A stretch of DNA of 64,000 nt from a virus. Shown here one piece after another: positions 1 to 64,000 of this stretch. The translations under genes and the position numbers were made by a program. The notes below the pieces were generated by a model that was not told the origin of the DNA, made no database searches, and saw only the letters and a list, made by a program, of their open reading frames with translations. Each line of letters opens with the position of its first letter. The stretch's first letter is position 1. The DNA lies in the IMG/VR virus record IMGVR_UViG_3300016665_000824, positions 1-64,000 of that record. The stretch is one strand, 5' to 3'.

Positions 1-252
1 TGCTTTTTTTATTGCCTTGTTTTTTTGTTTTTTTGTCCAAAAAGGTCAACTTTTTGAGGCTAGGATCACTTAGATCTTTCCTTATGGATCAAAAATTCAT
101 TGCCTGTGACTTCACCCGATCGCAGGCAAAATAAATGTACCTATAGATAATCAGGAGGTGATTTTATTCACGACATAGGGTGGCTTAAGCAGTATGCACC
201 CGAACTGCTTAAGCTTTATCAGGAAGTAGCGCAAGATCAATCTCCAGAATAC

Positions 253-462
253 TTGTATGACAGAGATATTCTGATCCCGCCTTCAATCGATACGGGTTGG
301 AAAGTGCTGACAAGCGATCGCCAGTTCAAGCTGTTTACTGGCACACTTGAAGCTTGCCAAAATTATGTGAGTTCGCTAGATCGATCTCAACCTTTAATCT
401 TGAGGGATGGTAGCGGCGATCGCCATATCGTCCCGTTCAAAATCATCATCACCCAAAGCTAA
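253..462 (+). CDS. hypothetical small protein
   Basis: 69-codon ORF with TTG start; frame is open back to 151 and an AGGAGG lies at about 153-158, so true start uncertain. Confidence 0.4.
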   Translation: MYDRDILIPPSIDTGWKVLTSDRQFKLFTGTLEACQNYVSSLDRSQPLILRDGSGDRHIVPFKIIITQS

Positions 463-552
463 CCCGTGAGTCCCGTGCGATCTACGGGTTGGCTTTTGTT
501 TGTCGCTGTTGCCGAGGCGTAGATGATCGGGTTTTTACTGGAGGCTGTTGCC

Positions 553-723
553 ATGACTATTAAAGAACTACATGAAAAGCTAAGATCCATCCAAAAGGAT
601 CTTTGGCAAAGTGAAGATCCAGAAGCTCCTTATTATGTGGAGCCTAAAAAAGCAGATCCCTCTTTGGCAGATCGTTTGTGCGATCAAGCCAACGAACGGT
701 ATTACGACTGTTTTACTGGTTAG
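553..723 (+). CDS. hypothetical small protein
   Basis: ORF; ATG at 553 preceded by GGAGG about 9 nt upstream (longer version from 523 possible). Confidence 0.5.
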   Translation: MTIKELHEKLRSIQKDLWQSEDPEAPYYVEPKKADPSLADRLCDQANERYYDCFTG

Positions 724-866
724 ACTTCAAACAATATCTACCAAACCCCTCAAGCTAGCTCTGGCTATAGCTTCTGGGGTTTCTTTAGATATTGCTATTT
801 ATTAGACTTTGGGTTTTACCCCATGTACCATAAGGGGCGTTACTCGCGATAAGAGATGGAGTTTTT

Positions 867-1169
867 GTGTTAGTTAAAAAAGAATATGCAAACGGCTCAA
901 CCGCGGTGTGGGTACAAGGGGTTGAGAAACCTCTCCGTATTGGCAAATCGATTCGCCAGCATTTCGGGGAAAACAGATCACTTGAGGATCTGCCAGATGG
1001 ATGGGAGTCGGATTTCCCTATCGACTACCAAATCACGAAATACGACTCGGATCTCCCTTGCTACTGTCATGAAGTCGAGATCGATCTTGACGGCTTAAAA
1101 GTGTCTGGCTTTATTGTAGGAGACCACGGCATAAGGACGGGAGCACACCCTATTCTAAAACTAGCCTAA
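867..1169 (+). CDS. hypothetical protein
   Basis: 100-codon ORF, GTG start with purine-rich SD-like sequence upstream. Confidence 0.5.
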   Translation: MLVKKEYANGSTAVWVQGVEKPLRIGKSIRQHFGENRSLEDLPDGWESDFPIDYQITKYDSDLPCYCHEVEIDLDGLKVSGFIVGDHGIRTGAHPILKLA

Positions 1170-1171
1170 CT

Positions 1172-1216
1172 TTTGTGGCAATATTGACGCAATCTTGCTA
1201 TAATATTGCCACAAAA
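1172..1216. promoter_or_regulatory. perfect 15-bp inverted repeat (TTTTGTGGCAATATT / AATATTGCCACAAAA) with 16-nt spacer containing a TATAAT hexamer; operator-like or terminator hairpin
   Basis: read directly in the intergenic gap between ORFs ending 1169 and starting 1233; arms contain the TTTGTGG/CCACAAA motif seen at other control regions. Confidence 0.5.
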
Positions 1217-1232
1217 CTAAGTTTCGAGCCTC

Positions 1233-1526
1233 ATGAAAATACACACAAACCTCAACCTGACTCTTTGCACTTACGAGAATGCTATTGAGCAGGTCGGGAT
1301 TGAATATCACAAAGCTACGCGATCGCATGGATTCTTTAGCTCCCCCCATGAGCTTAAAGCCGTGCTAGAGGAAGAATTAGATGAGTTTTGGGATTCGGTA
1401 AAAGCCAATGACCCCGATCCTCAAGAACTTATTCAAATTGCTGCTACCGCGATCGCTGGAGTTGTCTGGCTATCGCGCAAAGCATCCCAAGAACTAGAAC
1501 TAACTAGAACTAAAAAAGAAGGGTAA
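1233..1526 (+). CDS. hypothetical protein; weak resemblance to MazG-like all-alpha NTP pyrophosphohydrolase (EEELDE motif)
   Basis: 97-codon ORF; acidic EExxE/D cluster followed by a hydrophobic helix; motif-level only. Confidence 0.45.
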   Translation: MKIHTNLNLTLCTYENAIEQVGIEYHKATRSHGFFSSPHELKAVLEEELDEFWDSVKANDPDPQELIQIAATAIAGVVWLSRKASQELELTRTKKEG

Positions 1527-1529
1527 CAC

Positions 1530-1802
1530 ATGAGTAAAAAGCTCGCCTACAATATCTTCACCGAAGAGATGAATGATGCCTTACACGCTATGGAACCCCA
1601 CTTTCTAGCCGTGCTCCCCTTGTTAAACCCTTCTTACGATCCTAATGCTGCTCTTGAGCGAAAACAAGAAGAAGAGAAGGAGCGCCAGTTATATATTACG
1701 GCTGTAGACAACCTCAAAAAGAGGGGCGTACACCGTACTATGTCGGTCATGTCTGATGAATTTGAGGATTTGATCGACGCAGAGATGGATAGCTTAAGAT
1801 AG
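1530..1802 (+). CDS. hypothetical protein
   Basis: 90-codon ORF starting 4 nt after the previous stop. Confidence 0.55.
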   Translation: MSKKLAYNIFTEEMNDALHAMEPHFLAVLPLLNPSYDPNAALERKQEEEKERQLYITAVDNLKKRGVHRTMSVMSDEFEDLIDAEMDSLR

Positions 1803-1901
1803 CTGCCACAATAATCTTTTGAATCACAGTAGAGCAAGCAAGAGGCTTTGCTGTGGAAGTATTATGTGAATTAAATTTATTGTTATTGGAGAATTTTTGC
1901 C

Positions 1902-2114
1902 ATGACTACTATCAACAGCAACGATATCTATAAGCAGTCCGCCTTTGACGGCGGGATCTACGTCAAGCAGATTGACGTAGATTACTGGTACGCCGTCGCT
2001 GAACGCTACATGGGTAGCGGAAAAACAAAAGCAGAGGCGATCTCCTCTGCGAAGAATAACGTCGGTAACAACTTCTGGCTGGTACTGCCAGAGGAGGAGT
2101 TTATCACAGCCTAG
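1902..2114 (+). CDS. hypothetical small protein
   Basis: 70-codon ORF, ATG with GGAGAA upstream. Confidence 0.5.
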   Translation: MTTINSNDIYKQSAFDGGIYVKQIDVDYWYAVAERYMGSGKTKAEAISSAKNNVGNNFWLVLPEEEFITA

Positions 2115-2303
2115 TCACCCACACATCTGGAATGCTCATGAAAGATCATGGGCGACAGGGTTCGACTCCCTGAGTTTGTAGCGATCGCAGGTTCTTATGC
2201 CCTGCATCTAGGTTGAAGTCCTAGCGATCGCATTCCGTACATATCACGCTGGTACGGCAGCAAAAAACTATCGCCACAAGAATAATAGTGGCAGGACAGA
2301 ATC

Positions 2304-2621
2304 ATGACCGTTGTTGTAGCAGCACACAAACAAACTTATGCGACCCGCGAATACCCCTGCCACGAGCCTTTCGTGGTGGAAACCTACAGAGCCATCGCTC
2401 AGGATGGCTCTGTAGTGGGGATCTCCCCCGCAACATTCAACTCCTTCCAAGGAGATAGAGGGTATTTCCGAACCGAGCAAACAGGCTCGGAAGCCCCTGA
2501 AAGTTGGGGCACTCCCTTTGAGGAGTTCAAGGAAAGGATGATCCAGCAGGTACGCCCATGCACCTGCGGCTCTGGTGAGCCGTGGTCTTCCTGTGGAGCC
2601 AATTCGCAGTATTGCGGTTAG
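2304..2621 (+). CDS. hypothetical protein with C-terminal SEC-C-like metal-binding motif (C-x-C-G-S-G ... C-G)
   Basis: 105-codon ORF; C-terminus CTCGSGEPWSSCG resembles the SecA C-terminal zinc motif. Confidence 0.55.
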   Translation: MTVVVAAHKQTYATREYPCHEPFVVETYRAIAQDGSVVGISPATFNSFQGDRGYFRTEQTGSEAPESWGTPFEEFKERMIQQVRPCTCGSGEPWSSCGANSQYCG

Positions 2622-2627
2622 CTTCTG

Positions 2628-2653
2628 CGACATCATTCTCTTGAGTGATGTCG
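2628..2653 (+). terminator. 8-bp stem hairpin directly after the stop of ORF 2304-2621
   Basis: CGACATCA ... TGATGTCG inverted repeat; no U-tract, so weak. Confidence 0.3.
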
Positions 2654-2688
2654 TGTACTCCGATAATTCCTAAGCCTCCACGCGGCTC

Positions 2689-2706
2689 GGAGTGGGTAAC
2701 GCCAAT
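2689..2706. repeat. intergenic motif GGAGTGGGTAACGCCAAT (copy 1 of 2)
   Basis: near-identical 18-mer also at 3384-3401; both upstream of genes and preceded by CGCGG; reading frames differ, so not coding conservation. Confidence 0.5.
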
Positions 2707-2731
2707 ATAGGATCGCTCTCATCGCGGCGTA

Positions 2732-3094
2732 ATGAGCAGATATTTCTCAAAAATAATGGAGAAAAAGATGACAGTATTAACCCAAGACGGGCTAGATCCC
2801 GCGGCCATTGATCTTGCTCCCATTGGGCAAGAACTGATCTCCGCCTTTGCGGAGAATCGCGATCCTATCCTTCCCGAAGGGTGGAAAGTCTTTAGGTCTC
2901 TCAATTCCATTGCCGCCCATTATAGGGACGGCAACCCCCAAGAATGGGAGTACTTTGTTCCCGTTGTCACTCTATGGATCGGCACAGGCGAAGCTAGAAA
3001 CACTGGCTTCGTTCGCCATCCGCTTGGGACGTGCGGGTATTGCGGATACCCACATGACAACTGGGGTGAATGCCCTAGCTGTGGAGGATCGTAA
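2732..3094 (+). CDS. hypothetical Cys-rich protein (C-terminal CxxC...CxxC)
   Basis: 120-codon ORF; alternative in-frame ATGs at about 2756 and 2768; C-terminus CGYCGY...CPSCG. Confidence 0.5.
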   Translation: MSRYFSKIMEKKMTVLTQDGLDPAAIDLAPIGQELISAFAENRDPILPEGWKVFRSLNSIAAHYRDGNPQEWEYFVPVVTLWIGTGEARNTGFVRHPLGTCGYCGYPHDNWGECPSCGGS

Positions 3095-3313
3095 ATGAAA
3101 TACTCCGTAATCTGCGAAGATTCACGCCTCACTGAAGCCAAGTTTGATACTCGTGCCGAAGCTGAGGCGTGGCTTCAATCCACCGTCTACCCTGTGGGTC
3201 GGTGGATTGAAGTGTCCGACATCTGCGGATGGTGCGGACAAGACAATATCTTGTCAACTGGCGAGAGTTGTCGAGAGTCAGATGGCTGCTGCGGATACTG
3301 CGGCGCTAACTGA
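3095..3313 (+). CDS. hypothetical Cys-rich small protein
   Basis: 72-codon ORF immediately after previous stop; CGWCG ... CCGYCG motifs. Confidence 0.5.
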   Translation: MKYSVICEDSRLTEAKFDTRAEAEAWLQSTVYPVGRWIEVSDICGWCGQDNILSTGESCRESDGCCGYCGAN

Positions 3314-3383
3314 CCCTCCTGATCGCTGCCGTATCCAAACAGCGATCGCTATGCTCCACAGATCTCAAACCTTCTCGCGGTGT

Positions 3384-3401
3384 GGAGTGAGTAACGCTAA
3401 T
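3384..3401. repeat. intergenic motif GGAGTGAGTAACGCTAAT (copy 2 of 2)
   Basis: see 2689-2706. Confidence 0.5.
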
Positions 3402-3452
3402 TGAGACAATAAAAATATTAGCCGCAAAAATAATGGCGGCAAGGAGAACGTT

Positions 3453-4394
3453 ATGGAATTCGTATTGTTTGACCCCCGCCCCGCATCCTTGGCTTCCGAA
3501 CAAGCCAGAATCCTTGTTCTTCGTGAGCAAGGCTACACCATTGTCGGTGTAGAGGTTACAGTCCCCGCGCTTGCGGGATTGTGTGACGTAAACATTGACC
3601 CCCAGCACGGGACTGGGGGCGACTCTTCAATGTCAGCGATCGCCTTGATTGCCAAGCACGGAATCGACCTTATCCCCAAAGGGGCGCAAAAGGTGGCATT
3701 TGCCACCGTGCGTCCTGACTTGGACAGCTTCGGAGGGATCGCCCTCCTGTGGTGGGAGCTACAAGCTCCTTATTCTGTGCAGCAGCATAGCTCCTCGGCT
3801 ATGCGATCGCGCATTCAAGCCATTCACCTGAGCGACACGTTCGCTCGCGGGGAATGGCAACCCCGTGAGTTAGGTACGGGCGAGGATAGTTACCTCGCAG
3901 CGATCGCTCGTTGTGTGAGCGATTTTAAACTGCCGATGCGCGATCGCGTTGAAGCCGTCCAGCGCTGGCTGGAAAATGGGTTGGAGCCTATTGGCTACCG
4001 ATCCGCATACGAATTGGAGCAGACAGAAATTTCGTCTGCTCTTAACATGGGAGAGATTACTGTAGATCTCTCCGAGCGATACGGCTACCCCGCCGAGGGA
4101 AAAGTCGTAGTAGTTCAATCCCGCCATCGGGCAGGGACAACTATGGGCTATACACAGGCTCCTGTTGTAGTAGCGCTCAATCCAGCGCTCGAATTTCGGG
4201 GAGTTATGACCCGCAAGTTTACCGTCTGTCAGTACCGCACTGGCTATGTAAATCTTCCTGCTGTATTGCAGGAACTTGCCTCCCTTGAGGCTGGCTGGGG
4301 CGGTTCGCCCACGATCATCGGCTCTCCCCAAGGGTCGGATTCTAATCTGCCACTGGAAACGGTGGTGGAAATTGTGACTAAGCACCTGCTATAG
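3453..4394 (+). CDS. hypothetical protein (313 aa)
   Basis: long ORF; ATG preceded by AAGGAG 6-7 nt upstream; no domain recognised. Confidence 0.7.
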   Translation: MEFVLFDPRPASLASEQARILVLREQGYTIVGVEVTVPALAGLCDVNIDPQHGTGGDSSMSAIALIAKHGIDLIPKGAQKVAFATVRPDLDSFGGIALLWWELQAPYSVQQHSSSAMRSRIQAIHLSDTFARGEWQPRELGTGEDSYLAAIARCVSDFKLPMRDRVEAVQRWLENGLEPIGYRSAYELEQTEISSALNMGEITVDLSERYGYPAEGKVVVVQSRHRAGTTMGYTQAPVVVALNPALEFRGVMTRKFTVCQYRTGYVNLPAVLQELASLEAGWGGSPTIIGSPQGSDSNLPLETVVEIVTKHLL

Positions 4395-4397
4395 TCA

Positions 4398-4435
4398 CAA
4401 CCCTTTTAGTAAGCTTACGAATTTGCGTAGCTTAC
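4398..4435 (+). terminator. 16-bp perfect stem hairpin after ORF 3453-4394
   Basis: TTTTAGTAAGCTTACG aatttg CGTAGCTTACTAAAA read directly. Confidence 0.55.
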
Positions 4436-4475
4436 TAAAAGGTTGATTATCGTAAACATTAAATTAGTAATCATC

Positions 4476-4730
4476 ATGACAGAACAACAAAAAAATTGGC
4501 GAATTTCCATTGGTATTCATCGCGGTACGATGACGAGTCGCGACAACAATCTAGTGTACGAACACTTTGACGATCCGACAAAGCCCTTAATCTCTCTTGA
4601 GGAGTGTCGCGAGACAGCTAAAAAGTGGGAAGAAAGCTACCACTCTATGGGCTACTTCATCTGGTTTGGCACAGCCATCTCTCCAGATGGCGAACCTACA
4701 GACGTTTTGCAGGGTGCGCCATATCGTTAA
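4476..4730 (+). CDS. hypothetical protein
   Basis: ORF; ATG at 4476 chosen over upstream TTG 4443. Confidence 0.5.
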   Translation: MTEQQKNWRISIGIHRGTMTSRDNNLVYEHFDDPTKPLISLEECRETAKKWEESYHSMGYFIWFGTAISPDGEPTDVLQGAPYR

Positions 4731-4769
4731 TGGCAAATAATCAGCAAGTAAAGACAACAAGGGAAAACA

Positions 4770-5381
4770 ATGACTCACATTTATTCAATCTTTAACAACG
4801 ATCATTACGATCGCCTTCTAGAACAATTTGAATTTAAACCAAGACTCAAGCTCGCTAAGATTTCCGAGAAATATGGCTTTGAGTATTGGCTTGAGGTTCT
4901 CAAAATAGAGGTAAAAGATATCTGGTTCTTCTACCTCTTCGACGAGGCACTCGCCTATCACTGGTGCTCTCCGCAGACGTATCATGCTCTTGGGTATGTG
5001 GGATGCTGGTATGACGTAAACTCGCTAGTAGTCCCCCATACTATTACTCGTGACGGGGTGATTCTTGCTAACGGCGGAACTGTTCACCCAGAGTATCTTG
5101 AAGACGGAGAATTCCGATACCACAACTGGTTTGAAGATCAAATAGAAGTATCTGGCGCTGATAATGACGGGAACGCAGAGAGATCTATTCTCATCCATGA
5201 TTTTGCCACTCACGAAGGCGAGTTTTCGTTAGAAGAGCTTGGCGTTGACCAGCAAGATATCGAGTGTTTAACAGCCGCCGAGGTGCTATCAAAAGCCTAC
5301 GAAGCGGTGCTTGAGTATCGTAATGGATGGGGGCACGAAAGTTTGTTTAACTTATTCGAGAAGGAGGCGATCGCTGTATGA
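4770..5381 (+). CDS. hypothetical protein (203 aa)
   Basis: ORF with protein-like composition; no domain recognised. Confidence 0.6.
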   Translation: MTHIYSIFNNDHYDRLLEQFEFKPRLKLAKISEKYGFEYWLEVLKIEVKDIWFFYLFDEALAYHWCSPQTYHALGYVGCWYDVNSLVVPHTITRDGVILANGGTVHPEYLEDGEFRYHNWFEDQIEVSGADNDGNAERSILIHDFATHEGEFSLEELGVDQQDIECLTAAEVLSKAYEAVLEYRNGWGHESLFNLFEKEAIAV

Positions 5382-5569
5382 CTGACGCAGAAAGAATTGA
5401 GTTGCTAGAAAAACAGGTTGCCGAGCTTCAAGAGTTTGCGCGATCGCTTGTTGCTGAACTTAAATACGCCTATGTCAATCTCGAAAGCGACCGCACCTCC
5501 TACCTAGTAATGGAGAAGGATTACCTTTTCCAAGAAAAAGTTGAAACCTTTTCTAAGGAACCCGAATAG
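5378..5569 (+). CDS. hypothetical small coiled-coil-like protein
   Basis: ATGA start/stop overlap with upstream gene. Confidence 0.55.
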   Translation: MTDAERIELLEKQVAELQEFARSLVAELKYAYVNLESDRTSYLVMEKDYLFQEKVETFSKEPE

Positions 5570-5636
5570 GTGCGCTACATGAATCTCTGCTGCCTGTCGT
5601 GTCTGGTGGGCTGACTACGAACAACCAAACAAACCG

Positions 5637-5670
5637 AAAGCCACTGACTTCATATGGAAACAGTGGCTTT
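5637..5670 (+). terminator. hairpin (10-bp stem) followed by T-rich tract
   Basis: AAAGCCACTG ... CAGTGGCTTT then cttgtgc, downstream of ORF ending 5569. Confidence 0.5.
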
Positions 5671-5705
5671 CTTGTGCAAACAAATATTTACAGGAGAAAT
5701 CTATC

Positions 5706-5960
5706 ATGGCTAGTTACATTGTGTCCGTCGGCTCCAATAAGGAGCTAATCGTTCGCGCTCGTAATGCGGATCACGCAAACGAGAAGGCAGAATTGCGTCT
5801 TCTCCGTAGTGGCGATCGCTTAAACCCTGTACTCCCCCATCTAACTCGCAGGGTGTCCGAAGTCGAAGCCTTCAAGCTTCAGGTGTCAGGATACCTCGAC
5901 GACGTTGCCGAGGAAATCGAGGATCTTCTCGACGAAATCGGAGGTGAGTACGCATGGTAG
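5706..5960 (+). CDS. hypothetical protein
   Basis: ORF; AGGAG about 9 nt upstream of ATG. Confidence 0.55.
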   Translation: MASYIVSVGSNKELIVRARNADHANEKAELRLLRSGDRLNPVLPHLTRRVSEVEAFKLQVSGYLDDVAEEIEDLLDEIGGEYAW

Positions 5961-6166
5961 TCGCCACCATGTCAGATCGCGCCGCCCTCTTGGTTGGCGA
6001 TGTCTCCGACAGAGTCCTAAGTCAACTTCGACTCTACGGACTAGCGCCACAAGTCCAACAGGATTTGTGGGGATATAGACGCGAGTTTGTGGTAATATTG
6101 AACGATTCAGATCGGAAAGCCGCCTTTGCGATCGCCTGCAATAATCTCAAAATCCAAGTCAAATAA
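5954..6166 (+). CDS. hypothetical protein
   Basis: ORF overlapping previous stop by 7 nt. Confidence 0.5.
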   Translation: MVVATMSDRAALLVGDVSDRVLSQLRLYGLAPQVQQDLWGYRREFVVILNDSDRKAAFAIACNNLKIQVK

Positions 6167-6171
6167 TCAAT

Positions 6172-6204
6172 CGCCAAAGATCGCGGTCTAGGCAATCTTT
6201 GGCG
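6172..6204 (+). terminator. 10-bp stem hairpin after ORF 5954-6166
   Basis: CGCCAAAGAT ... ATCTTTGGCG; no U-tract. Confidence 0.3.
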
Positions 6205-6226
6205 CGTCCACATACCTGCAAAGAAT

Positions 6227-6478
6227 ATGAAGAACAGCATTAATTATTACATGAGTGAGGTCACAGCACCTCCTGAGATTGAAAGCTTAATGAGGGGCTT
6301 GGATCTCTATGATTTATCCGAGTTGATCCGATCCTTAGCCGAGGCGATCGCTACAAAGTATTTTGAGTTGCACAACAGAAACCTGTCTTACTCACCCGAA
6401 ATCGCTGACTGGCTTCGAGTTCAATCCTGCGACACATGGGTTCGGGTATTGCGCTGGCTAGCAATGGAGGTGATTTAG
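6227..6478 (+). CDS. hypothetical protein
   Basis: 83-codon ORF. Confidence 0.5.
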   Translation: MKNSINYYMSEVTAPPEIESLMRGLDLYDLSELIRSLAEAIATKYFELHNRNLSYSPEIADWLRVQSCDTWVRVLRWLAMEVI

Positions 6479-6790
6479 GTGAAGTTCACTCCATTGCTAC
6501 TGTCCCTAGCCCTGTTCCCTGCCCCCACATGGGCAACAAAAAACATCAATACCCCCATTGAAAGTCAGCCCTGTACGACTATCGCCATTCCAAACGGAGG
6601 AACAGCTTGTGTGCCTCCGAAGGTGTCGCAGCGATTCAATGCGGCTCCTCGGATTGTCAAGCTGGGAGACACGATTCGCACTTATTACGAGACAAATGCT
6701 CGCCGTATCTGTCATGGATGGGGTGGTACTTATATCATGCCTCGCCCTGACGAGGAGCGAGCTTGGGATTGTTTCAAGGTTCAAGATTAG
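6479..6790 (+). CDS. small secreted Cys-containing protein (predicted N-terminal signal peptide)
   Basis: GTG start with GGAGG upstream; N-terminus MKFTPLLLSLALFPAPTWA is signal-peptide-like; 4 Cys in mature part. Confidence 0.55.
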   Translation: MKFTPLLLSLALFPAPTWATKNINTPIESQPCTTIAIPNGGTACVPPKVSQRFNAAPRIVKLGDTIRTYYETNARRICHGWGGTYIMPRPDEERAWDCFKVQD

Positions 6791-6803
6791 AGGTTATTAG
6801 GGT

Positions 6804-7199
6804 ATGCACGAAATCAAATTTATAAGAAACCCTCTGTCTTCCAAAGACGAGAATGATTGGCAAAACACAGCCCACGAATGGCTATTAACTCTCAACGGAG
6901 TATCTTTTCGGTATTACACAGGTATAGGACATCGAACTCCACAAATGTCCTATACAGCTTCTCTTGTGGAGATCTTAAGAAGATCAAAACCTGTCACCCC
7001 AAAACTCGAAGATATTCTTGAGAGCCTTCGACTCGACGCAAGCGCAAGACTCATGTCCTTTCAAGACTGGTGTGATGAATTTGGCTACGACCAAGACTCA
7101 ATAAAAGCGTTAAACCTTTACACGCAATGTTCCAATACTTGGGATTTGCTTAAGAGGGCTGGGGTAGATCCACGAATTGTAAACACAGAGGAGGGCTAA
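6804..7199 (+). CDS. hypothetical protein
   Basis: 131-codon ORF. Confidence 0.55.
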   Translation: MHEIKFIRNPLSSKDENDWQNTAHEWLLTLNGVSFRYYTGIGHRTPQMSYTASLVEILRRSKPVTPKLEDILESLRLDASARLMSFQDWCDEFGYDQDSIKALNLYTQCSNTWDLLKRAGVDPRIVNTEEG

Positions 7200-7203
7200 C
7201 TCT

Positions 7204-7431
7204 ATGCACCTAGACACATCCGACGGGCAATACCTTGCTCAGCATCTTGCCGACAACATCATCAACGGCAACTGGAGCTATGTTCAAGAGGAATTTCAAA
7301 AGCTCAATGCCTTGCAAGCTGTTTATGTCTTCGGGCTTTTTGAGTCCGAGGAATATCTAGGCAAAGCAGATCGAGAGCGACTGGCAAGAGTTTTTTCGAG
7401 GGAGATGAATGATGTACAGCCGCAAGACTAG
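7204..7431 (+). CDS. hypothetical protein
   Basis: ORF; GAGGAGG upstream of ATG. Confidence 0.55.
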   Translation: MHLDTSDGQYLAQHLADNIINGNWSYVQEEFQKLNALQAVYVFGLFESEEYLGKADRERLARVFSREMNDVQPQD

Positions 7432-7588
7432 GGATGTCTACGTCATCCAATTCAAGTATCAAGATCAGCCTTGGGAGGACATCTCCGAGGCTGACACCCT
7501 AGCTGATAAAAACTACCAGCTACAAGAATATCGCTTAGCAGGCGGTGGTCAATACCGCGCAGTTAAGCGGCGAGTCTCAATCAATTAA
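7409..7588 (+). CDS. possible small ORF (59 aa)
   Basis: ATG-initiated ORF below the 60-aa track cutoff; overlaps end of 7204-7431 in another frame. Confidence 0.25.
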   Translation: MMYSRKTRDVYVIQFKYQDQPWEDISEADTLADKNYQLQEYRLAGGGQYRAVKRRVSIN

Positions 7589-7636
7589 TCAATTGCAACT
7601 CTTCGGAATCCGAAGGGTTGCTCTAGGAGAAAACAC

Positions 7637-8338
7637 ATGGATTTAACACAATTGCGCGGGATTGATTACCAAAGGCAAACAGCCATCAAGAAGATTATTC
7701 TGGGCTTAAACGATCCAGAAAAATACGAGGCTGTGCGTGAATGGCGCGATCGCTTACACAGCGAGCCGTTTAACTACGAATTAAAGCTCCGAGCTGTTGA
7801 CTCGATCATGGATGCTCATGGAGTAGAAGTCCTGATTGCTGACGAGACTGGTAAGGCGATCGCCTCCTACGTCAACACAGGCGACACCTATAGCGCCACA
7901 GTGTTGTACGACCACGAGGAAGAAGAGTTTCTCATCACCTCTTGGGGTGACTTCTACGAGGAGTGGAAAGCCGAAAACGTCATTGAGGTCAACTGCAAAG
8001 ATGTCGCTAAGTATATCCATAAAGTTTCTCATTCTGAGTATATCGAGTGGGCGGAGCTTGTTGAAGGCGGTCGCGACGAATATGACTCCGAAGAGGACTT
8101 TCTTGAAGACGCTTATCTTGACATCCGCCTTCAAATTATGGAAGACGGAAGATGGTCTCTGCCATACGGATCTTCGGACTTCGATCAAGACCACCGTGGT
8201 GCTTGGGGCAGCTCCAGCGTCGGCAAGTGTGTGTCGATGGAGAAGGCAATGGAAATCGCCAGAGATTTGATTGAGCAGGCTGCGGAGTCTGCTGGCTGCT
8301 GTTTGACTAAGACTGTGAGGGTTTACAACGATGACTAG
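7637..8338 (+). CDS. hypothetical acidic protein (233 aa)
   Basis: ORF; AGGAG upstream of ATG. Confidence 0.65.
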   Translation: MDLTQLRGIDYQRQTAIKKIILGLNDPEKYEAVREWRDRLHSEPFNYELKLRAVDSIMDAHGVEVLIADETGKAIASYVNTGDTYSATVLYDHEEEEFLITSWGDFYEEWKAENVIEVNCKDVAKYIHKVSHSEYIEWAELVEGGRDEYDSEEDFLEDAYLDIRLQIMEDGRWSLPYGSSDFDQDHRGAWGSSSVGKCVSMEKAMEIARDLIEQAAESAGCCLTKTVRVYNDD

Positions 8339-8540
8339 TATTGTCGGACTATCTACTGACGGAACGTTTGAGGGCGAACTGTATCGCACAGCAGAAATGC
8401 TTGTCGAAATTGCGGAGAAAGACGGCGTTTACTTCGCGATCGCCTTTATTCATGACTTGGGTTACACACATGAAGACCTTAAAAAATTATTACCTATCCT
8501 CCAAAGCACTAGTGGAGCTATCAAGAAGTATGACAACTAG
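8331..8540 (+). CDS. hypothetical protein
   Basis: ORF overlapping previous stop by 8 nt. Confidence 0.5.
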   Translation: MTSIVGLSTDGTFEGELYRTAEMLVEIAEKDGVYFAIAFIHDLGYTHEDLKKLLPILQSTSGAIKKYDN

Positions 8541-8763
8541 AACAAAAGCAGAGCGCGATCGCAGTATCGCCGCCAACTACGAGTTCTACAAACATAAGTT
8601 TGTGGGCAAGACGGATCAAGAGTTGAGAGAGTGGGCGAAGGCAGGTTTTGACGGAACTACGGATATCAATCTGTCCGAGTTCACAAAAACCATGATGGTA
8701 AACATAGCCTTTGCTATCGAAGAAGAATTAAACAAAAGAGGAGTTGCAGGTGTTTATGACTAA
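8530..8763 (+). CDS. hypothetical protein
   Basis: internal ATG at 8530 of track ORF 8341-8763; N-terminal part of the longer ORF looks like out-of-frame readthrough of 8331-8540. Confidence 0.45.
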   Translation: MTTRTKAERDRSIAANYEFYKHKFVGKTDQELREWAKAGFDGTTDINLSEFTKTMMVNIAFAIEEELNKRGVAGVYD

Positions 8764-9058
8764 TCCAACAACCGTAAAAACTGGGTGGATGGGAGATCCA
8801 TCTAGAGGTGCAGCAATGGGTCGCCCATCTAGAATCACCCATGTTTCTCAACTTCCACCTCGCAGTGTCTATCTGTCGCGAGTCAAGTTGATTGACGGCT
8901 ATGACGAAGGCGGGGCTTACTGGGGAGTTGGAGCGCCATTGTACTGCGCTTACTCCGACGACTATTGCGAGTACTGCGAGTATGTTCGCGCTTATTCTCG
9001 CGAGGATGCCGCTACTCAACTCGGATTGACTTCTCAACAACTTAAGAGGGCGCTATAA
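8756..9058 (+). CDS. hypothetical protein
   Basis: ATG 8756 overlapping previous stop by 8 nt (track gives 8744 TTG). Confidence 0.5.
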   Translation: MTNPTTVKTGWMGDPSRGAAMGRPSRITHVSQLPPRSVYLSRVKLIDGYDEGGAYWGVGAPLYCAYSDDYCEYCEYVRAYSREDAATQLGLTSQQLKRAL

Positions 9059-9061
9059 ATC

Positions 9062-9349
9062 ATGCTCCCTGAGTCAATCGCATTGATTTCAAGCTCAAAA
9101 GATCCCCTACTTTTGCAGTCCAACGTTTCTGTTCGTGAGGTTCATACCTCTCAAATATCGGTAGGAGATACTATTCTCTGCCCCGACGGGACTGTTAGGA
9201 CAGTATGTAATAGAAACATTCATCGCTGCCCTTCTATGGGGCGTTCAATATTTGGAGATACCTATCAACTCGGACATAAGCCTGTCCTTAGAGTCGTAAT
9301 CACTAGAACCATATACAGAGAGGGAAAACAATGCTTCGTAGAAGTTTGA
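9062..9349 (+). CDS. hypothetical protein
   Basis: 95-codon ORF. Confidence 0.5.
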   Translation: MLPESIALISSSKDPLLLQSNVSVREVHTSQISVGDTILCPDGTVRTVCNRNIHRCPSMGRSIFGDTYQLGHKPVLRVVITRTIYREGKQCFVEV

Positions 9350-9630
9350 TTGTCGCTTCATTATTCTTGGCAGAAAGCGCGATCGCCACTCCACTTCCAC
9401 TCGACCCACACCTCTGCTACATGCAGAAATCGAATGGGCAGGTAGTCAACCTCGGTCACTTGTGCGGCAAGGGAGAGATCGCTCTCCCAGTTATAGGAGT
9501 AGCGCCAACTACCGCGACAACATCTACTCGTGCCACCTCCTCTGGGAAGTGTACATTTAGTGGTGATCGCGATTCTCGTGGAAATTTATGTGGCGGACGC
9601 GCAAGTGTTCGTCGTAAAGGAGGTAGGTAA
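9331..9630 (+). CDS. small secreted Cys-containing protein (predicted signal peptide)
   Basis: N-terminus MLRRSLIVASLFLAESAIA is signal-peptide-like; 4 Cys; Thr/Ser-rich linker; basic C-terminus. Confidence 0.55.
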   Translation: MLRRSLIVASLFLAESAIATPLPLDPHLCYMQKSNGQVVNLGHLCGKGEIALPVIGVAPTTATTSTRATSSGKCTFSGDRDSRGNLCGGRASVRRKGGR

Positions 9631-9866
9631 TGCCTGATACTGAGAAGATTTGGGCTTGGTGCGATCGCCATCAAAACTTGACTGGTATTCCACACGCGCT
9701 TTTGGTTTTTAAAACTTCGCGAGTCAGTTTTTTTGAGCCCTATAACATTCCTATATGGATTGCCGTTGCTCAGGAATGCAGGGAGTATTGGGTTTGCATC
9801 CAAGACGCGGAGGGTTCAACCCCAGAAGAAGCGATCGCCAAGCTAGCGGAGACATTAGGGTTATGA
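9630..9866 (+). CDS. hypothetical protein; C-terminal segment resembles HicB/UPF0150-like fold
   Basis: strong AGGAGG upstream; TAATG overlap; C-terminus ...CIQDAEGSTPEEAIAKLAETL resembles the PGC-G-T-EEA core of UPF0150 proteins (weak). Confidence 0.5.
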   Translation: MPDTEKIWAWCDRHQNLTGIPHALLVFKTSRVSFFEPYNIPIWIAVAQECREYWVCIQDAEGSTPEEAIAKLAETLGL

Positions 9867-10324
9867 CTACAAGATATTGCGTTACAAAACAAGTTCAATA
9901 TCCCGATGGCGATCGCGTTGTCGAGATATCTACAGGTACATTCGACTACGCTAATCCCGATTGCTTGAGCGACGGGATTAAGGAGTGCGAGACAGCTACT
10001 GAGGCTGTCGAGTATGCCATTGAGCTAGCACAAAAGTGGCAGGCTGAATGCGGTGAAGAAGTATTCATTGGCAAGGGCTATACAGGTGGCAACACCATGC
10101 CTTTCGATCCTTGGGAGCTTTGCGAAAACACTTATTCTCGCTTCCGATCATGGGCAAGAGAACGCGATGCGGACTTGCTGCGCTGCGATCATTGCGGTGA
10201 GGTCGTGAATGAGAAATATACCCTTCATCACTACCCAGACTTTGTTTTTTGCCGCGAATATTGCGCCGAAGAGTTTTTAGCTCAACAAGAAGAAGATCTA
10301 GAAAAGGAGTTTGAATATGCTTAA
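9863..10324 (+). CDS. hypothetical Cys-rich protein
   Basis: ATG 9863 in ATGA overlap with previous stop (track ORF 9755-10324); C-terminal CDHCG...FCREYC. Confidence 0.55.
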   Translation: MTTRYCVTKQVQYPDGDRVVEISTGTFDYANPDCLSDGIKECETATEAVEYAIELAQKWQAECGEEVFIGKGYTGGNTMPFDPWELCENTYSRFRSWARERDADLLRCDHCGEVVNEKYTLHHYPDFVFCREYCAEEFLAQQEEDLEKEFEYA

Positions 10325-10925
10325 GCAGTTAGAGTTTGTCCCGTTATCTGATTACCACGAGCCTATCGTGGCAAAGATTGAGATTATTCAAGACCAAACG
10401 CCATCTAGTCCCCGCAAATGGGATAACCTCGGCGAGATGGTTATTCGCAGAGCTATGGATGGTCACTTCTGTGGCGATCGCCTAGTCAACGATGAAGAAA
10501 TGAGTGAACTTATTAATCGTTGCCGAGTACAAGAACTTGTGTGGCGACCCATCTACGCATTGATTCACTCAGGAGTATGGCTATCGACCACCGAAAGCTT
10601 CAATGGGTATACCTGCAACTATGACACCTCGTTTGCAGGTGTCATCTATGTCGAGAACGACAAGATGATCGAAGAATACGGGGACTTATCTATTCGTAAT
10701 CGTGGCTTAGCGATCGCCTGCCTTGAATCCGAAGTTAAAACTTATCACCAATACCTCACGGGTGATGTCTATGGCTATCGAATGCTCGACCCCGATGGCG
10801 AGGAGGTTGATTCTTGCTGGGGATTTTATGGTTTGGATGTTAGCGAGAACGGAATGTTGGGCGCGATCGATTCCAAATATCACGATTTATTGAAGCAAGC
10901 TGCGGAGAATATTAAATATGTCTAG
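10311..10925 (+). CDS. hypothetical protein (204 aa)
   Basis: ORF. Confidence 0.6.
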   Translation: MNMLKQLEFVPLSDYHEPIVAKIEIIQDQTPSSPRKWDNLGEMVIRRAMDGHFCGDRLVNDEEMSELINRCRVQELVWRPIYALIHSGVWLSTTESFNGYTCNYDTSFAGVIYVENDKMIEEYGDLSIRNRGLAIACLESEVKTYHQYLTGDVYGYRMLDPDGEEVDSCWGFYGLDVSENGMLGAIDSKYHDLLKQAAENIKYV

Positions 10926-11526
10926 ATCGATGCGTAATGCGCTTAGGATGTTTTCAGCCGAAGGCGTAGCCCTCTTAAACGAAGAGCAGGAGCTGATTAA
11001 AAACAGCTTGCTAAAGTTTAAGAAGTGTCCCTATCCAAATAACGAGAGTGGCTGGAAGAAAGGTTATAGGGCTTTCATTAGTGAGTGTGAGAACTATCTA
11101 TTGCTCGAAGACTCGGAAATTCACTTCAAAGACAACGGGCATGATGGGTATCGCCCAAATGGACAGCTCAAAATTTGGGTAAAAATCGACGACCGAGCTA
11201 AAGCTTGGGGTGTTTTCGATGGTATTCCCTACAAGGAAATTACAAGCCTACCCTACAACTACGTTCACGACGTAGAAGAGGCGATCTCGTTTATCGAAAG
11301 ATGGGAGAAAACTCAAGAAGTTGTTCTCTCTCCTTGTCGGGAATCGGGAATTCAGCTAGAGGACTGGTGGCTAGAGAAGGATCGATTCGCAAATCCTTTG
11401 CCTTCCTTCTTTGTGGGTTATTGCCGCCGATGCGGGAAAACGCATGGCTTAAACCTCGTCACTTCTGTTGGTGAAAGCGGAGTCTATTTTTCCAAAATTA
11501 TGTGCAAAGGATGTATGACTAAATGA
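10918..11526 (+). CDS. hypothetical protein (202 aa), C-terminal zinc-ribbon-like CRRCG...CKGC
   Basis: ORF. Confidence 0.6.
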   Translation: MSRSMRNALRMFSAEGVALLNEEQELIKNSLLKFKKCPYPNNESGWKKGYRAFISECENYLLLEDSEIHFKDNGHDGYRPNGQLKIWVKIDDRAKAWGVFDGIPYKEITSLPYNYVHDVEEAISFIERWEKTQEVVLSPCRESGIQLEDWWLEKDRFANPLPSFFVGYCRRCGKTHGLNLVTSVGESGVYFSKIMCKGCMTK

Positions 11527-11876
11527 AATACATCGTCAACGAAATCGAATTCAATGAGGATCGCATCGTCAATCCCGATGATCGCGACCCAGAGATTGTC
11601 GCAAGATATGGCTATCGCGGCTATATCTTGTCAACCATGTGCGGCAACTGGCCGCTAGTGATGGCAGTAGTCTTCGCGAGACATCTAGAAGAAGCCTTAG
11701 ATCTTGCCGCCGACGGTGAGTTCCTCAATGCGATTTCCGTGGACGCTGAGGATGTAGATCTAGAGACCCATGTAACTCTGGGTAACTACTGCAATTACTA
11801 CGACACAAGCTATTTAAGTATTACCCAGTTTGATATTGAGCACATGCAGGAGGTTGAGCCGTGTCTGATTCGTTAA
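11523..11876 (+). CDS. hypothetical protein
   Basis: ATGA overlap with previous gene. Confidence 0.55.
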   Translation: MKYIVNEIEFNEDRIVNPDDRDPEIVARYGYRGYILSTMCGNWPLVMAVVFARHLEEALDLAADGEFLNAISVDAEDVDLETHVTLGNYCNYYDTSYLSITQFDIEHMQEVEPCLIR

Positions 11877-12181
11877 ACTTCAAAGAATGGCTTACTGAAG
11901 CCGAAAAATACCGCAGCGATCGCAAGTTACTCCCATTGCTCCATCTTTGCAATGGCTGGAAAATCTCAATTCAAAACAGTGAAGGGCATCACTGTCTCAA
12001 TGGTTCAGGGTTTGAGGTGTTGTTCAGGGAAGGTTTTGCTCCTAACTATTGGAATCACATGTGTGAAGATCCTACCGACGAATACCTGAAGCACCTGTAT
12101 GTTAACGTCCAATTCTGGATGGTCGAAGTAGTTGTCCGCGAGTGTGGCGGAGCATTGTCAGTATTTGAAAAGGAGGAATGA
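11861..12181 (+). CDS. hypothetical protein
   Basis: GTG start with AGGAGG 8 nt upstream. Confidence 0.55.
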   Translation: MSDSLNFKEWLTEAEKYRSDRKLLPLLHLCNGWKISIQNSEGHHCLNGSGFEVLFREGFAPNYWNHMCEDPTDEYLKHLYVNVQFWMVEVVVRECGGALSVFEKEE

Positions 12182-12436
12182 ATGACAGTCATTCAGTATG
12201 CCAGGGCGGAAAACATGGTTGGTTATGCCGTTGCCCTTATAGAACGAGGAAGTGGTCGCATCATTACTCCGTACTGCGGCAGTTGGAGTTACTCCGACAA
12301 CGGCATGAGTAACGACGAGATTGAACAGCTAGAGATTGACGAGTACGCCGTTACACTCAACGGCAAGTACATGCTTCAGACCCATTCGGGTTGTTACGAA
12401 GAAGAGTTTTGGAGGCAAGAAAATGGACTTAACTAA
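12182..12436 (+). CDS. hypothetical protein
   Basis: ATG directly after previous stop, AAGGAGG upstream. Confidence 0.55.
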   Translation: MTVIQYARAENMVGYAVALIERGSGRIITPYCGSWSYSDNGMSNDEIEQLEIDEYAVTLNGKYMLQTHSGCYEEEFWRQENGLN

Positions 12437-12785
12437 GCCGAGCTGGAGATCGTGGAAGTATTGGGGAAGACTAGGTCATCCCTGCCAAGATAATATGCAC
12501 CTTAGAGTCAAAGGCACGGAGTTTCTTCGCTTGGTCGAGAGACTAACCTACGAAATTAGAGATCGGGATTTTGATGTTTATTTTGACTCCTCAACATCGA
12601 AGTGGATTTCAACTTGCATGGTCTGGATCATTGAGGAGTTCTCCTTTCTCCTAGAAGATAGGATTGACCGCATACCCGTAGAAGAATTCGCCTCAAGAAT
12701 CAGGGAATGGGGCGCAGTCAATGAAAGAGCGATATACGCCGCTTCAGTCCTTGAGGCTCTTGCCGAATTAGAACCCCAAGAGTAA
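12423..12785 (+). CDS. hypothetical protein
   Basis: ATG 12423 (track ORF starts 12336); overlaps previous stop. Confidence 0.5.
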   Translation: MDLTKPSWRSWKYWGRLGHPCQDNMHLRVKGTEFLRLVERLTYEIRDRDFDVYFDSSTSKWISTCMVWIIEEFSFLLEDRIDRIPVEEFASRIREWGAVNERAIYAASVLEALAELEPQE

Positions 12786-12832
12786 CCCTCGTGCTGCCTG
12801 CGAACAGCGTTAGCGATCGCCTATCAAACAAC

Positions 12833-12848
12833 AAAACCAAAACAAAAC
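12833..12848 (+). promoter_or_regulatory. conserved leader CAAAACCAAAACAAAA (copy 1) immediately upstream of ATG
   Basis: identical 16-mer at 13044-13059 upstream of the next gene; both preceded by a HIP1 site. Confidence 0.5.
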
Positions 12849-12849
12849 T

Positions 12850-13017
12850 ATGGATACAATCAGACAACTAATCGCTGCTCTCTTGGAAGGCGATCGCGCC
12901 GACGCTTCTTATCTCGCTGAATCCCTTGCCTCTTCGCTCAGTGGAGGTGAGAGTATCCCCAGTCAACAAGAAATTATTTCAACACTCGAAGATCTCTTGA
13001 ATCGTTACTCCGATTAG
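12850..13017 (+). CDS. hypothetical small protein (55 aa)
   Basis: ORF below track cutoff; same leader as, and weak N-terminal similarity to, 13063-13272. Confidence 0.45.
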   Translation: MDTIRQLIAALLEGDRADASYLAESLASSLSGGESIPSQQEIISTLEDLLNRYSD

Positions 13018-13043
13018 TGGCGATCGCCTTGCCTTGTAAACCA

Positions 13044-13059
13044 CAAAACCAAAACAAAA
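13044..13059 (+). promoter_or_regulatory. conserved leader CAAAACCAAAACAAAA (copy 2)
   Basis: see 12833-12848. Confidence 0.5.
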
Positions 13060-13062
13060 GAT

Positions 13063-13272
13063 ATGGACCCACTCATTTGCCTCAAACGCTTAATCACGTC
13101 CTACATGGATGGAGATGAAGCGCACACTATTGACTATGCTCGCGACCTCATTGGCTGGATTGAATCTGGCGGGTTTACTCCCCATAGAGTCAGGATCGCC
13201 ACGATGCTTGAGGCGATCGCGGAAGAAGAAGGTCGCGACGCAGAACTGCTCCACGGATTAGAGAAAGAATAA
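13063..13272 (+). CDS. hypothetical small protein
   Basis: 69-codon ORF. Confidence 0.5.
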   Translation: MDPLICLKRLITSYMDGDEAHTIDYARDLIGWIESGGFTPHRVRIATMLEAIAEEEGRDAELLHGLEKE

Positions 13273-13274
13273 TC

Positions 13275-13655
13275 ATGCACACCACCGTTCGCTTTCACCT
13301 TGCCCGTGGTGAGCATTACCGCCATTGGCAAGTAAAGCGAGGGTCAGAAGTTCACTACTACGACCCCTCGCTCTACAGCCTCATCCTATGGGGTTGTCGT
13401 CTTCAAAATCACGTAAAAACAGCACAAAAGATCCACGACGGCGCAAACAAGTCTGTCTGTGCATGGGTTGAATGCGAGATGGTCGAAGTTCACACCGACT
13501 ATCCGCAAGAAGTCATTGCGGCAGGCGAGATTACTTACAACCCGCGTGTTACACCGCACTGGATACGCGACGGCGAAGCCTGTGACAAGGCTGAGTTCCA
13601 TCAAATGATTACTTATCAAAACCGATTGTATTGGGTACAAGAAAATGAAGATTGA
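13275..13655 (+). CDS. hypothetical protein
   Basis: 126-codon ORF. Confidence 0.55.
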   Translation: MHTTVRFHLARGEHYRHWQVKRGSEVHYYDPSLYSLILWGCRLQNHVKTAQKIHDGANKSVCAWVECEMVEVHTDYPQEVIAAGEITYNPRVTPHWIRDGEACDKAEFHQMITYQNRLYWVQENED

Positions 13656-13821
13656 TATTTCGGAAGAGGTCACCCCTAACGGGTATCTCAAGTTGTCCAC
13701 GATTATTGACAACCAGTACTACAAGCGAATGTATGTCGGACACACTAAGCGCGAAGCGAAGTCAATGTTTCGCGCTTACATTCGAGGCGAGCTATCCAAG
13801 GTTTTTGTAAACAAGGTGTAA
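13645..13821 (+). CDS. possible small ORF (58 aa)
   Basis: ATG-initiated ORF below track cutoff filling the gap before 13824. Confidence 0.35.
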   Translation: MKIDISEEVTPNGYLKLSTIIDNQYYKRMYVGHTKREAKSMFRAYIRGELSKVFVNKV

Positions 13822-13823
13822 TT

Positions 13824-14120
13824 ATGGATTACCAACAAATTTCGCTAGAACAACAAATTGCCGACTATCAGCAGATGGTCGAGACTACTCGGCAAGATGG
13901 TCGCGCCTTGCGACGTAGACTTGAGAAGGAAGGGTGGAAAATTATCGACTCACTCCTTGATTTGAATCGAAATCCTTGCGCTGTCCACCCAAAGCTGTGG
14001 GCAGACCTTACTCACAGTGATTTGATATCTCTTGACCCAGACGACGAGTACTACAGGATCGACGTAGTGCTAACCCATGAGGAGTGGAAGCAAATTGTAG
14101 AACTACCAGTAATGGACTAA
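13824..14120 (+). CDS. hypothetical protein, paralogue family A (copy 1)
   Basis: shares DYQ ... LE-x-x-GW N-terminal pattern with 14257-14547 and 14557-14844. Confidence 0.6.
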   Translation: MDYQQISLEQQIADYQQMVETTRQDGRALRRRLEKEGWKIIDSLLDLNRNPCAVHPKLWADLTHSDLISLDPDDEYYRIDVVLTHEEWKQIVELPVMD

Positions 14121-14122
14121 TC

Positions 14123-14254
14123 ATGCGATCGCCTAAAACATTCGACGAATTCAAAGATCTCGTATACAACATGCGACCCCGCGATCGCTACGTCTTTGAA
14201 GTAATAGACCCCAGCGAGGACTGGGGCACTTATCTTATTACAGAGGAGGCTTAG
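14123..14254 (+). CDS. hypothetical small protein, paralogue family B (short copy, 43 aa)
   Basis: N-terminus MRSPKTFDEFKDLVY matches 14847-15134; its 3' end supplies GAGGAGG for the next gene. Confidence 0.5.
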   Translation: MRSPKTFDEFKDLVYNMRPRDRYVFEVIDPSEDWGTYLITEEA

Positions 14255-14256
14255 CC

Positions 14257-14547
14257 ATGAATCTTGAAGTCGATCAAATAGAGGCGATCGCCAATTACCA
14301 AGCAGCAAAACAGCACTTCGACAAAGCCACCACCGAAGCGCAAGAAACCTTAGAATCCCTCGGTTGGAAATGGGTTGTCAAAGATATTTCTGATTATAGC
14401 GAAGATACTCGCTACCAAGACTGGCTTATTTGTCCAGAAATGTTTGCGGCTATAGATCTGATTGACTGGGAGGATGAAACTCCAGAGATTGAAGATGAGC
14501 CAGATTATGAGATCTGGAAAGAGAGCATTCACTACATTTTGTTTTAG
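14257..14547 (+). CDS. hypothetical protein, paralogue family A (copy 2)
   Basis: see 13824. Confidence 0.6.
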   Translation: MNLEVDQIEAIANYQAAKQHFDKATTEAQETLESLGWKWVVKDISDYSEDTRYQDWLICPEMFAAIDLIDWEDETPEIEDEPDYEIWKESIHYILF

Positions 14548-14556
14548 GAGCTAACT

Positions 14557-14844
14557 ATGGAAGACACATTGCAAGAACAGATTACCGATTATCAAGCGAT
14601 CGCACAACAAGCAAAATCCGCAGGACGCAAGCTAGTCCAAAGGCTTGAATCCTTGGGCTGGACAATGTTTGAGCGGGTATTTGATTACGACGGCCCCGTA
14701 ATGATTAGCCCTGAGCTTATGGCTCACGAAGATTGGGAACTGGTTGGAATCAACCAAGAACTAGCCGATGATGATGTTTACGTCCTCTACGAGCTTCCTA
14801 GCACTTGGTCTGACCACATTATTGAAATCTCGGTAATCGACTAA
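14557..14844 (+). CDS. hypothetical protein, paralogue family A (copy 3)
   Basis: see 13824; AGGAG upstream. Confidence 0.6.
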   Translation: MEDTLQEQITDYQAIAQQAKSAGRKLVQRLESLGWTMFERVFDYDGPVMISPELMAHEDWELVGINQELADDDVYVLYELPSTWSDHIIEISVID

Positions 14845-14846
14845 CT

Positions 14847-15134
14847 ATGCGATCGCCAAAAACATTTGAAGATTTCAAGACTCTCATCTACGGAATGTCT
14901 CACCGTGAGCGTTTCGTATTTAAGGTTCTCAATCCTAGTGACGAAGAGGGTGTTGAGATTGAGATCTACACCACTGTTAGAAGAGATGCAGGGCGTGAGC
15001 CTCAAACCAATCTTTATTACCAGTGGAGAGATTCCCTCGGAGAATACCGAGAGGGCATGAACAAGGGCAACAAACGCCTCTCTCTTGTGACTGACAGCTA
15101 CCTGCAAACAATTTATTCTTGGTTAAAGAAATGA
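14847..15134 (+). CDS. hypothetical protein, paralogue family B (long copy)
   Basis: N-terminus MRSPKTFEDFKTLIY; codons 2-4 are encoded by a HIP1 site. Confidence 0.6.
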   Translation: MRSPKTFEDFKTLIYGMSHRERFVFKVLNPSDEEGVEIEIYTTVRRDAGREPQTNLYYQWRDSLGEYREGMNKGNKRLSLVTDSYLQTIYSWLKK

Positions 15135-15409
15135 TTCATTTACTACTGCCAATTACTCTCTATCGCCCCGAAGAGATGAGAGTGATTGAGCTTGTCGGGT
15201 ACAACATGGCAACTTACTACGTGGTTCAAACCTACAACCCAAAACTAAAGACTTGGATTTCGCAGGCTCAATGGATTAATTTGGCGGAAGCCGTTTCGGA
15301 TGCTATCAACTGGTATTCGATCTCCAATGCTTACGAGGTCGAGAAGGTGCGTAACAACTATAAAGATACCGAGATTCAAATCGTAGACAACTTGAAGATT
15401 AAACAATAA
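15131..15409 (+). CDS. hypothetical protein
   Basis: ATG 15131 in ATGA overlap (track gives TTG 15119). Confidence 0.5.
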   Translation: MIHLLLPITLYRPEEMRVIELVGYNMATYYVVQTYNPKLKTWISQAQWINLAEAVSDAINWYSISNAYEVEKVRNNYKDTEIQIVDNLKIKQ

Positions 15410-15421
15410 GAGCTTTAAATC

Positions 15422-15844
15422 ATGAGCAAAATCATCGAACATCCCGATCGCCTAATCGAATCCTTCGCCGCCGCTTTTGGCGAACACAACAGAGATATTA
15501 TCGAGAGATGTTTCTCGCGGTATATCAGCGACGCAGTGATTGCTGTTACTACTAATTGCATTGCTGCTCAGGCGATCGCATGGGCAAGCTCTCACAACGA
15601 GTTTTACTGCGATCCGATCGATATCGACGTAGACCCCAAGCGTTATACCGCTATCCACAATGCGCTGCTTGACAATCTTGATACTCGCTTTGTCTGCGAC
15701 TACATCGAGAAGAAGTGGGATGCAAACTCAACTACGTCTGGCGATGCTATCCACGAAGCCCTGTTTGAGAGGTATGAGGAGCATGCCTTGCTCAATCTGG
15801 TTAGTGCGATCGCTTCTGATTATGAGGAGGTGAACATTGGATAA
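15422..15844 (+). CDS. hypothetical protein (140 aa)
   Basis: ORF. Confidence 0.55.
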   Translation: MSKIIEHPDRLIESFAAAFGEHNRDIIERCFSRYISDAVIAVTTNCIAAQAIAWASSHNEFYCDPIDIDVDPKRYTAIHNALLDNLDTRFVCDYIEKKWDANSTTSGDAIHEALFERYEEHALLNLVSAIASDYEEVNIG

Positions 15845-16097
15845 GAACGTGACAAGAATCTTCTTCCCAAAATCTAACCTGTACCACGTTACAGCTATGG
15901 AGAAGAAGGCTATCAGGCAGGGCTTATTGTCTGGACTGACTCACTTTAAAACCCCACGAAAAGAGTTTCGAGTTGTCAGCGATGATGGCAATCAAATGAG
16001 TATAGAGATTAGCCAGCAAGAGAGTGACTTTTTTGGCCGCATTATCACTCAACTACACACCGTCCATGTGGAATACGAGGTAAACAACAATGGCTAA
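15837..16097 (+). CDS. hypothetical protein
   Basis: TTG start 7 nt after GAGGAGG. Confidence 0.5.
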   Translation: MDKNVTRIFFPKSNLYHVTAMEKKAIRQGLLSGLTHFKTPRKEFRVVSDDGNQMSIEISQQESDFFGRIITQLHTVHVEYEVNNNG

Positions 16098-16461
16098 AGT
16101 AATTACAGATGTCTGGGGCTTTGCCCATGCAATTCAACGGCAATTCGGATGCGATCGCGAAATTCTTGAACAACTAGTCGAGAGGTTCTCGGAAGATCGC
16201 GTCCTGACAGGCGATCGCTTCGAGATTGCAACCACCATTCTCCGTATCGCTAGGGAGGAAAATGGTGTAGACGACGAAGAGGAATGGGGTTCAGCCAGCT
16301 CTATTCTCGAAGATCCAGATATTGACTTTGACGAGATTTTTCGCCATTACAGCAATACCGACTGGGTTGAGGTTGGATTCTCCTACGAATCGCTCAAGGA
16401 AGCCGTCTTGAGAGTCTACACACCAGCGCAATGCGAAGAGTTTGTACAAAGGAGTCTTTAA
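16090..16461 (+). CDS. hypothetical acidic protein
   Basis: ORF overlapping previous stop by 8 nt. Confidence 0.55.
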   Translation: MAKVITDVWGFAHAIQRQFGCDREILEQLVERFSEDRVLTGDRFEIATTILRIAREENGVDDEEEWGSASSILEDPDIDFDEIFRHYSNTDWVEVGFSYESLKEAVLRVYTPAQCEEFVQRSL

Positions 16462-16748
16462 TGAACAGCAACTTAATCCCCGCAGCAAAATCCTTCAACT
16501 GCACCCACGGTCGCGTCGGAGTATTCCTGCTACGACTGGAGCGTACTCCAAGCCTGTGGCATTGGCACATGGTATTCGCAGGACACCCCGACGTATGCCC
16601 CGAACACCTGCAAGAAGTCCTCTCCTCACCTCAAGGTTTTGTCACAGCAGAAATCTGTCGAGTAGCTGCTGAGCAGCAAGCCTATGCGCTCACTGCGGCG
16701 CATGAGCAGTGGTATTTTACCAATCGCTCACTGTTGAAGATTGCTTAA
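16461..16748 (+). CDS. hypothetical protein
   Basis: ATG 16461 with GGAG upstream (track ORF from 16431). Confidence 0.5.
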   Translation: MNSNLIPAAKSFNCTHGRVGVFLLRLERTPSLWHWHMVFAGHPDVCPEHLQEVLSSPQGFVTAEICRVAAEQQAYALTAAHEQWYFTNRSLLKIA

Positions 16749-16864
16749 ATGAATTGACTTTTGAGCGCGATCGCTGCCATAATACTCCCACAAACTTATG
16801 TTAAATCGAATATTACTGGCAGGCGATCGCCTTAGCCTTGCTTTGAAAAACTTAGGAGAATCTT

Positions 16865-17071
16865 GTGAATTGGCAACCAATTGATACAGCCCCACAGGAC
16901 GGGAGTGACGTACTTGTTTACGACGGGTACGATGTCCACAAAGCCAAATACGAAGAAGGGCGTGGCTGGATGGAGTCGTCCTTCGATCAGAGCTACGCCC
17001 AAGACTTATTTCACGATCCGATACTTTGGATGTCTATCTCGGATCTGTTAAAACTTCTGGAGCATCTTTAA
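16865..17071 (+). CDS. hypothetical small protein
   Basis: GTG start after AGGAG. Confidence 0.5.
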   Translation: MNWQPIDTAPQDGSDVLVYDGYDVHKAKYEEGRGWMESSFDQSYAQDLFHDPILWMSISDLLKLLEHL

Positions 17072-17105
17072 GGCGATCGCTAACAATAAAACTTAGGAGG
17101 ATCTT

Positions 17106-17495
17106 ATGGCTAAAGACTGGCGCGAAGGCAATCTAACTGCTCTTAATTGTGGAGGTGAATGGAGATCTGACTGGGTTACGGGATCATTCCTCCTTGTCTC
17201 CGACAAGCCTTGTTATCAGCATTCCGTCACTGGTAAACTTGCTTATTTTGCTATGGCAGAGGTCAAGGATAAATACCGCATCTATGTAGTTCATGTTGGA
17301 GTGGACGGATCACAAGATGGATTTTGTTCTCCATATTGCGACCTAACTCCAGAAGAAAATATGACGCTTGTTAACCGATGGGAGTGGGCTGTAAAAGAGT
17401 TTAACGAGGTCTACGAAGAGTGTGCCGAAATGCACAGAACTCTTTACCCTCAATATCATGTGATCGCCAACAACCAACCACTACCACAGGAGTAA
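17106..17495 (+). CDS. hypothetical protein
   Basis: ATG after AGGAGG. Confidence 0.6.
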   Translation: MAKDWREGNLTALNCGGEWRSDWVTGSFLLVSDKPCYQHSVTGKLAYFAMAEVKDKYRIYVVHVGVDGSQDGFCSPYCDLTPEENMTLVNRWEWAVKEFNEVYEECAEMHRTLYPQYHVIANNQPLPQE

Positions 17496-17498
17496 CAC

Positions 17499-17915
17499 AT
17501 GCTATTAGGATTTTACGCAGGTAACGATCAGAACTTCTTAGTCGAGCTAAAGCCAGAAACAGCTAGAAAATGTGCGGGAGCCTTTAGAAAAATACAGTCT
17601 TTCTGTGGCAAGGACTCTTTTTCTCTTGAAGTCGAAGAGTTTGTTATGAGGGACTTCCCTTTAGATGGGGTATGGGAGCTTGATTTGGATGTCGAATTTC
17701 CCGAAGAATCCGATTTTGTCGAAGTTCCTCCAAAAACCGTGGAGAAAAAATCTTCCGAGTTCTTTTCTAGTAATTTAGTTTTAGGCGAGATGGGTGCTTA
17801 TTGGTATCTTAACCACCAATATTTCCCAAGCATTCAAACACCTGTACTAACGCGAGATCAGTTGGATGCAATCGCTATTTTAGGACAGCCGTATGATTTT
17901 AAAGGGCGAATCTAA
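17499..17915 (+). CDS. hypothetical protein
   Basis: ORF, CAGGAG upstream. Confidence 0.55.
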   Translation: MLLGFYAGNDQNFLVELKPETARKCAGAFRKIQSFCGKDSFSLEVEEFVMRDFPLDGVWELDLDVEFPEESDFVEVPPKTVEKKSSEFFSSNLVLGEMGAYWYLNHQYFPSIQTPVLTRDQLDAIAILGQPYDFKGRI

Positions 17916-18121
17916 TGACCTTAACCGATAATATTACGGACATCTGCGATCGCCTGATTGACACCCGCAATCCAAAGGCGATCGCGCAGGGACTAAAAGC
18001 CTTGCCCGATCAATCGAAAGCTGCTTTTGCCAGTATGTATATAGCTACCGAGCTATCCTTGACTGACGCAGGGTATAGACTGCTCGGACGCATTCAAGTC
18101 GAGTTATTGAAGGAGGAGTAA
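17915..18121 (+). CDS. hypothetical small protein
   Basis: TAATG overlap with previous gene. Confidence 0.5.
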   Translation: MTLTDNITDICDRLIDTRNPKAIAQGLKALPDQSKAAFASMYIATELSLTDAGYRLLGRIQVELLKEE

Positions 18122-18441
18122 TGCTAGACACCAGTAGGCTTGATTGGACGAAAGAAGACTCCGAACTTACTGCAAAATGCAAACGCATTGCAAAGCTTAG
18201 GTTGGAAGGCTTGGAGACGGAGGAGGAAGTTACGCGGCTTCGCGATGAAGCTGGCGATCGCGCAAATCGTTTTTGGCGGTCAAGGCAAGATAGCTTAACC
18301 GCTTCTACCTCTAATTACTGGCACGACCTATGGGAGGTAGAAGACATTGTTTGGAAGATGCTGACAGACTGTATCCATGAGTCTTTTTACAAGGAGGAGA
18401 TAAACGGCTTAAGGAAATTCTTGGCGGAGTTGGATAGCTGA
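18121..18441 (+). CDS. hypothetical protein
   Basis: TAATG overlap with previous gene. Confidence 0.55.
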   Translation: MLDTSRLDWTKEDSELTAKCKRIAKLRLEGLETEEEVTRLRDEAGDRANRFWRSRQDSLTASTSNYWHDLWEVEDIVWKMLTDCIHESFYKEEINGLRKFLAELDS

Positions 18442-18654
18442 ATGAAATTCAAAAAGTTTCGAGATCTCGTAGCAGGCGATCGCTTCTTAAACTCAACAAT
18501 CATGGACGACCTCAATGGCAGGTCGTCTTGGGAGGTCGCCGCCGACACTTCTGAGCCTTTAGATGACGACAAGCCCGATGGTTTGTGGAAGGTCTATACC
18601 AACGAAGGTAGGGCTTTTGCTTATCCTGATACTACTGTAACCGTGGAGGACTAA
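18442..18654 (+). CDS. hypothetical small protein
   Basis: ATG directly after previous stop. Confidence 0.5.
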   Translation: MKFKKFRDLVAGDRFLNSTIMDDLNGRSSWEVAADTSEPLDDDKPDGLWKVYTNEGRAFAYPDTTVTVED

Positions 18655-18782
18655 TGGCTAGAACAAAAGTGGCTCATGGAGAGAAGCGATCGCCTAATCG
18701 CTCAGCCCAATACCCCGTTCGTCGCAACGGGGTTACTGTTATCATCCGCAAATCATTCGACAAAAACAAGCAGGAGGCTTAG
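18654..18782 (+). CDS. possible micro-ORF (42 aa, basic)
   Basis: fits exactly between neighbours (TAATG at start, TAG immediately before next ATG); GGAGG upstream. Confidence 0.35.
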   Translation: MARTKVAHGEKRSPNRSAQYPVRRNGVTVIIRKSFDKNKQEA

Positions 18783-19097
18783 ATGTATTCAGAAGAATTA
18801 AATAGAGCTGCCCAAGAAATCATTGATCGACATAAAAAGGCGCAACAAGCTGACCTTGAGGCACTGGCTGAAAGCGTCCGACTATACCCTAACGGGTTTG
18901 AATTCTCTCGCAATAGAGGCGGTGATGTGGATAGGTTTCGGGTTTTGTCGGCTTTTATCTCTGGCACTGACATTCTTGATGCTCAGATTTTTTATCGTTG
19001 CAAAGTCTTAGGATGGAGCTCGTGGTCTGAACACTCGACTCCTATTTCTGAGATGGCGATCACTTCATTTATCAAGCATTTTTCGCAAGAGATCTAA
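18783..19097 (+). CDS. hypothetical protein
   Basis: ATG after CAGGAGG. Confidence 0.6.
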   Translation: MYSEELNRAAQEIIDRHKKAQQADLEALAESVRLYPNGFEFSRNRGGDVDRFRVLSAFISGTDILDAQIFYRCKVLGWSSWSEHSTPISEMAITSFIKHFSQEI

Positions 19098-19200
19098 TTT
19101 GGAGTTCCCTCCTAATATTTATGAGTAATAACTCGCGATCGCCACCCTATTACCTATGCCTTGAATAACACAAAACAACAACAAAAACAACAGGTAAGAA

Positions 19201-19536
19201 ATGACAGACGAAGAATTTGCAGAAAAACTTGACCGATATTTTGCCGTTCGAGCATCTCAGCAGCAACCCAAGAGAGGTCGCAAGAAGAAGGTGGTCGTTG
19301 AGACCGTAGAACCTGATTACGACAGCATGGACTTAGCAACCTTTGGCGATCACGTAAGCGACTCTATGGGTGATTGCACTGAACTGGCTATCAATGAGTT
19401 CATGAACATGGCGCGATCGCACAGAAAAGGCAACACCCTTAAAGCTGTTGGTCACGGAGCTAAGGGTGTTGTAGGTACAGGGCTTGTGGTTTACGGGGTT
19501 GTGGAGTTGCTTCGAGTGGCTCTAGGCTCGGATTAG
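19201..19536 (+). CDS. hypothetical protein with hydrophobic Gly-rich C-terminus
   Basis: ORF; C-terminus GVVGTGLVVYGVVELL suggests a membrane helix. Confidence 0.55.
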   Translation: MTDEEFAEKLDRYFAVRASQQQPKRGRKKKVVVETVEPDYDSMDLATFGDHVSDSMGDCTELAINEFMNMARSHRKGNTLKAVGHGAKGVVGTGLVVYGVVELLRVALGSD

Positions 19537-19606
19537 TTAGTTGCGATTCGTCTGTGTCAGGCGATCGCATATAAGATCAATCAAACTTTATTAACAGCAA
19601 AACAAA

Positions 19607-19951
19607 ATGCCAAATCTAGACGAGACAATGAATGCGATCGCGAAGGAATCTAACAAGAATTTCTTTCGCAGGTTGTTTGTTGACGATGTAACCGCAGATA
19701 TGGGGAATATCATTCTCAACACTATCAAGAGTAATAGTGGCAATCGTTTGACGAATCGCAAAGACTTTCTCCGTGCAGCAATCCCTGCCCTATGGGAGAG
19801 GCTTGGAGTTGAGCGTATTGATAAAGCTGTTGCTGACGCGATCGCCACACTACTCGACAACCACTTAATCGAAAAGTGGGAATACCAAGAGGACAATGGC
19901 ACAATGGTTGACTACTACGATTTGCCAGAGGAGGATGAAGATGAGATATAA
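19607..19951 (+). CDS. hypothetical protein
   Basis: 114-codon ORF. Confidence 0.55.
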   Translation: MPNLDETMNAIAKESNKNFFRRLFVDDVTADMGNIILNTIKSNSGNRLTNRKDFLRAAIPALWERLGVERIDKAVADAIATLLDNHLIEKWEYQEDNGTMVDYYDLPEEDEDEI

Positions 19952-20087
19952 GGTTTTTGTGTACGGAGAAGTTGTTGGCTCTTTCAATACTTTTGTCGAA
20001 GCGTGTGAGCTGTACGCAAAGCAGGCTAGCGGCTCTGGCTACATTCTTGATACTCAGCCAAGTCTCTCGCCTTGCTGGGGTTTATAG
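19941..20087 (+). CDS. hypothetical small protein (48 aa)
   Basis: ATG 19941 inside track ORF 19896-20087; overlaps previous gene by 11 nt. Confidence 0.4.
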   Translation: MRYKVFVYGEVVGSFNTFVEACELYAKQASGSGYILDTQPSLSPCWGL

Positions 20088-20132
20088 ATAGGCGATCGCA
20101 TTAACAATTCAAAACAACAAGCAGGAGATAAA

Positions 20133-20462
20133 ATGTTTATATCAGAGATTAAAGCCGATGCCCTAAAGAAGATTGAGTCGCTGTGGCTAGATGGCGTAGA
20201 ACCATTAATTGCCGAGCAAGTTGTTGAGACTCTACACAGTGTAGGCGTTCTTAGGGGAGGCGAACTTCAAGGTGCGGTCTGGAATAGCGTAGGTAGGTAT
20301 CCTTCTTCCGACTCATTTAGTACTGTTTACTACCAAGTCATCGCTACACTCTGCCTTAAATCCGTCATATCAAGAATAGCCTTTCCCGATGGTTCTAATG
20401 GCTACACACTCTATCGTTACCCCTCCCAAAAAACAATATCGAATCAGACAGATCCTGCCTAA
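20133..20462 (+). CDS. hypothetical protein
   Basis: ATG after AGGAG; stop followed by HIP1 as in neighbouring cassettes. Confidence 0.55.
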   Translation: MFISEIKADALKKIESLWLDGVEPLIAEQVVETLHSVGVLRGGELQGAVWNSVGRYPSSDSFSTVYYQVIATLCLKSVISRIAFPDGSNGYTLYRYPSQKTISNQTDPA

Positions 20463-20547
20463 CGGCGATCGCCTATATTCCAAATGCGCTACAGATAACA
20501 TCCGCATACTCAAGTGGAATCTGTGTCGCTTGCGGGATAAGGATGAT

Positions 20548-20712
20548 ATGTCCAAGTATGCGATTGTTGATGATGCGGGTAATTTGTATCCGCAGTTGTT
20601 GATAGACGCGATCGCTGAAGATCTCGCCCGTGAAGCTAACTGGCGGAAGCGGATGGAGGCTAAGGCGATCGCGGAGAAAGAAAGATGCAAATTATTGGTA
20701 AAAAGATTATGA
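20548..20712 (+). CDS. hypothetical small protein (54 aa)
   Basis: in-frame ATG of track ORF 20389-20712 lying after the HIP1-containing gap; AAGGA upstream. Confidence 0.4.
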   Translation: MSKYAIVDDAGNLYPQLLIDAIAEDLAREANWRKRMEAKAIAEKERCKLLVKRL

Positions 20713-21107
20713 CTCAACTACACCCTGACGACATCAACCCTCAAGATATCTTTTGGGATGACAACCCTTTTCACCTCCCGTCTATAGTTGTTGACGCAAT
20801 GCGGTTTGACAAGGATCGCGCTGGTGATGAGGAGTATTTCGCCAGCCGACCATTATGCTCTAAATGCAAGCATTATAGTGTCAGCGAGACTGGTGATGGA
20901 TGGAATGAACCTCGCGAGATTTGGGAAGACTGCTCTTTAAGGATCTGGGATACGGTCGATGAAGATGAAGTACCATCTATGGGTATAGAGCATTATGCTT
21001 CTAGGTGCGATCGCTATGAATATCTCCCTCCACAAGAGGAGGTCTATGAGATTTATGAAGACATGCCTCCTGGAGAATTGTTTGGTAGTGACGATATAGA
21101 TTTCTAG
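20709..21107 (+). CDS. hypothetical acidic protein
   Basis: ATG 20709 in ATGA overlap (track start 20685). Confidence 0.55.
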   Translation: MTQLHPDDINPQDIFWDDNPFHLPSIVVDAMRFDKDRAGDEEYFASRPLCSKCKHYSVSETGDGWNEPREIWEDCSLRIWDTVDEDEVPSMGIEHYASRCDRYEYLPPQEEVYEIYEDMPPGELFGSDDIDF

Positions 21108-21137
21108 GCGATCACACCACATTCACTGCACAAACCT

Positions 21138-21371
21138 ATGAAAGATCTAAAACAACTGCACCACGAATTTACACTTACCTCAGCCGCTTTTAGGAGTGCC
21201 GCGATCGCGCAAGGTCTTATCCGTACTGATATCGGCGAAGATTCAGATCGAATTTGGTGGCTGAGCAGGGCTGATCACGGCAAGGTTAGCGAGATGCTCA
21301 AAAACAATCAAGATCCTGAAGAATATTGTCTAGATCTTGCTTTTGAGGGCAAGGCATTTTTCGAGTATTAA
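21138..21371 (+). CDS. hypothetical protein
   Basis: ORF. Confidence 0.5.
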   Translation: MKDLKQLHHEFTLTSAAFRSAAIAQGLIRTDIGEDSDRIWWLSRADHGKVSEMLKNNQDPEEYCLDLAFEGKAFFEY

Positions 21372-21416
21372 CTAAGCGATCGCCACAATACTCATAATCA
21401 AAACAACGAGAAAAGA

Positions 21417-21608
21417 ATGAACGAAGAAACAATCCTTAACAAGCTAAGGGCAATCCTCCCGAACCTTGAAGTCTCTCGCTTGCTATCTCTCCTAGAAGCC
21501 AGAGATCAAACCCTGCTAGACCCGTCAAAGAGCGAGGACGAGAAGGCTGAAGCCCGACAGCTTAGAAGACAGATTCTTGCTAGGTTAGAAGAAATTGCTC
21601 AATCCTGA
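21417..21608 (+). CDS. hypothetical small helical protein
   Basis: ORF. Confidence 0.5.
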   Translation: MNEETILNKLRAILPNLEVSRLLSLLEARDQTLLDPSKSEDEKAEARQLRRQILARLEEIAQS

Positions 21609-21619
21609 ATAGGCGATCG

Positions 21620-21640
21620 CCCTGCAAGATTTTTGCAGGG
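21620..21640 (+). terminator. 8-bp stem hairpin followed by T-rich tract
   Basis: CCCTGCAA gattt TTGCAGGG then ttgtct, just after stop at 21608. Confidence 0.45.
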
Positions 21641-21695
21641 TTGTCTATGTACACTTAACTAACCCCAGATGCCGTTAGGCGATTGCTCGAAAGAG

Positions 21696-21723
21696 CGTAT
21701 GTAAAACAACGAGGAAACAATCA
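21696..21723 (+). promoter_or_regulatory. conserved 5' leader (GTATGTAAAACAACGAGGAAACAA), copy 1
   Basis: near-identical block at 21991-22025 upstream of the next gene; contains GAGGA SD-like core. Confidence 0.5.
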
Positions 21724-21990
21724 ATGTCGGAAAACAAATTCGTAAACGTGCAAATCAATGGTAAGGGTAAAGTTCTCCTTCGGGTTACTGACGACGACTC
21801 TAGATGGGGTTTTTACCTGACAGATGGAGAGTCAGTTTGGGACGGAGGCTTCGGAATTGCTGACAACCAAAAGACTGTCCCGACCAAGCGAACTTCAAAG
21901 GCTATTGAAGACGCTAAACACGCAATTATTAATGGTTACGGATACCCATGTTTTTCGCGCTACGAGTTTGTTAACGAAGCGGGTAGCTAA
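21724..21990 (+). CDS. hypothetical protein (88 aa)
   Basis: ORF behind conserved leader. Confidence 0.55.
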   Translation: MSENKFVNVQINGKGKVLLRVTDDDSRWGFYLTDGESVWDGGFGIADNQKTVPTKRTSKAIEDAKHAIINGYGYPCFSRYEFVNEAGS

Positions 21991-22025
21991 AAGATGTATG
22001 TAGAACAATAACGAGGAAACAACAA
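21991..22025 (+). promoter_or_regulatory. conserved 5' leader, copy 2
   Basis: see 21696-21723. Confidence 0.5.
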
Positions 22026-22292
22026 ATGCTAGTTCAATATTCGGAAATCAAACCCATCGGGTCAGAATGGCAGGCGATCGCATCGAATGATATTAATAAC
22101 ATTATGGATGATGCCGATATCTTAAATGGCACTGCGGCTAACTGGCTTGTATACGAGCTAGGAGAAGAAGATCTACCCGCAGGAGTTGAAGATATTCGGG
22201 GCAAGATTCAAAACGAGCCTTCAAGAGTCTTCGCTTATGTTGCCAATGACATAGTTATATATTTCGGTCTTGACGAGGTATTTGAAGAATAG
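22026..22292 (+). CDS. hypothetical acidic protein (88 aa)
   Basis: ORF behind conserved leader. Confidence 0.55.
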   Translation: MLVQYSEIKPIGSEWQAIASNDINNIMDDADILNGTAANWLVYELGEEDLPAGVEDIRGKIQNEPSRVFAYVANDIVIYFGLDEVFEE

Positions 22293-22323
22293 GTTTAGTG
22301 ATCGCACCCTCAACCCATCATCT

Positions 22324-22363
22324 AATACGTCACAGATCTAATTAGATCTGTGACGTATTTTTG
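22324..22363 (+). terminator. strong intrinsic terminator: 36-nt perfect palindrome (16-bp stem) followed by a T5 run
   Basis: AATACGTCACAGATCTAATTAGATCTGTGACGTATT + TTTT read directly. Confidence 0.75.
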
Positions 22364-22397
22364 TGGTAGTATTAATTCAAAGAATTTTCAAAAACCT

Positions 22398-22541
22398 ATG
22401 AAAATAACACAAAAAGCCCTTAGCTCAGCGCAAAAGCGGCAGAGGCGGCTATGTGCGAAACGCGCTGAGGAGCTGGCGAAGATTCCAACACCAGAGCTAA
22501 TCCCGATGGCTGCTAAAGCTAAGGAGTATTTCGATGTATGA
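22398..22541 (+). CDS. hypothetical small basic protein (47 aa)
   Basis: ATG 22398 chosen because track start 22350 lies inside the terminator hairpin. Confidence 0.4.
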   Translation: MKITQKALSSAQKRQRRLCAKRAEELAKIPTPELIPMAAKAKEYFDV

Positions 22542-22767
22542 CCCCTATCTCGATACTGACTGGGCGATCGCGTTAGCAAACCCAGAAATCAATTATTTGT
22601 TATACCTGACCGACGAAGAATTAAAACAGCAAAAGGAGAAATCGAATGAAAGATGTAGCTATAGAAGAGGTGTTGAGAGAGTTGCTGGTATTGATGGGAA
22701 CGCCTCCCCACGAGAGATCTTTAGGCAAAGGCTTTTGCAAGATTCCATCGGGTTCGAGTGCGCTTGA
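22534..22767 (+). CDS. hypothetical small protein; 3' third overlaps next gene
   Basis: ATG overlaps previous stop by 8 nt; extends about 120 nt past the well-supported start of 22646. Confidence 0.4.
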   Translation: MYDPYLDTDWAIALANPEINYLLYLTDEELKQQKEKSNERCSYRRGVERVAGIDGNASPREIFRQRLLQDSIGFECA

Positions 22768-23683
22768 GATAGCAATCGACCCTAGATCTAACTATGGCTG
22801 GCAGTACGATGATGGGAATGGAGGTGCATGGCCCAGCTTGGATGAGGAGTGCCTTGAAGCCACACTGATTAACTATCAAATTCGAGATATAGTCCCAAAG
22901 CCCGAAAAACTAGCCAAGATTAACGAGGCGATCGCAGAACTTGAAGACGATATTGCTGCCGCCAAAGATTCTAATCGTAGAGAAAGGAAACAGATCGACC
23001 TTGAGAAGAAGCACTCCGAGTTGATTGACTGTCACCATTATGTCTACCTCTATTTTAAGGATAGAGAAAGATCCTACAAGTTAAGAATGAAGCCCACCAA
23101 TAACTTCACGATGTCTCTCTTCAACCAGCTTTCCGTGCTAACCTCACGCTCCCCGAATAAGCTCAAATCGCCAATAAAAGTGGCTCCAGAAATGAGAGCT
23201 AGTAGTAGGGACTCAGAACGGAAAGTAACTTTTGCAAAAGTTTTTGTTGGGGATAACCCTGTCTGGGTTGGTGAGAGGAATCAAATAACTTCAAGGGAAT
23301 GGACTAAAGTTTGGAGGCAAAGAGTTGAGCAGGTTGGCAATATTATCCGAAAGCTGCATGGCACTCAACAGCCTTATAACTCACAAACCAGTCTTCCTGC
23401 TTACGAGGAAGATGATAGCGATCGCAGTCAATTAGCCTTGCCACATGGAGAGGATGCGATTGAGGCTGATTTTGAAGAGGTGGAAGATCCTAAAACCCTG
23501 CTCAATAAGAAAGTCATAGCCGAAGCTCAAGCGCTCTGGGCTGACAACTTCAAAGACAAGATAAGAGAGCATTCGGCAACACATTTTGACGGACTGTATC
23601 TTAAGGATATGACTGCCGCTCAGTTGCAGAAATATCTTGAAGATCTTAACGAGATTAAAAGTCAACAAAAAGGAGTGGCGTAA
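22646..23683 (+). CDS. hypothetical protein (345 aa)
   Basis: ATG with AAGGAG 7 nt upstream; largest ORF of the early region. Confidence 0.7.
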   Translation: MKDVAIEEVLRELLVLMGTPPHERSLGKGFCKIPSGSSALEIAIDPRSNYGWQYDDGNGGAWPSLDEECLEATLINYQIRDIVPKPEKLAKINEAIAELEDDIAAAKDSNRRERKQIDLEKKHSELIDCHHYVYLYFKDRERSYKLRMKPTNNFTMSLFNQLSVLTSRSPNKLKSPIKVAPEMRASSRDSERKVTFAKVFVGDNPVWVGERNQITSREWTKVWRQRVEQVGNIIRKLHGTQQPYNSQTSLPAYEEDDSDRSQLALPHGEDAIEADFEEVEDPKTLLNKKVIAEAQALWADNFKDKIREHSATHFDGLYLKDMTAAQLQKYLEDLNEIKSQQKGVA

Positions 23684-24132
23684 TGGCAGGTCTAGACAAG
23701 GTTTTTGGGACTGAGACTCAATATTGGGAGCTTCGCAAATGGACAGATGCCTACCTCCCCGAACTGAACGACTACCTGAACGATCCTACCGAATTTCGAT
23801 GCTACGAAGAGTATCCTGTGTCAAACCTACCCACGTGGGCGGATATGTATGTAGTTGCTCACTGCGAAGTCGAATGGTATCTGGGGTATATTGCGTTAAG
23901 ACAATATAGCCTTGACTTGAAGATTGAACAATATCAGCCTCTTGTAGCTGAGTACGCGGAGGAGGGTTATCAAAAGCAGCTTGAATACGATAAAGAGCAT
24001 GAGGATCTTGATGAGGGTGAGGAATATAGCGATCTGTGGGTTGCTTTTGAAAAATGGCGCGATCGCGGATATCCAGTCTCCCCCAAGTGCATAGAAATTG
24101 TCAGCAGACTCAAGATAGAAGACCTCGTATGA
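23683..24132 (+). CDS. hypothetical acidic protein
   Basis: TAATG overlap; AAGGAG upstream. Confidence 0.6.
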   Translation: MAGLDKVFGTETQYWELRKWTDAYLPELNDYLNDPTEFRCYEEYPVSNLPTWADMYVVAHCEVEWYLGYIALRQYSLDLKIEQYQPLVAEYAEEGYQKQLEYDKEHEDLDEGEEYSDLWVAFEKWRDRGYPVSPKCIEIVSRLKIEDLV

Positions 24133-24551
24133 ACCCAATAAAAATCATCACATGGCAATGTCCAATCTGCGGGAGTACCTATAGCGATGAGCAGGATGCG
24201 ATCGCCTGTTCAAATCTAGAAGCTCCACCACATCGATTTAAAGTCGGTGACACCGTTTACATCGAGGAGCGCTATCCCGACGATCCTAAGAAACCATTGG
24301 TGTCGGTCAAGATCTCCGAGGTATATGGATACTATAGGGATGATTATCCTGACAAGCATGTACCTCAATACCTACTCGAAGAAGCCATCCAAACAGGTAA
24401 GTACCGATGGTCTGGAAGCTCTCAAGCTGAATACAATGATGGTTGGGATAGCGTAGAGTATCACCCTGCCTATGAGTGGGAGATCTATGCACTAGGAGAT
24501 TCTTATGGTAGCGCGATCGTGACGGAAGACTTGGTTGGCGAACATTATTAA
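24129..24551 (+). CDS. hypothetical protein with N-terminal CPxCG zinc-ribbon motif
   Basis: ATG 24129 in ATGA overlap (track start 24054). Confidence 0.55.
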   Translation: MNPIKIITWQCPICGSTYSDEQDAIACSNLEAPPHRFKVGDTVYIEERYPDDPKKPLVSVKISEVYGYYRDDYPDKHVPQYLLEEAIQTGKYRWSGSSQAEYNDGWDSVEYHPAYEWEIYALGDSYGSAIVTEDLVGEHY

Positions 24552-24565
24552 TACTGGAGGAAACA

Positions 24566-24895
24566 ATGCTAGACCCAAAAACTTTAGAGCAAATCAAGCA
24601 GACATCTACCGCCGCCCAGCAAGTCCCAAAAGTCATTGCAATTGAAATCGGAATTGGATTTCGTTTTGGTAAGGTTGTTGTAGGCTCTCCAACTGAGAAG
24701 GAGCTTATTAAGGACTTGTCAACCCAGCTTGAGTGGGACTACAAGGAAGGAGGAACAACAGATGTTGAAGTGATGTACCGAACTCTGTGCGAGTTTAAAA
24801 ATCCTGAAGATGCCGTTTCCGTAGGAGATGCTATTAAGCGGGATCTTACAAGTAAAGGATATCAAATCAAGTCGAAAGACAAGACCTACCAATAA
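24566..24895 (+). CDS. hypothetical protein
   Basis: ATG after GGAGG; last + strand gene before the convergent terminator. Confidence 0.6.
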   Translation: MLDPKTLEQIKQTSTAAQQVPKVIAIEIGIGFRFGKVVVGSPTEKELIKDLSTQLEWDYKEGGTTDVEVMYRTLCEFKNPEDAVSVGDAIKRDLTSKGYQIKSKDKTYQ

Positions 24896-24896
24896 C

Positions 24897-24924
24897 AAAA
24901 GCCCGTCAATATTGACGGGCTTTT
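24897..24924. terminator. bidirectional intrinsic terminator between convergent gene blocks
   Basis: AAAA GCCCGTCAATATTGACGGGC TTTT: 20-nt perfect palindrome flanked by A4 and T4. Confidence 0.7.
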
Positions 24925-24942
24925 GTGCTATTCAGATCAGAA

Positions 24943-25341
24943 TTAAACGAGATAGCGACCCTTAGTTTCGTATACCAAGTCAGTCTTTTCAACGATCGCT
25001 TCAGAATCCACGGTCAGAGAACCTGAAGGTTTGACCGATCGCAAGAAGCATTTTTCGAGCAACAAGCCAGAAACATAGATGTCTGAGTAGGCGGGGTCGG
25101 TCTTCTTCACTAAGTTGCTGAGGTTGGTTTCAGCAGTAGATTGAAGGGTTGTAACCTCTGTTCCAGACAAGCCGCTAACAGAATACTGAATAGTTCTTTT
25201 CGCAGCGTTAAAAGGAGTGATATCTCCTGCATAGTTAACGTTGAAGGTAATCGAGTTGCCTTCGCCTAATGACAGTTCGTTTGGCTGACAGACTCTTCCA
25301 GGCAAATCTGGGATTGATTGGAGAGTAATAGCAATAGACAT
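24943..25341 (-). CDS. hypothetical virion-module protein (132 aa, Ser/Thr-rich)
   Basis: last gene of the minus-strand structural operon. Confidence 0.6.
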   Translation of the reverse strand: MSIAITLQSIPDLPGRVCQPNELSLGEGNSITFNVNYAGDITPFNAAKRTIQYSVSGLSGTEVTTLQSTAETNLSNLVKKTDPAYSDIYVSGLLLEKCFLRSVKPSGSLTVDSEAIVEKTDLVYETKGRYLV

Positions 25342-25416
25342 ATGGTAGCTACCAATAAGTTTCTCTCATCTTCACGAGATCTTTTGGAAAGCCACTACGG
25401 ATTGCGGTATTGGCGA

Positions 25417-25734
25417 CTATGTAATAACGTTGTAGGCGAGATACAACTTCGCATCAGTTGCGGAAGTATATCCGCCAACCAATGAATCTCCAGTCTCTAA
25501 CCTAATATCGGCAACCTCTCTAGGTTGGTTTTTGAACATAGAGGCAGTATTCCATAAATAAGAAGTAACACCCGTAGAAGTATCTGCCACGCCAATACTG
25601 ATTGTTCCGCCATCGGCGGATACCGTGGCGATCGCATGGATAATTTCAATAACTTCTCCACTACCCGCAGTTAACAGATTGGTGGTCAGTGTCGTGGTCA
25701 AATCAATGGACTTAGCTTTGCGTGTGATAGCCAT
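25417..25734 (-). CDS. hypothetical virion-module protein (105 aa)
   Basis: ORF immediately downstream of the fibre gene. Confidence 0.6.
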   Translation of the reverse strand: MAITRKAKSIDLTTTLTTNLLTAGSGEVIEIIHAIATVSADGGTISIGVADTSTGVTSYLWNTASMFKNQPREVADIRLETGDSLVGGYTSATDAKLYLAYNVIT

Positions 25735-25736
25735 AA

Positions 25737-28700
25737 TTACGAGAAAGGATAGGTTGTAAAGGAGCCTGAGTTGTAGATCAGCGCCATTTCTGGCAGCGTT
25801 AACCGAGCGTTGTAGAAACCAAGCTCGTCAATAGAAAGGTTGTAACCGTAAGAGCCGATAGAAAAACTGCCAGTAAAAGAACTGATGGTTTCTGCGCCGA
25901 TGCCAGTAAAAATCTCTACTGGATTGCCATCAATTTTCAAAGCAATGATGTCATTTGCTTTGTCGATCTGAACGACGATCGACACCCATGCCCCTTCAGG
26001 GAATACATGAGTGCTGGTCGCATAGAAAGGAGTTGAGCCAATTACAAGGCTAAGGTTCCCTGACCCGTCAATAATCATGTAGTACTGCCCAGAATCGATC
26101 AGAGTAAATCCATGTCCAGGATCGATATCTGTTAAGGCGACAATCTTGACGGCAAAGGAGAACGAAAGGACGTTACTCGAAACATCAAAACTGGATGGCA
26201 CTGAGGCAACTAAGGCTCCTGTATTATGAAATACCGCCGTGTTCCCTGCAACCCCCGTAGCAGAAGTTACAACACTAGAACCATCAACAAGAGAAACCCC
26301 AAACAGCGAATCAATGCGACTGCCACTTACCTCATTTAAGTTCCAGTAGGCGATTGTCTTCGATAACAGGGTATTAACTTGAGCTGCGCCGCCTGACCCC
26401 CATACCATGCAATCTAAGAGATCATCTCCCGCATCGTATGTGCAGGTAATCAAACTTCTCGTTGATGGAGTGACAGAAATATTGTCGCTGCCGACAAATC
26501 GGTACTTAGAATCAAAGGTTAATGCACATCCCCCTTCTACGGGTTGCTTGAATCGAAATGACAGCTCTTGCCCATCTAGTAGGTTAGTTGGGTTCCCTAA
26601 CATTCTGGTTGAGCCAACGGCTGTGGTCAGCAACGCTCGGAAGTTATTGCTTAAAGATGCGTCTACGGCAATTGTTGAAGCGTCTGTCAAGGCATTGGGC
26701 GCGATCGCCTGTCCTTTGCTAAAAGACTGAGCCTTGTCTAAAGTGGCGATTATTTCCGATGATCCGCTAGAAGCGTTTCGCAATTTTAAAGTGTTGCTGT
26801 CATTGTAGAGAGCAATCTGACTCCCCGTAGTGGTTGGAGTGCTACCAGAAGTAACGATCACTCCAGTATTAGTTCCAACCGTACCCGTCTCACCCTTATC
26901 TCCCGCAGCCCCAGTAAACCCTCTTAGTCCGCGCACCCCGCGAGGAATTGTTAAGTTTATATTCTGGATACCGCTACTGTCAGTAAGAGTCATGGCGTAG
27001 TCATACTCGTCCGCCCCTAGAGTCACCGAGCCTACGCCAAATCGCTGGAGCCGAATCCATCTACCTGCTTGGTAGGATTCCAAGTCATTTGGTTTTGCCG
27101 CATAGGAAGAGTCGGTAGTGTCGTCAACGAGATAGGAATCATTTTGATACTGATACTCCCATTTCAAGCTAGCAACAATACATTTCTGGAGGTTTGGCGT
27201 AGTTGTAGAGCTAACTGCACGAAGGGCTGCAAGATTTGTTACGGGGGCGCGATTATACCTAGTCTTCTCAAACAACTCGCCAATCGTGGAGTCGGCTTCA
27301 AGGATGCAGCCATCCAAGGACGAATGACTAATTGAAGTAACCCTGTCGTTGTAGACAAAGGCGATCGCCACCTCGTAATTAGCGGTAGTAAAAATACTGC
27401 TACCTGATACGGGAGTAATAGCGTAACTCGCATCAGTCGCACGATACAATCCAAAACTTGCCGCAGGGTTGCTAGGCAACGAACCAACAGTCGTTTCGGT
27501 TCCGCTCAAGCCAATTGAAAAAGTCTGTGACACTCCTGCTAAAACAACCCCGTCAAAATACCAGATCGTTCCACCTCCAACTGGGCGAACAAAAAATCGG
27601 ATGCCTGATGGGTTGAAGTATCCCGCGCCAGACCCCGCAATTACATCGGGATAGTCGGGGCTGATATTTAGAGGATAAGTGACAGTGATTTCAAGTAAGT
27701 TGCTAGAAGAAAGCCCATAACTGCCAGACCAACTCCGAATATGTCCCAAACCATTAACCGTACCAACGATCGCTCTTAATACTGCGCCCTCAATCGTTGA
27801 ACCAGCGACATACAGCGACCCATTAATCGCCATAAATACTTTTTGGTTTGCGGTGTTAGCTTCAAGTCCTACAACCGCAGATTCTGGAATGGCTTGGAAT
27901 GTATATCCACCCCCCGAAGACAAAGAAATCGTGCCAGAGCCTTTTAGGGCTTTAGCCGAGTTCGCGCCAGAACTGGGAACAATTCGACGGCGATCATATT
28001 CTGCGGCAATAAAAGATCCCAAGAGGCTTGAATCGGGATTGTATTGGGCAAAATCCGCATACAAGTATGGTGAAGCCCTAAGTACAGACCCTTGAACGGG
28101 ACGATTCTTTAGTTGGAAAGAGCGAAATTCAAGACGGACTTGCAAAAACACAGCGCTACCAACAGGTAACTCCTTCTGCAATACCATCCCCGTCTGCGCC
28201 CCTGAATAGGCGATCGCGGTGTTAACCACCATCCCCACAGTGTCGATCGCCCCAGTAGTCTTGTCCACATACCCCTGAAAGATGATTGAAGCAAGCCCCA
28301 CGAACTGGCTCGACACGTCAACATTATCAAGGTCGAATGACAGCCCGATCCGAGTACCGCTAGGAATGGGATTGGATTCGTTATTTACAAGCCAAAAGCC
28401 GATCGCCTTGCTTGCCGTACCATCTACCCCGTAGTCAGGAGTTAAAATTACTGCGGTATCGGTAATATCAACAATTGAAACGTCGCAGCCATTTAACTCG
28501 GTGGTGCTTGGCACGTAGGTAGAGAACACTTGAGGATAAACATCCTTCCACCCTGTTGGTGCAAATACCGCGTCGTAAGCAACAAAGCGACTGGATGGAG
28601 TGGCGATCGCCCGACGCATTCCATGTACAGGACTGGCGGGAAGAGAGGCTTCATCGGTAACAGTTAGTCCCGTAATCGCAAGGTGCTGATCTTGACTCAA

Positions 28701-29063
28701 CTCAATCACCGCAGGCAGTGCGTACGGAGTGCCGTCAGTTTGATATCCAGGGAATGAGGCGACGGTTACGGCGGTACTGACATCATTACTGACGGACATC
28801 AGTATCACATACTCGTGAATATCAGTGCCATTAATCCCCCCGACGCTAGCGGGTTTCGCGCCAGTCGGGATTGTAATTACAATCTTTTGCCCTGCCGCAA
28901 CGGTCGTTGAGGCGGATGTAGATACAGCGCTGTAACCCGCCCTATTACGGTATTGCAACCAAAAATACTTAGTTCCAGCCTTGTCGCTGGTAATGCTGCC
29001 GCTACCCAAGCTTAATTGTGGCGATGGCGGAGTAGCTGGAGTTCCCTGATATTGATATCGCAT
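25737..29063 (-). CDS. tail fibre / receptor-binding protein with collagen-like Gly-X-Y tract and C-terminal ConA/LamG-like domain
   Basis: 1108-aa ORF; G-X-Y x8 (GVRGLRGFTGAAGDKGETGTVG) at about 26880-26950; C-terminal ~180 aa has LamG-like beta-sandwich pattern. Confidence 0.8.
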   Translation of the reverse strand: MRYQYQGTPATPPSPQLSLGSGSITSDKAGTKYFWLQYRNRAGYSAVSTSASTTVAAGQKIVITIPTGAKPASVGGINGTDIHEYVILMSVSNDVSTAVTVASFPGYQTDGTPYALPAVIELSQDQHLAITGLTVTDEASLPASPVHGMRRAIATPSSRFVAYDAVFAPTGWKDVYPQVFSTYVPSTTELNGCDVSIVDITDTAVILTPDYGVDGTASKAIGFWLVNNESNPIPSGTRIGLSFDLDNVDVSSQFVGLASIIFQGYVDKTTGAIDTVGMVVNTAIAYSGAQTGMVLQKELPVGSAVFLQVRLEFRSFQLKNRPVQGSVLRASPYLYADFAQYNPDSSLLGSFIAAEYDRRRIVPSSGANSAKALKGSGTISLSSGGGYTFQAIPESAVVGLEANTANQKVFMAINGSLYVAGSTIEGAVLRAIVGTVNGLGHIRSWSGSYGLSSSNLLEITVTYPLNISPDYPDVIAGSGAGYFNPSGIRFFVRPVGGGTIWYFDGVVLAGVSQTFSIGLSGTETTVGSLPSNPAASFGLYRATDASYAITPVSGSSIFTTANYEVAIAFVYNDRVTSISHSSLDGCILEADSTIGELFEKTRYNRAPVTNLAALRAVSSTTTPNLQKCIVASLKWEYQYQNDSYLVDDTTDSSYAAKPNDLESYQAGRWIRLQRFGVGSVTLGADEYDYAMTLTDSSGIQNINLTIPRGVRGLRGFTGAAGDKGETGTVGTNTGVIVTSGSTPTTTGSQIALYNDSNTLKLRNASSGSSEIIATLDKAQSFSKGQAIAPNALTDASTIAVDASLSNNFRALLTTAVGSTRMLGNPTNLLDGQELSFRFKQPVEGGCALTFDSKYRFVGSDNISVTPSTRSLITCTYDAGDDLLDCMVWGSGGAAQVNTLLSKTIAYWNLNEVSGSRIDSLFGVSLVDGSSVVTSATGVAGNTAVFHNTGALVASVPSSFDVSSNVLSFSFAVKIVALTDIDPGHGFTLIDSGQYYMIIDGSGNLSLVIGSTPFYATSTHVFPEGAWVSIVVQIDKANDIIALKIDGNPVEIFTGIGAETISSFTGSFSIGSYGYNLSIDELGFYNARLTLPEMALIYNSGSFTTYPFS

Positions 29064-29138
29064 ATCTAAGTGATTTCTTTTTTACCACCCTTTCATGGGG
29101 GTAAAACAACTACTCAGAAATGGCTTTTTTCGCGATCG

Positions 29139-31127
29139 CTAAGCAATGTAAGCACTAGCATCTACCGCTACGAAGTCAACAGTAGGCTGGGTAATATCAA
29201 CAGTTTCTTTTGTTATTCCGAAAGGATTAGCAGCTAGATTGGTAATAAAAACATCGATTTTTTCGATCGGAATTTGCCTTTTAGGAGTCCCAGAATCCGT
29301 AGGGTCGTCCATCGTGAATGGCTTTAAGGGGATGCTAAACAAAGTTGCATCAACAAGATTGGGTCGAAAATATCTATCAAAAATATCTAAAAGGTTCTTG
29401 CCGTTACCTAATTCATCCCTGTCTAAAGCATTTTTAAATCTACTTCTGGGAAACTCGTTTGACTTGTTACCCACAACAAGAACGCCTTTAGGTATACCTT
29501 TACTGTCCTTTATCGATAATAGATACGACTCTCGCTTTGCCCCGATCGCGACAATAAATTCTAAGTCAGTCCCAAAGATAAAACCCTGTTGTGATGAGTT
29601 GGAAAAATAGCCAAGCGTCGTCCCAGCAGAAATAAACTCCGAAGCAGAGTAAAACATTTTTAATTTTGTTGGCAAAGGCTTTACCTCTTCATTAAGAATC
29701 TCAGGCTCTCCAAGGCTAATCCTTAAATCGACTTCAACAGACCCAGACAGAGAGCATGTACCCGTAGTTACGATCACAAGAAAACTCTCAAAACCCTCGT
29801 AGGTAAACCCCTTCCCAGTGACCTCAATCCCCGCAAAAGGATTTACTAGGTAGGCAAGTCTTATCCCGTCAGCAACATCTGAAGGAGTATTGCCTTCAAG
29901 TACTGTGTATGTATATGTTCTCGTCTCTTCTTCTAACAGTGAATTCAAGCCTGTCACAGAAAGAGTAACAACAGTACTTGGCGGGTTGTCGGTCATTTTC
30001 CCCAAAAATCCTTTCTTTCCCGTAACCGTTGGGGACGACGAAGATATAGAAAGCGAAAAGTCGTCAGCGTTATAGTCTCCCCGAACAACTATGGTTGATG
30101 GACTAGAAGTGGTTGAAGAGTAGAAACCAAACGAGAAAAGGTTCGAGTTTGTAGACAAGGCTAATATCAACCCCGCCACAACGTCCTGCTCCGAATTGTC
30201 CGACTCTACTACCGTGTAAGTCACCGAGTATGGTGTTGAAACAACAGAGCCTTCGGGAGATAGCGTTATCTTAGAGACAACAACCGTAATAGTTTCACCC
30301 GTTATGGGTTCAAAAGACCTTAGTGAGAATCTAATGCTTTTAACGTCTAGTTGCTGGTTGTCGGAATAGAGTAAAGCCCCCTTAACCCCAGTAGTCGTAT
30401 CTGCCCAATAGGAGGCGTATTTTGTAATTGCCGACTCTAAAAAACCAAAATCAGTTCGGACTCTTTTCTTAACCGCCAATTCAAATGCCGTATAAAACCC
30501 GTTCTGGAAGCAAGAAAGTGTAGGAAAGTTAAACAGGTTTTCAAACAAGAAGCCTTGGTTGTCGGGATAGCTAGGATCATCGACCCCAAACCCTGCATAA
30601 ACTCGCGGAACGTCAACATCTTTAACCATTTCCTCCCCAAGGGGGGATAACGTCACCAATGTAAGCTTGTCGGATTTTAGTAGTCTCACATTAACAAGCC
30701 AGTCGGACAACCCCGTACCCAAGTTGTTTATCGTCGGAGGTCCAAACAGCGCATAACCCTCTGGGATTGTGTAAACACTTGTAGGTTCAGCGCGATCGCC
30801 ACCTATATAGATTTCGGTTCCCTTGACATAAAGAATCTTTACTGGACCACCAGTGCCATCCGCAGAAGGCGGTTTATTCTTCCTCTTGTATATCGTCTTT
30901 TTTTGGATAGTACCTGATTCTCTTGCTGATACCGCATACCACTGTCCATCATCCGCTTGTAGGGCAACACAACTACCCGAAGATATTGGAGTCCCCGCGA
31001 TCGCACGAACTGTACCATCTTCGCTAACGACCGTACATTCATTGTTACTGTCTACGCCAATCGTATTCCCAAAAACAATCCTGTTTTGGGCTTTCAGCGC
31101 TGCAATTAATCTTTCTTCAGGTGTCAC
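29139..31127 (-). CDS. putative tail/baseplate structural protein (662 aa)
   Basis: large ORF in tail module, GTG start overlapping upstream micro-ORF (GTGA). Confidence 0.7.
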   Translation of the reverse strand: MTPEERLIAALKAQNRIVFGNTIGVDSNNECTVVSEDGTVRAIAGTPISSGSCVALQADDGQWYAVSARESGTIQKKTIYKRKNKPPSADGTGGPVKILYVKGTEIYIGGDRAEPTSVYTIPEGYALFGPPTINNLGTGLSDWLVNVRLLKSDKLTLVTLSPLGEEMVKDVDVPRVYAGFGVDDPSYPDNQGFLFENLFNFPTLSCFQNGFYTAFELAVKKRVRTDFGFLESAITKYASYWADTTTGVKGALLYSDNQQLDVKSIRFSLRSFEPITGETITVVVSKITLSPEGSVVSTPYSVTYTVVESDNSEQDVVAGLILALSTNSNLFSFGFYSSTTSSPSTIVVRGDYNADDFSLSISSSSPTVTGKKGFLGKMTDNPPSTVVTLSVTGLNSLLEEETRTYTYTVLEGNTPSDVADGIRLAYLVNPFAGIEVTGKGFTYEGFESFLVIVTTGTCSLSGSVEVDLRISLGEPEILNEEVKPLPTKLKMFYSASEFISAGTTLGYFSNSSQQGFIFGTDLEFIVAIGAKRESYLLSIKDSKGIPKGVLVVGNKSNEFPRSRFKNALDRDELGNGKNLLDIFDRYFRPNLVDATLFSIPLKPFTMDDPTDSGTPKRQIPIEKIDVFITNLAANPFGITKETVDITQPTVDFVAVDASAYIA

Positions 31128-31300
31128 GACTTAGCTAATGTTGATTTGGAGATACTAATACTCTGAGAGCTAAAAGGAATTTCAAAGGTCTTTCCATTCT
31201 GGGAGATCTGTAAGCCTGTCTGACTTTTAACAATGGATGGGGTTGCGTTCTTAATAAGCTCGGTAAACTTGGCGACAATTACATCTTCGGAAGTACTCAT
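31124..31300 (-). CDS. small ORF (58 aa) coupled between two tail genes
   Basis: not in track; start ATG overlaps stop of 819-aa gene (ATGA) and its stop overlaps GTG start of 662-aa gene (GTGA). Confidence 0.5.
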   Translation of the reverse strand: MSTSEDVIVAKFTELIKNATPSIVKSQTGLQISQNGKTFEIPFSSQSISISKSTLAKS

Positions 31301-33756
31301 GATCTAAAAGCCCTACGTTGTGATTCATTGTAAACAAAATTACCACGCAGACTTGAATCGAAACTTGATATTCGCACATCAGGAGCGATCGCGCCATCGC
31401 TGTTCCGACTGTAGGTTGATTGCGTGATATTCACTGTTCGGGCTTGGTCATAACTACATTCCACTTGCGTTCCCTCGGAAACCACAAATAAGCTGCCATT
31501 CTGCAAGCCTCGGTATTCAAGAGATTGGGAGACACTAGAGATTCTTAATTGCCCTGAACTAAAGGCAACGCGATCGCCTGATTTTAGAGACGGATAGTAC
31601 CATGCAAGTTTTTTAGACGCGATCGCATTCTGCATGGCGGTCATTCTCAAATCGGTCTCTAGGGTTGTTTTCGCTTCCGCGACAGTGCTCGCATAGGGCA
31701 AGTTAAGTTCGCTGCTATCGGTGTATTCCAGGATAATGTCTGCGGGGTACGCCCCAACCAAGTCGGAAGACGCATAGTACTTGTTATAGGCGTAAGATCT
31801 GTAGTCTGTTCGACCTTCGATTCTCGCCTTTTCTTTGGCGGTTCCCCATCGTTTTAGCATTACTTGCGCCGTAGGAGGTTTACCTTTCTTGACCTCCTTG
31901 ACCGCATCCTGAGACGCATCCAAAAAAGACTGCCCTTGGGCTGTGTCGTTGGTAATCAACTCTTCAAACTTCTCAGCTTTGTCCCTGCCTAACGGGGAAG
32001 ATATTGAGCTAAATACCTGTGGCTTGCTTGAATCGTAATCATAGACCTTTCGGATCACGCTGTTGTAAGCCTCTTCTCCCGCAAAAATAAATTCAGGACG
32101 ATTATCGCCAGCCTTCCTTGTTGTAGTTGGCAAATACGGGTTAAATACAGGGCTTTTAGCAAAAGTAAAACAGCTTTTAAAACTACTCTCACTCTTAATC
32201 CAAAAAGGTTCGGAGTCGGTCGGACTAGCAGTAATAATGCCTACAACATATTCAGGATCGATAACCGTAGTGCCATTTTGAGTGATATACGAGGGAGGAA
32301 TATTTCCCCTAGCCACAATGTCTTGGGGAATATCAGTGTATTTTTGGACTTCAATCTGAAATGGGAAAGGAGTAGATACGGGATACAGCGATCGTATAGG
32401 CGCAATCTCAAAGCCAGACCTCCCGTTAATTGGAATCTTTTTCCAGTCACAAAGCTCGGCTGCATAGCGAGATGTATTGTAAACATTGTCAGAAACTGCG
32501 GGTGGAGTACTGTATATGGACTCGTACTTACCTTCCGTCTCTTTTTGGAGTCGGACGTACTTCCATCCACGAATCGTTGTGCCAATTAAATATTTGGCAT
32601 TGTCAAGAATGGTCTGAAACCCATTCCCTTTCAGTACATTTGCCGAGTCTGGGTTAATATAAATTGGCGCTACTCTACCTGTGGAGGTGGCGTAAACATT
32701 GAAATAGGCAAGAATAGAAGAATATTCATAGGTTACTTCTTGTTCTTCAACCTGAGTCCACCATAAGCTAGGAGAACCATTTAGTTTTAAAACGGTTCTT
32801 TTACCCTCGATTGTCCCAAACTCAGCGACATCTACTGCCCTAAATTTATATCCGTAAATACGAGTTAATTCGCTCTGAACAACGCCATCGACAATTACGG
32901 TGCGAGTATAAACTTTCTTAGGTCCCGATACGTCAAAATTCATATCAAGCGACTTAAGCGTTCCACTTGCTTCTTTAGATGAAAGTTGACTAGCATCGTC
33001 CCCAGTGTCGCCACCTCCATTCTGGATAACAATTTCTGTTTGAGGGGAAATTGGTAAAAGCAATTTATCTTCTTGGTCGAAAGGATCTTTGGAGAACTTA
33101 CCTGTGATCGCCACGTTGTCGATAATTGGCAGTACAGGACTGCGCTTCCTGCTCCCGTCATCGACGACCAAGTAATCGGGGAAAGCCCAAGAGCCAACCC
33201 CATCTATAGGAAGCATCTTTACAGCATCAACATCAGAAAACCGAACAAAACATCCTAGTCTGCGGCAGTTAGTTTTTAAGATCTCTTCAAAGGTTGTTTC
33301 GAGATTATCTGGGGAGAAAAATATTGCAGGTCCAGAGTAGGCAATACCTAGAAACGCGGCGATCGCTGCCACATTTACGCCAGTGGCATATTTAAACCTT
33401 GAAAAATTATCAGGTTGCACGAACGGGCTAACACTAAACTTTCTCTGGCACTTGGCTTTCCACTTTGAATCAAGGTTGACCACAACCTCATAGGTTTCAA
33501 TATCTCCACGACCATGACGTGATCGCTTGATCGACACCCCACTCGGCATCACGATAAAGCCAATGCCTTCGATATTTACAGTCGTTAAGTTTGGGTATGC
33601 AGTGGCGATCGTATTGGCAAGATCTAAAGTACACCCCTTATAAGTGATCGTCCCCGAAGGATAGTCTTCTAGCTTGTCAGACCACTGCAAATTACCTACT
33701 TGTAGCGGGTAGGGCAATTGAGGGTAACTCGTAAGCTGTTGAGAGATCGTAGGCAT
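31297..33756 (-). CDS. putative tail/baseplate structural protein (819 aa)
   Basis: large ORF in tail module. Confidence 0.7.
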   Translation of the reverse strand: MPTISQQLTSYPQLPYPLQVGNLQWSDKLEDYPSGTITYKGCTLDLANTIATAYPNLTTVNIEGIGFIVMPSGVSIKRSRHGRGDIETYEVVVNLDSKWKAKCQRKFSVSPFVQPDNFSRFKYATGVNVAAIAAFLGIAYSGPAIFFSPDNLETTFEEILKTNCRRLGCFVRFSDVDAVKMLPIDGVGSWAFPDYLVVDDGSRKRSPVLPIIDNVAITGKFSKDPFDQEDKLLLPISPQTEIVIQNGGGDTGDDASQLSSKEASGTLKSLDMNFDVSGPKKVYTRTVIVDGVVQSELTRIYGYKFRAVDVAEFGTIEGKRTVLKLNGSPSLWWTQVEEQEVTYEYSSILAYFNVYATSTGRVAPIYINPDSANVLKGNGFQTILDNAKYLIGTTIRGWKYVRLQKETEGKYESIYSTPPAVSDNVYNTSRYAAELCDWKKIPINGRSGFEIAPIRSLYPVSTPFPFQIEVQKYTDIPQDIVARGNIPPSYITQNGTTVIDPEYVVGIITASPTDSEPFWIKSESSFKSCFTFAKSPVFNPYLPTTTRKAGDNRPEFIFAGEEAYNSVIRKVYDYDSSKPQVFSSISSPLGRDKAEKFEELITNDTAQGQSFLDASQDAVKEVKKGKPPTAQVMLKRWGTAKEKARIEGRTDYRSYAYNKYYASSDLVGAYPADIILEYTDSSELNLPYASTVAEAKTTLETDLRMTAMQNAIASKKLAWYYPSLKSGDRVAFSSGQLRISSVSQSLEYRGLQNGSLFVVSEGTQVECSYDQARTVNITQSTYSRNSDGAIAPDVRISSFDSSLRGNFVYNESQRRAFRS

Positions 33757-34124
33757 TAGCTAACTTCACCACCTGAAATCTTGACATCGGAAAAATATGC
33801 GTAGCCATGCCCAAGAAATCGACTATCCACAGAGTCAAAGGAATAATAGTCGTCCTGAACTTTATAGCTTGATATTTCTAGTTCAATCCCAGCTTGCCCC
33901 AACTGCTTTTTTTCTGGTACTAAAGCCTCGGAGTCTACTGGGTAGCGCTTAAGCTCGGTGTCCTTGAGTATTCTGAGTTTCAATTTATTTGATAGAGATC
34001 GCTGCATTGATGACCCCAAAATTCTCTTTACAGGCTTGCATATTATGACCACTGCTTTTCTCTTTGTGTCATTCTTGCGATCGCTAAGCATTGTAGGTAA
34101 TACTGCCAACCGTCTGCCTGCCAT
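33756..34124 (-). CDS. hypothetical tail-module protein
   Basis: ORF; alternative ATG at 34091 would reduce overlap with upstream gene to 8 nt. Confidence 0.5.
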   Translation of the reverse strand: MAGRRLAVLPTMLSDRKNDTKRKAVVIICKPVKRILGSSMQRSLSNKLKLRILKDTELKRYPVDSEALVPEKKQLGQAGIELEISSYKVQDDYYSFDSVDSRFLGHGYAYFSDVKISGGEVS

Positions 34125-34935
34125 TTACAGGGGAAGGCTGTTCAACCTGAGATCCCGCAAACAATGCCATTGGCATGTATAGCGTCACATATTTTTCATC
34201 GTCGGATAAAAATTCGTAGACTTCGGGCGATCGCATGTTTAAAGCCCTCAAATAAGTACGCCCCGCAAAGTCAGAAACGAGTGTAAATTCTGGTAGTTCA
34301 TAAGTAGCGATCGCGGCGACAGGCTCCAACGTTAAATCTTGATGTAAATGTAGCATTGTTGCGCCCGTAGGGAATGGGGCTGTCGGATAGACAAAGATTG
34401 CATCGGTATCAACACCATAGGTTCCTACTACGCCGAGAGTTGGCGAGTACGGGAACGAGATGCCGTCTACGGCAATGGGGCTGGGACTAGTGAATGTACC
34501 CCATGTCGAAGTGTCGATACGATATACGTTTGCATTGTTTGTGGCGATCGCAGTGGCAGACACTGCCATATCTACTGAGATACTGACTGCTTTACTGCCT
34601 TCATATATGTGGACAGTGTTGGAATCAGTATTGAACCAAAATGAATGCGGTACAGCGAGCTTTGGTTCAACTTCATTTGAGCCAGCCACCGATACCGCTT
34701 CGACGGTGAACGGGAAGGTATGGCGGTAGTGAACACCCGAATAAATAGGGTTGACTGCGTGATAAACGACAGGTTGCAACCCGATCGCATTGGCATAAAG
34801 TACGGTGTAGTTACAACTGGCGATCGGAGCCATGCTGCGTGATGAGCCTTGCCATAACCTCATGACACTAGTACTGGTTTGTGATGGACTAGGTAGTGCG
34901 GTAGTAGGCAAGTCGTTGGACACGAGTTTAAACAT
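34084..34935 (-). CDS. putative tail structural protein (283 aa)
   Basis: ORF in tail module. Confidence 0.65.
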   Translation of the reverse strand: MFKLVSNDLPTTALPSPSQTSTSVMRLWQGSSRSMAPIASCNYTVLYANAIGLQPVVYHAVNPIYSGVHYRHTFPFTVEAVSVAGSNEVEPKLAVPHSFWFNTDSNTVHIYEGSKAVSISVDMAVSATAIATNNANVYRIDTSTWGTFTSPSPIAVDGISFPYSPTLGVVGTYGVDTDAIFVYPTAPFPTGATMLHLHQDLTLEPVAAIATYELPEFTLVSDFAGRTYLRALNMRSPEVYEFLSDDEKYVTLYMPMALFAGSQVEQPSPVNGRQTVGSITYNA

Positions 34936-34951
34936 AATTCAGATCTGAATT

Positions 34952-36403
34952 TTAATAATTCCAGTCAAGGGATTCGTAAACCAGAGTCATCGACTCGATC
35001 AGCTTCTCCGCGCCGACAAAGTATTCCTTCCCAGACGGCGTAGCGCCAATCAGGTAACAGTTTCTCAGTGTCGCGCCAAGCAAGCTAATTGTTCTCACTG
35101 CGGGGGTAGATCCTTTTGACAGGGCGGTGCGAGATGCGTTAGCTAGCGATCGCCATGCAATCACATCACTCGCTTTAACCCCTGACAACCCCAATGTTAC
35201 TGATTGGCGAGCGAGGGCTACCTGTGTTTGCACTCCATTGCGATTAAGGAGGATCTGTGAGTTATCGGCATCGGCAAAAGAGATCGAATCAACCTCATAG
35301 CCATCGAAGAAGTTTGCTGCGCCCGCACCCGTTTGATCGTAAGACCAATATTTGCTGATAAATTCAAGCTGGGTTGATGCTCGTATTTCCCGCCCGCTTA
35401 CGGTTACGGTTTCTGAAGGAGTGACATTAGTAAGAATTGCCGAGGGGATTGTGTAGCCAGCAACAGTTAACGAGATGACTTCAGGATTAAGAGCATCGGC
35501 AACATTTTCGACCTTGTGGATATAGTTGACTGCATATTCTGCGGGTGTGCCAATTACCGAGAAGGATATCCGCCGCTTAAAGGTTGGGACTTCGCGACGA
35601 CCCGAACCTGCTTGGTTAATTACAAATATCTTTGTATCAGCGCCAACATTAATATTCGCGATCGGGTAGCCATCGAAAGTCCCCTGAGAGAATGGGACAT
35701 CATAATTTCGAGTTTCATATTCAAGCACCAGTGCATCACTAATTTTGCCCAGCCCCGTAGTAATCGAAGCGGTCGGTGTTACTGATGTCAGTACTGCATT
35801 ACTTAAAGTAATACCGCCAATAGTAATGTCTTCAGTTAGTGGCGCAAGCAGGTCTGTATTCAGTAAGTTTAAAAATTTCTGATAGTCGGCTGGTGAAGTA
35901 CCTTTCAGGGTAATCGTCACCTTGCGGCGCTTAACTACGGCAGTACGAACTATGCCTGCATCGGCATACTGGACGCTAATCGAATCACCATCACCGAACT
36001 GAACCCCGTCTAACTCGACCGTATAACCTTTAAAGTGGTCGAAGGCTACACCATGCGTCCAAGTATTACTTTCGTAGAGCAGTCTTAAAGTCTCAACTAT
36101 TTGAGCTTCACCTACCTGCAAAATACCCGTTATTTCTGCGGAGACAAGGCGACATCCCGACAAACTGCGTCCACCATAGGAGATACTGTCACGGAGATCA
36201 GATCCTGCTTCTGCTGCGGACTGATAGTAAAGAACGTCGGCATCTGAGACCCCAGTAATGGTTATCCCGATGTTTGGGCGATAAGCCTTGAATTTTTGGA
36301 GCGTAGACCCGTCCTGCTTGGTGAATTCCCTAGACTCCGCCTCGCCAAACTGAATACCATCTGGCGCGATCGCAAATCCATCAAATTGTAAAAGCGAAAT
36401 CAT
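34952..36403 (-). CDS. putative tail structural protein (483 aa)
   Basis: ORF in tail module. Confidence 0.7.
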   Translation of the reverse strand: MISLLQFDGFAIAPDGIQFGEAESREFTKQDGSTLQKFKAYRPNIGITITGVSDADVLYYQSAAEAGSDLRDSISYGGRSLSGCRLVSAEITGILQVGEAQIVETLRLLYESNTWTHGVAFDHFKGYTVELDGVQFGDGDSISVQYADAGIVRTAVVKRRKVTITLKGTSPADYQKFLNLLNTDLLAPLTEDITIGGITLSNAVLTSVTPTASITTGLGKISDALVLEYETRNYDVPFSQGTFDGYPIANINVGADTKIFVINQAGSGRREVPTFKRRISFSVIGTPAEYAVNYIHKVENVADALNPEVISLTVAGYTIPSAILTNVTPSETVTVSGREIRASTQLEFISKYWSYDQTGAGAANFFDGYEVDSISFADADNSQILLNRNGVQTQVALARQSVTLGLSGVKASDVIAWRSLANASRTALSKGSTPAVRTISLLGATLRNCYLIGATPSGKEYFVGAEKLIESMTLVYESLDWNY

Positions 36404-36409
36404 TGGCGC

Positions 36410-36455
36410 ATCAAAAAGGCGATCGCTTTATTTAATGTGCGATCGCCTTTTTGAT
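36410..36455 (-). terminator. 17-bp perfect stem hairpin built from two HIP1 sites (attenuator/terminator candidate)
   Basis: ATCAAAAAGGCGATCGC ... GCGATCGCCTTTTTGAT between the 80-aa and 483-aa genes. Confidence 0.45.
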
Positions 36456-36472
36456 ATTTAATTGTTGCGGAA

Positions 36473-36715
36473 TTAGGAAGCCTTGAGACCCTCCAATACG
36501 ATCTGAGATTCTTCGAGCATCTGACGATCGCCTGTTCGCTGGCAGATATAAAAATAGCTGTCAGCATCATAATCATATAAACGCCGCTTGATCGTATAAG
36601 ACTTATTGGCGTACAAAATCCTTGTTCCTAGTTGGTATTTGGGAATTCCAATCGCGTAGCTTGCACTTTTTGCTGTCATATTGTGTTCGTGGGGATATCG
36701 CCACAAATCTACCAC
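36473..36715 (-). CDS. hypothetical small protein (80 aa; 68 aa if ATG 36679 is used)
   Basis: GTG start lies inside the CCACAAA motif pair; internal ATG may be the real start. Confidence 0.45.
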   Translation of the reverse strand: MVDLWRYPHEHNMTAKSASYAIGIPKYQLGTRILYANKSYTIKRRLYDYDADSYFYICQRTGDRQMLEESQIVLEGLKAS

Positions 36716-36718
36716 AAA
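36701..36718. promoter_or_regulatory. CCACAAA-N4-CCACAAA direct-repeat motif (operator candidate)
   Basis: same architecture at 59935-59952 and, reverse-complemented, at 63679-63696. Confidence 0.5.
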
Positions 36719-36787
36719 AATAGGTTAAAATAATTTATTCGCCGCAGCGTTGTAGCGCTCGGCGTGTGAATCACCAACCATAACTTA

Positions 36788-37321
36788 GTGACTACACATA
36801 TGATACGAGCAATTCGTGCAATCGTCGAGCTTGATGATTTTTCTTTCGATGCGTACCAAATGCCAGACGGTGAAAAGCGCATTGGGTTTTTGGGAGCTTC
36901 CAACGTTTTAGGCTATGCTGACAACTGGTTGGGCAGGTTACATAAAGGCGATTCTCGGCAGCTAAAGGCTATACAGGGTATGGGTTATAGCGGCTTACAA
37001 ACCGAGGTCGAAATCATTCAACGGGGTAGGGAGATTAGCGCCTACGGGACTCGTGCAAATACTATCTCTCTTCGGGATTTTATTAAACTTGTAACTTATG
37101 AGGCTATCAAGAAAACAAATACCCGCGCAATTACTATTCTTGCCTCAATGGCTGAGTTTGGTTTTGAGCAAGTCATTGACATGGCTTTTGCTGGCAACCC
37201 AATGGATGAAATCCTTTCAAAGATCGTTCACTTTAGTCTATGGACTCAAGAAGAATGGGAGCAAGCTTTGGCGGATAACAGGGAAGACTTAGCTAATTTG
37301 CGACTTGGGATGTGGCGATAA
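36788..37321 (+). CDS. opposite-strand moron gene inside tail module; hypothetical protein (177 aa)
   Basis: only + strand gene within the 35-kb minus operon; bracketed by bidirectional terminator and the CCACAAA motif region; start GTG 36788 or ATG 36800. Confidence 0.6.
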   Translation: MTTHMIRAIRAIVELDDFSFDAYQMPDGEKRIGFLGASNVLGYADNWLGRLHKGDSRQLKAIQGMGYSGLQTEVEIIQRGREISAYGTRANTISLRDFIKLVTYEAIKKTNTRAITILASMAEFGFEQVIDMAFAGNPMDEILSKIVHFSLWTQEEWEQALADNREDLANLRLGMWR

Positions 37322-37351
37322 GGTAACAAGGACTTGAGTCCTTGTTACCTT
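37320..37351. terminator. bidirectional terminator hairpin (14-bp stem) between convergent moron and tape-measure genes
   Basis: AAGGTAACAAGGAC ttga GTCCTTGTTACCTT; both stop codons lie in or at the stem. Confidence 0.65.
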
Positions 37352-40300
37352 ACTCCGCTAGTAACACCCGCTACTCGTCTCAAGACATTATTAAGCGTGT
37401 CATTAACAGCCTTCTGGACATCATTGCCCACACCCGCCGCAGAACTAATGTTGCTTTGAGTATTGATAGCGATCGGGGCATTAACCGTAATATTTCCACT
37501 TGTACCCAGAGCCGCACCCGTAGGATTGCCCTGTTGCTGAGGAACAAGATCTTTACCGCCAAGACTACCGAAAGCCTGCGCCAATGCCTCCGCTCTTTGA
37601 AGTTGTCCTTCGTCAAGCAAGGCGATCGGCTTGTCGAGTTTCTTCTGGGCTTCCTCAAATGCCTTGTCGTCGATCTTCAATGTCACGGGGTTCTCGGAGA
37701 TTTGCTTCGACACACGGTTAAATTCCGCTTCCAGTCCTGCGGTTAAATCTTTAACCTTGAGATCTGGGGCAACCAACACCTTGGAGAAGCCTTCATCGAT
37801 TTGCTGAGTTAACTTGTCGAACGAAGACGCGATCGCCTGTTCTGGCTTTGCTTCCTCCGTAGGTTTGCCACCGTACTTAGCGTTAAGCTCCTCAAACGAG
37901 TTGGCTTGAGCAGGATACTTCTTGTTAAGCTCCTCAAAGCTGCCTGCCATGCCCTTGTCGGGATATTTCTTGGCTAACTCCTCAAAGCTAGTAGCGAACG
38001 GTGCGTTATCAGGCTTTGGTTCGGGTGCAGCCGTAAATACTCCGCCCTGCTCAACCTGCCCAAGCAATGCCGAGGTGGGGTTCTTAAACGAAGCACCGCG
38101 AACATTAACAGGTTGGCTTGCCGCAGCCACAGCATTACTTACATCCGTGGTAGTCAATGCTGCTGTACCCGTATTTTGAGTTAAGCGAGCAAGCTGCTCT
38201 CGTTGTAGGCGCTCTTGCAGCGCAGGATCTCTAGTTGCGCCAATAACATCGCCGATCGCCGTATTAGTTTCGCCTTGCTGTTTATTGGCAAGAGCTTGAC
38301 GATCATTCTTGTTGACAATCTCGTTAACCTTGGCTTCGTCGGCAATGAAACCCTTTTCTTGCTGCAATCCACCCAATTCAAGAAAGTTCTTCTCCTGTCC
38401 AAGCTTGGCTTGAGCAAGTTTAAGCTTCGCCTCTTCGGACTGGGGACGTAGTTTAACCTCCAACTCGGCGGCTTTGATAGCAGCATCCTGTGAGGCAATG
38501 TCCACCTTCTTCTTGGCGATCGCGATTTCATTTTCGACCTTCTTGCGTTCAAGCAATAGGTCACGCTTCTGGATTTCCCGCTCCAAGGACTCGGCTTCAA
38601 ACTTTTGCTGTTGCTTGAGGGAATTAAGCTTAAGAACGGCAAGTTTTTCCGCAAGAATCAGCTTTTTCTCTTCGAGTTCGAGATCGGCAAAGTTGCCCTG
38701 ACCACCTGCGGCACGGATGGCAGCTTGTTGGCGATCGTAGATCTTGTTGAGAGCAGCAAACTCTGACTCGCGTAATGCCACTGTAGACTGGGCAAGTTTA
38801 TTTGCCGACTCGGATAGGCGGCTTTGATTCTCAAGCCCCTTTTCTAGTGCGGTGAATAATAGTTTTTGACGTTCAAGCTTGAGGTTTTGCTGCTCAATCG
38901 TGACCGCATACTTTTGTGATTCCAAGACTAGGCGATCGCGCACTGCGGAAACTAATCCTTCAATCGCCGCGAGTTCGGCTTCAGCGAGCTGTTTGGATAG
39001 TTCAGCAACCTTGATTAGATTAGCGTTCTTAGTTTCCTTGCTAACACCAACGCCCTTCTTCTCAAGATCGGCGATCGCCTTCTGCTTTTGTTGTTCGAGT
39101 TGCAGCTCTAAAGTGATACTGCGTTTACGTTCGGCAGTTTCTTGAAGCTTAATTTCAGATTCAAGCTTAATTCCCGACTTGCGGAGTTGAGCTATCTGAG
39201 CAAGACGCTGAGTCTCGCCAACCTTTTCGGCGGCAAGGGTCTCCTTAATCTGTGCATCCAATCCCTTAACAAAGCGCTCGGAACGGGCTTTGGCTATTTT
39301 TGCCTCAGCGTCCTTCCGTTTGTTGTCGGCATCCTCTTCTAATCGCGCTTTCTGGGCGGCGGTAGCCTTAACTAGATCAAGCTCTTTTTTGTTTGCGTCA
39401 GCAATAGAGTTTTTCGCCAAGTTTTGACGTTCGGCATCTGGCTTTGCGATTGAGGAAAGTTGATCCCTCTTTGTCTGCAACGTCCGAAGTTCAGACTCTT
39501 TCTTGGCGATCGCGTCCTGTTCCGCCTTGATCTGTGCGGTGTACTCCGAGGAATTAAAAAATGGCGCGTCTTTTACGGTGTTGAATCGCTGTAATGTCTC
39601 CGCATTCCCAGCTTTCAGACTAGACAAGGCTTTTTCCCCATCTTCAATCTGCTTCGTAATTCCCTCTAGCTGTCCCTGAGTATCCTCTGACAACTTTAAG
39701 GTGCTATCCAAGGTTCCTTTCTGGCTCTGGAGGCTATTAAGTCTTGATTGCAACACAGCAAGCTCGTCCGTTACTTTCTTAACGTCCTCGGCAGCGTTAT
39801 CTCCCGCAACACCCGTACTTATAGACTCTTGGAGAGCCTTCTTCCTTGCCTCTGCATCTTTGATCTGTTGACTGGTATCGTCGATCTTTCCTTGCAAGAC
39901 AGGAGCTTGAGCTTCCCTGACCTGCCGTATCTTTGAAGGATCTCCAGTTGCAGCAGCTAACTGCGCTTCCGCCAACTCGCGATCGCGCTTAATCTGTTGT
40001 TTCTGCTCATTAGCGTTGGTCTCCAAGATCTGCTGTCTTGCTCTTAGAGCCTTTTGATCGGCTTCAGACTGGGCTTGAATCTTCTTCTCCTCTAATTGTC
40101 CAGAGAGGGCGATCGATTCAGACTCAGAGATTCGCCCCGTGGCGAGCAAAGCTTGAATCTGGGAAAGTTGAGCGTCATAAATAGCTATGCGGCGATCCGC
40201 CTCCTTTTTGTACGCGGCAGTAATCGCTTCTTGAGCCTTTATCTGTAAATCGCGATCGGCAGAGACATTCGTAGCTACTTTTTGAAACGCTCCCGCAACT

Positions 40301-43300
40301 TCGTCTGCACGGAGAATCCCTGCATCTTGAAGGGCGTTAGCCGTTTCAAGCAACTCGCCCAACTTCGCCTTAAATAGCGCAGGATCTCCCGCAGACTTGT
40401 TTAAAGCGTCAAGGGCTGCATTATATTTTGAAGTTGCCTGCTCGATCGCATTACCAATACGAGGAAGATCAATAGCCTGAATTTGCAGGTTTACCGACTT
40501 GTAGGATTCTTGAAGTTTTCTAAGGGCTTCAAGTTCTCGATCTCTTTCTGCGTCTAAACCTTCTACAGCTTGAACCTGATTAATGATTGCCTCGATATTG
40601 TTGTTTCTTTCGGCGATCTCCTTCTTCTTATTCTCGATCTGAATATCAAAACGCGCAGCACCATCTTTGTCGCTTAGCGCTTCCGCCTTGGACTTTTCCT
40701 GCTCTAATTTAATTAAATCCTCTTGGAGTTTCTTCTGAGCAGACAGTCCTATTCCTAGATCAACCCGCCGAGAAGCTGACTGATTTAAGACGTTTTTATT
40801 ATCTTGCAATCTTATTTGGACGGCTTTCTCTTCAAGATTTCCTGCGCGATCGCCTAGACCTAACTTGTCGGAAGCGCCAAACGTTACCGTTCTTAGCCCC
40901 TCTCTTGCCGCGTCACCTGTAAGAGCAAAACCTTCTGTAACGCGAGTACCAATATTGTCTCTCTCTTTTTTAACCTTCTCCCTCAACGCGTCTTCGGAGT
41001 TGGTTGGTTTGCTTTGTAATCCCCTCAACTCTTTGAGTTTTGCGAGCTGTTGATCATACAGCTTTAAAGTGGGGTCATCTTGGAGGATGCTCTTGTCTTG
41101 GATTGAGGCAACATATTTTTCGCGTTCTGAGGTTAGGTTTGCTAGCTCAGAAGCGGCATCCTTTCCTTGCGATTTGTTTAGGATCGCAACCCTTGCGTCA
41201 CTATCTTTGAGCGCATCGTTGAGTTTGTCTACATTGGCTGTAGCTGCTTTTGTTTCCTGATCGACGTAGCCAACCAAGGTTGTTATTGCGGCGAAAGCTG
41301 CGCTTAACAATAATGTAGGACCAATTTCTGCGGCGAGGGCGGCGAAGGATTTGCTGATACCTTTGACATTCTCGGAAATAAACGAGGTAGCGCCTACAGC
41401 ACCCTTTTTGAGGTTTGAATAAAGTCCACCGACACTAACGTTCGCGTTTTGAGTGAAATCAGCAAAGCTAGACTTAGCTCGCGAGCCAAAATCTTTGACA
41501 CCAGAAAGAGCATCTTGGAAACCTGTCTTTAACCCAGCACCTAAATTTTTGAGGCTTAAATCGGGGAGAGAAATAGACTTGACTTGATTGACAAACTTAT
41601 CTATAGCGATACGAGAATTAGCCAAAGAAGCGGGAATATTTAGCTCTCTAAAGAACTTATCGAGTCCCAGTCTCGCGTTTGCAAGAGAGGTAGGGACGTT
41701 GATCTGGGAAAATGCTTTTTCAACCCCGTTGCGGAGGTTTACCAGCGAGGCAGGAATGTTGATATTTGCAAAGGCGTTCCGAATGCTAGCTTTAGTATTC
41801 TCAATTTGCGCGGGGAGATTTGCAAAGATACCAGTTTTTTGACTCGAATCCTGACTGAACCTTCCCTTAATGTCAGATATAAAACTACCAATAGAGTCGC
41901 CCAAGGACTTCAAAGAAGTTTTTGTCTTTGTGGCGATCGCTCCAATATCTTCTGCGAACTGTTTTGTGAACGGGACGGGAATTGGATTGGCAATAATCTG
42001 ACTTCGGAGCGACTTGATTCTGTCGGTAGTCTCCTGATAACTTTTAAGAGCCGCCGCACGAGCTTCGGGGGTTAACGACAGATCTGTAGAGTCTTTTTGG
42101 CTCACGATCGCCTGCTGTTTTAGTCCAGAGACCTCTCGTTTAGCGGCGACAACCTGAGTAGGATTTAGAGTCGTTGACTGAACTGGCTTGCCCCCAAGTA
42201 TTTCTCGAACACTATCGTTTAGCTTCTTGATGCGCCCAAAGGTTTCGCCAATACTGGCTCCAGCACCGCTAATTCCCGTGTTAATTGTCTTAAATACATT
42301 GGAGATTGTGCCACCAAACAGCTTGGTAACAGCGATCGCGATTAGCAATCCGCCAACTACTTTTTGAAAAGGATTGGAGTTCTCGCCAAAAGTAAAGAAC
42401 GGCAATATCGTGTCTGCAACCACCTTAATTACTGGTGCTAATACCGACCCTACCGTATCCGCAAACTTACGAATAGCTGCGGTTACATCCTGAATGATTT
42501 TTTGTAGACCTTTGTTCTTCAGGATTAACTGATCGAAGAAGACAAAACCAACAAATGTTCCAGCACCCAACAAGGCTGTTGATACGGCAAAAGACCTTGC
42601 CGCAGCTCCTGCCGCTTTTAATGAATTAGAGAAGATGCTGTTTACTTTCTCGGTATTTGTAGCGACATCGGCAAACTTGCCCAAGCTCTTGGCTGCGTCC
42701 GCAATCAACGGGCTAAACGAGCCAAATAGTTGGGACTTACCAACAATGCCTGAGAAAGCTGTTAAGGCGATCGGCGCTGCCTTCGTAAATCCTTGCAGTG
42801 CGGTTCCTAGCGCAGGAAATGCTTGAGTAAGTCCAATCAGTTTTACCCCAAAGCCACCTAGTGTTGGCAAAGCGGCAGTTATAACTCCCGCGAATGGCGA
42901 GAACGCACCGAGAACTTTGCCCAACTCTTTTTGGACTAAGCCAGCAGCACCAGGGATCTTGTTTAGATTCTCCGCCAACAACAGGAATCCAGCAGACCCT
43001 CGACCGACAACCGAACTTAAATTAGCAAAAGTGTTGACAACCCCGTTAGTACGCTTGTCAAGCAGGAAGAGAACTTCTCCCAAACCTGGTACAAGATTAA
43101 ACATCAACGAGAAGCCTTTGTTTAATGCCCCGATCGCGCCCGAAAGAACTTTTGCGCCGACGGAGATGCCGATCCAAATCCCTCCAAGAGGACCTACAAC
43201 ACCTGCAATTTGTTCAAACACATTAATAGCTGGCTGAACAACAGCAAGAGTAAGGCTCATCGCATCGGAAAAAGCCTTTACTGCGCCAGCGAGAGACTTG

Positions 43301-45780
43301 AATAGGTATTCTGGAACCTGCCCAAAGATCTGGAAGAATGGCCCCGCGAGACTTTTTAGGGTCGCAATCACGTTCTTGAATACGTCAAACAGTATTCCTG
43401 CGAGACTCCCTACTTGAGCAGCGATCGCGTCTTTATTCTTTGAGAAATACTGGTAAAACCCGTCAAGTTCCGCTACTAAAGGTGCGAGGAATTTCTCCCC
43501 AGCGAGTCTGCCGATCTCATCAACTAGCTCTTGAATATTGCTAACAATCCCACCCACGGACTGAGCAGCTAGCTTGTTTCCAGACTTAAATGCTTCTAAT
43601 CGACCTAAAAGCTCTTTGACGAAGGTTCCTTGAGACTTCCACTTAGCCACCATCTCATTGTTGAGGTTAAGCGATTTGGCAAGAGCTGAGTTTTGGTCAA
43701 TAGTTCCCGAAGTTATACTAACAACCTCTTGACGGGCTTGATATAAAGGTATGCCAAGCGTTCCGAGTGCGGCGGCGAACGAGGTTGTAATATTAGCAGC
43801 GTCATTCAAGGACGCGCCAATGTTGCTTGCCTGCCCAGCAACGATCTGAAAAACCCCGACAAGATCTTTACTGGTTACGCCGACCAGCTCTAACGAGTCT
43901 TTACGAATTTTATCGATCGCCCCTTCAACCGCAGGGCCAACCGCCTTGATCGCTTGAGTTGGATCTGATACGCGATCGCCATTAACTACGATTCTATTGG
44001 TTGCCGCTAAGCTCGCCTGAGTAGAGAGTAGTTGCTCTTGGAGCCTGATGTTTTGCCCAATCAACAGATCGAAAGGGCCGTTTTGTACAAATCCTTGGAG
44101 TGCCTGCAATCCCAATCCCAAGAAAGCAAGTCTCTGAGATACTTCAAAGATCGCGTTGGTTGCCTTGCCAGCACCTTCGCTAATTAGATTGAATACTTCT
44201 AGTGGTTCCGTCGCCCCCGCCACTGGAGCAACCACTGCGGCGGCAATATCTACAGGTTCTTGCAGCTTCGGGGCTATCTCTTGAGTCTTTTGAAACCCCT
44301 TAACGATAACATCATCAACACTATCGATGACAGTACCGACTTCGGCAAGGATTGTTGATCTCAGTCCATCAACAAAATTCTTACCTGCGATCGCGCCAGT
44401 ATCTTTTAAAAGCGAACTAAATGTTCCGCCAAAAAACTCGTCAATCTTGGTTGCAAGTTTTTGCAGTGAGCCATCCCCGCTTCCGATAGAATCAATCGCC
44501 GCGCCCAACCCTCCGTCAATAGCATCGACAGCTTTTAGGGCTAAATTCCTGAGAGGCGCAAGGATGCTAGTATCTTCTACGCTAAACAAGCTATTGAGAG
44601 CCTGTCCAACGCCTCCCTTTTGAGTCTCTATTAAAGGGCGGAGGATGGCAAAAGCGGATCTTAAATCCTCTGGAATTGCTTTTTCTAGTCCATTAAATAA
44701 CTGTCCAGACAACGCATTTCCAAAATCTTGCAACTCATTAGAGGCAACAATCGACCCCAAATTTGCCACCCCGATCTTGTTGGCAATCAGTTTTGCTAGT
44801 GGTGGTAGTGGCAACTTATCTACAAGCTGAGGGATTCGCCCCGCTAGGCGGTTGATCAGCTCAGATACAGAGCCGCCTAACTGTTCGTCAAGAATTTTAA
44901 ATTGATCGGTCGCCTCAGATCTGCTGCCGACGATTGCCCTGCCGACCGATCCTCCTAAAGCGCTAGATAAGCGCCCTACAACTCTTTGTCCGTCCTCAAC
45001 GTTTGGCGCGATTGCGTTAACGGCAAAAGCTTTAGCAGCACCCGATACCGACCCACCAGCCAACTGCTTCGACACTTCCGACAGCAATCCAGTTTTTGCC
45101 GCAGTCCGAAATGAGTTGGCGACAATTGAGGTTAAATCCGCCCCGAAAGCTTGGTTAACAATACCTTTTAAAGCGTCGGGGAGTCCTCCCCCAACAACGC
45201 CCGAAATGAGTGAGTCGGCGATCGCGTTATCTAGCGTTCCAGTAAAAGCCTCAACTCCCACTCCAAGCTTGCGCTGAATTTCTTGATTTAGCTTTGAAGC
45301 CCTAACATTTGCTTCTAACGCTTTACCGAAACTGTTTGCAGAATCGCTAAGTATCTGCGTAATTCTCTTGCCGTTATCCGAAAATATTGCAGACTGAGCT
45401 TGCTCTGCCGACTGCTTAGATAAGAATCCTCCTCCGACATCTTTTCCTGCAGAGGTAATCCCCTTGATTACCTTTGAGAGCGGAGCTAGTTTTGAAACTG
45501 CACTGTCGGCGACATTCGAGATCTGTTCTAAAAATATTTTGCCCGACTGCGTATCTAGTACATCTCGAACCGACTGAATTGCGTCTCTCAGCCCTCCAAA
45601 CGTGCCAATCGCGGTTGCCCCTACCGTGCTGATCGTTCCGCCAAGGGCTTGTACAGATCCCTTTGTTACGTCCGCAACAACACCAACACTTTTTAGACCA
45701 GCAGCTATCTCCGAAACTTGTTTGCTTGCTTGATCTTTCGCCTGTATTAAGATCTCAACAATATTGGTTTGCGGAGCCAT
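37345..45780 (-). CDS. tape measure protein (2811 aa)
   Basis: giant ORF with Gly/Ala-rich hydrophobic N-terminal half and ~1000-aa coiled-coil (Q/E/K/A-rich) half, upstream of baseplate/fibre genes. Confidence 0.75.
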   Translation of the reverse strand: MAPQTNIVEILIQAKDQASKQVSEIAAGLKSVGVVADVTKGSVQALGGTISTVGATAIGTFGGLRDAIQSVRDVLDTQSGKIFLEQISNVADSAVSKLAPLSKVIKGITSAGKDVGGGFLSKQSAEQAQSAIFSDNGKRITQILSDSANSFGKALEANVRASKLNQEIQRKLGVGVEAFTGTLDNAIADSLISGVVGGGLPDALKGIVNQAFGADLTSIVANSFRTAAKTGLLSEVSKQLAGGSVSGAAKAFAVNAIAPNVEDGQRVVGRLSSALGGSVGRAIVGSRSEATDQFKILDEQLGGSVSELINRLAGRIPQLVDKLPLPPLAKLIANKIGVANLGSIVASNELQDFGNALSGQLFNGLEKAIPEDLRSAFAILRPLIETQKGGVGQALNSLFSVEDTSILAPLRNLALKAVDAIDGGLGAAIDSIGSGDGSLQKLATKIDEFFGGTFSSLLKDTGAIAGKNFVDGLRSTILAEVGTVIDSVDDVIVKGFQKTQEIAPKLQEPVDIAAAVVAPVAGATEPLEVFNLISEGAGKATNAIFEVSQRLAFLGLGLQALQGFVQNGPFDLLIGQNIRLQEQLLSTQASLAATNRIVVNGDRVSDPTQAIKAVGPAVEGAIDKIRKDSLELVGVTSKDLVGVFQIVAGQASNIGASLNDAANITTSFAAALGTLGIPLYQARQEVVSITSGTIDQNSALAKSLNLNNEMVAKWKSQGTFVKELLGRLEAFKSGNKLAAQSVGGIVSNIQELVDEIGRLAGEKFLAPLVAELDGFYQYFSKNKDAIAAQVGSLAGILFDVFKNVIATLKSLAGPFFQIFGQVPEYLFKSLAGAVKAFSDAMSLTLAVVQPAINVFEQIAGVVGPLGGIWIGISVGAKVLSGAIGALNKGFSLMFNLVPGLGEVLFLLDKRTNGVVNTFANLSSVVGRGSAGFLLLAENLNKIPGAAGLVQKELGKVLGAFSPFAGVITAALPTLGGFGVKLIGLTQAFPALGTALQGFTKAAPIALTAFSGIVGKSQLFGSFSPLIADAAKSLGKFADVATNTEKVNSIFSNSLKAAGAAARSFAVSTALLGAGTFVGFVFFDQLILKNKGLQKIIQDVTAAIRKFADTVGSVLAPVIKVVADTILPFFTFGENSNPFQKVVGGLLIAIAVTKLFGGTISNVFKTINTGISGAGASIGETFGRIKKLNDSVREILGGKPVQSTTLNPTQVVAAKREVSGLKQQAIVSQKDSTDLSLTPEARAAALKSYQETTDRIKSLRSQIIANPIPVPFTKQFAEDIGAIATKTKTSLKSLGDSIGSFISDIKGRFSQDSSQKTGIFANLPAQIENTKASIRNAFANINIPASLVNLRNGVEKAFSQINVPTSLANARLGLDKFFRELNIPASLANSRIAIDKFVNQVKSISLPDLSLKNLGAGLKTGFQDALSGVKDFGSRAKSSFADFTQNANVSVGGLYSNLKKGAVGATSFISENVKGISKSFAALAAEIGPTLLLSAAFAAITTLVGYVDQETKAATANVDKLNDALKDSDARVAILNKSQGKDAASELANLTSEREKYVASIQDKSILQDDPTLKLYDQQLAKLKELRGLQSKPTNSEDALREKVKKERDNIGTRVTEGFALTGDAAREGLRTVTFGASDKLGLGDRAGNLEEKAVQIRLQDNKNVLNQSASRRVDLGIGLSAQKKLQEDLIKLEQEKSKAEALSDKDGAARFDIQIENKKKEIAERNNNIEAIINQVQAVEGLDAERDRELEALRKLQESYKSVNLQIQAIDLPRIGNAIEQATSKYNAALDALNKSAGDPALFKAKLGELLETANALQDAGILRADEVAGAFQKVATNVSADRDLQIKAQEAITAAYKKEADRRIAIYDAQLSQIQALLATGRISESESIALSGQLEEKKIQAQSEADQKALRARQQILETNANEQKQQIKRDRELAEAQLAAATGDPSKIRQVREAQAPVLQGKIDDTSQQIKDAEARKKALQESISTGVAGDNAAEDVKKVTDELAVLQSRLNSLQSQKGTLDSTLKLSEDTQGQLEGITKQIEDGEKALSSLKAGNAETLQRFNTVKDAPFFNSSEYTAQIKAEQDAIAKKESELRTLQTKRDQLSSIAKPDAERQNLAKNSIADANKKELDLVKATAAQKARLEEDADNKRKDAEAKIAKARSERFVKGLDAQIKETLAAEKVGETQRLAQIAQLRKSGIKLESEIKLQETAERKRSITLELQLEQQKQKAIADLEKKGVGVSKETKNANLIKVAELSKQLAEAELAAIEGLVSAVRDRLVLESQKYAVTIEQQNLKLERQKLLFTALEKGLENQSRLSESANKLAQSTVALRESEFAALNKIYDRQQAAIRAAGGQGNFADLELEEKKLILAEKLAVLKLNSLKQQQKFEAESLEREIQKRDLLLERKKVENEIAIAKKKVDIASQDAAIKAAELEVKLRPQSEEAKLKLAQAKLGQEKNFLELGGLQQEKGFIADEAKVNEIVNKNDRQALANKQQGETNTAIGDVIGATRDPALQERLQREQLARLTQNTGTAALTTTDVSNAVAAASQPVNVRGASFKNPTSALLGQVEQGGVFTAAPEPKPDNAPFATSFEELAKKYPDKGMAGSFEELNKKYPAQANSFEELNAKYGGKPTEEAKPEQAIASSFDKLTQQIDEGFSKVLVAPDLKVKDLTAGLEAEFNRVSKQISENPVTLKIDDKAFEEAQKKLDKPIALLDEGQLQRAEALAQAFGSLGGKDLVPQQQGNPTGAALGTSGNITVNAPIAINTQSNISSAAGVGNDVQKAVNDTLNNVLRRVAGVTSGVR
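37840..37995 (-). repeat. three tandem ~45-nt repeats encoding SFEEL-x-KKYP inside the tape measure gene
   Basis: GCTCCTCAAA recurs three times on + strand; protein repeats SFEELAKKYP / SFEELNKKYP / SFEELNAKYG. Confidence 0.6.
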
Positions 45781-45823
45781 AAGAATAACCGAGAGAGAGT
45801 CTTCTCAGTTATTCTTGTGGGGT

Positions 45824-46171
45824 TTACTTTTGCTTTAGCTTTTCTGGCTCATATCGCGACACCAAGGCGATAAGCAGATCTTGAGACGGCTTTATTTCTG
45901 AGTCAGCCCATTCTTTGAAATACTTGTGATATCTAGAACAGCTAGCCTCGGCTTTAGCGGTTTGCTCTAGGGCTAGCTGCTTCGTGGGGTCGCTATCAGG
46001 GAGGGTCTTTAACCCCTCCTCTTTTCCTAGCAGACTATACGAAGTCGAGCAATACCTGTAATCTTCGGCGATCGCTGTCGCTGCCGACTTGGACTGAAAA
46101 GACCTTACAGCGCCAACTGAAAGCAACGCTAGCACGACTACCGCCCCTAATGTGATTGGATTAAGCTTCAT
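45824..46171 (-). CDS. hypothetical protein with N-terminal signal peptide/membrane anchor (115 aa)
   Basis: internal ATG 46171 of track ORF 45824-46288; N-terminus MKLNPITLGAVVVLALLSVGAV. Confidence 0.5.
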   Translation of the reverse strand: MKLNPITLGAVVVLALLSVGAVRSFQSKSAATAIAEDYRYCSTSYSLLGKEEGLKTLPDSDPTKQLALEQTAKAEASCSRYHKYFKEWADSEIKPSQDLLIALVSRYEPEKLKQK

Positions 46172-46220
46172 TGATTTTTGTGATTTCTTCACGAAGATTA
46201 TAGCGCGATCGCCTCGCAAT

Positions 46221-48428
46221 TTATCCCTTACCGTTACTGGGTTTTGAGGTTGGCTTATAGACATCATAGAGAGAGCCAATCTTCCCATTCTTCTTAGAGG
46301 CGTATAAAATCATAGGATCTTGACCCTCCATAGGGGCGAAGCCAGCCTTTTCGTAAATACTCTTACGCTTACTGCCAGCCCCATCTTTGTCATAAGCCCC
46401 AGCCGTAAGAATAGAGTTGTCGGGCATAGCCTCAATATGCTTGGCAAACGAAGCCTTTGTCATGCGAATAATTTGTTTTGCTCCAGAAGCCCCAAGGTTG
46501 GCGGACTCCTCCTTGTTATTGGATTCGTTTATGGCGAAAGAAACCTCGTAGACACTTCCTCCAGAAGCTTCTTTTTTGTACACAGTCGTAAAGGTGTACA
46601 AGGCTGGTCCAACAGAAGCTACAGTATAAACCCCACCATTCTTTCTATCCCTGTAAGTGAAGCTGTTCGATTCTTTGTCTACGTCAATAAGATCCCGACC
46701 CTTAATAGACTGAGTTTTTCTTGCCAAGGCGAGCTTGGTCATTCCGATAAGACCTTTTGCTTTGTCTTTAAGGGCTGGGCTTAAATCAGATCTATCCAAA
46801 GCCCGATCCGCCACTTTCCCCAAGGCTAAACTCTGCTTGTAGGTCATAATCAGTGCAACATCTGAAATCTTGTAATCTTTTGTCGCTTGAATATTGCCAA
46901 TACCGACGACTCCAGCTACCACTGAACCTACGCTACCTGCGACGATCGCTGCCTTGCGAGCGCCTTTGTTAGAAAGTAGTCCGATAGCCTTGTCTACTGG
47001 TGTCTCCTTTTTTTGTAGGGGCGGCTGAGGTATAGAGAATTCCGTTTTTGGTTGTTGTGACTCGCTTGGATTACCCCCTTTTGTTGACTTGCCTCGGTTT
47101 GCAGCGATCGCCGCCGCACCACCAACTAAGGCAGCAGCACCTAAACCAGTACCAACATTTCGGGCTAAATTATTCTCGCTTTTTTTCTCGCCGATCTTTT
47201 GACAGGCGTTTCCACGCTGGACATAGCCTTCCTTGCATTTGAGCGTTCTACCCTTGTCGTAGCGCAAAGATACCGACATACGCCCCTCAAGATAAGACGA
47301 ATCATTCTGTAGATCGGCATCAGTCCGCCTTGTAGTTGCACTTTGATAGATGTTGCTAAATAGGTAAAGAACTTCGATATCCTCGTCATCCTCAACCGAG
47401 TCTCCCCTCTTCTCATTTATCTGGGATATCTTCTCGTTTGTTTTAGCCTCTACGTTTTCTCTAAAGTCCTTGAGTCCACCCCTCTTTGTTGCGAGGGTGA
47501 GAGCAGTGCCAAGAAGAATGGTGTCTCGCTCAGCTCTTCTTAGAACCTTCTGAAAAGGAGATAAGGTAGATTCATTCTTACCACCCGAAATCGACTTGGA
47601 CACATATTCTCCCGCAATGCGTTGAATTTCAGGATCTTTAGACCACTCGGAAGCTACGGATGAGCCATATTTCAAGGCTGCGCTACGAGCTTTTGGATTG
47701 GTCAGCACCTCTTTTGCGATAACCATAGAGGCTTTTTTCTTTGCTTCAACTAAGTTTGTTTCGTTACTAAATTCAGGAGCGACAAAAGTTCCGACAGCGC
47801 TGGCTACTTCTGGCTTTTCCGCAAGAATACTCAAAATTGCGGTAGCTTTATCTCTGTAAGCAGGATTGTTTAAATCCTTGATGCGCCTTTTAATCAATAC
47901 TTGAGATAAATTGTCTCCCTCACTTTTGATTTCACCTTTCTTCTCTTTTGACAAAAGGTTTGCCACTACAGAGACAGTCTTGTTCACCGCCACCGAAGCC
48001 GCCTTTTTCGTTGCGCCCAATATAATCTGATTCTTTTTCTGAGAGATCGCAGCCCCAGTTACCGCAACAACGGTACTGGCTCCAGCCGCCAAATACCTCT
48101 TCGCCAGAGGAAGTCCTTTCTCCCCTTTTTTGGAGGCAGTAGAACTCGAAAGAAGGGCAACAGGGGCGGGATCTACGGCTCTGTTTTCTTGCGGAGATCT
48201 TCTCGATGCGATCGCCGCCACACCGCCGACTAAAGCCGCAGCCCCTAGCCCTGCGCTAATATTTCGAGCTAAATCACCCCCAGCCTTCTTCTCGCCAATC
48301 TTCTGGCAAGCAGCCCCGCGCTGTACATAACCTTGCTTACACTTAATCTTCTTCCCCGCATCTTGACGTAGAGCGACAGACACCTGCCCCTCAAGATAAG
48401 CTAAGTCACTGGCTAAATCTCTCGTCAT
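46221..48428 (-). CDS. large modular protein with duplicated Cys-motif + Gly/Ala-zipper module (735 aa); function unknown
   Basis: two copies of YLEG..SV.LR.D.G...KCK.GYVQRG.ACQKIGEKK ... GLGAAALVGG.AAIA. Confidence 0.8.
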   Translation of the reverse strand: MTRDLASDLAYLEGQVSVALRQDAGKKIKCKQGYVQRGAACQKIGEKKAGGDLARNISAGLGAAALVGGVAAIASRRSPQENRAVDPAPVALLSSSTASKKGEKGLPLAKRYLAAGASTVVAVTGAAISQKKNQIILGATKKAASVAVNKTVSVVANLLSKEKKGEIKSEGDNLSQVLIKRRIKDLNNPAYRDKATAILSILAEKPEVASAVGTFVAPEFSNETNLVEAKKKASMVIAKEVLTNPKARSAALKYGSSVASEWSKDPEIQRIAGEYVSKSISGGKNESTLSPFQKVLRRAERDTILLGTALTLATKRGGLKDFRENVEAKTNEKISQINEKRGDSVEDDEDIEVLYLFSNIYQSATTRRTDADLQNDSSYLEGRMSVSLRYDKGRTLKCKEGYVQRGNACQKIGEKKSENNLARNVGTGLGAAALVGGAAAIAANRGKSTKGGNPSESQQPKTEFSIPQPPLQKKETPVDKAIGLLSNKGARKAAIVAGSVGSVVAGVVGIGNIQATKDYKISDVALIMTYKQSLALGKVADRALDRSDLSPALKDKAKGLIGMTKLALARKTQSIKGRDLIDVDKESNSFTYRDRKNGGVYTVASVGPALYTFTTVYKKEASGGSVYEVSFAINESNNKEESANLGASGAKQIIRMTKASFAKHIEAMPDNSILTAGAYDKDGAGSKRKSIYEKAGFAPMEGQDPMILYASKKNGKIGSLYDVYKPTSKPSNGKG
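47080..47330 (-). repeat. intragenic duplicated module, copy B (approximate bounds)
   Basis: DNA and protein similarity to 48190-48428. Confidence 0.5.
48190..48428 (-). repeat. intragenic duplicated module, copy A (approximate bounds)
   Basis: see 47080-47330. Confidence 0.5.
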
Positions 48429-48763
48429 TTCTTGCTCCGCTTTTTAATCATCTTGCTAATAGCTTCAGCTCCATTAGCCACTTTAGACTCAACCTTGCCC
48501 GTAGCTCGACCCGTGTTAAAGATTGCCTTACCAGTATTAAAATCCTCTTTCAATCCTGTTTTACCTTTATCGGCAAGTTTGGCGATCGCCACAGCAGTCA
48601 GTCCCGCGATCACGCCACGACCAACTGCGCCAGCAACACTCTTAATCGCTGTTTTAAGTTTGCCTTTACCACAAGTAGCGCCTTGAGGGATGCAGTAGGT
48701 TTTACCATCTTCTCCTTGGCAGGGTTTGCCGCGATCGCACGTTGTGTCTAGTCTAATCTTCAT
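48425..48763 (-). CDS. small Cys-knot + Gly-zipper membrane-helix protein (112 aa)
   Basis: TTCDRGKPCQGEDGKTYCIPQGATCG then AIKSVAGAVGRGVIAGLTAVAIA; ATGA coupling to downstream gene. Confidence 0.7.
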   Translation of the reverse strand: MKIRLDTTCDRGKPCQGEDGKTYCIPQGATCGKGKLKTAIKSVAGAVGRGVIAGLTAVAIAKLADKGKTGLKEDFNTGKAIFNTGRATGKVESKVANGAEAISKMIKKRSKK

Positions 48764-50468
48764 ACTTATTTTTCACCGCTTTTTCCACCGCAAGTCTGGC
48801 TGCAATACCAATCGCGATCTTAACTATGGGATGAGAACCTTCTGCGTAAGAAGGAGAGGCTTTTTGTAACGCTGCAAATGAAGCTTTCGTGCCTACATAT
48901 TGCGTTGCCGCGTCAGAAAACATCAATAGCGCAGTTTTTTCTGTCTGACCTAACGAGGAGTCGGACAACGTTCTCTCTGTCGCATCACGAGCAACTTTAC
49001 CTCCAAAGGCTCCAACCAAACTAGAACCAATCTCATATCCAAGCATCTTGAGTTTGTCTTTTTCTTGCCTCCCAATCGATTTTAAGGTGACAAAATCGCC
49101 CACTTGCTGGACAAAGTTCTTTTTCGCTTGCGGAGTTTGAATCATGGCTTGGAGGCTTCTGCCTGCGCTTGAATTGCGGAGTTTTCCAATAGAGCGGGTT
49201 AAGCGATCTCCTAGTCCGCCCCTTCCTTTTACTGTGGATAGAATAGCCTCCCCGACCTGCATCCCGTCCCTAGCCTTCTGCCTTAAGTCGTGTTGCTTCC
49301 CCTTAGGGGCATTAGCGATTAGGGCTAGCGTAGTCGCCGAGGCTGCTGCTACCCCTATTGTTGCCAAGGTTCTTGAGGAAATAAAAGGTTTTCTCTTTTC
49401 TGACCCGCAGGTTGCGTTTTTTGGGATACAGTAAGTCTGACCGTCCTCGCCCTTGCACGGCTTTCCGCGATCGCAGGTAGAATCTATTCTATTTTGAATA
49501 GATCTTGTTTTTTTGTAGATGTATCCGCTAGTCCTCCCCGTCTTAGATCTCAAAAAAGAATCTGTTTCTGTACTGATTTTGCGTGCAAACCCCTGATAAT
49601 CCTGAAAACGATCGGTCACAGTTCTGGGTTGCTTGTCCTGCCATTTTTCTGTTAATTGCCTGTTTAGATTGGCGTGAACGTCAGCCAACTCTTTAGCTAG
49701 TGAGCTACTAGGAGAAAATGCCCCCTCTCTTTTAGCCTGTAATACAGAGGTGGTTTCCGCTCCAGTCGCACGAATTTCTTTGATGTTACTAAAAAACGCT
49801 CCTACTTTTAAGTCGGCGGGACTAAAGGCTGACGTATCTCCAACCCCAGCAATATCTGGGTGATTGTGAGTCATCAGTACTGTGTTTTTTGCGGCTTTTT
49901 GATTATACGCATCGGTTATTCCAAGAGAGACCGAGCCTATCTGCCCTTTTCTGATCAGTGAAGGCTTGCCATCCACGTCAAAAGCAAAAAGAGTCTCGAA
50001 ATCATTATGCTGGATCTTTCTTTCTGCCGCGTAAACACTAATTGCAAGTTCTTTGGGGAGGTGGCTATATGCAGGAGCATCTCTTGCGGGAATGCCATTC
50101 TTGGCTACGTCTTCTCGTTCTTTCGCAAACTCCTTATAGGTTTCAACATCATCAAGCTTCTCTCTTATAACCTTATTGGCAATCATGGCTCCCACCCCCA
50201 GCGCTAAAAACTTAGCCGCCGCCTGAGGATCTTTAGAAGCTAATGCGGCTCCTGCCGCTAGTACAGTCAGTTTTGCAAGAGTTCCAGTTCCATCGCCCTT
50301 ACTAGCTGTGGATAGGGAACCAGTTCTAGATATCGGATGACAGGCGGAGCCTCTTTGGACATAACCTTGCCGACAATTGATTTTTTTGTACTCATCCCGC
50401 CTCTCCACATATCGCGATCGCGACAGTAGATACCCCATTTCGTACTCGTTCTTGTTATCTAGTCTCAC
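48753..50468 (-). CDS. large modular protein (571 aa) with N-terminal Cys/Gly-zipper module, a second 4-Cys motif, and an HNHP...SPAD motif
   Basis: GTG start in GTGA overlap with upstream stop; shares modules with 735-aa and 112-aa proteins. Confidence 0.75.
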   Translation of the reverse strand: MRLDNKNEYEMGYLLSRSRYVERRDEYKKINCRQGYVQRGSACHPISRTGSLSTASKGDGTGTLAKLTVLAAGAALASKDPQAAAKFLALGVGAMIANKVIREKLDDVETYKEFAKEREDVAKNGIPARDAPAYSHLPKELAISVYAAERKIQHNDFETLFAFDVDGKPSLIRKGQIGSVSLGITDAYNQKAAKNTVLMTHNHPDIAGVGDTSAFSPADLKVGAFFSNIKEIRATGAETTSVLQAKREGAFSPSSSLAKELADVHANLNRQLTEKWQDKQPRTVTDRFQDYQGFARKISTETDSFLRSKTGRTSGYIYKKTRSIQNRIDSTCDRGKPCKGEDGQTYCIPKNATCGSEKRKPFISSRTLATIGVAAASATTLALIANAPKGKQHDLRQKARDGMQVGEAILSTVKGRGGLGDRLTRSIGKLRNSSAGRSLQAMIQTPQAKKNFVQQVGDFVTLKSIGRQEKDKLKMLGYEIGSSLVGAFGGKVARDATERTLSDSSLGQTEKTALLMFSDAATQYVGTKASFAALQKASPSYAEGSHPIVKIAIGIAARLAVEKAVKNKYED

Positions 50469-53083
50469 TGGCTTTGCTTCCTCGCTTTACGGCGTTGAGT
50501 TAATGTTGCATTGAGTTTTTTGGCGATCGCGTCAGCAGCATTTACCGACAGGTAATCCACTGCGCTGCCGTTAGTTCCTGAGAAGCTATCGGGGTTTTTG
50601 CCCTTGAATGGAGTTCGACTCCAGAGATCGCCGTCCGACCACAGATCGGTCTTTGGAGTTTTTAGCAGATCTGTATCTACTTTTTTCTTATCTACCTTCT
50701 CTCCCCCAAAACCCAGCTCAGGAGTTCCCAAAGTAACAAGGTGAATTTGTTTAGCAATATAAGTCCCAGCAACATTTCCTTGCGAACCTGTTTTTTGCAT
50801 TGACTCCAAGATGTCCAAAGCCCTTTTTGCTGTTTCTCCACCTTGCTTTAGCCCAATAACAGAAATAGCTGGGTATTCAGTTGAGCTTCCCTCGTATGAG
50901 CTGTTTCCGATAGCGTAAAGTTCCGCAGCCAACTTTACAGCTTCAGGGTCTCGTCCCGCTTTGAGGGTCTTACTCATCACGGCTTCGTAGCTTCTTGCCA
51001 TAGTGTCAATAACACCCATAACCCTGCCCCTAGACTGAGGCGGGAGGGTTCGATCAAAAGAAACCACGTCGCTTTGATCGTAGAAGTCTTTCTCTGCTTG
51101 AGACTGAAGCTTTGATCCGTTACTTTTAATTGATTTGCCCAGAACATCGCTAGGAGTTTCTCCATCTCCTATTGCGATAATGACGCTGGGATTTATTGGG
51201 GTAGGCAAAGTCGTTCGTCCACTTGCTACAATCTCTTGAGCCTCAAGAGCAGACTTCGCTATATTGTTGTTGTATTTAACCCTCGCAGCCACAGCAGCAG
51301 TCACCGTTACTTGACCAAGTACGGCTACAGTATTAATCGCTGCTGCTGTGGGATTGTCTTGATATTTATCCTTGATCGCAGAAACCAGATTCCACGTCTT
51401 TCCTAGCGTTGGGTTTACCGCAGTGATCGCCGCCGCTATTTCTTTTGCCCCCTTGTCGCTAGACTTGCTTCCCGCAACAGAATTAGAGAAAAATCCAAAC
51501 GTCTCGCGGATTTTATCTCTGACCGTGCTATCGGTTAAGTAGTCCTCAATCTCATGCCCCTTGACCGAGCTGACAAACTGCGAAAACCTCTTAGGCAGGA
51601 TTGAGAAAGGATCGTTTTTGGAGGTAATAGTGCGGTTGTTAATGTTCGCCCAGTTCTTGTCGTCTTGAGTTGTGCCACCCGTCAAACCGAAGGATGCACC
51701 GCCAAGTCTGGCGATATTGAGGCGCTTCAGAACTTCTCCACCATCAAGCCCCCTAGCAGGCTTGATCCGACTCAAAATTTCGGCAGCTTCATCAACAACG
51801 TTGCCCCCAGAACCGTGACTAACTACGTTCAAAGGCTTGTCACGATACTTAGAGCCATAAGCATACAATTTAGAAGCCAGATCCACCGCAGCTTCGTTTC
51901 TGCCACCGACAATATTGCTTAGATATTTGCCAAAACTTTCTTTAGCTACATACCCCAGATACAAGGGATTGTAGTTCCCGTTTTTATCCTTTGGGAGAAT
52001 ATCGGTTGGAGGAACATTAAACTCCGAATTGTTGAAGGGGATGACCTGCTGGGTCTTGTTAAACCACTGTTCCCGTTTTGAAGTGTCAAGCGGAGTTTTT
52101 AAATATTCAGCGAGCTTATCACCAGAAGAGCCAAGGTTGGAAAATCCTCCTACAGCAAAAGTTAGTTGAGGTTTGGAGGTTGGCTCGACAGGAGTAGTTT
52201 GTGCTCTTTGGTACGCCATTAGCGCCGATTCAGGCAAGCCTTCTTTGTAGCGATCGCGAGCGGTCATCATTACCGATGAGGGAATGCCCAGCAGTACGCT
52301 TGCCGCTAATATGCCTGCCGCAGGGCGATTGTCTCCAAAAAACTTGCTAATCTTTTCGATATCTTTCCATGCGCCAGCAACGGGTTGGGGTAGCAAACTC
52401 TTAAGAGCTTTCTTGCTAGACTCTGCGCGATTCAAGCCTTCACGAACAATCTTCTGGCGATCGGGATTGGCTTTTTGCAGGCGAATTGATTCTCGCAATT
52501 GAGCCTGACTCATATACGAGTAGCGATACACGCCTCGTTTGCGAGCTTCTTCCTTTAATTCCCGAATATTCTTGTTATCAAGATCGTCCTCAACTGGGGC
52601 AACGCCAACAAATTTCGCTTTTTGAACTTGGTTTACCGCATCATTCAGATCGGAAATCTCTTGTCTATTTAAAGCTTCAGGAACGTCAATACGGCAGGTG
52701 TCCGTCTTTGCAATACAAGCGCCTTTGCAGGATAGTCCAACCTTACAGTTCTTGGGCTTAGAAATTTTATCGGTACGTTGACCGATATTGTTTGCATAAG
52801 CAAGTAAGTACTGATCTGCGTCAGTATCTACTGCATCAGTGCGACCATCCTGTACCTGCTTATACTCAATGCGATCTCCTAATTCCAGCCGAATCAGCTT
52901 TTGATCCTTGTCATCATCACGAAACAGACAAGTGATAAGCCCGTCATTACCGATATTGATATTAAGGATCTGATCGATACTCCCGTAGGCGCGAGAAATA
53001 ATGCGAGTTAATAGCCTCGCAATCGTTCTTCTTGCGGCGAGAGGATCTGTGGTTTGAATTGGTGGTGGTGCGATCGCGTACAT
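50465..53083 (-). CDS. large modular protein (872 aa) with N-terminal Cys motif; function unknown
   Basis: N-terminus ...NCKVGLSCKGACIAKTDTCRID; Ala/Val-rich hydrophobic segment; VSHGSGG motif mid-protein. Confidence 0.75.
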   Translation of the reverse strand: MYAIAPPPIQTTDPLAARRTIARLLTRIISRAYGSIDQILNINIGNDGLITCLFRDDDKDQKLIRLELGDRIEYKQVQDGRTDAVDTDADQYLLAYANNIGQRTDKISKPKNCKVGLSCKGACIAKTDTCRIDVPEALNRQEISDLNDAVNQVQKAKFVGVAPVEDDLDNKNIRELKEEARKRGVYRYSYMSQAQLRESIRLQKANPDRQKIVREGLNRAESSKKALKSLLPQPVAGAWKDIEKISKFFGDNRPAAGILAASVLLGIPSSVMMTARDRYKEGLPESALMAYQRAQTTPVEPTSKPQLTFAVGGFSNLGSSGDKLAEYLKTPLDTSKREQWFNKTQQVIPFNNSEFNVPPTDILPKDKNGNYNPLYLGYVAKESFGKYLSNIVGGRNEAAVDLASKLYAYGSKYRDKPLNVVSHGSGGNVVDEAAEILSRIKPARGLDGGEVLKRLNIARLGGASFGLTGGTTQDDKNWANINNRTITSKNDPFSILPKRFSQFVSSVKGHEIEDYLTDSTVRDKIRETFGFFSNSVAGSKSSDKGAKEIAAAITAVNPTLGKTWNLVSAIKDKYQDNPTAAAINTVAVLGQVTVTAAVAARVKYNNNIAKSALEAQEIVASGRTTLPTPINPSVIIAIGDGETPSDVLGKSIKSNGSKLQSQAEKDFYDQSDVVSFDRTLPPQSRGRVMGVIDTMARSYEAVMSKTLKAGRDPEAVKLAAELYAIGNSSYEGSSTEYPAISVIGLKQGGETAKRALDILESMQKTGSQGNVAGTYIAKQIHLVTLGTPELGFGGEKVDKKKVDTDLLKTPKTDLWSDGDLWSRTPFKGKNPDSFSGTNGSAVDYLSVNAADAIAKKLNATLTQRRKARKQSQ

Positions 53084-53085
53084 GA

Positions 53086-54492
53086 CTATTTTTTAGCTTG
53101 CTTCTGGTTTTCTTCTTCCGCCTTGTTTATGGCGTGGGCTGCGAGAGCTAGAGATCCAGCAGTTGCCGCAACGTTCGCTCCGATCGCGCCAGCAACAGAT
53201 GCTCCGCGACCATGACCACGCGATCGTAAAGCTCTGTAAGTGCCGCTACCGATCGGCCCAGCCAGCGCCTGTACCGCCCCCTTTCCAAAAGCTTTGGCAG
53301 TCTCCCCAGCACAATTCTTTTCTTGAGGAATACAGATCTTTCCGCAAGGCTTAGTACCTGAACCGCACTTTGCGTCTTCACGAAGCTGCTCGACGAATGA
53401 GTCGATGCGCTCATCTAAGGATTCGTATCGACGACTTGTTTTATTCCACACTCTATTTGTAGTCATATTCGCTCTTCTAATTCGTTTTGGCATCTCCCTC
53501 CGAGTTGTTTTAACCTCAGATGCTTTTACGTCTACCGTATTATTCTTGTCAACAAAAGTCTGCATAAAACTTCTAGCGAAATTGTCTACGGCGTTAAGAG
53601 TTGATCGGGTGGTAGATCCCGCCTTTTTTGCCGCCTCGTTTAGGTCGATAGTTTTGTCGGCAAGATTCTTCCTCGCGACGCGATCGCGTTCTAGCCTTTC
53701 TTTTGTTTTTCGATACAACTTACCCGCCGCCGCACCTGCGGAACCAGCAGCTCTTGTTAATAGTGGCTTCTGAGGTTCGGCGATCGCACTACCACTACTC
53801 TTGCCCGATTCACTCGCAGCAATAGTTAATCCACCAGTAGATACCTTGGAAGCAGGAGGGTTGTATGGCAGTCGAGTTGGAGGTGGGGGTGTAGGAGTTT
53901 CAGGTTTATTGACGGGGACTAGTGCTCCACCGATTTCTGGCTTGGGCTTGGGTGATGGAAGGCGATCGGGCGGGGCTAGCCTCCTGCTTTCTATCTCGCC
54001 TTGCCGAGCTGCTTCTCGCTCAAGATCTTTCTTAGCCTTATATCGAAAATACTCCTCTTCTGCCGCAGCTTCCTCTGCTCTCCACCGCGCCCTCCGAGTT
54101 TCGCTATCCTTTTCGCCAGCCTTGTTTGCGCCCTTCTCGATAATGGGGCGAAGACCTACGGTGATGGCTTTATTCGCAATTACACCTGCGCCGAGTGATG
54201 CGGCAGTTCCACCGACCTTGATCGCCGCTTTCTTAGCAAACTCACCAACCTTATTGGGAGGTGACTGAGGAAGTATAGAAGCAGGCTCCGTCACAGGGAT
54301 AGGCTTCTGTTCTTCTGGCTTCTTCCTTAGCGCGATCGCTGCTGCCCCCAACCCACCCAAGGCAAGTGCAGCGCCAACACCCGCAGCCCCTTTCTTTGCT
54401 GCACTGGCATTGCGGAAGTATGAATAAGCCTTACGTCCATTTTGCGCTGGGACTTTAACTTCTACCTGTGCGTCCTGTCTTTCAGTACTCAT
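53086..54492 (-). CDS. modular protein (468 aa) with Gly/Ala-zipper helix, Pro-rich linker and C-terminal Cys motif
   Basis: GAAGVGAALALGGLGAAAIA near N-terminus; PSPKPKPE...PETPTPPPPTRLP linker; CGSGTKPCGKICIPQEKNCAG; ATGA coupling. Confidence 0.75.
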   Translation of the reverse strand: MSTERQDAQVEVKVPAQNGRKAYSYFRNASAAKKGAAGVGAALALGGLGAAAIALRKKPEEQKPIPVTEPASILPQSPPNKVGEFAKKAAIKVGGTAASLGAGVIANKAITVGLRPIIEKGANKAGEKDSETRRARWRAEEAAAEEEYFRYKAKKDLEREAARQGEIESRRLAPPDRLPSPKPKPEIGGALVPVNKPETPTPPPPTRLPYNPPASKVSTGGLTIAASESGKSSGSAIAEPQKPLLTRAAGSAGAAAGKLYRKTKERLERDRVARKNLADKTIDLNEAAKKAGSTTRSTLNAVDNFARSFMQTFVDKNNTVDVKASEVKTTRREMPKRIRRANMTTNRVWNKTSRRYESLDERIDSFVEQLREDAKCGSGTKPCGKICIPQEKNCAGETAKAFGKGAVQALAGPIGSGTYRALRSRGHGRGASVAGAIGANVAATAGSLALAAHAINKAEEENQKQAKK

Positions 54493-54875
54493 CTGTTTGG
54501 CATCCTCGTTAAAATAATTTCCCAGCTAAAACTTTTGTTCTCAATAGTCCCCATTACCTCATTACACTTGATCGAACCATCGACAATGTAATACTTGCCC
54601 TTGCCCGTAAGCTGAGCCTCGGTGTATGCCGCAGATATACCGCTCACCTGATAGTCGTCAATACCAACCTTGATATTAGTGCTTTCAAACAAGGCGACAG
54701 TACGAGGGTTAACCCGTAGAATCGTGGGGTGAGGCAATATCTCTAGCCTTGTTTCTCCCGACGTAGTGCGAGTCACTACTGTTAATGGCAGCACATTAGG
54801 CGCACCGATCGCATCTCCTGCTAGGCGATCGCGCAGTGGTTGAAGTTTGGCAATAATCTTTGAGGCTAGTGACAT
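54489..54875 (-). CDS. hypothetical head-tail region protein (128 aa)
   Basis: ORF. Confidence 0.6.
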   Translation of the reverse strand: MSLASKIIAKLQPLRDRLAGDAIGAPNVLPLTVVTRTTSGETRLEILPHPTILRVNPRTVALFESTNIKVGIDDYQVSGISAAYTEAQLTGKGKYYIVDGSIKCNEVMGTIENKSFSWEIILTRMPNR

Positions 54876-54902
54876 ATCGCTATTGTTTGATGCTCACAAG
54901 CA

Positions 54903-54939
54903 AACAGGCGATCGCTTGATGAATTAGCGATCGCCTGTT
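54903..54939 (-). terminator. 13-bp perfect stem hairpin built from two HIP1 sites (intra-operon attenuator candidate)
   Basis: AACAGGCGATCGC ttgatgaatta GCGATCGCCTGTT. Confidence 0.45.
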
Positions 54940-54968
54940 AGATCTCCTTGTACACATGGCACATGAGG

Positions 54969-55388
54969 CTAGAAGGCAATGAATGGTGGCACGGCAGGGA
55001 TACTGTCACCCATAAAACCGCCCGTTAGAACCAATTCCTTAAGCATTAGAAATTGCTGCCCATAGGTGGTTCGAGATAGATACACATCGGAGAATCTGCC
55101 ATTACCGTTTGCGGGGGTGGAGGTTCTCCGATTAGACATAGACTCACCAGTGTCGATCGCCTTAGCATTTGACACAGTGACAGTACCTTCCTCGGTATTG
55201 AGCGCCAAATAGTGAGCAGTCAGCAACATTACCGCCATTTCCGCATTGTCACCCCACTCTTCAATCGAGCAAAACCGCGAATAGAAATTCAGCCAGTTCT
55301 GGATAAAGATCAGCGACTCCCCAACAAAGTCAGAGAATGCTGCCTCGGAAGTGAAAGTATCTGCGGAAACGACGGGGTATGTTGCCAT
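54969..55388 (-). CDS. putative head-tail connector/adaptor-like protein (139 aa)
   Basis: size and position; ...MAVMLLTAHYLAL segment resembles phage head-tail adaptor families (weak). Confidence 0.55.
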   Translation of the reverse strand: MATYPVVSADTFTSEAAFSDFVGESLIFIQNWLNFYSRFCSIEEWGDNAEMAVMLLTAHYLALNTEEGTVTVSNAKAIDTGESMSNRRTSTPANGNGRFSDVYLSRTTYGQQFLMLKELVLTGGFMGDSIPAVPPFIAF

Positions 55389-55392
55389 GTAT

Positions 55393-56019
55393 TTAGACTG
55401 TTTCTACGTGAGCTCGTTCAGCACTGCGGAGGCTTTCCAGTTCATCATTCTTGATCTCTTCGAGTCTCGCCTTAATTGCACGGGCAATCTCTGGACGGGC
55501 TTGAGATTCACGACCATGCCAAAGCTCCAACTCAGCCTTGTCGTAGGAAGCCTTAATCAGAGCCTTCGCCTTTTCGGGGGTGAAGTGAATCGACATTGCC
55601 GTATCGTTGGCAATACCTTCAATATCTGCGCGATCGGGGGTAAGGATTTCTAGAACACCTTCTTTAATGAGGCGTTCAAGGTGCTCGGCGCTAGGACGAT
55701 GAGATTGGATGGCGCGAGCTGTTTCGAGAGGGATTTGATTGGGGCCAAAGTTAATCCAGATATCAGTCAAGGGCAAGGAACTCATTCCCTTGGGCACGTT
55801 AATATCGGCAAGAATATCCTTGGCGCGATCGGTTGGAGGGTATTGGAGATTGATTGGCGCGTTATTGCGAGTTTCATTGTGCTTAAACGACCAAACCACA
55901 TAAGCATAGGGATCTTCGGTCTTGTATTCTGGCTCTGCGACAGAAGGGTCCAAGACGGCGGTTGTAGATTTTGCCTTGGGAACCTTAATTTCGGTTGTTG
56001 GAGTAATATCTTCTGGCAT
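55393..56019 (-). CDS. hypothetical head-tail region protein (208 aa; major tail protein candidate)
   Basis: position only. Confidence 0.55.
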   Translation of the reverse strand: MPEDITPTTEIKVPKAKSTTAVLDPSVAEPEYKTEDPYAYVVWSFKHNETRNNAPINLQYPPTDRAKDILADINVPKGMSSLPLTDIWINFGPNQIPLETARAIQSHRPSAEHLERLIKEGVLEILTPDRADIEGIANDTAMSIHFTPEKAKALIKASYDKAELELWHGRESQARPEIARAIKARLEEIKNDELESLRSAERAHVETV

Positions 56020-56029
56020 GATTTCTTCT

Positions 56030-56467
56030 TTAAGCTGGGAGGTAAAGGATATCTGATTTTGGTTTTTGAAGAGCGTTGCTTTTGGCTACATACTCATAAA
56101 GCTTGGTAATGGGCACTGCTTCGGCATGGGATTGACTATCCCAACCAACGTGCATCACCACGATCGCCTCAGATGGGTTGTAGCTACTTAGCGCTGTATG
56201 AGCTTCGCCCTGAACACCATCTGCCTGCTCTCGTAGTGCTTCTGGGTACATAAACCTTGCAATTACACCGAACTGATCGCTAATGCAGGACATAACAATG
56301 CCCTTCTCGCCAATATGGTTTCTATTGGCGTGGAGCAGGGTTTCAGCGTGGTTCTTGATTACAACATCGAATTCATCGGCGATCGTGCCGACAATTACGC
56401 GATCGCAATAGGCAAAGTTCCGCAGAAGCGGTGCGTTGAGGAGGAGATGATCAGGGTTTTGTTTCAT
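56030..56467 (-). CDS. hypothetical head-tail joining protein (145 aa)
   Basis: ORF. Confidence 0.6.
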   Translation of the reverse strand: MKQNPDHLLLNAPLLRNFAYCDRVIVGTIADEFDVVIKNHAETLLHANRNHIGEKGIVMSCISDQFGVIARFMYPEALREQADGVQGEAHTALSSYNPSEAIVVMHVGWDSQSHAEAVPITKLYEYVAKSNALQKPKSDILYLPA

Positions 56468-56478
56468 AATTCAATAGA

Positions 56479-56518
56479 TATAAAAATATCGAGCGCAGGT
56501 ATTCCCACGCTCGATATT
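56479..56518 (-). terminator. intrinsic terminator/attenuator immediately downstream of putative major capsid gene
   Basis: 11-bp perfect stem (AATATCGAGCG / CGCTCGATATT), 12-nt loop, then TTTTTATA on the transcribed strand. Confidence 0.65.
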
Positions 56519-56528
56519 GGCGATCGCC

Positions 56529-57440
56529 TTACAATCCGTGCAACCAGAGTACGGAGTAGGGACGCTTGATAATCAAGCCGCCGTACTTCATACGGGCGGT
56601 GCGCTGCATCCCACGAGGAAGCTCAATCCACTTCTTGAAGGAGAAAGGCTCGGTAATGCGGAACTTGATTTTGTTCGGATCGCGCTTGTAGTAACAAGCA
56701 ACGTTAGAACCGCCATCACCAACACCTTCGAGAGGGAGTAAGGGGAAGTAATCCTTAATGTAAGTTGCCTTACTCAAGTAGTAATCAAGAACAGAATCAC
56801 TGTTGAAGTCACTGAGACGACGGAAGCTGATTTCATCGTGAGTTGCCTGAGCAAACAAGATCGTGTCAGGGGTCTCAATATTGCGGGTCAAACGACGCAT
56901 GGCGTTGCCAGTGTTGTTCAATACCGCAAGAAGCTGAGCTACCGTAGCATTGCTGTCAAAAGCGTATGCAGAGTAGGACTTCAAAGTATCAGGATGGTTG
57001 AAGAAACCGCGCAATTGACCGTCACCCAAGAACACCATCTTGTCGAGGTATTGTTGACCTGCTTCAAGCACGATCTGGACTTTTTCCGCCTCAATGCCAG
57101 TACCAAACTTTTGAGAAAGTTCGATTTCTTTGTCATTAAGGGTATAAGCACCAATATGCTCAGAAACTCTTTGGCGGAATTCTCTCGACACGATCTCGAC
57201 GTTAGGAACGTGAGTGGTGTAGTCGCGAGCAGCTTCCCACCGACCGATACCAGTTACCTTGCGATAGCCAGTTTCTTCGAGTTCAGGTTTGTTCCAATCT
57301 TCGCGAGGAAGGAGAGTGCCGTTAGCCCAGTAAAGCTGTTCGTACTCTTCTTTTTCGAGAGACTGTTCTAGTTCGACGAGCTGCTCTTTGAAGTAGCCCA
57401 CCGACCAATCATCATTCTTAATTTCAGTAGCTGTGGTCAT
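56529..57440 (-). CDS. putative major capsid protein (303 aa)
   Basis: start refined to ATG 57440 (GGAGGAG upstream); track ORF N-terminal 96 aa is readthrough overlapping the upstream gene; abundance terminator follows. Confidence 0.6.
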   Translation of the reverse strand: MTTATEIKNDDWSVGYFKEQLVELEQSLEKEEYEQLYWANGTLLPREDWNKPELEETGYRKVTGIGRWEAARDYTTHVPNVEIVSREFRQRVSEHIGAYTLNDKEIELSQKFGTGIEAEKVQIVLEAGQQYLDKMVFLGDGQLRGFFNHPDTLKSYSAYAFDSNATVAQLLAVLNNTGNAMRRLTRNIETPDTILFAQATHDEISFRRLSDFNSDSVLDYYLSKATYIKDYFPLLPLEGVGDGGSNVACYYKRDPNKIKFRITEPFSFKKWIELPRGMQRTARMKYGGLIIKRPYSVLWLHGL

Positions 57441-57450
57441 TGGACTCCTC

Positions 57451-58323
57451 CTAGAAGTTCGCGTAAACTTTGACAACCCTGTTGTTGTTGATGTCGATAA
57501 CAACATCGGAGCGGAAACTGGCGCGGGTCGAAGCGTCGATCGCGCTGTTCGCATTGGTCTTTTGGGCATAACCCTTAGAGCCAGCAGCAACAGAGATATA
57601 AACGGTGTCGGACTCGGCGATACTGGTTTCCAAAGTAGGAACCCAAATACCAGAGAGATCACCCAATCGTCGTTGAACATCAACCGCCAACTGGTTAGCT
57701 TCGTATCCAGCAGTCGCCGCTTCGCCAACCACGTCTTTTTGAACGGAGGTGTTTAGGCGGGTGATGCCGCAGATAGCGGAGATTGCGTCACCACTGTTAG
57801 GAAGGCGAATGCTGCCACCATTGAGAGTTCCAGTCACACGAGGAGTTGTGCCTGCGACCTTGGTGACAAACAATCCAAAGCCAATGCGAGATGGGGCTGC
57901 GGCTGCGGTAGTTGGAGTGGTAGGCACGGTTAAAGGTGCTGCACCGCCACCACTGACGCTCACAAACATCGGGGTATTATCCTTGCGATGAGTGAAGACC
58001 AAAGTTGAGGTGTTATTTACCACCGAGGCAATCTGGCTGGCGCGAAGGTTAGCGCGGAACGCTGCGTACAAGCCTGCGGCAAGGTCGGCGCGAACAGTTG
58101 AAGCGGTGGTAAAAGAGAAGGTGATTGGGTTATCGGAGGTATCAGCATCATAGATAGTGATGCTGTACACAGTGGCTGTAACGGGAGTTGCAGGAGTTGT
58201 AACCGTCCAAACTTCCTTAACGTAGCCACTGTCATTGTGATAGGCTTCAACAGAGCCAACACCCATGCCCTCAACCATTCCAGCGAGAGCCTGTGTGTAA
58301 TACTGGCGATAATTCTTTTGCAT
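57451..58323 (-). CDS. putative head protein (290 aa; Thr/Ala/Val-rich, decoration or second capsid component)
   Basis: ORF between protease/scaffold-like and capsid-like genes. Confidence 0.6.
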   Translation of the reverse strand: MQKNYRQYYTQALAGMVEGMGVGSVEAYHNDSGYVKEVWTVTTPATPVTATVYSITIYDADTSDNPITFSFTTASTVRADLAAGLYAAFRANLRASQIASVVNNTSTLVFTHRKDNTPMFVSVSGGGAAPLTVPTTPTTAAAAPSRIGFGLFVTKVAGTTPRVTGTLNGGSIRLPNSGDAISAICGITRLNTSVQKDVVGEAATAGYEANQLAVDVQRRLGDLSGIWVPTLETSIAESDTVYISVAAGSKGYAQKTNANSAIDASTRASFRSDVVIDINNNRVVKVYANF

Positions 58324-58336
58324 TGTTTAGTTGCTC

Positions 58337-59827
58337 CTATTTTCTAGTGGAACGAGCTAAGGGTTTGGAGTAGTTCTTGCCGTAGCGCTCGTTATTGCGT
58401 TCTGCGGCATCCTTCTTCTCCTCGGAATCTTTACGCTCAGTGCGACCAACCTTTACGGCGGTCTCTAGGCGATCTGCGTAGCTAGGCGCAGGAACAAGAG
58501 TTGCGTACTCAGCCGCGCTATCGAAACGGGCTTCGATGTAGCTATCGTTGCGATCGCTTAAATCAACTTCAGGATGAATAGCCTTCAGTGCAGCGCGACG
58601 AATCTCGGTGGAGTCCATCGTGGTTTCGATACCTGCATCCTCGATGTTGATACCCTTAGAGGTAAGAAGGTCGTGAGCCTTGCCAATTGCATCGAGGCGA
58701 TCGGCAGTCTGGCGATTGATTTCTTCAGCGAGGAATTCACGGACTTCATCGGAGTCAAGAACGACTGCCAACTCAGAAGAGTCCATCTTCTTGCCCTTCT
58801 TCATCTTTTTCTTGATGAAGTCAGGCATCTTGCTTTCACCCTCGGATTCCTCATCGTCAGGCTCGCCTTCGCCGTCTTCCTTGTCACCACAAGAAGCATC
58901 CTGACGGATAGTTTCGAGTTGAGTTAGGGTTTCGGTTAGCTCATCTTCAAGAGCGTCAGCACGACCCTTGGTGCGATTAACTTCGGAAGTAAGGTCGGCG
59001 ATCGCGTCAGCCTTCTCTTTGAGTTCAGCCTCAAGAGAATCCACGCGAGACTTATATTTAGATAGTTCTTCGAGTTTTTGCGACAGGGGGTAGAGCGCGA
59101 TGTCCTCCACCTGAAACTCGCCAGCGCCATCCACGCGCAATGTTTTTGTTTTCAAATCGGACATAGCGGAGCTACCCTCATTTTTAATTGTTGGAATAAC
59201 GACAACGCTGTTCGGAGCAGAGGCTTTAACTTGGATCGAGTCAAAGCGAACTAGCTCAACAACCTCATCCCCATCGGCATCGGCACTATCGAGGTGCATC
59301 CTCACAGTGCTCCCCCCGCGTGGGTTGTCAGTTGCGGCGCAATGGTCTGGTCGAATCTTGGTTTGAACACGGTCAAAATCGCCCCGATAGGTGATCTGGT
59401 CGATCGCGTCGAACCATTCGCCATTCGGGGCTTCTACGATTTCGCATTCATATCCAAGAGAAAGACCGTTCTTTTTGCCTGCCTTTACGGACTGGGCAAA
59501 ATCGGGGTTAGAGATTCGGGCAATATTCTGTACAACCCCCTCGTTATCGTTGTACTCACCCGCCCTTGTTAATTCACCAACAGCGCTATCTCGTTTTCCC
59601 CGCAATAGCGAAGATGGATGCTCGACAGTCATCGGCAATCCTTTTAGGGACTCAAGGAAATCGCGATCGCGGTTTGCCGAAGCAGGTCGCAATTCACGAA
59701 CTCGCTTTCCGTCACCTCGAAAGTATGTCAATATGCCGTCTCGACAAACCGTGCTGTACGCATACAGCCCGTCCGCACGTTCTTCAGTGCGGGTCGCGAA
59801 ACTTACGTCATCAAAACGAAATGCCAT
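58337..59827 (-). CDS. putative prohead protease / scaffolding fusion protein (496 aa)
   Basis: globular N-terminal ~190 aa, then acidic coiled-coil region (EELSKYKSRVDSLEAELKEK..., DKEDGEGEPDDEESEGE); first gene of the operon. Confidence 0.55.
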   Translation of the reverse strand: MAFRFDDVSFATRTEERADGLYAYSTVCRDGILTYFRGDGKRVRELRPASANRDRDFLESLKGLPMTVEHPSSLLRGKRDSAVGELTRAGEYNDNEGVVQNIARISNPDFAQSVKAGKKNGLSLGYECEIVEAPNGEWFDAIDQITYRGDFDRVQTKIRPDHCAATDNPRGGSTVRMHLDSADADGDEVVELVRFDSIQVKASAPNSVVVIPTIKNEGSSAMSDLKTKTLRVDGAGEFQVEDIALYPLSQKLEELSKYKSRVDSLEAELKEKADAIADLTSEVNRTKGRADALEDELTETLTQLETIRQDASCGDKEDGEGEPDDEESEGESKMPDFIKKKMKKGKKMDSSELAVVLDSDEVREFLAEEINRQTADRLDAIGKAHDLLTSKGINIEDAGIETTMDSTEIRRAALKAIHPEVDLSDRNDSYIEARFDSAAEYATLVPAPSYADRLETAVKVGRTERKDSEEKKDAAERNNERYGKNYSKPLARSTRK

Positions 59828-59934
59828 TGGCTAATTCAACTTAGGTCAATGGCATTACTTTCTTGTTTTGTCAAGATGAATATTCGGTTTTATGGAAATT
59901 AGCGATCGCTTTTCTTTAAATACGCTCAATACCG

Positions 59935-59952
59935 CCACAAATCCACCACAAA
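59935..59952. promoter_or_regulatory. CCACAAA-N4-CCACAAA motif in divergent control region
   Basis: CCACAAATCCACCACAAA between the virion operon start (59827) and + strand regulator (59991). Confidence 0.5.
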
Positions 59953-59990
59953 GCCACGTTTCAATGCGAAAATCCGAGTAGAGTTACCAG

Positions 59991-60554
59991 TTGAATATGG
60001 CAGTAAAAAGTAAAGTCAAGCTCGGCGCGTATATCGGGCGAAGGCTGGAGCAGGAACGTACCGATGCCGATTACGGTCAGCAAGAAGTCATTAATGAGAT
60101 CCACAGAATAACGTCATCCCCAGAAGTTATTGCTGCGCTAGAGATATCTGTCGCCGCAAACCTAACCAAGTTTCGAGAGTTTCGAGGCAAACGCCAGAAA
60201 GATTTAGCCGCAGATCTAAACAACTTGCGCGATACCTTGCATGGCGTAGGTATAGATACTGAAGTGTCTGGCGATGTGTCTTGGATGTCTAAGGTTGAGA
60301 ATAGCGATCGCATCATGCAGGCGGTCGAACTACGACTCTTTAGCCTTGCTTTGGGTGTTCCGATGGAGGCATTTTTCCCTAATGAGTTAAACGTACTAGC
60401 AGAAAGTAATGACCCGTTCGCCCCTTACCGATATCTGGGACGCAGTATCGAGGGTATTCAAAAGTATCGACATGTCAGCGATCGCAACAAAATTGCGATC
60501 GTTTATTGTTCAGAAGGGTTGTCTTTACCTGATGGTGTGGGGAAATATCTATGA
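59991..60554 (+). CDS. putative HTH (XRE-like) DNA-binding regulator (187 aa)
   Basis: divergent from virion operon; segment LTKFREFRGKRQKDLAADLNNLRDTL resembles an XRE-type helix-turn-helix; start TTG 59991 or ATG 59997. Confidence 0.5.
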   Translation: MNMAVKSKVKLGAYIGRRLEQERTDADYGQQEVINEIHRITSSPEVIAALEISVAANLTKFREFRGKRQKDLAADLNNLRDTLHGVGIDTEVSGDVSWMSKVENSDRIMQAVELRLFSLALGVPMEAFFPNELNVLAESNDPFAPYRYLGRSIEGIQKYRHVSDRNKIAIVYCSEGLSLPDGVGKYL

Positions 60555-60784
60555 GTGTTTATTCAAGCCCCGAATTCACTGGTACAATCATTCGAGAAAG
60601 CCATGAGAGTGGCGTTTTGCTAGTCACGGTCGTAGAGTTACCAGGGCTAGTCTTAGTGCTCAACTCCCATAGCGAAGAAGAAATCGTATTGCCCCAAGCT
60701 ATTAGATCGTATCTAAGTCTTGAGGAGCAATTGAAGATTAAGCGATCGCGACCCAAAGTCACAGCAGTAAAAATATCCATCTAA
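60551..60784 (+). CDS. HicB/UPF0150-like protein (77 aa)
   Basis: ATGA coupling to upstream gene; ...GVLLVTVVELPGLVLVLNSHSEEEIVLPQAIRSYL matches the DLPGC...T.EEA...A...Y pattern of HicB-type domains. Confidence 0.55.
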   Translation: MSVYSSPEFTGTIIRESHESGVLLVTVVELPGLVLVLNSHSEEEIVLPQAIRSYLSLEEQLKIKRSRPKVTAVKISI

Positions 60785-60812
60785 TTCCGATCTGAATCAC
60801 CACGAAGAAATC

Positions 60813-62786
60813 ATGTCCTATGAAGCCCTGCCGTCGGGAAGCTTAGTCAAAGCTCCCATCGATCTGATCGAAACTCATCCACAGAACCCCGCCCCTACAT
60901 CACAGAGGTATAGCGAAATATTGGGGTATCCCGTCAGGGTTGAGGATGCTCAGGTCGAGTCCCTGATTGAACTACTAAGGGCGGAGGGCTACAACCCCAA
61001 TAAGCCTATGCTGCTCAGACCAGTTGGCGATCGCCTCCAAGCCGTTGAGGGCAACCACCGTTTTGTGGCAATGTGGATGCTCACCAAGGTACTCAGAGAG
61101 TTTGAACAGGACTATATTCCCGCGATCGTGGATGAAGATCTATCCGAAGAGGACGCTCTGATTAAGTTGAGTACTCTTAATACTCAGCGCAGGATGGAGG
61201 GTTGGCGGTTAGCTCGATTGGCTTACTACACTTGCGTTGAGAAAGGCATGTCTCAGCCTGAGTATGCGGCAAAGGTGGGATACGTCCTTGAGGGTGGAAA
61301 GCCAAATGGTCCACGGATTTCTAAGTTGATTCAAGCCTGTCGATTTGTTGACTATATTGCTGCCAACTCACCGATTGAAGAACTGCAAGACGTTGAGGCT
61401 TTAACCGAACCTAAGAACGGTTTGTTTAGGTCAGTTGATCGCGTCGTTGAGTTTATGTACCTCGACCAAGAGGACTGGTTATGGATTGCAGAGTTCTACC
61501 TCCGTCATCACATGCAGATCTCGGCAAAACAACGAGTCAACCTAGCCAAGGCGATCAAAGATACAAAGGATTTGCTCAACAGATCTACCTCGTATCCCGA
61601 TCGCTGGAGTCAATGGTTGCGCTGGGAGTATATACGCGGAGAGGTCGCTAGTCAGTGTGCGGCAAACGAGGAGTCCCAATTAGCCAAGAGTTTATTACCC
61701 CAACTAATTTCTGAGGCGAATAAAACCTACGAGTCGGACGACTTGCCATTCATTCACAACTATCACGAAGTTACTGGTAACAGGGTTGAAGAGAAAACTG
61801 CCAATCTCAAGGAGGAATTTCGTGCTGAGTTAATCAAGCAGATCGAAGGGCGTAGTGCCAAGTTTTACAGGCTTGTTGATGTTGCTGAAGCTGCGCGGAC
61901 TGTGATCGATCGCTATGCGTTTATCGATCAGAAGTACGAAAACTTCAAAAAGATCGAAAACACGGTACATATCGAGCAAGAGATTGTTGCGATCGCACCT
62001 CCGACGACCTCAAAGTCAAAATCTACGCCAACAACATCTACGCGATCGCCTGTTGCAGAAACAAAGCCCAAGCTTGATACCGAAAAGCGAGTGTGGATTG
62101 AGGAACAATATCAGCCAAAAGGCATGGTTTCTTCTCTAGAAGATTATGCTTTCCACGGCGGCAAACAGTACGGGCTGATATTCTCCCGTCTTGGCAATAG
62201 CGGCATGGAGGACTTCTTTCAAAATACCGACTATATCTATAGAACGCTTACCGAAGATGGAGTATTCGCACTGATATTGCCGCATAAATATTCCTTCGCG
62301 GTAATTGAGGAGCTTGAGTATAAGGTAGCTAACTCTAGTCGCTTACACCTTCGAGGGTTGGATGGCGGCATATATTCCGATGATGAAAAGCCGAGATTGG
62401 CGATCGCCGCATCAAACCGTACATTGATTCATCAAGAGTACGAAGAATTATTATTGTTCACCACTCAAGACGATACTCCTCTGCCATTGCGATCGCCTCT
62501 CCCTCGGATGGCGCTGGAGCCAGTTCACGATATTCTGACCGCTTTTGGCGACCTGAGCGAGCCGTTCTTAGATCCGTTCGCCTTCAGTGGTGAGGTCGTA
62601 GTCGCAGCAAAAAGTCTTGGGTATCGGTGCGACTATCTCGTACAGACTCCAAACCAGTTGGACTTGGTTACGCGCTGGTGCGATCGGACTGAGTTTCCTG
62701 AGAGTCTACTTAGATTTGCGGAAGAGTTTACTCATTTTGATGAGGCACTGTTTAGTGATCGAGCAACTACTCGTGCAAGATCCTGA
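60813..62786 (+). CDS. ParB-like N-terminal domain protein with C-terminal degenerate N6/N4 DNA methyltransferase-like motif (657 aa)
   Basis: N-terminus ...LLRPVGDRLQAVEGNHRFVAM (ParB/Srx-like); C-terminus FLDPFAFSGEVVVAAKSLGYR resembles MTase motif I with G to A/F changes; no clean DPPY. Confidence 0.6.
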   Translation: MSYEALPSGSLVKAPIDLIETHPQNPAPTSQRYSEILGYPVRVEDAQVESLIELLRAEGYNPNKPMLLRPVGDRLQAVEGNHRFVAMWMLTKVLREFEQDYIPAIVDEDLSEEDALIKLSTLNTQRRMEGWRLARLAYYTCVEKGMSQPEYAAKVGYVLEGGKPNGPRISKLIQACRFVDYIAANSPIEELQDVEALTEPKNGLFRSVDRVVEFMYLDQEDWLWIAEFYLRHHMQISAKQRVNLAKAIKDTKDLLNRSTSYPDRWSQWLRWEYIRGEVASQCAANEESQLAKSLLPQLISEANKTYESDDLPFIHNYHEVTGNRVEEKTANLKEEFRAELIKQIEGRSAKFYRLVDVAEAARTVIDRYAFIDQKYENFKKIENTVHIEQEIVAIAPPTTSKSKSTPTTSTRSPVAETKPKLDTEKRVWIEEQYQPKGMVSSLEDYAFHGGKQYGLIFSRLGNSGMEDFFQNTDYIYRTLTEDGVFALILPHKYSFAVIEELEYKVANSSRLHLRGLDGGIYSDDEKPRLAIAASNRTLIHQEYEELLLFTTQDDTPLPLRSPLPRMALEPVHDILTAFGDLSEPFLDPFAFSGEVVVAAKSLGYRCDYLVQTPNQLDLVTRWCDRTEFPESLLRFAEEFTHFDEALFSDRATTRARS

Positions 62787-62823
62787 TCGGTTAAGCGTGG
62801 GTAGCCACGACGCTTGTTCAAGG

Positions 62824-62862
62824 CAATAAAAAAGGAGTCCAATTGAGACTCCTTTTTTATTG
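62824..62862. terminator. bidirectional terminator (16-bp perfect stem with A6/T6 tracts) between convergent genes
   Basis: CAATAAAAAAGGAGTC caattga GACTCCTTTTTTATTG. Confidence 0.7.
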
Positions 62863-62869
62863 CTGTAGT

Positions 62870-63595
62870 TTAATCAAAGAATTTTCTAACCGCCGCTTCT
62901 ACATCCTTGTTTGGCATCGGGTAGCACCAAATCGGCATCATCCGACCATTGCAAATCCTTTCTTCTTGTTTGCCAAGAGCCTCGCAAGTAGCTTTGACAA
63001 ATTTTCCTAATGTGGTGCGGTTTTTAGCTGTTACGGGCAAACTCAAAGATTCAGCAATTTCTACGGCTCCCATCCACTTTGTCTCCGAGGCTGGAGCGAT
63101 CGCCTTGATAACAGCCATTGCGTCGTTGATCGCAACATCTACAAGCATTTGACATAAGCGAGGGTCGGAATCAGCAAGCATATCCTTGATCTCAAAGACT
63201 GACTTCGCTGTTTCGAGTGCTATTACACGAGAGGGCAATGCGGGAACAGGAGTGGGGGTAGTAGGCACTGATTGTAACAATGCCTTCGCCTTAGAGAAGG
63301 CTTCAACCAGATCGAGCTTGCTCTGAACAACGGCTACCGTGTTTCGGCTCAGGGTCATTAAAGCGGTCGCTTGGTCTTCGTTGAGTAGCGCAAATTTAGG
63401 AGGGTTCCCTGTCGCCTTTTCGGGGACTCCGATTTTAAATCGGATACCCGCGAACCTTGCTTCAATCATGTCTTGGTACTTCTTGATGTTCCGCATAAAG
63501 CTCTCGTGATCAATCCCAAGTCGCTCGGCAATCAGTCGAGAGTCAACAAGCAATTCGCCATCTTCATTGATGATTGGTACAATACTTTCGGACAT
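62870..63595 (-). CDS. phage regulatory protein, Rha/ORF6N-like (241 aa)
   Basis: N-terminus ...LLVDSRLIAERLGIDHESFMRNIKKYQDMIE... matches the Rha-type DNA-binding pattern. Confidence 0.6.
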   Translation of the reverse strand: MSESIVPIINEDGELLVDSRLIAERLGIDHESFMRNIKKYQDMIEARFAGIRFKIGVPEKATGNPPKFALLNEDQATALMTLSRNTVAVVQSKLDLVEAFSKAKALLQSVPTTPTPVPALPSRVIALETAKSVFEIKDMLADSDPRLCQMLVDVAINDAMAVIKAIAPASETKWMGAVEIAESLSLPVTAKNRTTLGKFVKATCEALGKQEERICNGRMMPIWCYPMPNKDVEAAVRKFFD

Positions 63596-63678
63596 ATAAT
63601 CTACCTTTTCTAGGTTATGTGTTACGCGATCGCACCTTCAAAAACTTGCGATCGCTATCCTTAATATTATACCTTGAT

Positions 63679-63696
63679 CTTGTGGCGATTTTGTGG
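63679..63696. promoter_or_regulatory. TTGTGG-N4-TTTGTGG motif (reverse-complement form of the CCACAAA pair) upstream of the final partial gene
   Basis: CTTGTGGCGATTTTGTGG in the gap between the Rha-like gene and ORF starting 63727. Confidence 0.45.
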
Positions 63697-63726
63697 GAGT
63701 ATTAATAAACGTCACAGGAATTTTTT

Positions 63727-64000
63727 ATGTCTGAATACTATTTATACGGCGATCGCGAAGGTAATGCTCTTGATCGGTTAAAAGCTTCTCGCCCTCAGCT
63801 AATCAATAAGCTTTACTACTGGGCTGGCAAACGGCTTGACTATCGGGTTAAGCATTCGCTTATGGCGGAGCAGGATGTTTCCAAGCAGGTTGATCGATAT
63901 CTAGAGGCGATTGCATTTGCTTCGTCGGAAAAGGATCTGCTAAACACGCTCAACAGTTGGAACCTCCTGTCACCTCAAGAGAAGGCGATTATGGCAAAGC
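63727..64000 (+). CDS. hypothetical protein, 5' partial (runs off window end)
   Basis: ATG 63727, open frame to the window edge; absent from track because no stop codon. Confidence 0.4.
   Translation, partial: MSEYYLYGDREGNALDRLKASRPQLINKLYYWAGKRLDYRVKHSLMAEQDVSKQVDRYLEAIAFASSEKDLLNTLNSWNLLSPQEKAIMAK

Follow-up and report, generated by a model that had tools for sequence, protein, structure and literature searches.

Does the long minus-strand gene in this stretch of viral DNA encode the fibre with which the virus recognises its host and, if so, which part of that fibre makes the choice? The locus lies in a window of 64,000 nucleotides (positions 1 to 64,000 of the IMG/VR virus record IMGVR_UViG_3300016665_000824), and the original prediction, made from the letters alone, read its product as a tail fibre with a collagen-like tract and a C-terminal LamG/ConA-like domain, and as the likely determinant of host range. 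The relatives of this fibre are siphophages of filamentous cyanobacteria, and the siphophages of the filamentous, bloom-forming genera (Aphanizomenon, Nodularia, Planktothrix and Pseudanabaena) are a poorly annotated group; the authors who described one of them, Aphanizomenon phage vB_AphaS-CL131 (hereafter CL131), searched it bioinformatically without being able to identify a gene for a tail fibre or baseplate (PMC6293099).

The predicted protein of 1108 amino acids is borne out by the list of open reading frames, and its start codon is supported by the homologues, which open with the same MRYQYQGTP. An identical protein, with the same neighbours, is encoded on a metagenomic contig of 134 kb (ENA ERZ27292652 k141_20893). 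The protein is built of four modules, namely an N-terminal body, a linker with a collagen-like tract, a domain that we term M and a LamG domain, with module boundaries at about residues 670 and 888 as judged by comparison of homologues (Table 1). A search of PDB sequences gave no usable match for the full-length protein, the M region or the N-terminal profile, nor for the neighbouring proteins of 819 and 283 amino acids; NCBIfam returned no match for the fibre or its neighbours, and the Peptidase_S74 chaperone domain was not found by Pfam at E<=1 in the full protein or at E<=10 in its C-terminal pieces.

Table 1. Features of the fibre gene and its downstream partner (positions in the window)
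Feature	Residues	Position	Strand	Basis
Whole gene, probable mosaic tail fibre / receptor-binding protein	1-1108	25737..29063	-	ORF list
Conserved N-terminal body; probable virion-attachment and structural part	1-670	27054..29063	-	
Linker	671-708	26940..27053	-	AF2 and homologue comparison
Collagen-like tract of eight Gly-X-Y triplets; probably a short triple helix that joins three chains	709-732	26868..26939	-	
Beta-rich neck	733-784	26712..26867	-	AF2 strands, pLDDT 54-76
M domain, fibre-end module (~105 aa)	785-888	26400..26711	-	AF2 and homologue comparison
ConA-like / LamG (Laminin_G_3) domain	889-1108	25740..26399	-	Homology, Pfam, AF2
Laminin_G_3 Pfam match	962-1092	25788-26180	-	Pfam
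105-aa ORF, conserved partner gene; may serve in assembly or as a small tail protein		25417..25734	-	ORF list

The N-terminal body matches positions 2-699 of the profile of PHROG 31840 (E=3.7e-124), a family that is annotated as of unknown function and whose N-terminal body has no relative of solved structure. Its 670 residues are modelled as compact, beta-rich domains unlike a thin shaft. Beyond them the AlphaFold2 (AF2) model falls below a pLDDT of 50 between residues 675 and 733, and homologues of about 790 amino acids do without the linker altogether; the neck that follows the collagen-like tract shares 73-77% identity with that of close relatives.

The tract itself, GVRGLRGFTGAAGDKGETGTVGTN, comprises exactly eight uninterrupted Gly-X-Y triplets, as had been predicted, and lies about 11 nt from the span of about 26880-26950 first given for it. 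In 20,000 shuffles of the protein sequence a run of at least eight such triplets never arose, and tracts of 5-12 triplets occupy the equivalent position in CL131 gp035 and in homologues with no more than 43-45% identity. Proline is absent from the present tract and found in those of two homologues (P0003 and P0018), and the Pfam Collagen model (PF01391) gives it 14.5-16.6 bits, under the gathering cut-off of 27.2, which CL131 gp035 passes at 37.1 bits. Given a tract that is short, proline-free and below the cut-off, in a region where the monomer model has a pLDDT below 50, the short trimerising triple helix that it would form is putative.

The original prediction passed directly from this region to a LamG-like C-terminus; the LamG-like domain is present, but a further domain, M, had been overlooked between the two. 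M is modelled with a pLDDT of 93-97 and matches the C-terminal ends of the PHROG tail-fibre families 4549, 9017 and 22179, as well as the C-terminus of the 'fiber protein' of cyanophage P-SS2 (ACT65634.1, 38.7% identical). Among its best matches it lies within 15 amino acids of the protein's C-terminus in 108 of 167 instances, and by these comparisons M is the usual C-terminal end of this fibre family. The fused LamG domain is accordingly an extra, lineage-specific appendage. Tandem arrays of eight to nine copies also occur, so M is not strictly a tip. Precomputed matches to PF26209 (Phage_phiTE_241_C) exist for several homologues (P0002-6, P0008, P0018 and P0040) and are weak where graded (P0018); the family was not matched in our local Pfam scan of the fibre or its homologues, and the phiTE cryo-EM paper makes no mention of PF26209 or phiTE_241.

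When residues 888-1108 are scanned alone, Laminin_G_3 (PF13385) is matched with 30.6 bits (E=4.5e-7), above its gathering cut-off of 27.6, while the Pfam scan of all 1108 residues did not report it and gave a sub-threshold Laminin_G_1 only (E=0.083); an 85%-identical homologue (P0004) reaches 25.3 bits for Laminin_G_3 in a full-length scan. The predicted domain is therefore present, though homology extends it from the roughly 180 residues proposed to about 220. An AlphaFold2 model of residues 885-1108 (pLDDT 84.3, pTM 0.85) retrieved ConA-like jelly rolls in Foldseek with a probability of 1.00, TMq of 0.65-0.75 and E of about 1e-9, among them the clostridial neurotoxin HCN, domain 4 of AbnA, the trans-sialidase lectin domain and pentraxins; the family profile, run against PDB sequences, found the pentraxin PTX3, AbnA and an S-layer-domain-containing protein (4qvs). 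These C-terminal residues are thus predicted to form a two-sheet beta-sandwich jelly roll, and the lectin-like fold on which the original prediction staked its claim was indeed obtained. Such a domain may bind glycan; proteins too are ligands of ConA-like domains, as laminin G and the HC domains of neurotoxins show. In the alignment of the LamG family (A2) a D-E pair (D195, E196) is conserved. Tblastn with the domain gave no match in 50,697 phage genomes, a word-indexed homologue search added one protein only, and the literature yielded little specific on LamG or ConA-like domains in phage fibres. A recent foreign origin of the module found no support, its GC and GC3 matching those of the rest of the gene.

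How the modules vary was followed across 17 related loci; M and LamG segments were aligned separately, a joint alignment having spread the LamG segments over the M region. The usual architecture in this survey is the N-terminal part followed by M, and the fusion of both to LamG is restricted to the present gene and to contigs of about 90% identity. In four of the relatives (L001, L005, L007 and L013) a separate LamG-like ORF adjoins the fibre gene. Comparison of C-terminal variability among related phages, which had been suggested as a check, gave this result: the N-terminal body is 83-96% identical to that of close relatives and the LamG core 61-69%, the latter being the most divergent segment among relatives that are 85% identical overall. 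Genes of at least 85% identity lie on roughly 20 contigs (P0001-P0006 and L010-L012). One homologue (P0006) carries a different C-terminus past residue 888, again with a Laminin_G_3 match. By these comparisons the fibre is a mosaic of a conserved N-terminal part and an exchangeable, fast-evolving C-terminal part. A simple read-through of orthologous genes was also considered as the source of the fusion and rejected, since in pairwise comparison the fused LamG was similar neither to gp036 of CL131 nor to the separate 222-aa LamG protein of L005.

The gene stands in a distal-tail module downstream of the tape measure gene. A protein of 2811 amino acids at 37345..45780 has a weak match to a tape-measure family (phrog_305, E=3.3e-4), and on the same strand it is followed by genes for 483, 283, 819, 58, 662 and then 1108 amino acids. 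The 105-aa ORF begins 2 nt past the fibre stop codon and shares 34% identity with an ORF of 112 amino acids situated after the fibre gene of locus L005. In purified virions of CL131, LC-MS/MS detected 30 peptides of the fibre homologue, ORF035, and 5 of its LamG neighbour, ORF036 (PMC6293099, Table S5). The position downstream of the tape measure, the homologue in CL131 virions and the pairing of a conserved N-terminus with a variable C-terminus all support the predicted tail-fibre identity. Among GTDB species genomes, searched with an alignment of the N-terminal part alone (A5), the fibre family is limited to cyanobacterial assemblies.

We therefore favour, as a probable explanation, a tail fibre or receptor-binding protein, with an appended LamG binding module, which as a whole would act as a major determinant of host specificity, borne by an uncultured, siphovirus-like cyanophage related to CL131, to Planktothrix phage PaV-LD and to Nodularia phages; the identity of the virus and the explanation of its fibre are judged likely together. 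In such a fibre, the conserved N-terminal body would serve as the anchor at the tail tip or baseplate, and the flexible linker with its Gly-X-Y tract would join three chains and serve as a hinge. The neck and M domain form, as comparison shows, the family's usual distal end, to which the LamG jelly roll has been added; it would act as a non-catalytic module that binds a host surface polymer, most likely one of the polysaccharides that make up envelope, sheath or mucilage. Both the trimerisation and the role in host range are presumptive, and the LamG tip probably helps to choose the host. Since the modules at the tip evolve fast and can be exchanged, the fibre would be a major determinant of specificity and probably not the only one.

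The reading that competes best with this one, which we regard as possible but doubtful, keeps the fibre and demotes its tip: LamG would be only an accessory, 'sticky' module of low affinity that attaches reversibly to mucilage or sheath, and specific, irreversible recognition of the receptor would fall to M or to a different protein of the tail, such as that of 662 or that of 819 amino acids. Proteins of the family normally end in M, which varies as well, and most relatives have no fused LamG. The upstream 662-aa protein, which we regard as a second host-range candidate, shares only a 113-aa N-terminus with CL131 ORF034, a mosaic typical of receptor-binding proteins. Against this stand the LamG core, in which near-identical phages differ most, as is expected of a specificity determinant, and the recurrent linkage of LamG-like genes to the fibre gene.

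That relatives encode a separate LamG-like virion protein beside the fibre suggests that LamG rides on the fibre end. A more specific form of the preferred reading, which we put forward tentatively, is a receptor-binding apparatus of two components, in which a fibre ending in M carries a separate, exchangeable LamG lectin, as gp035 and gp036 of CL131 might, so that the fused protein would be a 'Rosetta stone' revealing the docking partner.

Some phages have collagen-like head fibres, and the present protein might likewise be a capsid or neck fibre, a decoration protein with adhesive domains. Local fold matches to the SPO1 capsid protein gp6.1 and to the Pa223 capsid spike lean this way, as does the homologous module of CL131, which lies upstream of head genes and away from the tape measure, but in the window the module comes immediately after the tape measure gene and M is common to annotated tail-fibre families, so that we hold this to be very unlikely. 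Least probable of all is that the ConA-like domain is no lectin and instead a glucanase- or lyase-type depolymerase of host exopolysaccharide: the superfamily includes GH16 glucanases and polysaccharide lyases, and weak profile matches point to glucuronan lyase (E=0.37) and, in the alternative C-terminus of P0006, to Phage_depo_C (E=0.45), but the best structural and profile matches (neurotoxin HCN, AbnA domain 4, pentraxins and the trans-sialidase lectin domain) are all non-catalytic binding modules, the matched Pfam family is Laminin_G_3 with no glycoside hydrolase or polysaccharide lyase family, and residues 889-1108 hold only one acidic pair and, by regular expression, no GH16-type E-x-D-x(1,2)-E motif.

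The mosaic fibre is in itself ordinary for its kind, and the general understanding of phage fibre function is unchanged by it. What is gained is a reasoned role, as fibre or receptor-binding protein, for PHROG 31840 and CL131 gp035, together with an indication that LamG cassettes, fused or next door, are the variable distal element; this is of practical use in predicting hosts from metagenomes and in engineering the host range of cyanophages. Were the two-component arrangement true, the phages of these bloom-forming cyanobacteria would switch hosts chiefly by exchanging small lectin cassettes on a constant fibre or by fusing them to it.

Compared with known systems, the LamG domain shares the jelly roll of Laminin_G_3 and ConA-like superfamily members (TMq up to 0.75) at an identity of only 10-20%, and the sequences nearest to it, at 27-34% identity, occur as tandem copies within giant proteins, whereas here the domain ends a phage fibre. 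With P-SS2 ACT65634.1 and PHROG 4549, 9017 and 22179 the fibre has the M domain in common; their N-terminal parts are unrelated, and in them M is terminal, whereas here LamG comes after it. Over the N-terminal body, the homologues of Planktothrix phage PaV-LD and of Nodularia phages are 29-32% identical by tblastn, and these and other PHROG 31840 relatives have different C-terminal parts, none with a fused LamG. The fibres of extracellular contractile injection systems (eCIS) combine collagen-like shafts with lectin-type domains (PMC12923769), and in phage and eCIS collagen-like fibres alike a short Gly-X-Y tract separates the body from the distal binding domains, as it does here, although the present tract, with its eight proline-free triplets, falls under the Pfam Collagen cut-off. 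CL131 gp035 (ATW59303.1) is 35% identical over the N-terminal 672 amino acids, resembles the present fibre in its collagen-like tracts (longer, at 10 and 12 triplets) and M domain, and belongs to a run, ORF032-034-035, that is syntenic with the present gene order. There, however, the fibre ends in M and the Laminin_G_3 module is a separate 235-aa protein encoded 4 nt downstream, whereas the fibre described here continues into LamG.

The fibre gene of the original prediction was confirmed as an open reading frame of the window (see the table), and an identical protein with the same neighbours is recorded on an ENA metagenomic contig (134 kb); its start codon is sound, since the homologues open with the same N-terminus, MRYQYQGTP. 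A BLAST comparison with 39 homologues reveals sharp module boundaries: the body (N, aa 1-670) is common to all homologues and matches PHROG 31840 (E=3.7e-124), aa ~735-888 are present in a subset, and aa 889-1108 (LamG, or L) are found only in five near-identical proteins and one fragment. In an AlphaFold2 (AF2) model of aa 1-895 (48 sequences, pLDDT 86.5), the body forms globular, beta-rich, confident domains and aa 785-890 a small, very confident beta domain, named M, while the stretch aa 675-733, which contains the Gly-X-Y tract, is a linker left unmodelled, as would be expected when a trimeric element is modelled as a monomer.

M resembles Pfam PF26209 (Phage_phiTE_241_C) by precomputed matches of the homologues, marked weak for homologue P0018; a scan against the local Pfam copy gave no match to this family. 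Among the best database matches, M stops within 15 aa of its protein's C-terminus in 108 of 167 instances. Three PHROG families with a tail-fibre annotation match it at their C-terminal ends, as do PHROG 31840 at its end and the 'fiber protein' of cyanophage P-SS2 at its C-terminus; in homologues of ~790 aa a diverged M follows straight after the N-terminal body. From this placement we derive a canonical layout of N - (spacer, often collagen-like) - M, in which M is by comparison a fibre end and the LamG domain an addition past the family's usual end; the location of M inside a protein, not at its end, is new. Proteins P0041 and P0042 (1257 and 2132 aa) hold M in 8-9 tandem copies, so M can be repeated in addition to forming a fibre end; P0041 ends with a weak Pfam Phage_tail_C match.

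Features of the fibre gene, its neighbourhood and the LamG-like genes of related loci
Feature	Position	Strand	Remark
Fibre gene	25737..29063	-	ORF, 1108 aa
Gly-X-Y tract GVRGLRGFTGAAGDKGETGTVGTN	aa 709-732 = window 26868-26939	-	Exactly eight triplets
Laminin_G_3 match	aa 962-1092	-	Pfam scan of isolated aa 888-1108
132-aa ORF, two genes past fibre	24943-25341	-	Single PHROG 35535 domain copy
105-aa ORF	25417-25734	-	Starts 2 nt past fibre stop codon
662-aa protein, 5' of fibre	29139-31127	-	First ~113 aa resemble CL131 ORF034 (31% identity, E=6e-10)
483-aa protein, just after tape measure	34952-36403	-	Three copies of PHROG 35535 domain
2811-aa ORF	37345-45780	-	Weak tape-measure match phrog_305, E=3.3e-4
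CL131 gp036	Starts 4 nt after gp035		Pfam Laminin_G_3, 55 bits
L007 (Pseudanabaena) LamG-like ORF, 298 aa	Begins at next base		L-family HMM 29-31 bits
L013 LamG-like ORF	Adjoins and overlaps fibre gene end		L-family HMM survey
L005 LamG-like protein, 222 aa	One small ORF further on		Pfam 32.3 bits

The eight consecutive Gly-X-Y triplets originally noticed are borne out, and in 20,000 shuffles of the protein (glycine content 9.9%) no run of at least eight arose. The tract contains no proline, which is present in some homologues' tracts, and is weak by the Pfam standard (Collagen, 14.5-16.6 bits vs a cut-off of 27.2). Since tracts of 5-12 triplets occupy the equivalent position in P0018 and P0019, which are only 43-45% identical, and in gp035, the fibre homologue of Aphanizomenon phage vB_AphaS-CL131 (CL131), it is a conserved feature and not due to chance.

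A LamG/ConA-like C-terminus had been proposed, of about 180 aa; the fold is upheld and the length is not, the domain spanning ~220 aa. A Pfam scan of the full-length protein gave only a sub-threshold Laminin_G_1 match (E=0.083). Laminin_G_3 (PF13385), unreported in that scan, scored 30.6 bits (E=4.5e-7), above the curated cut-off of 27.6 bits, when the last 221 aa (888-1108) were scanned alone; real terminal domains can thus be hidden when long, low-complexity fibre proteins are scanned whole. A search with aa 671-1108 against 1.84 billion cluster representatives returned 3276 proteins (E<=1e-3), which split into two independent domain families. On an alignment of 20 relatives of the last ~220 aa (23-34% identical, one at 72%), AlphaFold2 predicts an all-beta domain (pLDDT 84.3, pTM 0.85) with 471 Foldseek matches in the PDB (E<=1e-3), the top ones (TMq 0.65-0.75) being the clostridial neurotoxin HCN lectin-like jelly roll, domain 4 of the GH43 arabinanase AbnA, a trans-sialidase lectin domain and pentraxins. 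The alignment profile, using sequence alone, finds 4qvs (an S-layer-domain-containing protein, 3.9e-11), pentraxin PTX3 (1.6e-9) and AbnA (3.4e-9). Given the Laminin_G_3 score and the ConA-like structural and profile matches, the C-terminus has a predicted lectin-like fold. In GC and GC3 the LamG segment agrees with the remainder of the gene. The fused domain's closest relatives outside the phage clade (P0043, P0047, P0052 and P0072) carry 3-6 tandem copies in proteins of up to 4364 aa.

Every ORF of 20 fetched loci was searched with HMMs of N, M and L. Nineteen of these loci, representing 17 distinct ones, contain N, and N+M, as in CL131 gp035 with M at its end, is the norm; N+M+L occurs, among the surveyed loci, only in the window protein and three IMG/VR contigs of ~90% identity. 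In four relatives at a greater distance, a LamG-like protein has its own gene next to that of the fibre (see the table); this alternation of fused and separate LamG is newly documented in cyanosiphophages. No pairwise similarity links the fused LamG to the separate LamG of CL131 or L005, so the association is a recurrent one of a single domain family and not plain read-through of an orthologous LamG gene. In L007 ('Roaring Creek' contig-143, 6001-10787) a 790-aa fibre homologue, 61% identical, precedes the LamG-like ORF, which has no Pfam family at E<=0.1, and a 272-aa ORF follows (Pfam Gp80, 'Podophage GP4 fiber I protein', E=7e-26). This contig represents a prophage or else phage DNA that was co-assembled; its presence in a cyanobacterial assembly hints at the host group.

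The tail-fibre reading of the original prediction is well supported by genomic context and homology. Relatives in isolated phages are CL131 (35% over aa 1-672), Planktothrix phage PaV-LD and nine Nodularia phage records; in GTDB (one genome per species) the N-terminal family occurs in cyanobacterial assemblies only, namely Pseudanabaena sp. 'Roaring Creek' (61% identity), Anabaena minutissima and a Prochloraceae MAG. The 2811-aa protein, which, if the tape measure, implies an unusually long tail, is encoded upstream of the fibre gene, and the order after it is 483, 283, 117, 819, 58, 662 and 1108 aa; CL131 ORF032 is matched by the 819-aa protein and ORF034 by the 662-aa protein. In CL131 no fibre or baseplate gene was recognisable bioinformatically (PMC6293099), and LC-MS/MS of purified virions detected ORF032, ORF034, ORF035 (gp035; 30 peptides, 34% coverage) and ORF036 (5 peptides) (PMC6293099, Table S5); the putative role given here to PHROG 31840 / CL131 gp035-type proteins is new. 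The fold matches listed are Acinetobacter phage gp49, HFTV1 fibre gp42, CBA120 TSP2 and TSP4, the RBPs of lactococcal phages 1358 and p2, the cyanophage A-1(L) long tail fibre and TssK; sequence relatives of the N-terminal body include no solved structure in the PDB. That the protein is a head fibre finds little support, and this tail-gene neighbourhood speaks against it.

Past the fibre gene, the 105-aa ORF has a 34% identical counterpart after the fibre gene of L005 and no family match, and could be a putative assembly chaperone or small tail protein; loci L004 and L005 have a 132-aa ORF at the corresponding place. The strand switches at ~24900-25400, genes upstream of ~24.9 kb being mostly on the plus strand and the minus-strand structural module extending from 24.9 kb as far as ~60 kb; the maximum of the cumulative GC skew is at ~26 kb.

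We envisage that three chains associate, with the short Gly-X-Y tract as nucleus or hinge of the trimer, and that the N-terminal body would dock to the baseplate, leaving M and LamG at the distal end. LamG would bind a surface polymer, probably a polysaccharide, and contribute to host specificity. In a comparison of C-terminal variability, identity to ~85%-identical relatives is 83-96% in the N-terminal body and 84-88% in M but drops to 61-69% in the LamG core, and in homologue P0006 another, longer C-terminus, again with a Laminin_G_3 match, takes the place of everything past aa 888. LamG may instead be an accessory adhesin only, and M, the 662-aa protein or the 819-aa protein would then decide specificity; beyond ~113 aa the 662-aa protein is unrelated to the CL131 virion protein ORF034, and such a pairing of a conserved N-terminus with a variable C-terminus hints at a second fibre or receptor-binding protein. 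A depolymerase finds little support: the best LamG matches are all binding modules, and no GH16-type catalytic motif is present in the domain.

Returning to LamG as a specificity-contributing tip, it is conceivable, if rather doubtful, that the fusion reveals a receptor-binding system of two components, fibre plus lectin. Mosaic fibres in which a short collagen-like tract is combined with a lectin-type tip are themselves a familiar design, the same combination being described for the fibres of extracellular contractile injection systems (eCIS; PMC12923769).

What the first reader, a model, noticed from the sequence alone, without database searches (positions are those of the whole stretch)
36410..36455. 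HIP1 pairs forming long perfect hairpins inside the structural operon
At 36410-36455 (17-bp stem) and 54903-54939 (13-bp stem), two HIP1 sites with complementary flanks form perfect hairpins in intergenic gaps of the minus-strand operon. Together with the terminator after the capsid gene (56479-56518) these may set the stoichiometry of head, adaptor and tail proteins by partial termination or RNA processing.
Basis: seen in the sequence. Interest (0 to 1): 0.45.

Follow-up and report, generated by a model that had tools for sequence, protein, structure and literature searches.

The report
HIP1-built terminator hairpins in a cyanophage
Two perfect hairpins made from pairs of the cyanobacterial HIP1 palindrome sit between structural genes of an uncultured cyanophage and most likely act as leaky transcription terminators or RNA-stabilising stem-loops, which is a fairly ordinary phage device built from an unusual local building block.

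Summary
A 17-bp perfect stem lies at 36410-36455. A 14-bp stem (not 13) lies at 54903-54939. A canonical terminator follows the capsid gene (stem 56485-56518 plus U-tract).

Close HIP1 pairs are not enriched in the window. However, the two closest pairs are the only ones with complementary flanks.

Both hairpins are conserved in related metagenomic phages. The 75 nt around hairpin 1 are far more conserved than synonymous sites.

Stem changes mostly keep pairing. There is one G-C to A-U swap, and several G.U wobbles that pair only in the sense RNA. Single HIP1 copies decay while the stem persists, so selection acts on the stem, not on HIP1.

In other relatives, unrelated canonical terminators occupy the same positions. 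The same A-tract/HIP1-pair/T-tract design sits at gene 3' ends in cyanobacterial genomes.

All three gaps are hot spots for inserted accessory genes.

Best reading: sense-strand, intrinsic-terminator-type stem-loops that must be leaky, because essential genes follow with no room for a promoter.

The stoichiometry idea is plausible but untested. Hairpin 1 carries extra conservation (loop, upstream 23 nt, 6 nt to the ATG), which hints at a further leader function.

This is a new member of a known kind, of modest interest.

The parts
36410..36455 (-). Hairpin 1. A HIP1 pair with A5/T5 flanks forms a 17-bp perfect stem with a 12-nt loop (sense RNA loop ACAUUAAAUAAA). It starts 17 nt after the stop of a small ORF, and its 3' end is 6 nt from the ATG of the 483-aa gene.
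   Evidence: sequence and fold. (conserved in L002-L010). (96% of cells paired). (conservation against 4-fold sites).
36404..36478 (-). Conserved 75-nt block around hairpin 1: 23 nt upstream (CCTRATTYCGCAAYAATCRAAYA), the hairpin, and GCGCCA before the ATG. It is single copy in the window.
   Evidence: alignment; 57 of 75 columns are invariant in six lineages against 19% of 4-fold sites, P about 2e-26. (no other copies).
54903..54939 (-). Hairpin 2. A HIP1 pair forms a 14-bp perfect stem with a 9-nt loop, and the sense-strand tail is UUUGCUUGU. It lies 29 nt after the stop of the DUF4054 gene and 27 nt before the ATG of the 128-aa gene.
   Evidence: (relatives: a G-C to A-U swap and a G.U wobble). 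(93% of cells paired)..
56476..56518 (-). Canonical intrinsic terminator after the major capsid gene. The 15-pair stem is at 56518-56485 and the U-tract UUUUUAUAU is at 56484-56476.
   Evidence: 100% of cells paired in four lineages, 6 of 15 pairs vary, 2 with changes on both sides; replaced by a different T12 terminator in L183, L184 and L186.
37319..37352 (-). A 15-16-bp perfect hairpin that overlaps the stop codon of the 2811-aa gene. Relatives have an unrelated strong hairpin at this position, and in L009/L010 hairpin 1 itself occupies it.
34952..36403 (-). The 483-aa gene that starts 6 nt after hairpin 1. The model shows four tandem beta-sandwich-plus-helix repeats, and the best fold matches are tail-tube and baseplate proteins (weak).
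36473..36715 (-). Small ORF upstream of hairpin 1. Its likely start is the ATG near 36676, giving 67 aa. It is part of the variable accessory-gene region and is preceded by a TTGTGG-N5-TTGTGG motif at 36701-36717.
   Evidence: (68-aa homologue in L007).
36788..37321 (+). Opposite-strand accessory gene (173-177 aa) inside the structural block. It lies in the variable region between the giant gene and hairpin 1.
   Evidence: the gene caller calls it. (different genes at this place in relatives).
54969..55388 (-). DUF4054 / E217_gp27-family gene (139 aa), upstream of hairpin 2. It is probably a head-completion or adaptor protein.
   Evidence: weak PDB match to a head completion protein, E = 0.077.
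54489..54875 (-). The 128-aa gene downstream of hairpin 2. It is the first gene of the block that runs to the giant gene.
56529..57440 (-). Major capsid protein gene.
   Evidence: phrog_264. (33% identity to the CL131 and PaV-LD capsid proteins). (PF09950 in homologues).
24895..24926 (.). Reference case in the same genome: a bidirectional terminator at a convergent gene junction (ACAAAAGCCCGTCA-atat-TGACGGGCTTTTGT). It has the same A-tract / GC stem / T-tract design as hairpin 1.
62823..62863 (.). Second reference bidirectional terminator at a convergent junction (GCAATAAAAAAGGAGTC...GACTCCTTTTTTATTGC).

Best explanation
The two HIP1-pair hairpins are stem-loops of the intrinsic-terminator type that act in the sense (minus-strand) transcript of the late structural operon, as does the canonical terminator after the capsid gene.

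**Proposed mechanism.** Each hairpin forms just after a stop codon. A GC-rich core made of two HIP1 copies is followed by a U-rich tail. A fraction of RNA polymerases stop there, and the hairpin left at the 3' end protects the upstream message. The remaining polymerases read through into the next gene block.

**Why it must be leaky.** The next essential gene starts 6 nt (hairpin 1) or 27 nt (hairpin 2) downstream, so no promoter fits in between. The long loops (12 and 9 nt) and the interrupted U-tract of hairpin 2 fit weak termination.

**Role of HIP1.** HIP1 is only the raw material. In a genome with 2.1 HIP1 sites per kb, two nearby copies give a ready-made 8-bp GC stem, which selection then extended through the flanks.

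**Shown here:**
- the structures exist and are conserved;
- pairing is maintained across relatives;
- their orientation matches the operon;
- canonical terminators occupy the same positions in relatives.

**Inferred:** actual termination, its efficiency, and any effect on protein ratios.
For: **1. Architecture.** Hairpin 1 is A5 + GGCGATCGC + loop + GCGATCGCC + U5. This is the same design as the two unambiguous terminators at convergent junctions in this genome, 24895-24926 and 62823-62863. Both hairpins start 17-29 nt after a stop codon.

**2. Conservation.**
- Hairpin 1 is present in all nine relative loci (L002-L010), whose neighbouring-gene products are 79-96% identical to the window's, whatever gene lies upstream.
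- Block identity is 89-93%, while third codon positions are 46-77% identical.
- 57 of 75 block columns are invariant against 19% of 4-fold sites.

**3. Pairing is kept.**
- 96% and 93% of cells are paired.
- Hairpin 2 has a G-C to A-U double change in L013/L014/L016.
- Four of five independent transitions give G.U in the sense RNA, which would be A.C on the other strand.
- L008 loses 3 of the 4 outermost pairs, leaving a 13-bp stem, but lengthens the U-tract.

**4. HIP1 is dispensable.** One copy is GCGATTGC (L009/L010), GTGATCGC (L184/L186) or GCGCTCGC (L187/L188), and the stem is retained.

**5. Positional equivalence with canonical terminators.**
- L015 and L183/L185 have AAAAGCCCTAGAGA-loop-TCTCTAGGGCTTTT exactly where hairpin 2 begins.
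- Most lineages have a strong hairpin of unrelated sequence right after the giant gene (none is obvious in L003/L004). In L009/L010 that hairpin is hairpin 1.
- L011 has an A8/T8 hairpin there.

**6. The motif elsewhere.** AAAAGGCGATCGC-N3-14-GCGATCGCCTTTT occurs in about 30 cyanobacterial genomes, including Pseudanabaena. About 35 of the 43 sites lie within 100 nt of a gene's 3' end. Similar non-coding cases occur in HIP1-rich viral contigs L053, L058/L059 and L116.

**7. Internal terminators are normal in this operon.** The capsid terminator is fully paired in four lineages, shows compensatory changes, and is replaced by another canonical terminator in L183, L184 and L186.

**8. Precedent.** Phage terminators located inside 5' UTRs, giving either short transcripts or read-through transcripts, were mapped by ONT-cappable-seq (PMC10914365).
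Against: - No transcript data are available.
- The loops of 12 and 9 nt exceed the usual 3-8 nt, and the consensus terminator scan did not report either hairpin.
- The U-tract of hairpin 2 is interrupted (UUUGCUUGU).
- Covariation is thin: one pair with changes on both sides per hairpin, and the shuffle controls are not significant with 5-6 sequences.
- L002/L003 carry an A.C mismatch in the sense strand of hairpin 1, and L187 carries a U.C mismatch in hairpin 2.
- The loop (TTAAAT-AA), the 23 nt upstream and the 6 nt before the ATG of hairpin 1 are all significantly conserved. A simple terminator does not require this.
- A stable hairpin 6 nt from an ATG with no Shine-Dalgarno sequence could equally serve translation control.
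Confidence: 0.55

Rival explanations
1. For hairpin 1 specifically, the 75-nt block is a 5'-leader control element of the 483-aa gene rather than a terminator for upstream genes. The hairpin, its conserved loop and the flanking sequence would bind a phage or host factor, or would gate ribosome access to an ATG that has no Shine-Dalgarno sequence. The effect would be to set translation or mRNA 5'-end stability of the baseplate-like module.
For: - Every segment of the block is conserved far above neutral expectation: the loop (8 of 12 columns invariant, P = 4e-4), the upstream 23 nt (P = 1.6e-6) and the 6 nt before the ATG (6 of 6).
- The block always travels with the 483-aa gene, whatever lies upstream.
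- The distance from hairpin to ATG is fixed at 6 nt with invariant GCGCCA.
- In the window and in L012, the genes immediately upstream are on the other strand. Transcription of the 483-aa gene must therefore restart nearby, which places the hairpin in a leader.
- A TTGTGG-N5-TTGTGG motif lies about 250 nt upstream.
Against: - In L009/L010 the block directly follows the giant gene, which is the classic position of a terminator.
- Relatives at 52-58% identity have unrelated hairpins about 95-160 nt upstream of the ATG, followed by a different conserved leader. The hairpin-next-to-ATG layout is therefore not general.
- The A5/U5 flanks are invariant or strengthened, as expected for a terminator.
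- No candidate binding protein and no promoter could be identified.
Confidence: 0.2
2. The hairpins do not terminate transcription. They act only after transcription, as processing or stability elements. They would be RNase III/E targets or barriers to 3' exonucleases, like REP stem-loops in enterobacterial operons, and would give the operon segments different half-lives.
For: - The long perfect duplexes (17 and 14 bp) with large loops look more like nuclease substrates or barriers than like efficient terminators.
- Hairpin 2 lacks a clean U-tract.
- Nearly every gap longer than 40 nt in the late block holds a stem-loop, and several have no U-tract, for example 37319-37352 and 45777-45820.
- There are 21 perfect hairpins against 3.2 expected, and 15 of them are intergenic.
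Against: - Hairpin 1 has a conserved U5 run and A5 run, and L008 extends the U run while losing 3 of the 4 outermost pairs.
- The elements that replace the hairpins in relatives are textbook terminators with T4 to T12 runs.
- The same HIP1-pair design in bacterial genomes carries A and T tracts and sits at gene ends.
- This reading overlaps with the best explanation rather than excluding it.
Confidence: 0.15
3. The hairpins matter at the DNA level or not at all. They could be by-products of HIP1 spread, or cruciform or single-strand hairpin sites that attract recombination and transposition. In that case their link with variable regions would be the real biology, and any effect on transcripts would be incidental.
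For: - All three hairpin gaps are insertion hot spots in relatives. Inserted genes include ANT/Bro-N, WDGH, small ORFs, opposite-strand genes and a TnpB/IS605 OrfB gene.
- In L183/L185 the insertion junction cuts the 5' arm of hairpin 2.
- Sequence similarity between relatives breaks off sharply about 25-30 nt upstream of hairpin 1.
Against: - Strong purifying selection on the block, compared with 4-fold sites, rules out a neutral by-product.
- G.U wobbles that pair only in the sense RNA, and the strand-specific U-rich tail of hairpin 2, point to RNA.
- The hairpin units are single copy and are not dispersed like a mobile element.
- Close HIP1 pairs are not enriched.
- Insertions next to terminators are what the classical 'moron' pattern predicts without any special DNA site (own knowledge of Hendrix-type morons).
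Confidence: 0.1

Closest known systems
Intrinsic (Rho-independent) terminators, including bidirectional ones and leaky internal terminators of phage late operons (for example the terminator after the major capsid gene in T7-like phages; own knowledge)
   Same: - GC-rich stem right after a stop codon.
- U-rich tail on the transcribed strand.
- For hairpin 1, an A-tract mirrors the U-tract, as in bidirectional terminators.
- Placement after the capsid gene and between structural modules.
- Read-through is needed for the downstream genes.
- Relatives carry interchangeable, unrelated terminator sequences at the same spots.
   Different: - The stem core is two copies of the HIP1 octamer.
- The loops are long (12 and 9 nt).
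- The U-tract of hairpin 2 is interrupted.
- The loop of hairpin 1 and its flanks are conserved, which ordinary terminators do not need.
- No termination has been measured.
REP/BIME repetitive extragenic palindromes of enterobacteria acting as intercistronic mRNA stabilisers (own knowledge; REPs are mentioned in PMC5861425)
   Same: A genome-wide over-represented palindrome provides intergenic stem-loops inside operons. These could protect upstream RNA segments and tune relative expression.
   Different: - HIP1 is an 8-mer found mostly inside genes, not an extragenic unit.
- Only 3 close pairs exist in 64 kb, and only 2 have extended stems.
- The hairpin units are single copy.
- No REP-associated transposase link was seen.
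Moron organisation of phage late operons (accessory gene with its own promoter and terminator inserted between structural genes; own knowledge) and PeSL promoter/stem-loop cassettes of T4-type phages (PMC2839356)
   Same: Variable accessory genes sit exactly at the hairpin-bearing gaps. They bring their own terminators, and a recurrent upstream motif (TTGTGG-N5-TTGTGG) accompanies them.
   Different: - The HIP1 hairpins belong to the conserved backbone, not to the inserted genes. L009/L010 have hairpin 1 and no insert.
- They are not repeated cassettes, so PeSL-style recombination between copies does not apply.
Terminators inside 5' UTRs of phage genes that give short or read-through transcripts (ONT-cappable-seq of Pseudomonas phages, PMC10914365)
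   Same: Hairpin 1 lies in what must be the leader of the 483-aa gene. It could switch between a short upstream transcript and read-through.
   Different: Nothing here has been mapped experimentally, and the phage and its host are unrelated to those in that study.

Membership tests
Intrinsic (Rho-independent) terminator | Stable GC-rich stem | tested here: met
   The 17-bp and 14-bp perfect stems have 9-10-bp GC-rich cores. Fold energies are -28.4 and -35.0 kcal/mol (the latter for the 91-nt segment with flanks), z = -6.1 and -4.9.
Intrinsic (Rho-independent) terminator | Short loop (about 3-8 nt) | tested here: not met
   The loops are 12 nt (hairpin 1) and 9 nt (hairpin 2). For this reason the consensus scan with loop 3-8 missed both. 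The capsid terminator has a 4-nt loop and was found.
Intrinsic (Rho-independent) terminator | U-tract directly 3' of the GC stem on the transcribed strand | tested here: inconclusive
   Hairpin 1 has CCUUUUUGAU, invariant U5, extended to U6 in L008. That meets the feature, although the U's pair with an A-tract. Hairpin 2 has CCUGUUUGCUUGU, which is U-rich but interrupted, with UUGUUUG conserved.
Intrinsic (Rho-independent) terminator | Position just downstream of a stop codon, in the gene's orientation | tested here: met
   The hairpins start 17 nt and 29 nt after stop codons of minus-strand ORFs. The same HIP1-pair design in genomes lies within 100 nt of a gene's 3' end in about 35 of 43 cases.
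Intrinsic (Rho-independent) terminator | Transcripts actually end at the U-tract | not testable with these tools
   No RNA data are available. Term-seq, 3'-RACE or in vitro transcription is needed.
Intrinsic (Rho-independent) terminator | Functional replaceability: unrelated terminators at the same position in relatives | tested here: met
   L015 and L183/L185 carry AAAAGCCCTAGAGA..TCTCTAGGGCTTTT at the hairpin 2 site. L011 has an A8/T8 hairpin. Unrelated hairpins follow the giant gene in most lineages. There is also terminator turnover after the capsid gene.
HIP1 (highly iterated palindrome 1) | GCGATCGC octamer, strongly over-represented in the genome | tested here: met
   135 sites against 1.24 expected. 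Each hairpin holds two exact copies.
HIP1 (highly iterated palindrome 1) | The motif itself, rather than the pairing, is what is conserved in the hairpins | tested here: not met
   One copy is degenerate in L009/L010 (GCGATTGC), L184/L186 (GTGATCGC) and L187/L188 (GCGCTCGC), while the stem is kept through wobble pairs or extension.
REP-like or MITE-like dispersed palindromic element | The same hairpin unit repeated at many intergenic sites | tested here: not met
   The block upstream of hairpin 1 has 1 match in the window. Hairpin 1 with its loop is found only in the two known relatives in IMG/VR. The two hairpins share only HIP1.
PeSL-type mobile regulatory cassette | A repeated promoter-plus-stem-loop cassette flanking variable genes on both sides | tested here: not met
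   The block is single copy. The other side of the variable region carries unrelated hairpins. No sigma-70-like promoter was found in the block.
Known structured RNA family (Rfam) | A match to a curated covariance model | tested here: not met
   No match at gathering thresholds anywhere in the window, and no tRNA.

The most novel reading that the evidence does not exclude
The 75-nt block around hairpin 1 is not a plain terminator. It would be a dedicated cis-acting control element of this phage lineage, for example an RNA or DNA hairpin whose conserved loop (UUAAAU.AA) is read by a phage factor. That factor would couple terminator read-through or antitermination to expression of the baseplate-like module. 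The hairpin-bearing gaps would also serve as preferred landing sites for accessory genes, including a TnpB/IS605 element.
Probability: 0.12. Interest if true: 0.6.

Novelty: new member of a known kind. Interest (0 to 1): 0.3.

Why it matters
**For phage biology.** The result gives a concrete, testable map of where the late transcript of an uncultured, roughly 135-kb cyanophage lineage is likely to be attenuated: after the capsid gene, after the head-completion genes, and after the giant tail gene. It also shows that these same points are where accessory genes are gained and lost.

**For the HIP1 question.** It offers a small but clear example in which HIP1 copies have been co-opted as the stem of a selected RNA structure. 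Selection visibly acts on the pairing and not on the motif. This fits the published view that HIP1 has no general transcript-level role (PMC5861425), while showing a local exception.

It does not overturn anything. Internal leaky terminators and insertions next to terminators are standard features of phage genomes.

Tried and rejected
**Searches that found nothing**
- DNA search of the hairpin 1 region against 50,697 cultured phage records: no match.
- tblastn of the 483-aa and 468-aa proteins against the same set: no match.
- The search for related loci with the 468-aa protein: no relatives.
- PDB sequence searches for the 468-, 483- and 128-aa proteins: nothing.
- Foldseek of the 483-aa model: only non-significant tube and baseplate matches.
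- Rfam and tRNA scans: empty.

**Searches that yielded little**
- The capsid query found only 5 loci in the viral and JGI metagenome collections.

**Promoter search**
- No sigma-70-like promoter fits inside the hairpin 1 block or between either hairpin and the next ATG.
- The one promoter-like hit, at 36414-36385, would start transcription inside the conserved coding sequence, so it was rejected.

**Overlapping ORF**
- The 58-aa ORF at 36400-36576 that reads through hairpin 1 could have explained the conservation. It was rejected because L007 has an in-frame stop and relatives have no conserved start (read by eye).

**Dispersed element**
- A MITE- or REP-like dispersed element was rejected because the units are single copy.

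**Enrichment of close HIP1 pairs**
- Rejected: 3 observed against 4.9 expected.

**Broad viral-contig pattern**
- GGCGATCGC-N3-16-GCGATCGCC mostly hit coding regions of high-GC phages by chance. Only a few HIP1-rich contigs were informative.

**Literature**
- Searches found no description of HIP1 pairs as terminators or of HIP1 in cyanophage operons.

**Covariation statistics**
- Not significant, because only 4-6 distinct sequences were available.
Full report
**What is in the sequence**

- Hairpin 1: ATCAAAAAGGCGATCGC (36410-36426) pairs perfectly with GCGATCGCCTTTTTGAT (36439-36455) across a 12-nt loop.
- Hairpin 2: AACAGGCGATCGCT (54903-54916) pairs perfectly with AGCGATCGCCTGTT (54926-54939) across a 9-nt loop.
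- After the capsid gene, the minus strand carries a 15-pair stem (56518-56485) followed by UUUUUAUAU.
- As RNA, the sense strand folds at -28.4 kcal/mol (86-nt segment with hairpin 1), -35.0 (91-nt segment with hairpin 2) and -26.8 (71-nt segment with the capsid terminator). The z-scores are -6.1, -4.9 and -4.6, and no shuffle folds as well.

**Is it more than chance?**

- GCGATCGC occurs 135 times in 64 kb against 1.2 expected.
- With that density, close pairs are not surprising. Three lie within 25 nt against 4.9 expected under random placement.
- What is not expected is complementarity beyond the octamers. Of 22 neighbouring pairs within 100 nt, only these two have flank complementarity of 2 bp or more, extending 9 and 5 bp. 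Across all pairs of sites, P(>=5) is 0.0023 and P(>=9) is about 1e-4.
- The third close pair (63626/63648) has no complementary flanks.

**Context**

- The window comes from a 134-kb metagenomic contig (ENA ERZ27292652 k141_20893).
- It looks like a large uncultured cyanophage. Its capsid protein is 33% identical to those of Aphanizomenon phage CL131 and Planktothrix phage PaV-LD. There is no DNA or protein match for the other genes tested among cultured phages.
- Minus-strand structural genes run from 59827 down to 24943. In order they are:
  1. a DUF2213 protease, a cement-like protein and the capsid gene;
  2. the capsid terminator;
  3. three small genes ending with a DUF4054/E217_gp27 protein, which has a weak match to a head-completion protein;
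  4. hairpin 2;
  5. eight genes ending with a 2811-aa gene;
  6. a short variable region;
  7. hairpin 1;
  8. a 483-aa gene and further large genes.
- The 483-aa protein is predicted as four tandem beta-sandwich-plus-helix repeats (pLDDT 71). Its best fold matches, though non-significant, are all tail-tube or baseplate proteins.

**Hairpins are a general feature of the window**

- There are 21 perfect hairpins (stem of at least 9 bp, loop 3-16 nt) against about 3 expected.
- Fifteen of them lie in the 10% of the sequence that is intergenic.
- Only three of those fifteen are HIP1 pairs.
- Two non-HIP1 hairpins sit at convergent gene junctions (24895-24926 and 62823-62863) and are textbook bidirectional terminators with an A-tract, a GC stem and a T-tract. 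Hairpin 1 has exactly this design, with the stem made of GGCGATCGC.

**Relatives of hairpin 1**

- Homologues of the 483-aa protein led to loci L002-L012, L181 and L182.
- All nine loci L002-L010, whose 483-aa products are 79-96% identical to the window's, keep the hairpin at the same place, 6 nt (GCGCCA) before the ATG.
- The genes upstream are completely different: ANT/Bro-N genes, a WDGH gene, small ORFs, opposite-strand genes, or, in L009/L010, the giant gene itself.
- The 72-nt block is 89-93% identical, while third codon positions of the adjacent gene are 46-77% identical.
- Across six lineages, 57 of 75 block columns are invariant against 19% of four-fold sites (P about 2e-26). Each part is individually significant: the upstream 23 nt, both arms, the loop core TTAAAT-AA and the six bases before the ATG.
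- Stem changes:
  - L007 has T-A changed to G.U (both sides changed).
  - L009/L010 have a broken 5' HIP1 copy (GCGATTGC), which gives U.G, plus an outer U.G.
  - L008 loses 3 of the 4 outermost pairs, leaving a 13-bp stem, but lengthens the U run.
  - L002/L003 have an A.C mismatch.
  - Overall 96% of cells pair.

**Relatives of hairpin 2 and of the capsid terminator**

- Loci came from the capsid query and from DUF4054 homologues.
- L013/L014/L016 carry a compensatory G-C to A-U change.
- L184/L186 have a degenerate 3' copy (GTGATCGC) that gives a G.U wobble in the sense RNA.
- L187/L188 have GCGCTCGC (one U.C mismatch), but the stem is extended by an A-U pair.
- 93% of cells pair.
- The arms and the 33 nt upstream are conserved above the neutral rate. 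The loop and the 27 nt before the ATG are not.
- The capsid terminator pairs in 100% of cells in four lineages. Six of its 15 pairs vary, two of them on both sides.
- With only 4-6 distinct sequences, the shuffle controls are not significant. I treat covariation as supportive, not as proof.
- Four of five independent transitions in the two HIP1 stems give G.U in the sense RNA and A.C on the other strand. This is suggestive only (binomial P about 0.19, my calculation).

**Positional equivalence, the strongest comparative argument**

- In L015 and L183/L185, a canonical terminator (AAAAGCCCTAGAGA-loop-TCTCTAGGGCTTTT) sits exactly where hairpin 2 begins in the window. It is followed by an inserted opposite-strand gene.
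- In L183/L185 a truncated 8-bp remnant of hairpin 2 still precedes the 128-aa gene.
- After the stop of the giant gene, most lineages have a strong hairpin of unrelated sequence; none is obvious in L003/L004, where a TTGTGG motif lies there. In L006 it is a 22-bp stem built from two degenerate HIP1 copies. In L011 it is an A8/T8 stem. In L009/L010 it is hairpin 1 itself.
- After the capsid gene, L183, L184 and L186 carry a different terminator with a T9-T14 run.
- So the function 'stem-loop after this gene' is conserved while the sequence turns over. This is how terminators behave.

**The same design elsewhere**

- A scan of one genome per species (185,579 species) for AAAAGGCGATCGC-N3-14-GCGATCGCCTTTT found 43 places.
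- About 30 are in cyanobacteria, including Pseudanabaena biceps and Pseudanabaena sp. 'Roaring Creek'. The latter assembly also holds a contig with a 52%-identical homologue of the 483-aa gene.
- About 35 of the 43 lie within 100 nt of a gene's 3' end, often between convergent genes.
- A few are in non-cyanobacteria, which shows that GGCGATCGCC is simply a good stem.
- In HIP1-rich viral contigs, L053, L058/L059 and L116 show the same non-coding A-tract / HIP1 pair / T-tract layout.
- The motif is rare, roughly one per genome at most. It is an occasional use of HIP1, not the function of HIP1. This agrees with Xu et al., who found no transcript-level role for HIP1 in general (PMC5861425).

**Why termination must be leaky**

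- Hairpin 1 ends 6 nt before the ATG of a conserved, presumably essential gene.
- Hairpin 2 ends 27 nt before the next ATG, and the capsid terminator stem ends 17 nt before the next ATG.
- No sigma-70-like promoter fits in these spaces.
- Therefore either polymerases read through at a useful rate, or late transcription is made terminator-resistant by a factor I could not identify.
- Strong canonical terminators have been inserted at these points in relatives without loss of the downstream genes. This points the same way.

**What does not fit a plain terminator**

- The loops are long.
- The U-tract of hairpin 2 is interrupted.
- Above all, the loop and flanks of hairpin 1 are conserved.
- In the window, the gene just upstream of the small ORF is on the opposite strand (36788-37321). 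An exact TTGTGG-N5-TTGTGG motif lies at 36701-36717. The same motif occurs upstream of the first late gene (59935-51) and of a plus-strand gene (63680-96).
- Transcription of the 483-aa gene may therefore restart there, which would put hairpin 1 in a leader.
- Terminators inside phage 5' UTRs that yield either short or read-through transcripts have been mapped in other phages (PMC10914365). I keep a leader-control role for hairpin 1 as the main rival.

**Insertion hot spots**

- This is the familiar 'moron' pattern, with insertions tolerated next to terminators.
- The hairpins themselves belong to the backbone and are single copy. I therefore do not read them as mobile cassettes.

**Verdict**

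The elements are selected, sense-strand, terminator-type stem-loops that probably attenuate and stabilise segments of the late transcript.
- HIP1 is the building material rather than the point.
- The effect on protein stoichiometry is untested.
- This is a new member of a known kind, of modest interest. One loose end is worth an experiment: the fully conserved block around hairpin 1.

Noticed in passing
window 36701-36717 (-), 59935-59951 (-), 63680-63696 (+); weaker copies at 1173-1214 and 16777-16793; also L183 about 4030-4050 and L003/L004 just after the giant gene: A direct-repeat motif, TTGTGG-N5-TTGTGG, usually followed by nnnTAT. It has 3 exact copies and 14 copies with up to 2 mismatches, against 4.2 expected. 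Each exact copy lies in an intergenic region about 25-110 nt upstream of a gene in the same orientation. In relatives the motif accompanies inserted accessory genes. It is a candidate phage promoter or operator.
   Followed up: partly
window 36404-37344 and the homologous regions of L003-L012; also the gaps after the capsid gene and after the DUF4054 gene in L015 and L183-L186: Three hypervariable accessory-gene ('moron') sites lie inside the structural operon. Depending on the relative, they hold ANT/Bro-N genes, a WDGH gene, small ORFs, opposite-strand genes, or a 408-aa TnpB / IS605 OrfB gene.
   Followed up: partly
window 45777-45820: A hairpin with 18-nt arms (89% complementary) fills the 43-nt gap before the 2811-aa gene and includes its ATG (…GGTTATTCTTATG). 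It could limit translation initiation of the giant protein.
   Followed up: no
window 34936-34951 and 22324-22359: The whole 16-nt gap between the 483-aa and 283-aa genes is a perfect palindrome, AATTCAGATCTGAATT. A 36-bp perfect palindrome with the same AGATCT centre lies at 22324-22359 in the early region. Several further AGATCT-centred imperfect palindromes were listed.
   Followed up: no
window 2000-4700, especially 2373-2600: This segment is richer in G+C (0.53 against about 0.46) and unusually dense in strong local hairpins. Three adjacent stem-loops lie in an apparently non-coding stretch at 2373-2600. There is no Rfam or tRNA match.
   Followed up: no
whole window: HIP1 density is 2.1 per kb. 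That is at least as high as in the Pseudanabaena contigs fetched (about 1.6-1.75 per kb) and is spread over both coding strands. It suggests long co-evolution with a HIP1-rich host.
   Followed up: no
L006 about 235-290 (just after the giant gene): A 22-bp perfect hairpin, AAATAACAAGAAAGGCGATCAC-cgt-GTGATCGCCTTTCTTGTTATTT, is built from two HIP1 copies that are degenerate in a mutually compensating way. This is another case where pairing is kept while the HIP1 sequence is not.
   Followed up: no
window 60479-60501 (+): An exact HIP1 copy (GCGATCGC, 60478-60485) and a degenerate partner (GCGATCGT) form a 9-11-bp stem with a 5-nt loop, followed by TATTGTT. The structure lies inside the 3' end of the ORF at 59991-60554.
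   Followed up: no
window 34952-36403 (-): The 483-aa protein is predicted as four tandem repeats of a beta-sandwich-plus-helix module of about 120 aa that resembles tail-tube or baseplate-initiator domains. It has no sequence match in Pfam, the PDB or cultured phages.
   Followed up: partly

What the first reader, a model, noticed from the sequence alone, without database searches (positions are those of the whole stretch)
36701..36718. Recurring CCACAAA-N4-CCACAAA motif at three control regions (candidate operator)
The same architecture occurs at 36701-36718 (between the moron and downstream tail genes), at 59935-59952 (divergent region between the virion operon and the XRE-like regulator) and, reverse-complemented, at 63679-63696 (upstream of the last partial gene). 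The half-site also forms the arms of the inverted repeat at 1172-1216 and occurs singly near 13041 and 16791. Two half-sites at fixed 4-bp spacing in divergent promoter regions is the signature of a dimeric DNA-binding regulator.
Basis: seen in the sequence. Interest (0 to 1): 0.65.

Follow-up and report, generated by a model that had tools for sequence, protein, structure and literature searches.

The report
Cyanophage promoter control box with repeated heptad
The repeated CCACAAA motif is real and conserved: it is the core of a 14-base box found in a dozen promoter regions of a 134-kb circular cyanobacterial phage, most likely the docking site of a still unidentified phage regulator that switches divergent promoters.

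Summary
CCACAAA-N4-CCACAAA is exact at 36701-36718 and 59935-59952 and has one mismatch at 63679-63696 (minus strand); chance expects none.

I add four points.
- The heptad is part of a 14-mer, AATAYYNCCACAAA. It occurs 9 times in the window against 0.22 expected, almost always between genes.
- Two weaker tandem sites lie in the left flank of the same 134-kb circular genome.
- At four of the five tandem sites, the second heptad is followed after exactly 7 nt by a -10-like hexamer, and no -35 element is present. The heptads therefore sit at about -37 to -20 of promoters for stand-alone genes: gene A, the Rha-like gene and two small genes. Site B is the exception.
- On the other strand the box reads TTTGTGG-nAnTAT, which looks like an extended -10 promoter. 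These point at the virion, tail and early operons.

Related metagenomic phages keep the heptads while the spacers, flanks and even the neighbouring genes change.

Best reading: this is a lineage-specific regulator site shared by back-to-back promoters, helping one promoter and blocking the other. The binding protein is unidentified. The XRE-like protein B is the best candidate, and Rha is unlikely. I class it as a new member of a known kind, of modest interest.

The parts
36701..36718 (+). Tandem site A: CCACAAA-TCTA-CCACAAA, between the 68-aa gene (36473-36679, -) and gene A (36800-37321, +).
   Evidence: Exact match. Conserved as CCATAAATCTACCACAAA in relative L160, whose upstream flank is different.
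36694..36707 (+). 14-mer box of site A, GATATCGCCACAAA (1 mismatch). On the minus strand it reads TTTGTGG-CGATAT, 14 nt before the ATG at 36679.
36726..36731 (+). TAAAAT, the -10 hexamer of the gene A promoter, 7 nt after the second heptad.
   Evidence: L160 has the same hexamer at the same spacing. Distant gene-A homologues carry TGGTAAAAT or TGGTAGAAT and no heptads.
59935..59952 (+). Tandem site B: CCACAAA-TCCA-CCACAAA, between the virion operon (protease gene 58337-59827, -) and the XRE-like gene B (59997-60554, +).
   Evidence: Exact match. Both heptads are kept in 7 lineages whose B proteins are 78-96% identical, while the 4-nt spacer and the upstream flank vary.
59928..59941 (+). 14-mer box of site B, AATACCGCCACAAA. 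On the minus strand it reads TTTGTGG-CGGTAT (TAGTAT in L002 and L010) and points at the virion operon.
59979..59984 (+). TAGAGT, part of the invariant block TAGAGTTACCAG 26 nt after site B. It is an alternative -10 for gene B; the hexamer at +7 (TTCAAT, 59960-59965) is poor and variable.
   Evidence: Alignment A3.
63679..63696 (-). Tandem site C: CCACAAA-ATCG-CCACAAG, between the Rha-like gene (62870-63595, -) and the 319-aa gene that starts at 63727 (+).
   Evidence: The site is kept in L001/L003/L009, which lack the 319-aa gene, and in L010, which lacks the Rha gene.
63690..63703 (-). 14-mer box of site C, AATACTCCCACAAA. On the plus strand it reads TTTGTGG-GAGTAT, 23 nt before the ATG at 63727.
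63666..63671 (-). TATAAT, the -10 of the Rha-gene promoter, 7 nt after the second heptad (TACAAT in relatives).
1172..1215 (.). Two exact 14-mers in inverted orientation (1172-1185 on -, 1202-1215 on +). They enclose a perfect extended -10, TGcTATAAT (1196-1204), in front of the gene at 1233.
   Evidence: The region also folds as an RNA hairpin of -23 kcal/mol, z = -6.
6064..6099 (-). Two boxes 22 bp apart: TATATCCCCACAAA (6064-6077) and AATATTACCACAAA (6086-6099), inside or at the end of ORF 5954-6166. On the plus strand the second reads TTTGTGG-TAATAT.
   Evidence: The homologous box in relative L017 is AATACTACCACAAA.
16781..16794 (+). Single exact 14-mer, AATACTCCCACAAA, 70 nt upstream of the small gene 16865-17071. 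This segment is missing in relative L016.
22360..22373 (-). Single exact 14-mer, AATACTACCACAAA. On the plus strand it reads TTTGTGG-TAGTAT, directly after a terminator-like hairpin and 24 nt before an ATG.

Best explanation
The CCACAAA heptad is the recognition unit of a lineage-specific, probably phage-encoded, DNA-binding protein. The sites are built into promoter cores.

Shown:
- The heptad is embedded in the 14-bp asymmetric box AATAYYNCCACAAA, which occurs at about a dozen almost exclusively intergenic places.
- At five control regions (A, B and C in the window; E and F in the left flank) a second heptad follows 11 bp later, one helical turn away.
- At A, C, E and F the second heptad is followed after exactly 7 nt by a -10-like hexamer. 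There is no -35 element and no TGn.
- On the opposite strand the box reads TTTGTGG-nAnTAT, that is, TGn plus a -10-like hexamer.

Inferred:
- The heptads lie at about -37 to -20 of the 'forward' promoters of stand-alone genes: gene A, the Rha-like gene and two small genes. Bound protein there replaces the missing -35 contact and activates these intrinsically weak promoters.
- The same bound protein covers -19 to -13 of oppositely directed extended -10 promoters and shuts them. These promoters face the virion operon, the tail operon, the 319-aa gene and the early array.
- At 1172-1215 two inverted boxes bracket a consensus extended -10 promoter, which suggests pure repression at that site.
- Together this gives a lambda OR-like two-way switch. 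In a genome with plasmid-type partition genes, it could hold the lytic operons off while keeping regulator and moron genes on.

The binding protein is not identified. The XRE-like protein B, whose gene always sits beside a tandem site, is the leading candidate.
For: Enrichment:
- Pairs: 2 exact and 1 one-mismatch, against 0.00 expected.
- 14-mer: 9 hits with at most 1 mismatch against 0.22 expected in the window. In 82 kb there are 8 exact against 0.0 expected.
- 9 of 21 heptads lie in the 7.7% of the window that is intergenic.

Geometry:
- The hexamer 7 nt after the second heptad is TAAAAT (A), TATAAT or TACAAT (C), TAATTC or TAATTT (E), and GATATT or TAACAT (F). The background frequency of a hexamer with A at position 2 and T at position 6 is 0.069.
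- The consensus scan finds no -35/-10 promoter using these sites in the three regions.

Conservation:
- Site B: both heptads are kept in 7 lineages, while the 4-nt spacer (TCCA, ACCG, ACTG) and the upstream DNA vary. In L002 the homology block starts 7 nt before the site.
- Site C survives loss of either neighbouring gene. L010 has no Rha gene; the L001 lineage has no 319-aa gene. Each lineage keeps only the -10 that faces the remaining gene.
- Site A with its TAAAAT is conserved in L160. Distant gene-A homologues have TGGTAAAAT and no heptads, so the heptads are a lineage-specific addition to a promoter that has lost its TG.
- Boxes beside the parA ATG and a Zn-ribbon gene ATG are exactly conserved in L021, although the surrounding region is only 71% identical.

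Specificity:
- The composite pattern hits only relatives in IMG/VR.
- Public genomes give only scattered hits.
- There is no Rfam family in these regions.
Against: - No binding protein is identified. B has no Pfam or PHROG hit, only a weak resemblance to the XRE-type controller protein C.BclI (E = 0.12), and its structure model is unusable (pLDDT 38).
- Site B does not fit the 7-nt rule. Its hexamer (TTCAAT, TTCGGT and similar) is not -10-like, and an invariant TAGAGT lies 26 nt downstream.
- The opposite-strand hexamers at A and B (CGATAT, CGGTAT) lack the key A at position 2.
- At the leftward gene next to site F, a start 7 nt after the hexamer would cut into its Shine-Dalgarno sequence.
- The orientation of single boxes relative to gene direction is not significant (about 7 against 3).
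- There are no transcription start data.
- Only 69% of the genome was seen.
- Activation versus repression is inferred from geometry alone.
Confidence: 0.45

Rival explanations
1. The box is only a promoter consensus. TTTGTGGnAnTATT is the phage's extended -10 promoter class (TRTGn plus hexamer), read by the host sigma-70-type holoenzyme or by a phage sigma-like factor. No separate regulator is involved, and the second heptad is incidental.
For: - On the TTTGTGG strand, TG lies exactly one base before a hexamer with A at position 2 and T at position 6 at 9 of 12 boxes.
- These boxes sit 14-24 nt before start codons at 22360, 36694 and 63690. One follows directly after a terminator hairpin. In L005 one follows directly after the tape-measure gene stop.
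- Most single boxes point with the genes, at 6-7 loci against 2-3.
Against: - The heptad and the TAT triplet are more invariant than the A at position 2 that a -10 element needs. In site B the invariant bases are GTA, not A2 and T6.
- The second heptad, which has no adjacent hexamer on that strand, is as conserved as the first across 7 lineages.
- The L001 lineage keeps both heptads after losing the AATAYY part.
- 16781 and L020 14760 point the wrong way.
- No sigma factor was found in the 92 kb seen. The only hint is one E = 0.003 hit to an ECF-sigma model and an E = 0.04 Sigma70_r4_2 hit on the second HTH of the two-HTH Rep-like protein.
Confidence: 0.22
2. The tandem heptads are a binding site for a host winged-helix response regulator of the OmpR/PhoB type, or another host factor. 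This would tie regulator and moron genes to a host signal, as pho boxes and NtcA sites do in marine cyanophages.
For: Two 7-bp direct repeats with a 4-bp spacer, replacing -35 and lying a few bp upstream of -10, is the classical pho-box layout (from my own knowledge). No phage-encoded reader could be named.
Against: - The sequence matches no cyanobacterial box that I know (Pho box PyTTAAPyPy(T/A), HLR1, NtcA GTA-N8-TAC; recalled, not tested).
- The AATAYY extension and the inverted pair at 1172-1215 are not typical of OmpR-type sites.
- The genome-wide scan of 185,579 species gives hits scattered over all phyla. Four of the 80 listed are cyanobacterial, and none has further heptads nearby.
- Distant homologues of gene A in other HIP1-rich contigs lack the heptads.
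Confidence: 0.12
3. The box is a dispersed asymmetric operator of a pure repressor, in the style of L5 gp71 stoperators or P1 C1. It blocks initiation and elongation wherever it lies, and nothing is activated.
For: - It is a 14-bp asymmetric site with about a dozen copies in promoters and short intergenic spaces.
- An inverted pair brackets a consensus promoter at 1172-1215.
- Boxes lie 3-5 nt from the parA and Zn-ribbon ATGs.
- B is 185 aa with an HTH-like segment. The L5 repressor is 183 aa, binds 13-mers as a monomer, and has more than 20 sites (PMC9283540).
Against: - The strict 7-nt spacing to -10 hexamers that lack both -35 and TG at four independent promoters is not needed for repression and points to activation.
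- The orientation bias is weak.
- B shows no detectable similarity to the solved cluster-A repressor.
Confidence: 0.15
4. The sites are replication iterons, partition sites or recombination junctions, or they are chance matches.
For: - The genome encodes a two-HTH Rep-like protein, ParA and an RHH protein.
- The 97-bp repeats beside parA contain CCACAAT.
- Homology breakpoints between relatives fall at the sites.
Against: - There are never more than two heptads together.
- The sites are scattered over at least 90 kb and always lie at promoters.
- There is a fixed register to -10 hexamers.
- Chance is excluded by the shuffles.
Confidence: 0.05

Closest known systems
Lambda OR / CI (PR-PRM switch) and lambda CII sites (TTGC-N6-TTGC at PRE, PI, PaQ). 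Recalled from my own knowledge.
   Same: Like CII, the repeats are direct, one helical turn apart and straddle the -35 position of several weak promoters that lack a -35 element. Like CI at OR, one bound protein could help one promoter and block the divergent one.
   Different: The sequence is different (CCACAAA with an 11-bp period). There is an extra AATAYY arm. Many sites have a single copy. No CI-like or CII-like protein is detectable, and nothing has been shown experimentally.
Cluster A mycobacteriophage (L5 gp71, TipsytheTRex) repressor operators and stoperators (PMC9283540).
   Same: Both use an asymmetric 13-14-bp site dispersed at many promoter and intergenic positions of one phage genome, and both have a candidate reader of about 185 aa with one HTH.
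   Different: This phage has fewer sites (about 12-14 in 69% of the genome). Tandem heptads sit at a fixed distance from -10 elements. The orientation rule is not demonstrated, and there is no sequence similarity to the repressor.
PhoB pho box (two 7-bp direct repeats plus a 4-bp spacer, replacing -35). Recalled from my own knowledge.
   Same: The layout is the same 7+4+7, placed just upstream of -10 with no -35 element.
   Different: The consensus sequence is different. No winged-helix regulator was found in the phage, and there is no sign of a host regulon in public genomes.
Extended -10 (TGn / TRTGn) promoters.
   Same: On the TTTGTGG strand, TG lies one base before a -10-like hexamer and no -35 element is present.
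   Different: The whole heptad is invariant, far more than RNA polymerase contacts would require, and it is duplicated upstream.

Membership tests
Lambda CII-type activator site | Direct repeats one helical turn apart that flank the -35 position of promoters lacking a -35 element. | tested here: met
   With the +7 hexamer taken as -12 to -7, the heptads lie at -37 to -31 and -26 to -20. No -35 consensus is found.
Lambda CII-type activator site | TTGC-N6-TTGC repeat and a CII-family protein. | tested here: not met
   The repeat is CCACAAA-N4-CCACAAA. No CII-like family appears among the 106 proteins scanned.
PhoB/OmpR-type box | Two 7-bp direct repeats with a 4-bp spacer, just upstream of -10. 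| tested here: met
PhoB/OmpR-type box | Known consensus sequence and a cognate winged-helix response regulator. | tested here: inconclusive
   No Trans_reg_C protein appears in the 92 kb seen. The host genome is unknown. The consensus differs from the recalled Pho box and HLR1 boxes.
L5-type asymmetric operator / stoperator system | An asymmetric 13-14-bp site at many promoter and short intergenic positions. | tested here: met
   14-mer: 12 sites with at most 1 mismatch in 82 kb against 0.5 expected, and 10 of the 12 are intergenic.
L5-type asymmetric operator / stoperator system | Site orientation tied to the direction of transcription. | tested here: inconclusive
   About 7 loci are co-directional and 3 are opposite.
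L5-type asymmetric operator / stoperator system | A homologous two-domain monomeric repressor. | tested here: not met
   A profile of B searched against PDB sequences finds no such repressor. The best hit is C.BclI at E = 0.12.
Extended -10 promoter | TG at -15/-14 and a hexamer with A at position 2 and T at position 6. | tested here: met
   9 of 12 boxes fit. A, B and 6064 have G at position 2.
Extended -10 promoter | Transcripts start 6-8 nt downstream of the hexamer. | not testable with these tools
   No transcriptome data exist for this metagenomic contig.
Plasmid or phage iterons | Three or more tandem repeats clustered at an origin. | tested here: not met
   There are at most two heptads per site, and the sites are dispersed. 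The 97-bp repeats beside parA are a separate feature.

The most novel reading that the evidence does not exclude
A cyanobacterial phage-plasmid uses one master regulator whose 14-bp asymmetric box is also the extended -10 element of its lytic promoters. A single bound protein would then silence the virion, tail and early operons while activating back-to-back regulator and moron promoters. This would be a compact two-way lysis-lysogeny switch of a type not described for cyanophages.
Probability: 0.25. Interest if true: 0.55.

Novelty: new member of a known kind. Interest (0 to 1): 0.36.

Why it matters
Gene regulation in temperate or plasmid-like cyanophages is almost unknown. A short, well-defined box marks about a dozen promoters and three divergent control regions in this phage. 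That gives a concrete way into the circuit, and four uses follow:
- The box can be used to fish out the binding protein.
- It predicts transcription units in a genome where about 90% of genes have no annotation.
- It could serve as a portable regulated promoter part for HIP1-rich cyanobacteria.
- It shows how morons (gene A, the Rha/Bro cassette) are wired into a phage's own control network by acquiring the box.

Tried and rejected
- Near-identical DNA search in GenBank phages found no match.
- Gene A and gene B searches in IMG/VR, JGI metagenomes and GTDB genomes found few or no relatives.
- String searches of the literature for CCACAAA and TTTGTGG returned only primer noise.
- The AlphaFold model of B had pLDDT 38, so no fold search was run.
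- Pfam, PHROG and NCBIfam screens of 106 proteins found no OmpR-like or CII-like regulator and no clear sigma factor.
- phmmer with E. coli RpoE found nothing.
- My first idea was that every site, including 16777-16794, is a tandem site with a -10 at +7. I rejected it for 16777, which is a single 14-mer in another register.
- I tested the idea that AATAYY is a forward -10 with the start inside CCACAAA. It is not supported, because the nnnAAT register lacks A at position 2.
- PaV-LD, which has a gene-A homologue, has no box.
- The Rfam scan was empty.
- The scan of public genomes for the tandem plus -10 pattern gave only scattered, unrelated hits.

Full report
**What the window is**

The window belongs to a phage-like genome with 46.9% G+C. 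It carries 135 copies of the cyanobacterial HIP1 palindrome GCGATCGC, against 1.2 expected, so the host is a cyanobacterium.

Exact-protein look-ups place the window on ENA metagenome contig ERZ27292652 k141_20893, 134,398 bp long. Two look-ups give coordinate offsets that differ by 134,257, which is the contig length minus the 141-bp assembly k-mer. The contig is therefore a circle, and the window runs across its ends.

I assembled 92,261 bp of this genome, 69% of it: the window, 9.6 kb to its right and 18.7 kb to its left.

The gene layout is as follows.
- A long plus-strand array of small, unannotated genes runs from 1 to 24.9 kb.
- A minus-strand virion block runs from 24.9 to 59.8 kb. It includes a head protease, the major head protein and a 2811-aa tape-measure-like protein.
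- Three stand-alone genes lie among these: gene A (36800-37321), the XRE-like gene B (59997-60554) and a Rha-like gene (62870-63595).
- The left flank carries ParA, an RHH protein and a 363-aa two-HTH Rep-like protein.

Known phages are only distantly related: the major head protein is 33% identical to those of Aphanizomenon phage CL131 and Planktothrix phage PaV-LD.

**Checking the observation**

CCACAAA-N4-CCACAAA is exact at 36701-36718 and 59935-59952, against 0.00 expected. The third copy, 63679-63696 on the minus strand, has one mismatch (CCACAAG).

The heptad alone occurs 21 times against 7.6 expected. Nine of the 21 lie in the 7.7% of the window that is intergenic, p about 1e-5.

The copy at 13041 and a look-alike at 19168 belong to A/C-rich leaders that run straight into start codons. 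That is a separate feature of this genome.

**The unit is larger than the heptad**

Aligning all copies shows a 14-mer, AATAYYNCCACAAA.
- The 82 kb then in hand holds 8 exact copies against 0.0 expected, and 12 with at most one mismatch against 0.5 expected.
- The window alone holds 9 with at most one mismatch against 0.22 expected.
- The window sites are 1172 (-), 1202 (+), 6064 (-), 6086 (-), 16781 (+), 22360 (-), 36694 (+), 59928 (+) and 63690 (-).
- Outside these 14 positions there is no information content.

The first heptad of tandem sites A, B and C carries the AATAYY arm. The second heptad is an extra copy 11 bp downstream.

**More tandem sites**

The left flank holds two weaker pairs.
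- Site E is L007 2740-2757 (+): ACATAAAATTGCCACAAA.
- Site F is L007 3192-3209 (-): CCATAAATTTAGCACAAA.

In relative L021, which is 71% identical over this region, both are closer to consensus: ACACAAAATCACCACAAA and CCACAAATGTACCACATA.

**Geometry relative to promoters**

At sites A, C, E and F the second heptad is followed after exactly 7 nt by a -10-like hexamer.

| Site | Hexamer 7 nt after the second heptad |
|---|---|
| A | TAAAAT |
| C | TATAAT (TACAAT in relatives) |
| E | TAATTC (TAATTT in L021) |
| F | GATATT (TAACAT in L021) |

The background frequency of a hexamer with A at position 2 and T at position 6 is 0.069. None of these promoters has a -35 hexamer or a TG upstream. The heptads therefore occupy about -37 to -20, and each points at the gene downstream.

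Site B is the exception. Its +7 hexamer is TTCAAT, TTCAGT, TTCGGT or TTGAGT in different lineages, which is not -10-like. An invariant TAGAGTTACCAG lies 26 nt downstream.

On the opposite strand the 14-mer reads TTTGTGG-nAnTAT-T, that is, TG, one base, then a hexamer. The hexamers are TAGTAT, TAATAT, GAGTAT, CAATAT and CAGTAT, with weaker CGGTAT at B and CGATAT at A.

Read in this orientation, the boxes face the following genes.
- The box at site B faces the virion operon.
- The box at site A faces the 68-aa gene and the tail genes.
- The box at site C faces the 319-aa gene.
- The boxes at 1172, 6086 and 22360 face along the early array. The last follows directly after a terminator hairpin.
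- In relative L005, a box follows directly after the tape-measure gene stop.

At 1172-1215 two inverted boxes enclose a perfect extended -10, TGcTATAAT. The right-hand box overlaps the end of that hexamer and the expected transcription start.

**Conservation in relatives**

- *Site B.* Seven lineages, with B proteins 78-96% identical, keep TAC-NN-CCACAAA-N4-CCAYAAR. The 4-nt spacer and all the upstream DNA vary. L002, L010 and L012 have other genes inserted upstream, and in L002 the homology resumes 7 nt before the site.
- *Site C.* The L001/L003/L009 lineage has no 319-aa gene, and its Rha gene has a Bro-N-like N-terminal domain in place of the Rha domain. It keeps both heptads and TACAAT but has lost the AATAYY arm. 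L010 has no Rha gene at all. It keeps AATACTCCCACAAAAACGCCACAAG in front of the 319-aa gene but has lost the TATAAT. The heptads are therefore common to both divergent promoters, and each -10 persists only where its gene does.
- *Site A.* L160, whose gene A is 78% identical, has CCATAAATCTACCACAAA, then 7 nt, then TAAAAT, with an unrelated upstream flank. Gene-A homologues at 58-61% identity have TGGTAGAAT or TGGTAAAAT and no heptads. TAAAAT is therefore the genuine -10 of gene A. The heptads are a lineage-specific addition to a promoter that has lost its TG.
- *Left-flank boxes.* The boxes 5 nt before the parA ATG and 2-3 nt before a Zn-ribbon gene ATG are exactly conserved in L021.

**Specificity**

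The composite pattern (14-mer plus second heptad) occurs in IMG/VR only in the known relatives. The pattern of tandem heptads plus a -10 gives 18 unrelated viral hits and at least 120 hits in public genomes, scattered over all phyla. Four of the 80 listed genome hits are cyanobacterial. None of the hits resembles this phage, and the four cyanobacterial loci have no further boxes nearby. There is no Rfam family in these regions.

**Who binds**

This is not resolved.
- *B.* It has no family hit and only a weak match of its residues 74-128 to the XRE-type controller protein C.BclI (E = 0.12). JGI labels one homologue as XRE-family. The AlphaFold model is unusable, with pLDDT 38. The only link between B and the site is that the gene and the site always occur together.
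- *Other candidates.* These are the 363-aa two-HTH protein, the 54-aa protein and the Zn-ribbon proteins that flank sites E and F, and the gene A protein.

**Interpretation**

The strong and specific conservation of both heptads, with free spacers, argues for a protein that reads them. The heptads sit at a fixed register to -10 elements, and in the L001 lineage they are kept even where the AATAYY arm is lost.

The strict 7-nt spacing to -10 hexamers that lack both -35 and TG argues for activation of the forward promoters. Overlap with the TGn/-10 zone of the opposite promoters, and the bracketing of the consensus promoter at 1196-1204, argue for repression of those.

I therefore favour a two-way switch element (confidence about 0.45). 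The rivals are a pure promoter consensus (0.22), a pure dispersed repressor operator of the L5 type (0.15; PMC9283540), a host response-regulator box (0.12), and iterons, recombination junctions or chance (0.05).

**Verdict**

This is a new member of a known kind, a phage regulatory box. Interest is modest, but it gives a clean experimental entry point into an otherwise unannotated cyanobacterial phage-plasmid.

Noticed in passing
window 1-64000 (for example 12813-12820, 13020-13027, 16767-16774): There are 135 HIP1 palindromes (GCGATCGC) against 1.2 expected. In the early region they often appear as GGCGATCGCC directly after a stop codon, followed by an A/C-rich leader (CAAAACAA...) that runs into the next ATG. 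Many of these genes have no Shine-Dalgarno sequence.
   Followed up: partly
L006, L007, L020 (flanks of the window on contig ERZ27292652 k141_20893): The contig is a 134,257-bp circle, and the window crosses its ends. The left flank carries ParA, an RHH protein and a 363-aa two-HTH Rep-like protein. This suggests a phage-plasmid lifestyle.
   Followed up: partly
L007 6026-6285: Three direct repeats with a 97-bp period lie in a 1.26-kb non-coding stretch beside parA. Each contains HIP1 and CCCCACAAT. They may be a centromere or an origin.
   Followed up: no
window 36577-37344; L005 7495-9827; L160 3500-4560: The slot between the 2811-aa tape-measure-like gene and the tail genes is variable. This phage has gene A there. 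Relative L005 has IS200/IS605 TnpA and TnpB plus small genes. L160 has gene A plus one of those small genes.
   Followed up: partly
window 62870-63595; L001 179-938; L003 4230-4990: In three relatives the N-terminal Rha domain of the Rha-like regulator is replaced by a Bro-N-like domain, while the C-terminal half stays 93% identical. The L001 copy appears to be frameshifted.
   Followed up: partly
window 59953-59996: The leader of gene B contains blocks that are invariant in 7 lineages (CGTTT, GCGARAATC, TAGAGTTACCAG) and end about 10 nt before the ATG. This could be a second operator, or a -10 for a nearly leaderless mRNA.
   Followed up: partly
window 37345-45780 (-): This ORF is 2811 aa long (2381-2840 aa in relatives) and is coiled-coil rich and tape-measure-like by position. 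That is unusually long and would imply a very long tail. It was not tested against protein families.
   Followed up: no
window 22328-22357 and 62810-62860: There is a perfect 13-bp-stem hairpin with a T-run, ACGTCACAGATCT-AATT-AGATCTGTGACGT, inside the early array. A bidirectional terminator-like hairpin lies between the 657-aa ParB-like/methylase gene and the Rha gene.
   Followed up: no
window 60813-62786 (+): The 657-aa protein has a ParB-like GNHR motif near its N-terminus and looks like a ParB-nuclease/methyltransferase fusion. Pfam gave no hit at E <= 0.01, so this rests on reading the sequence only.
   Followed up: no
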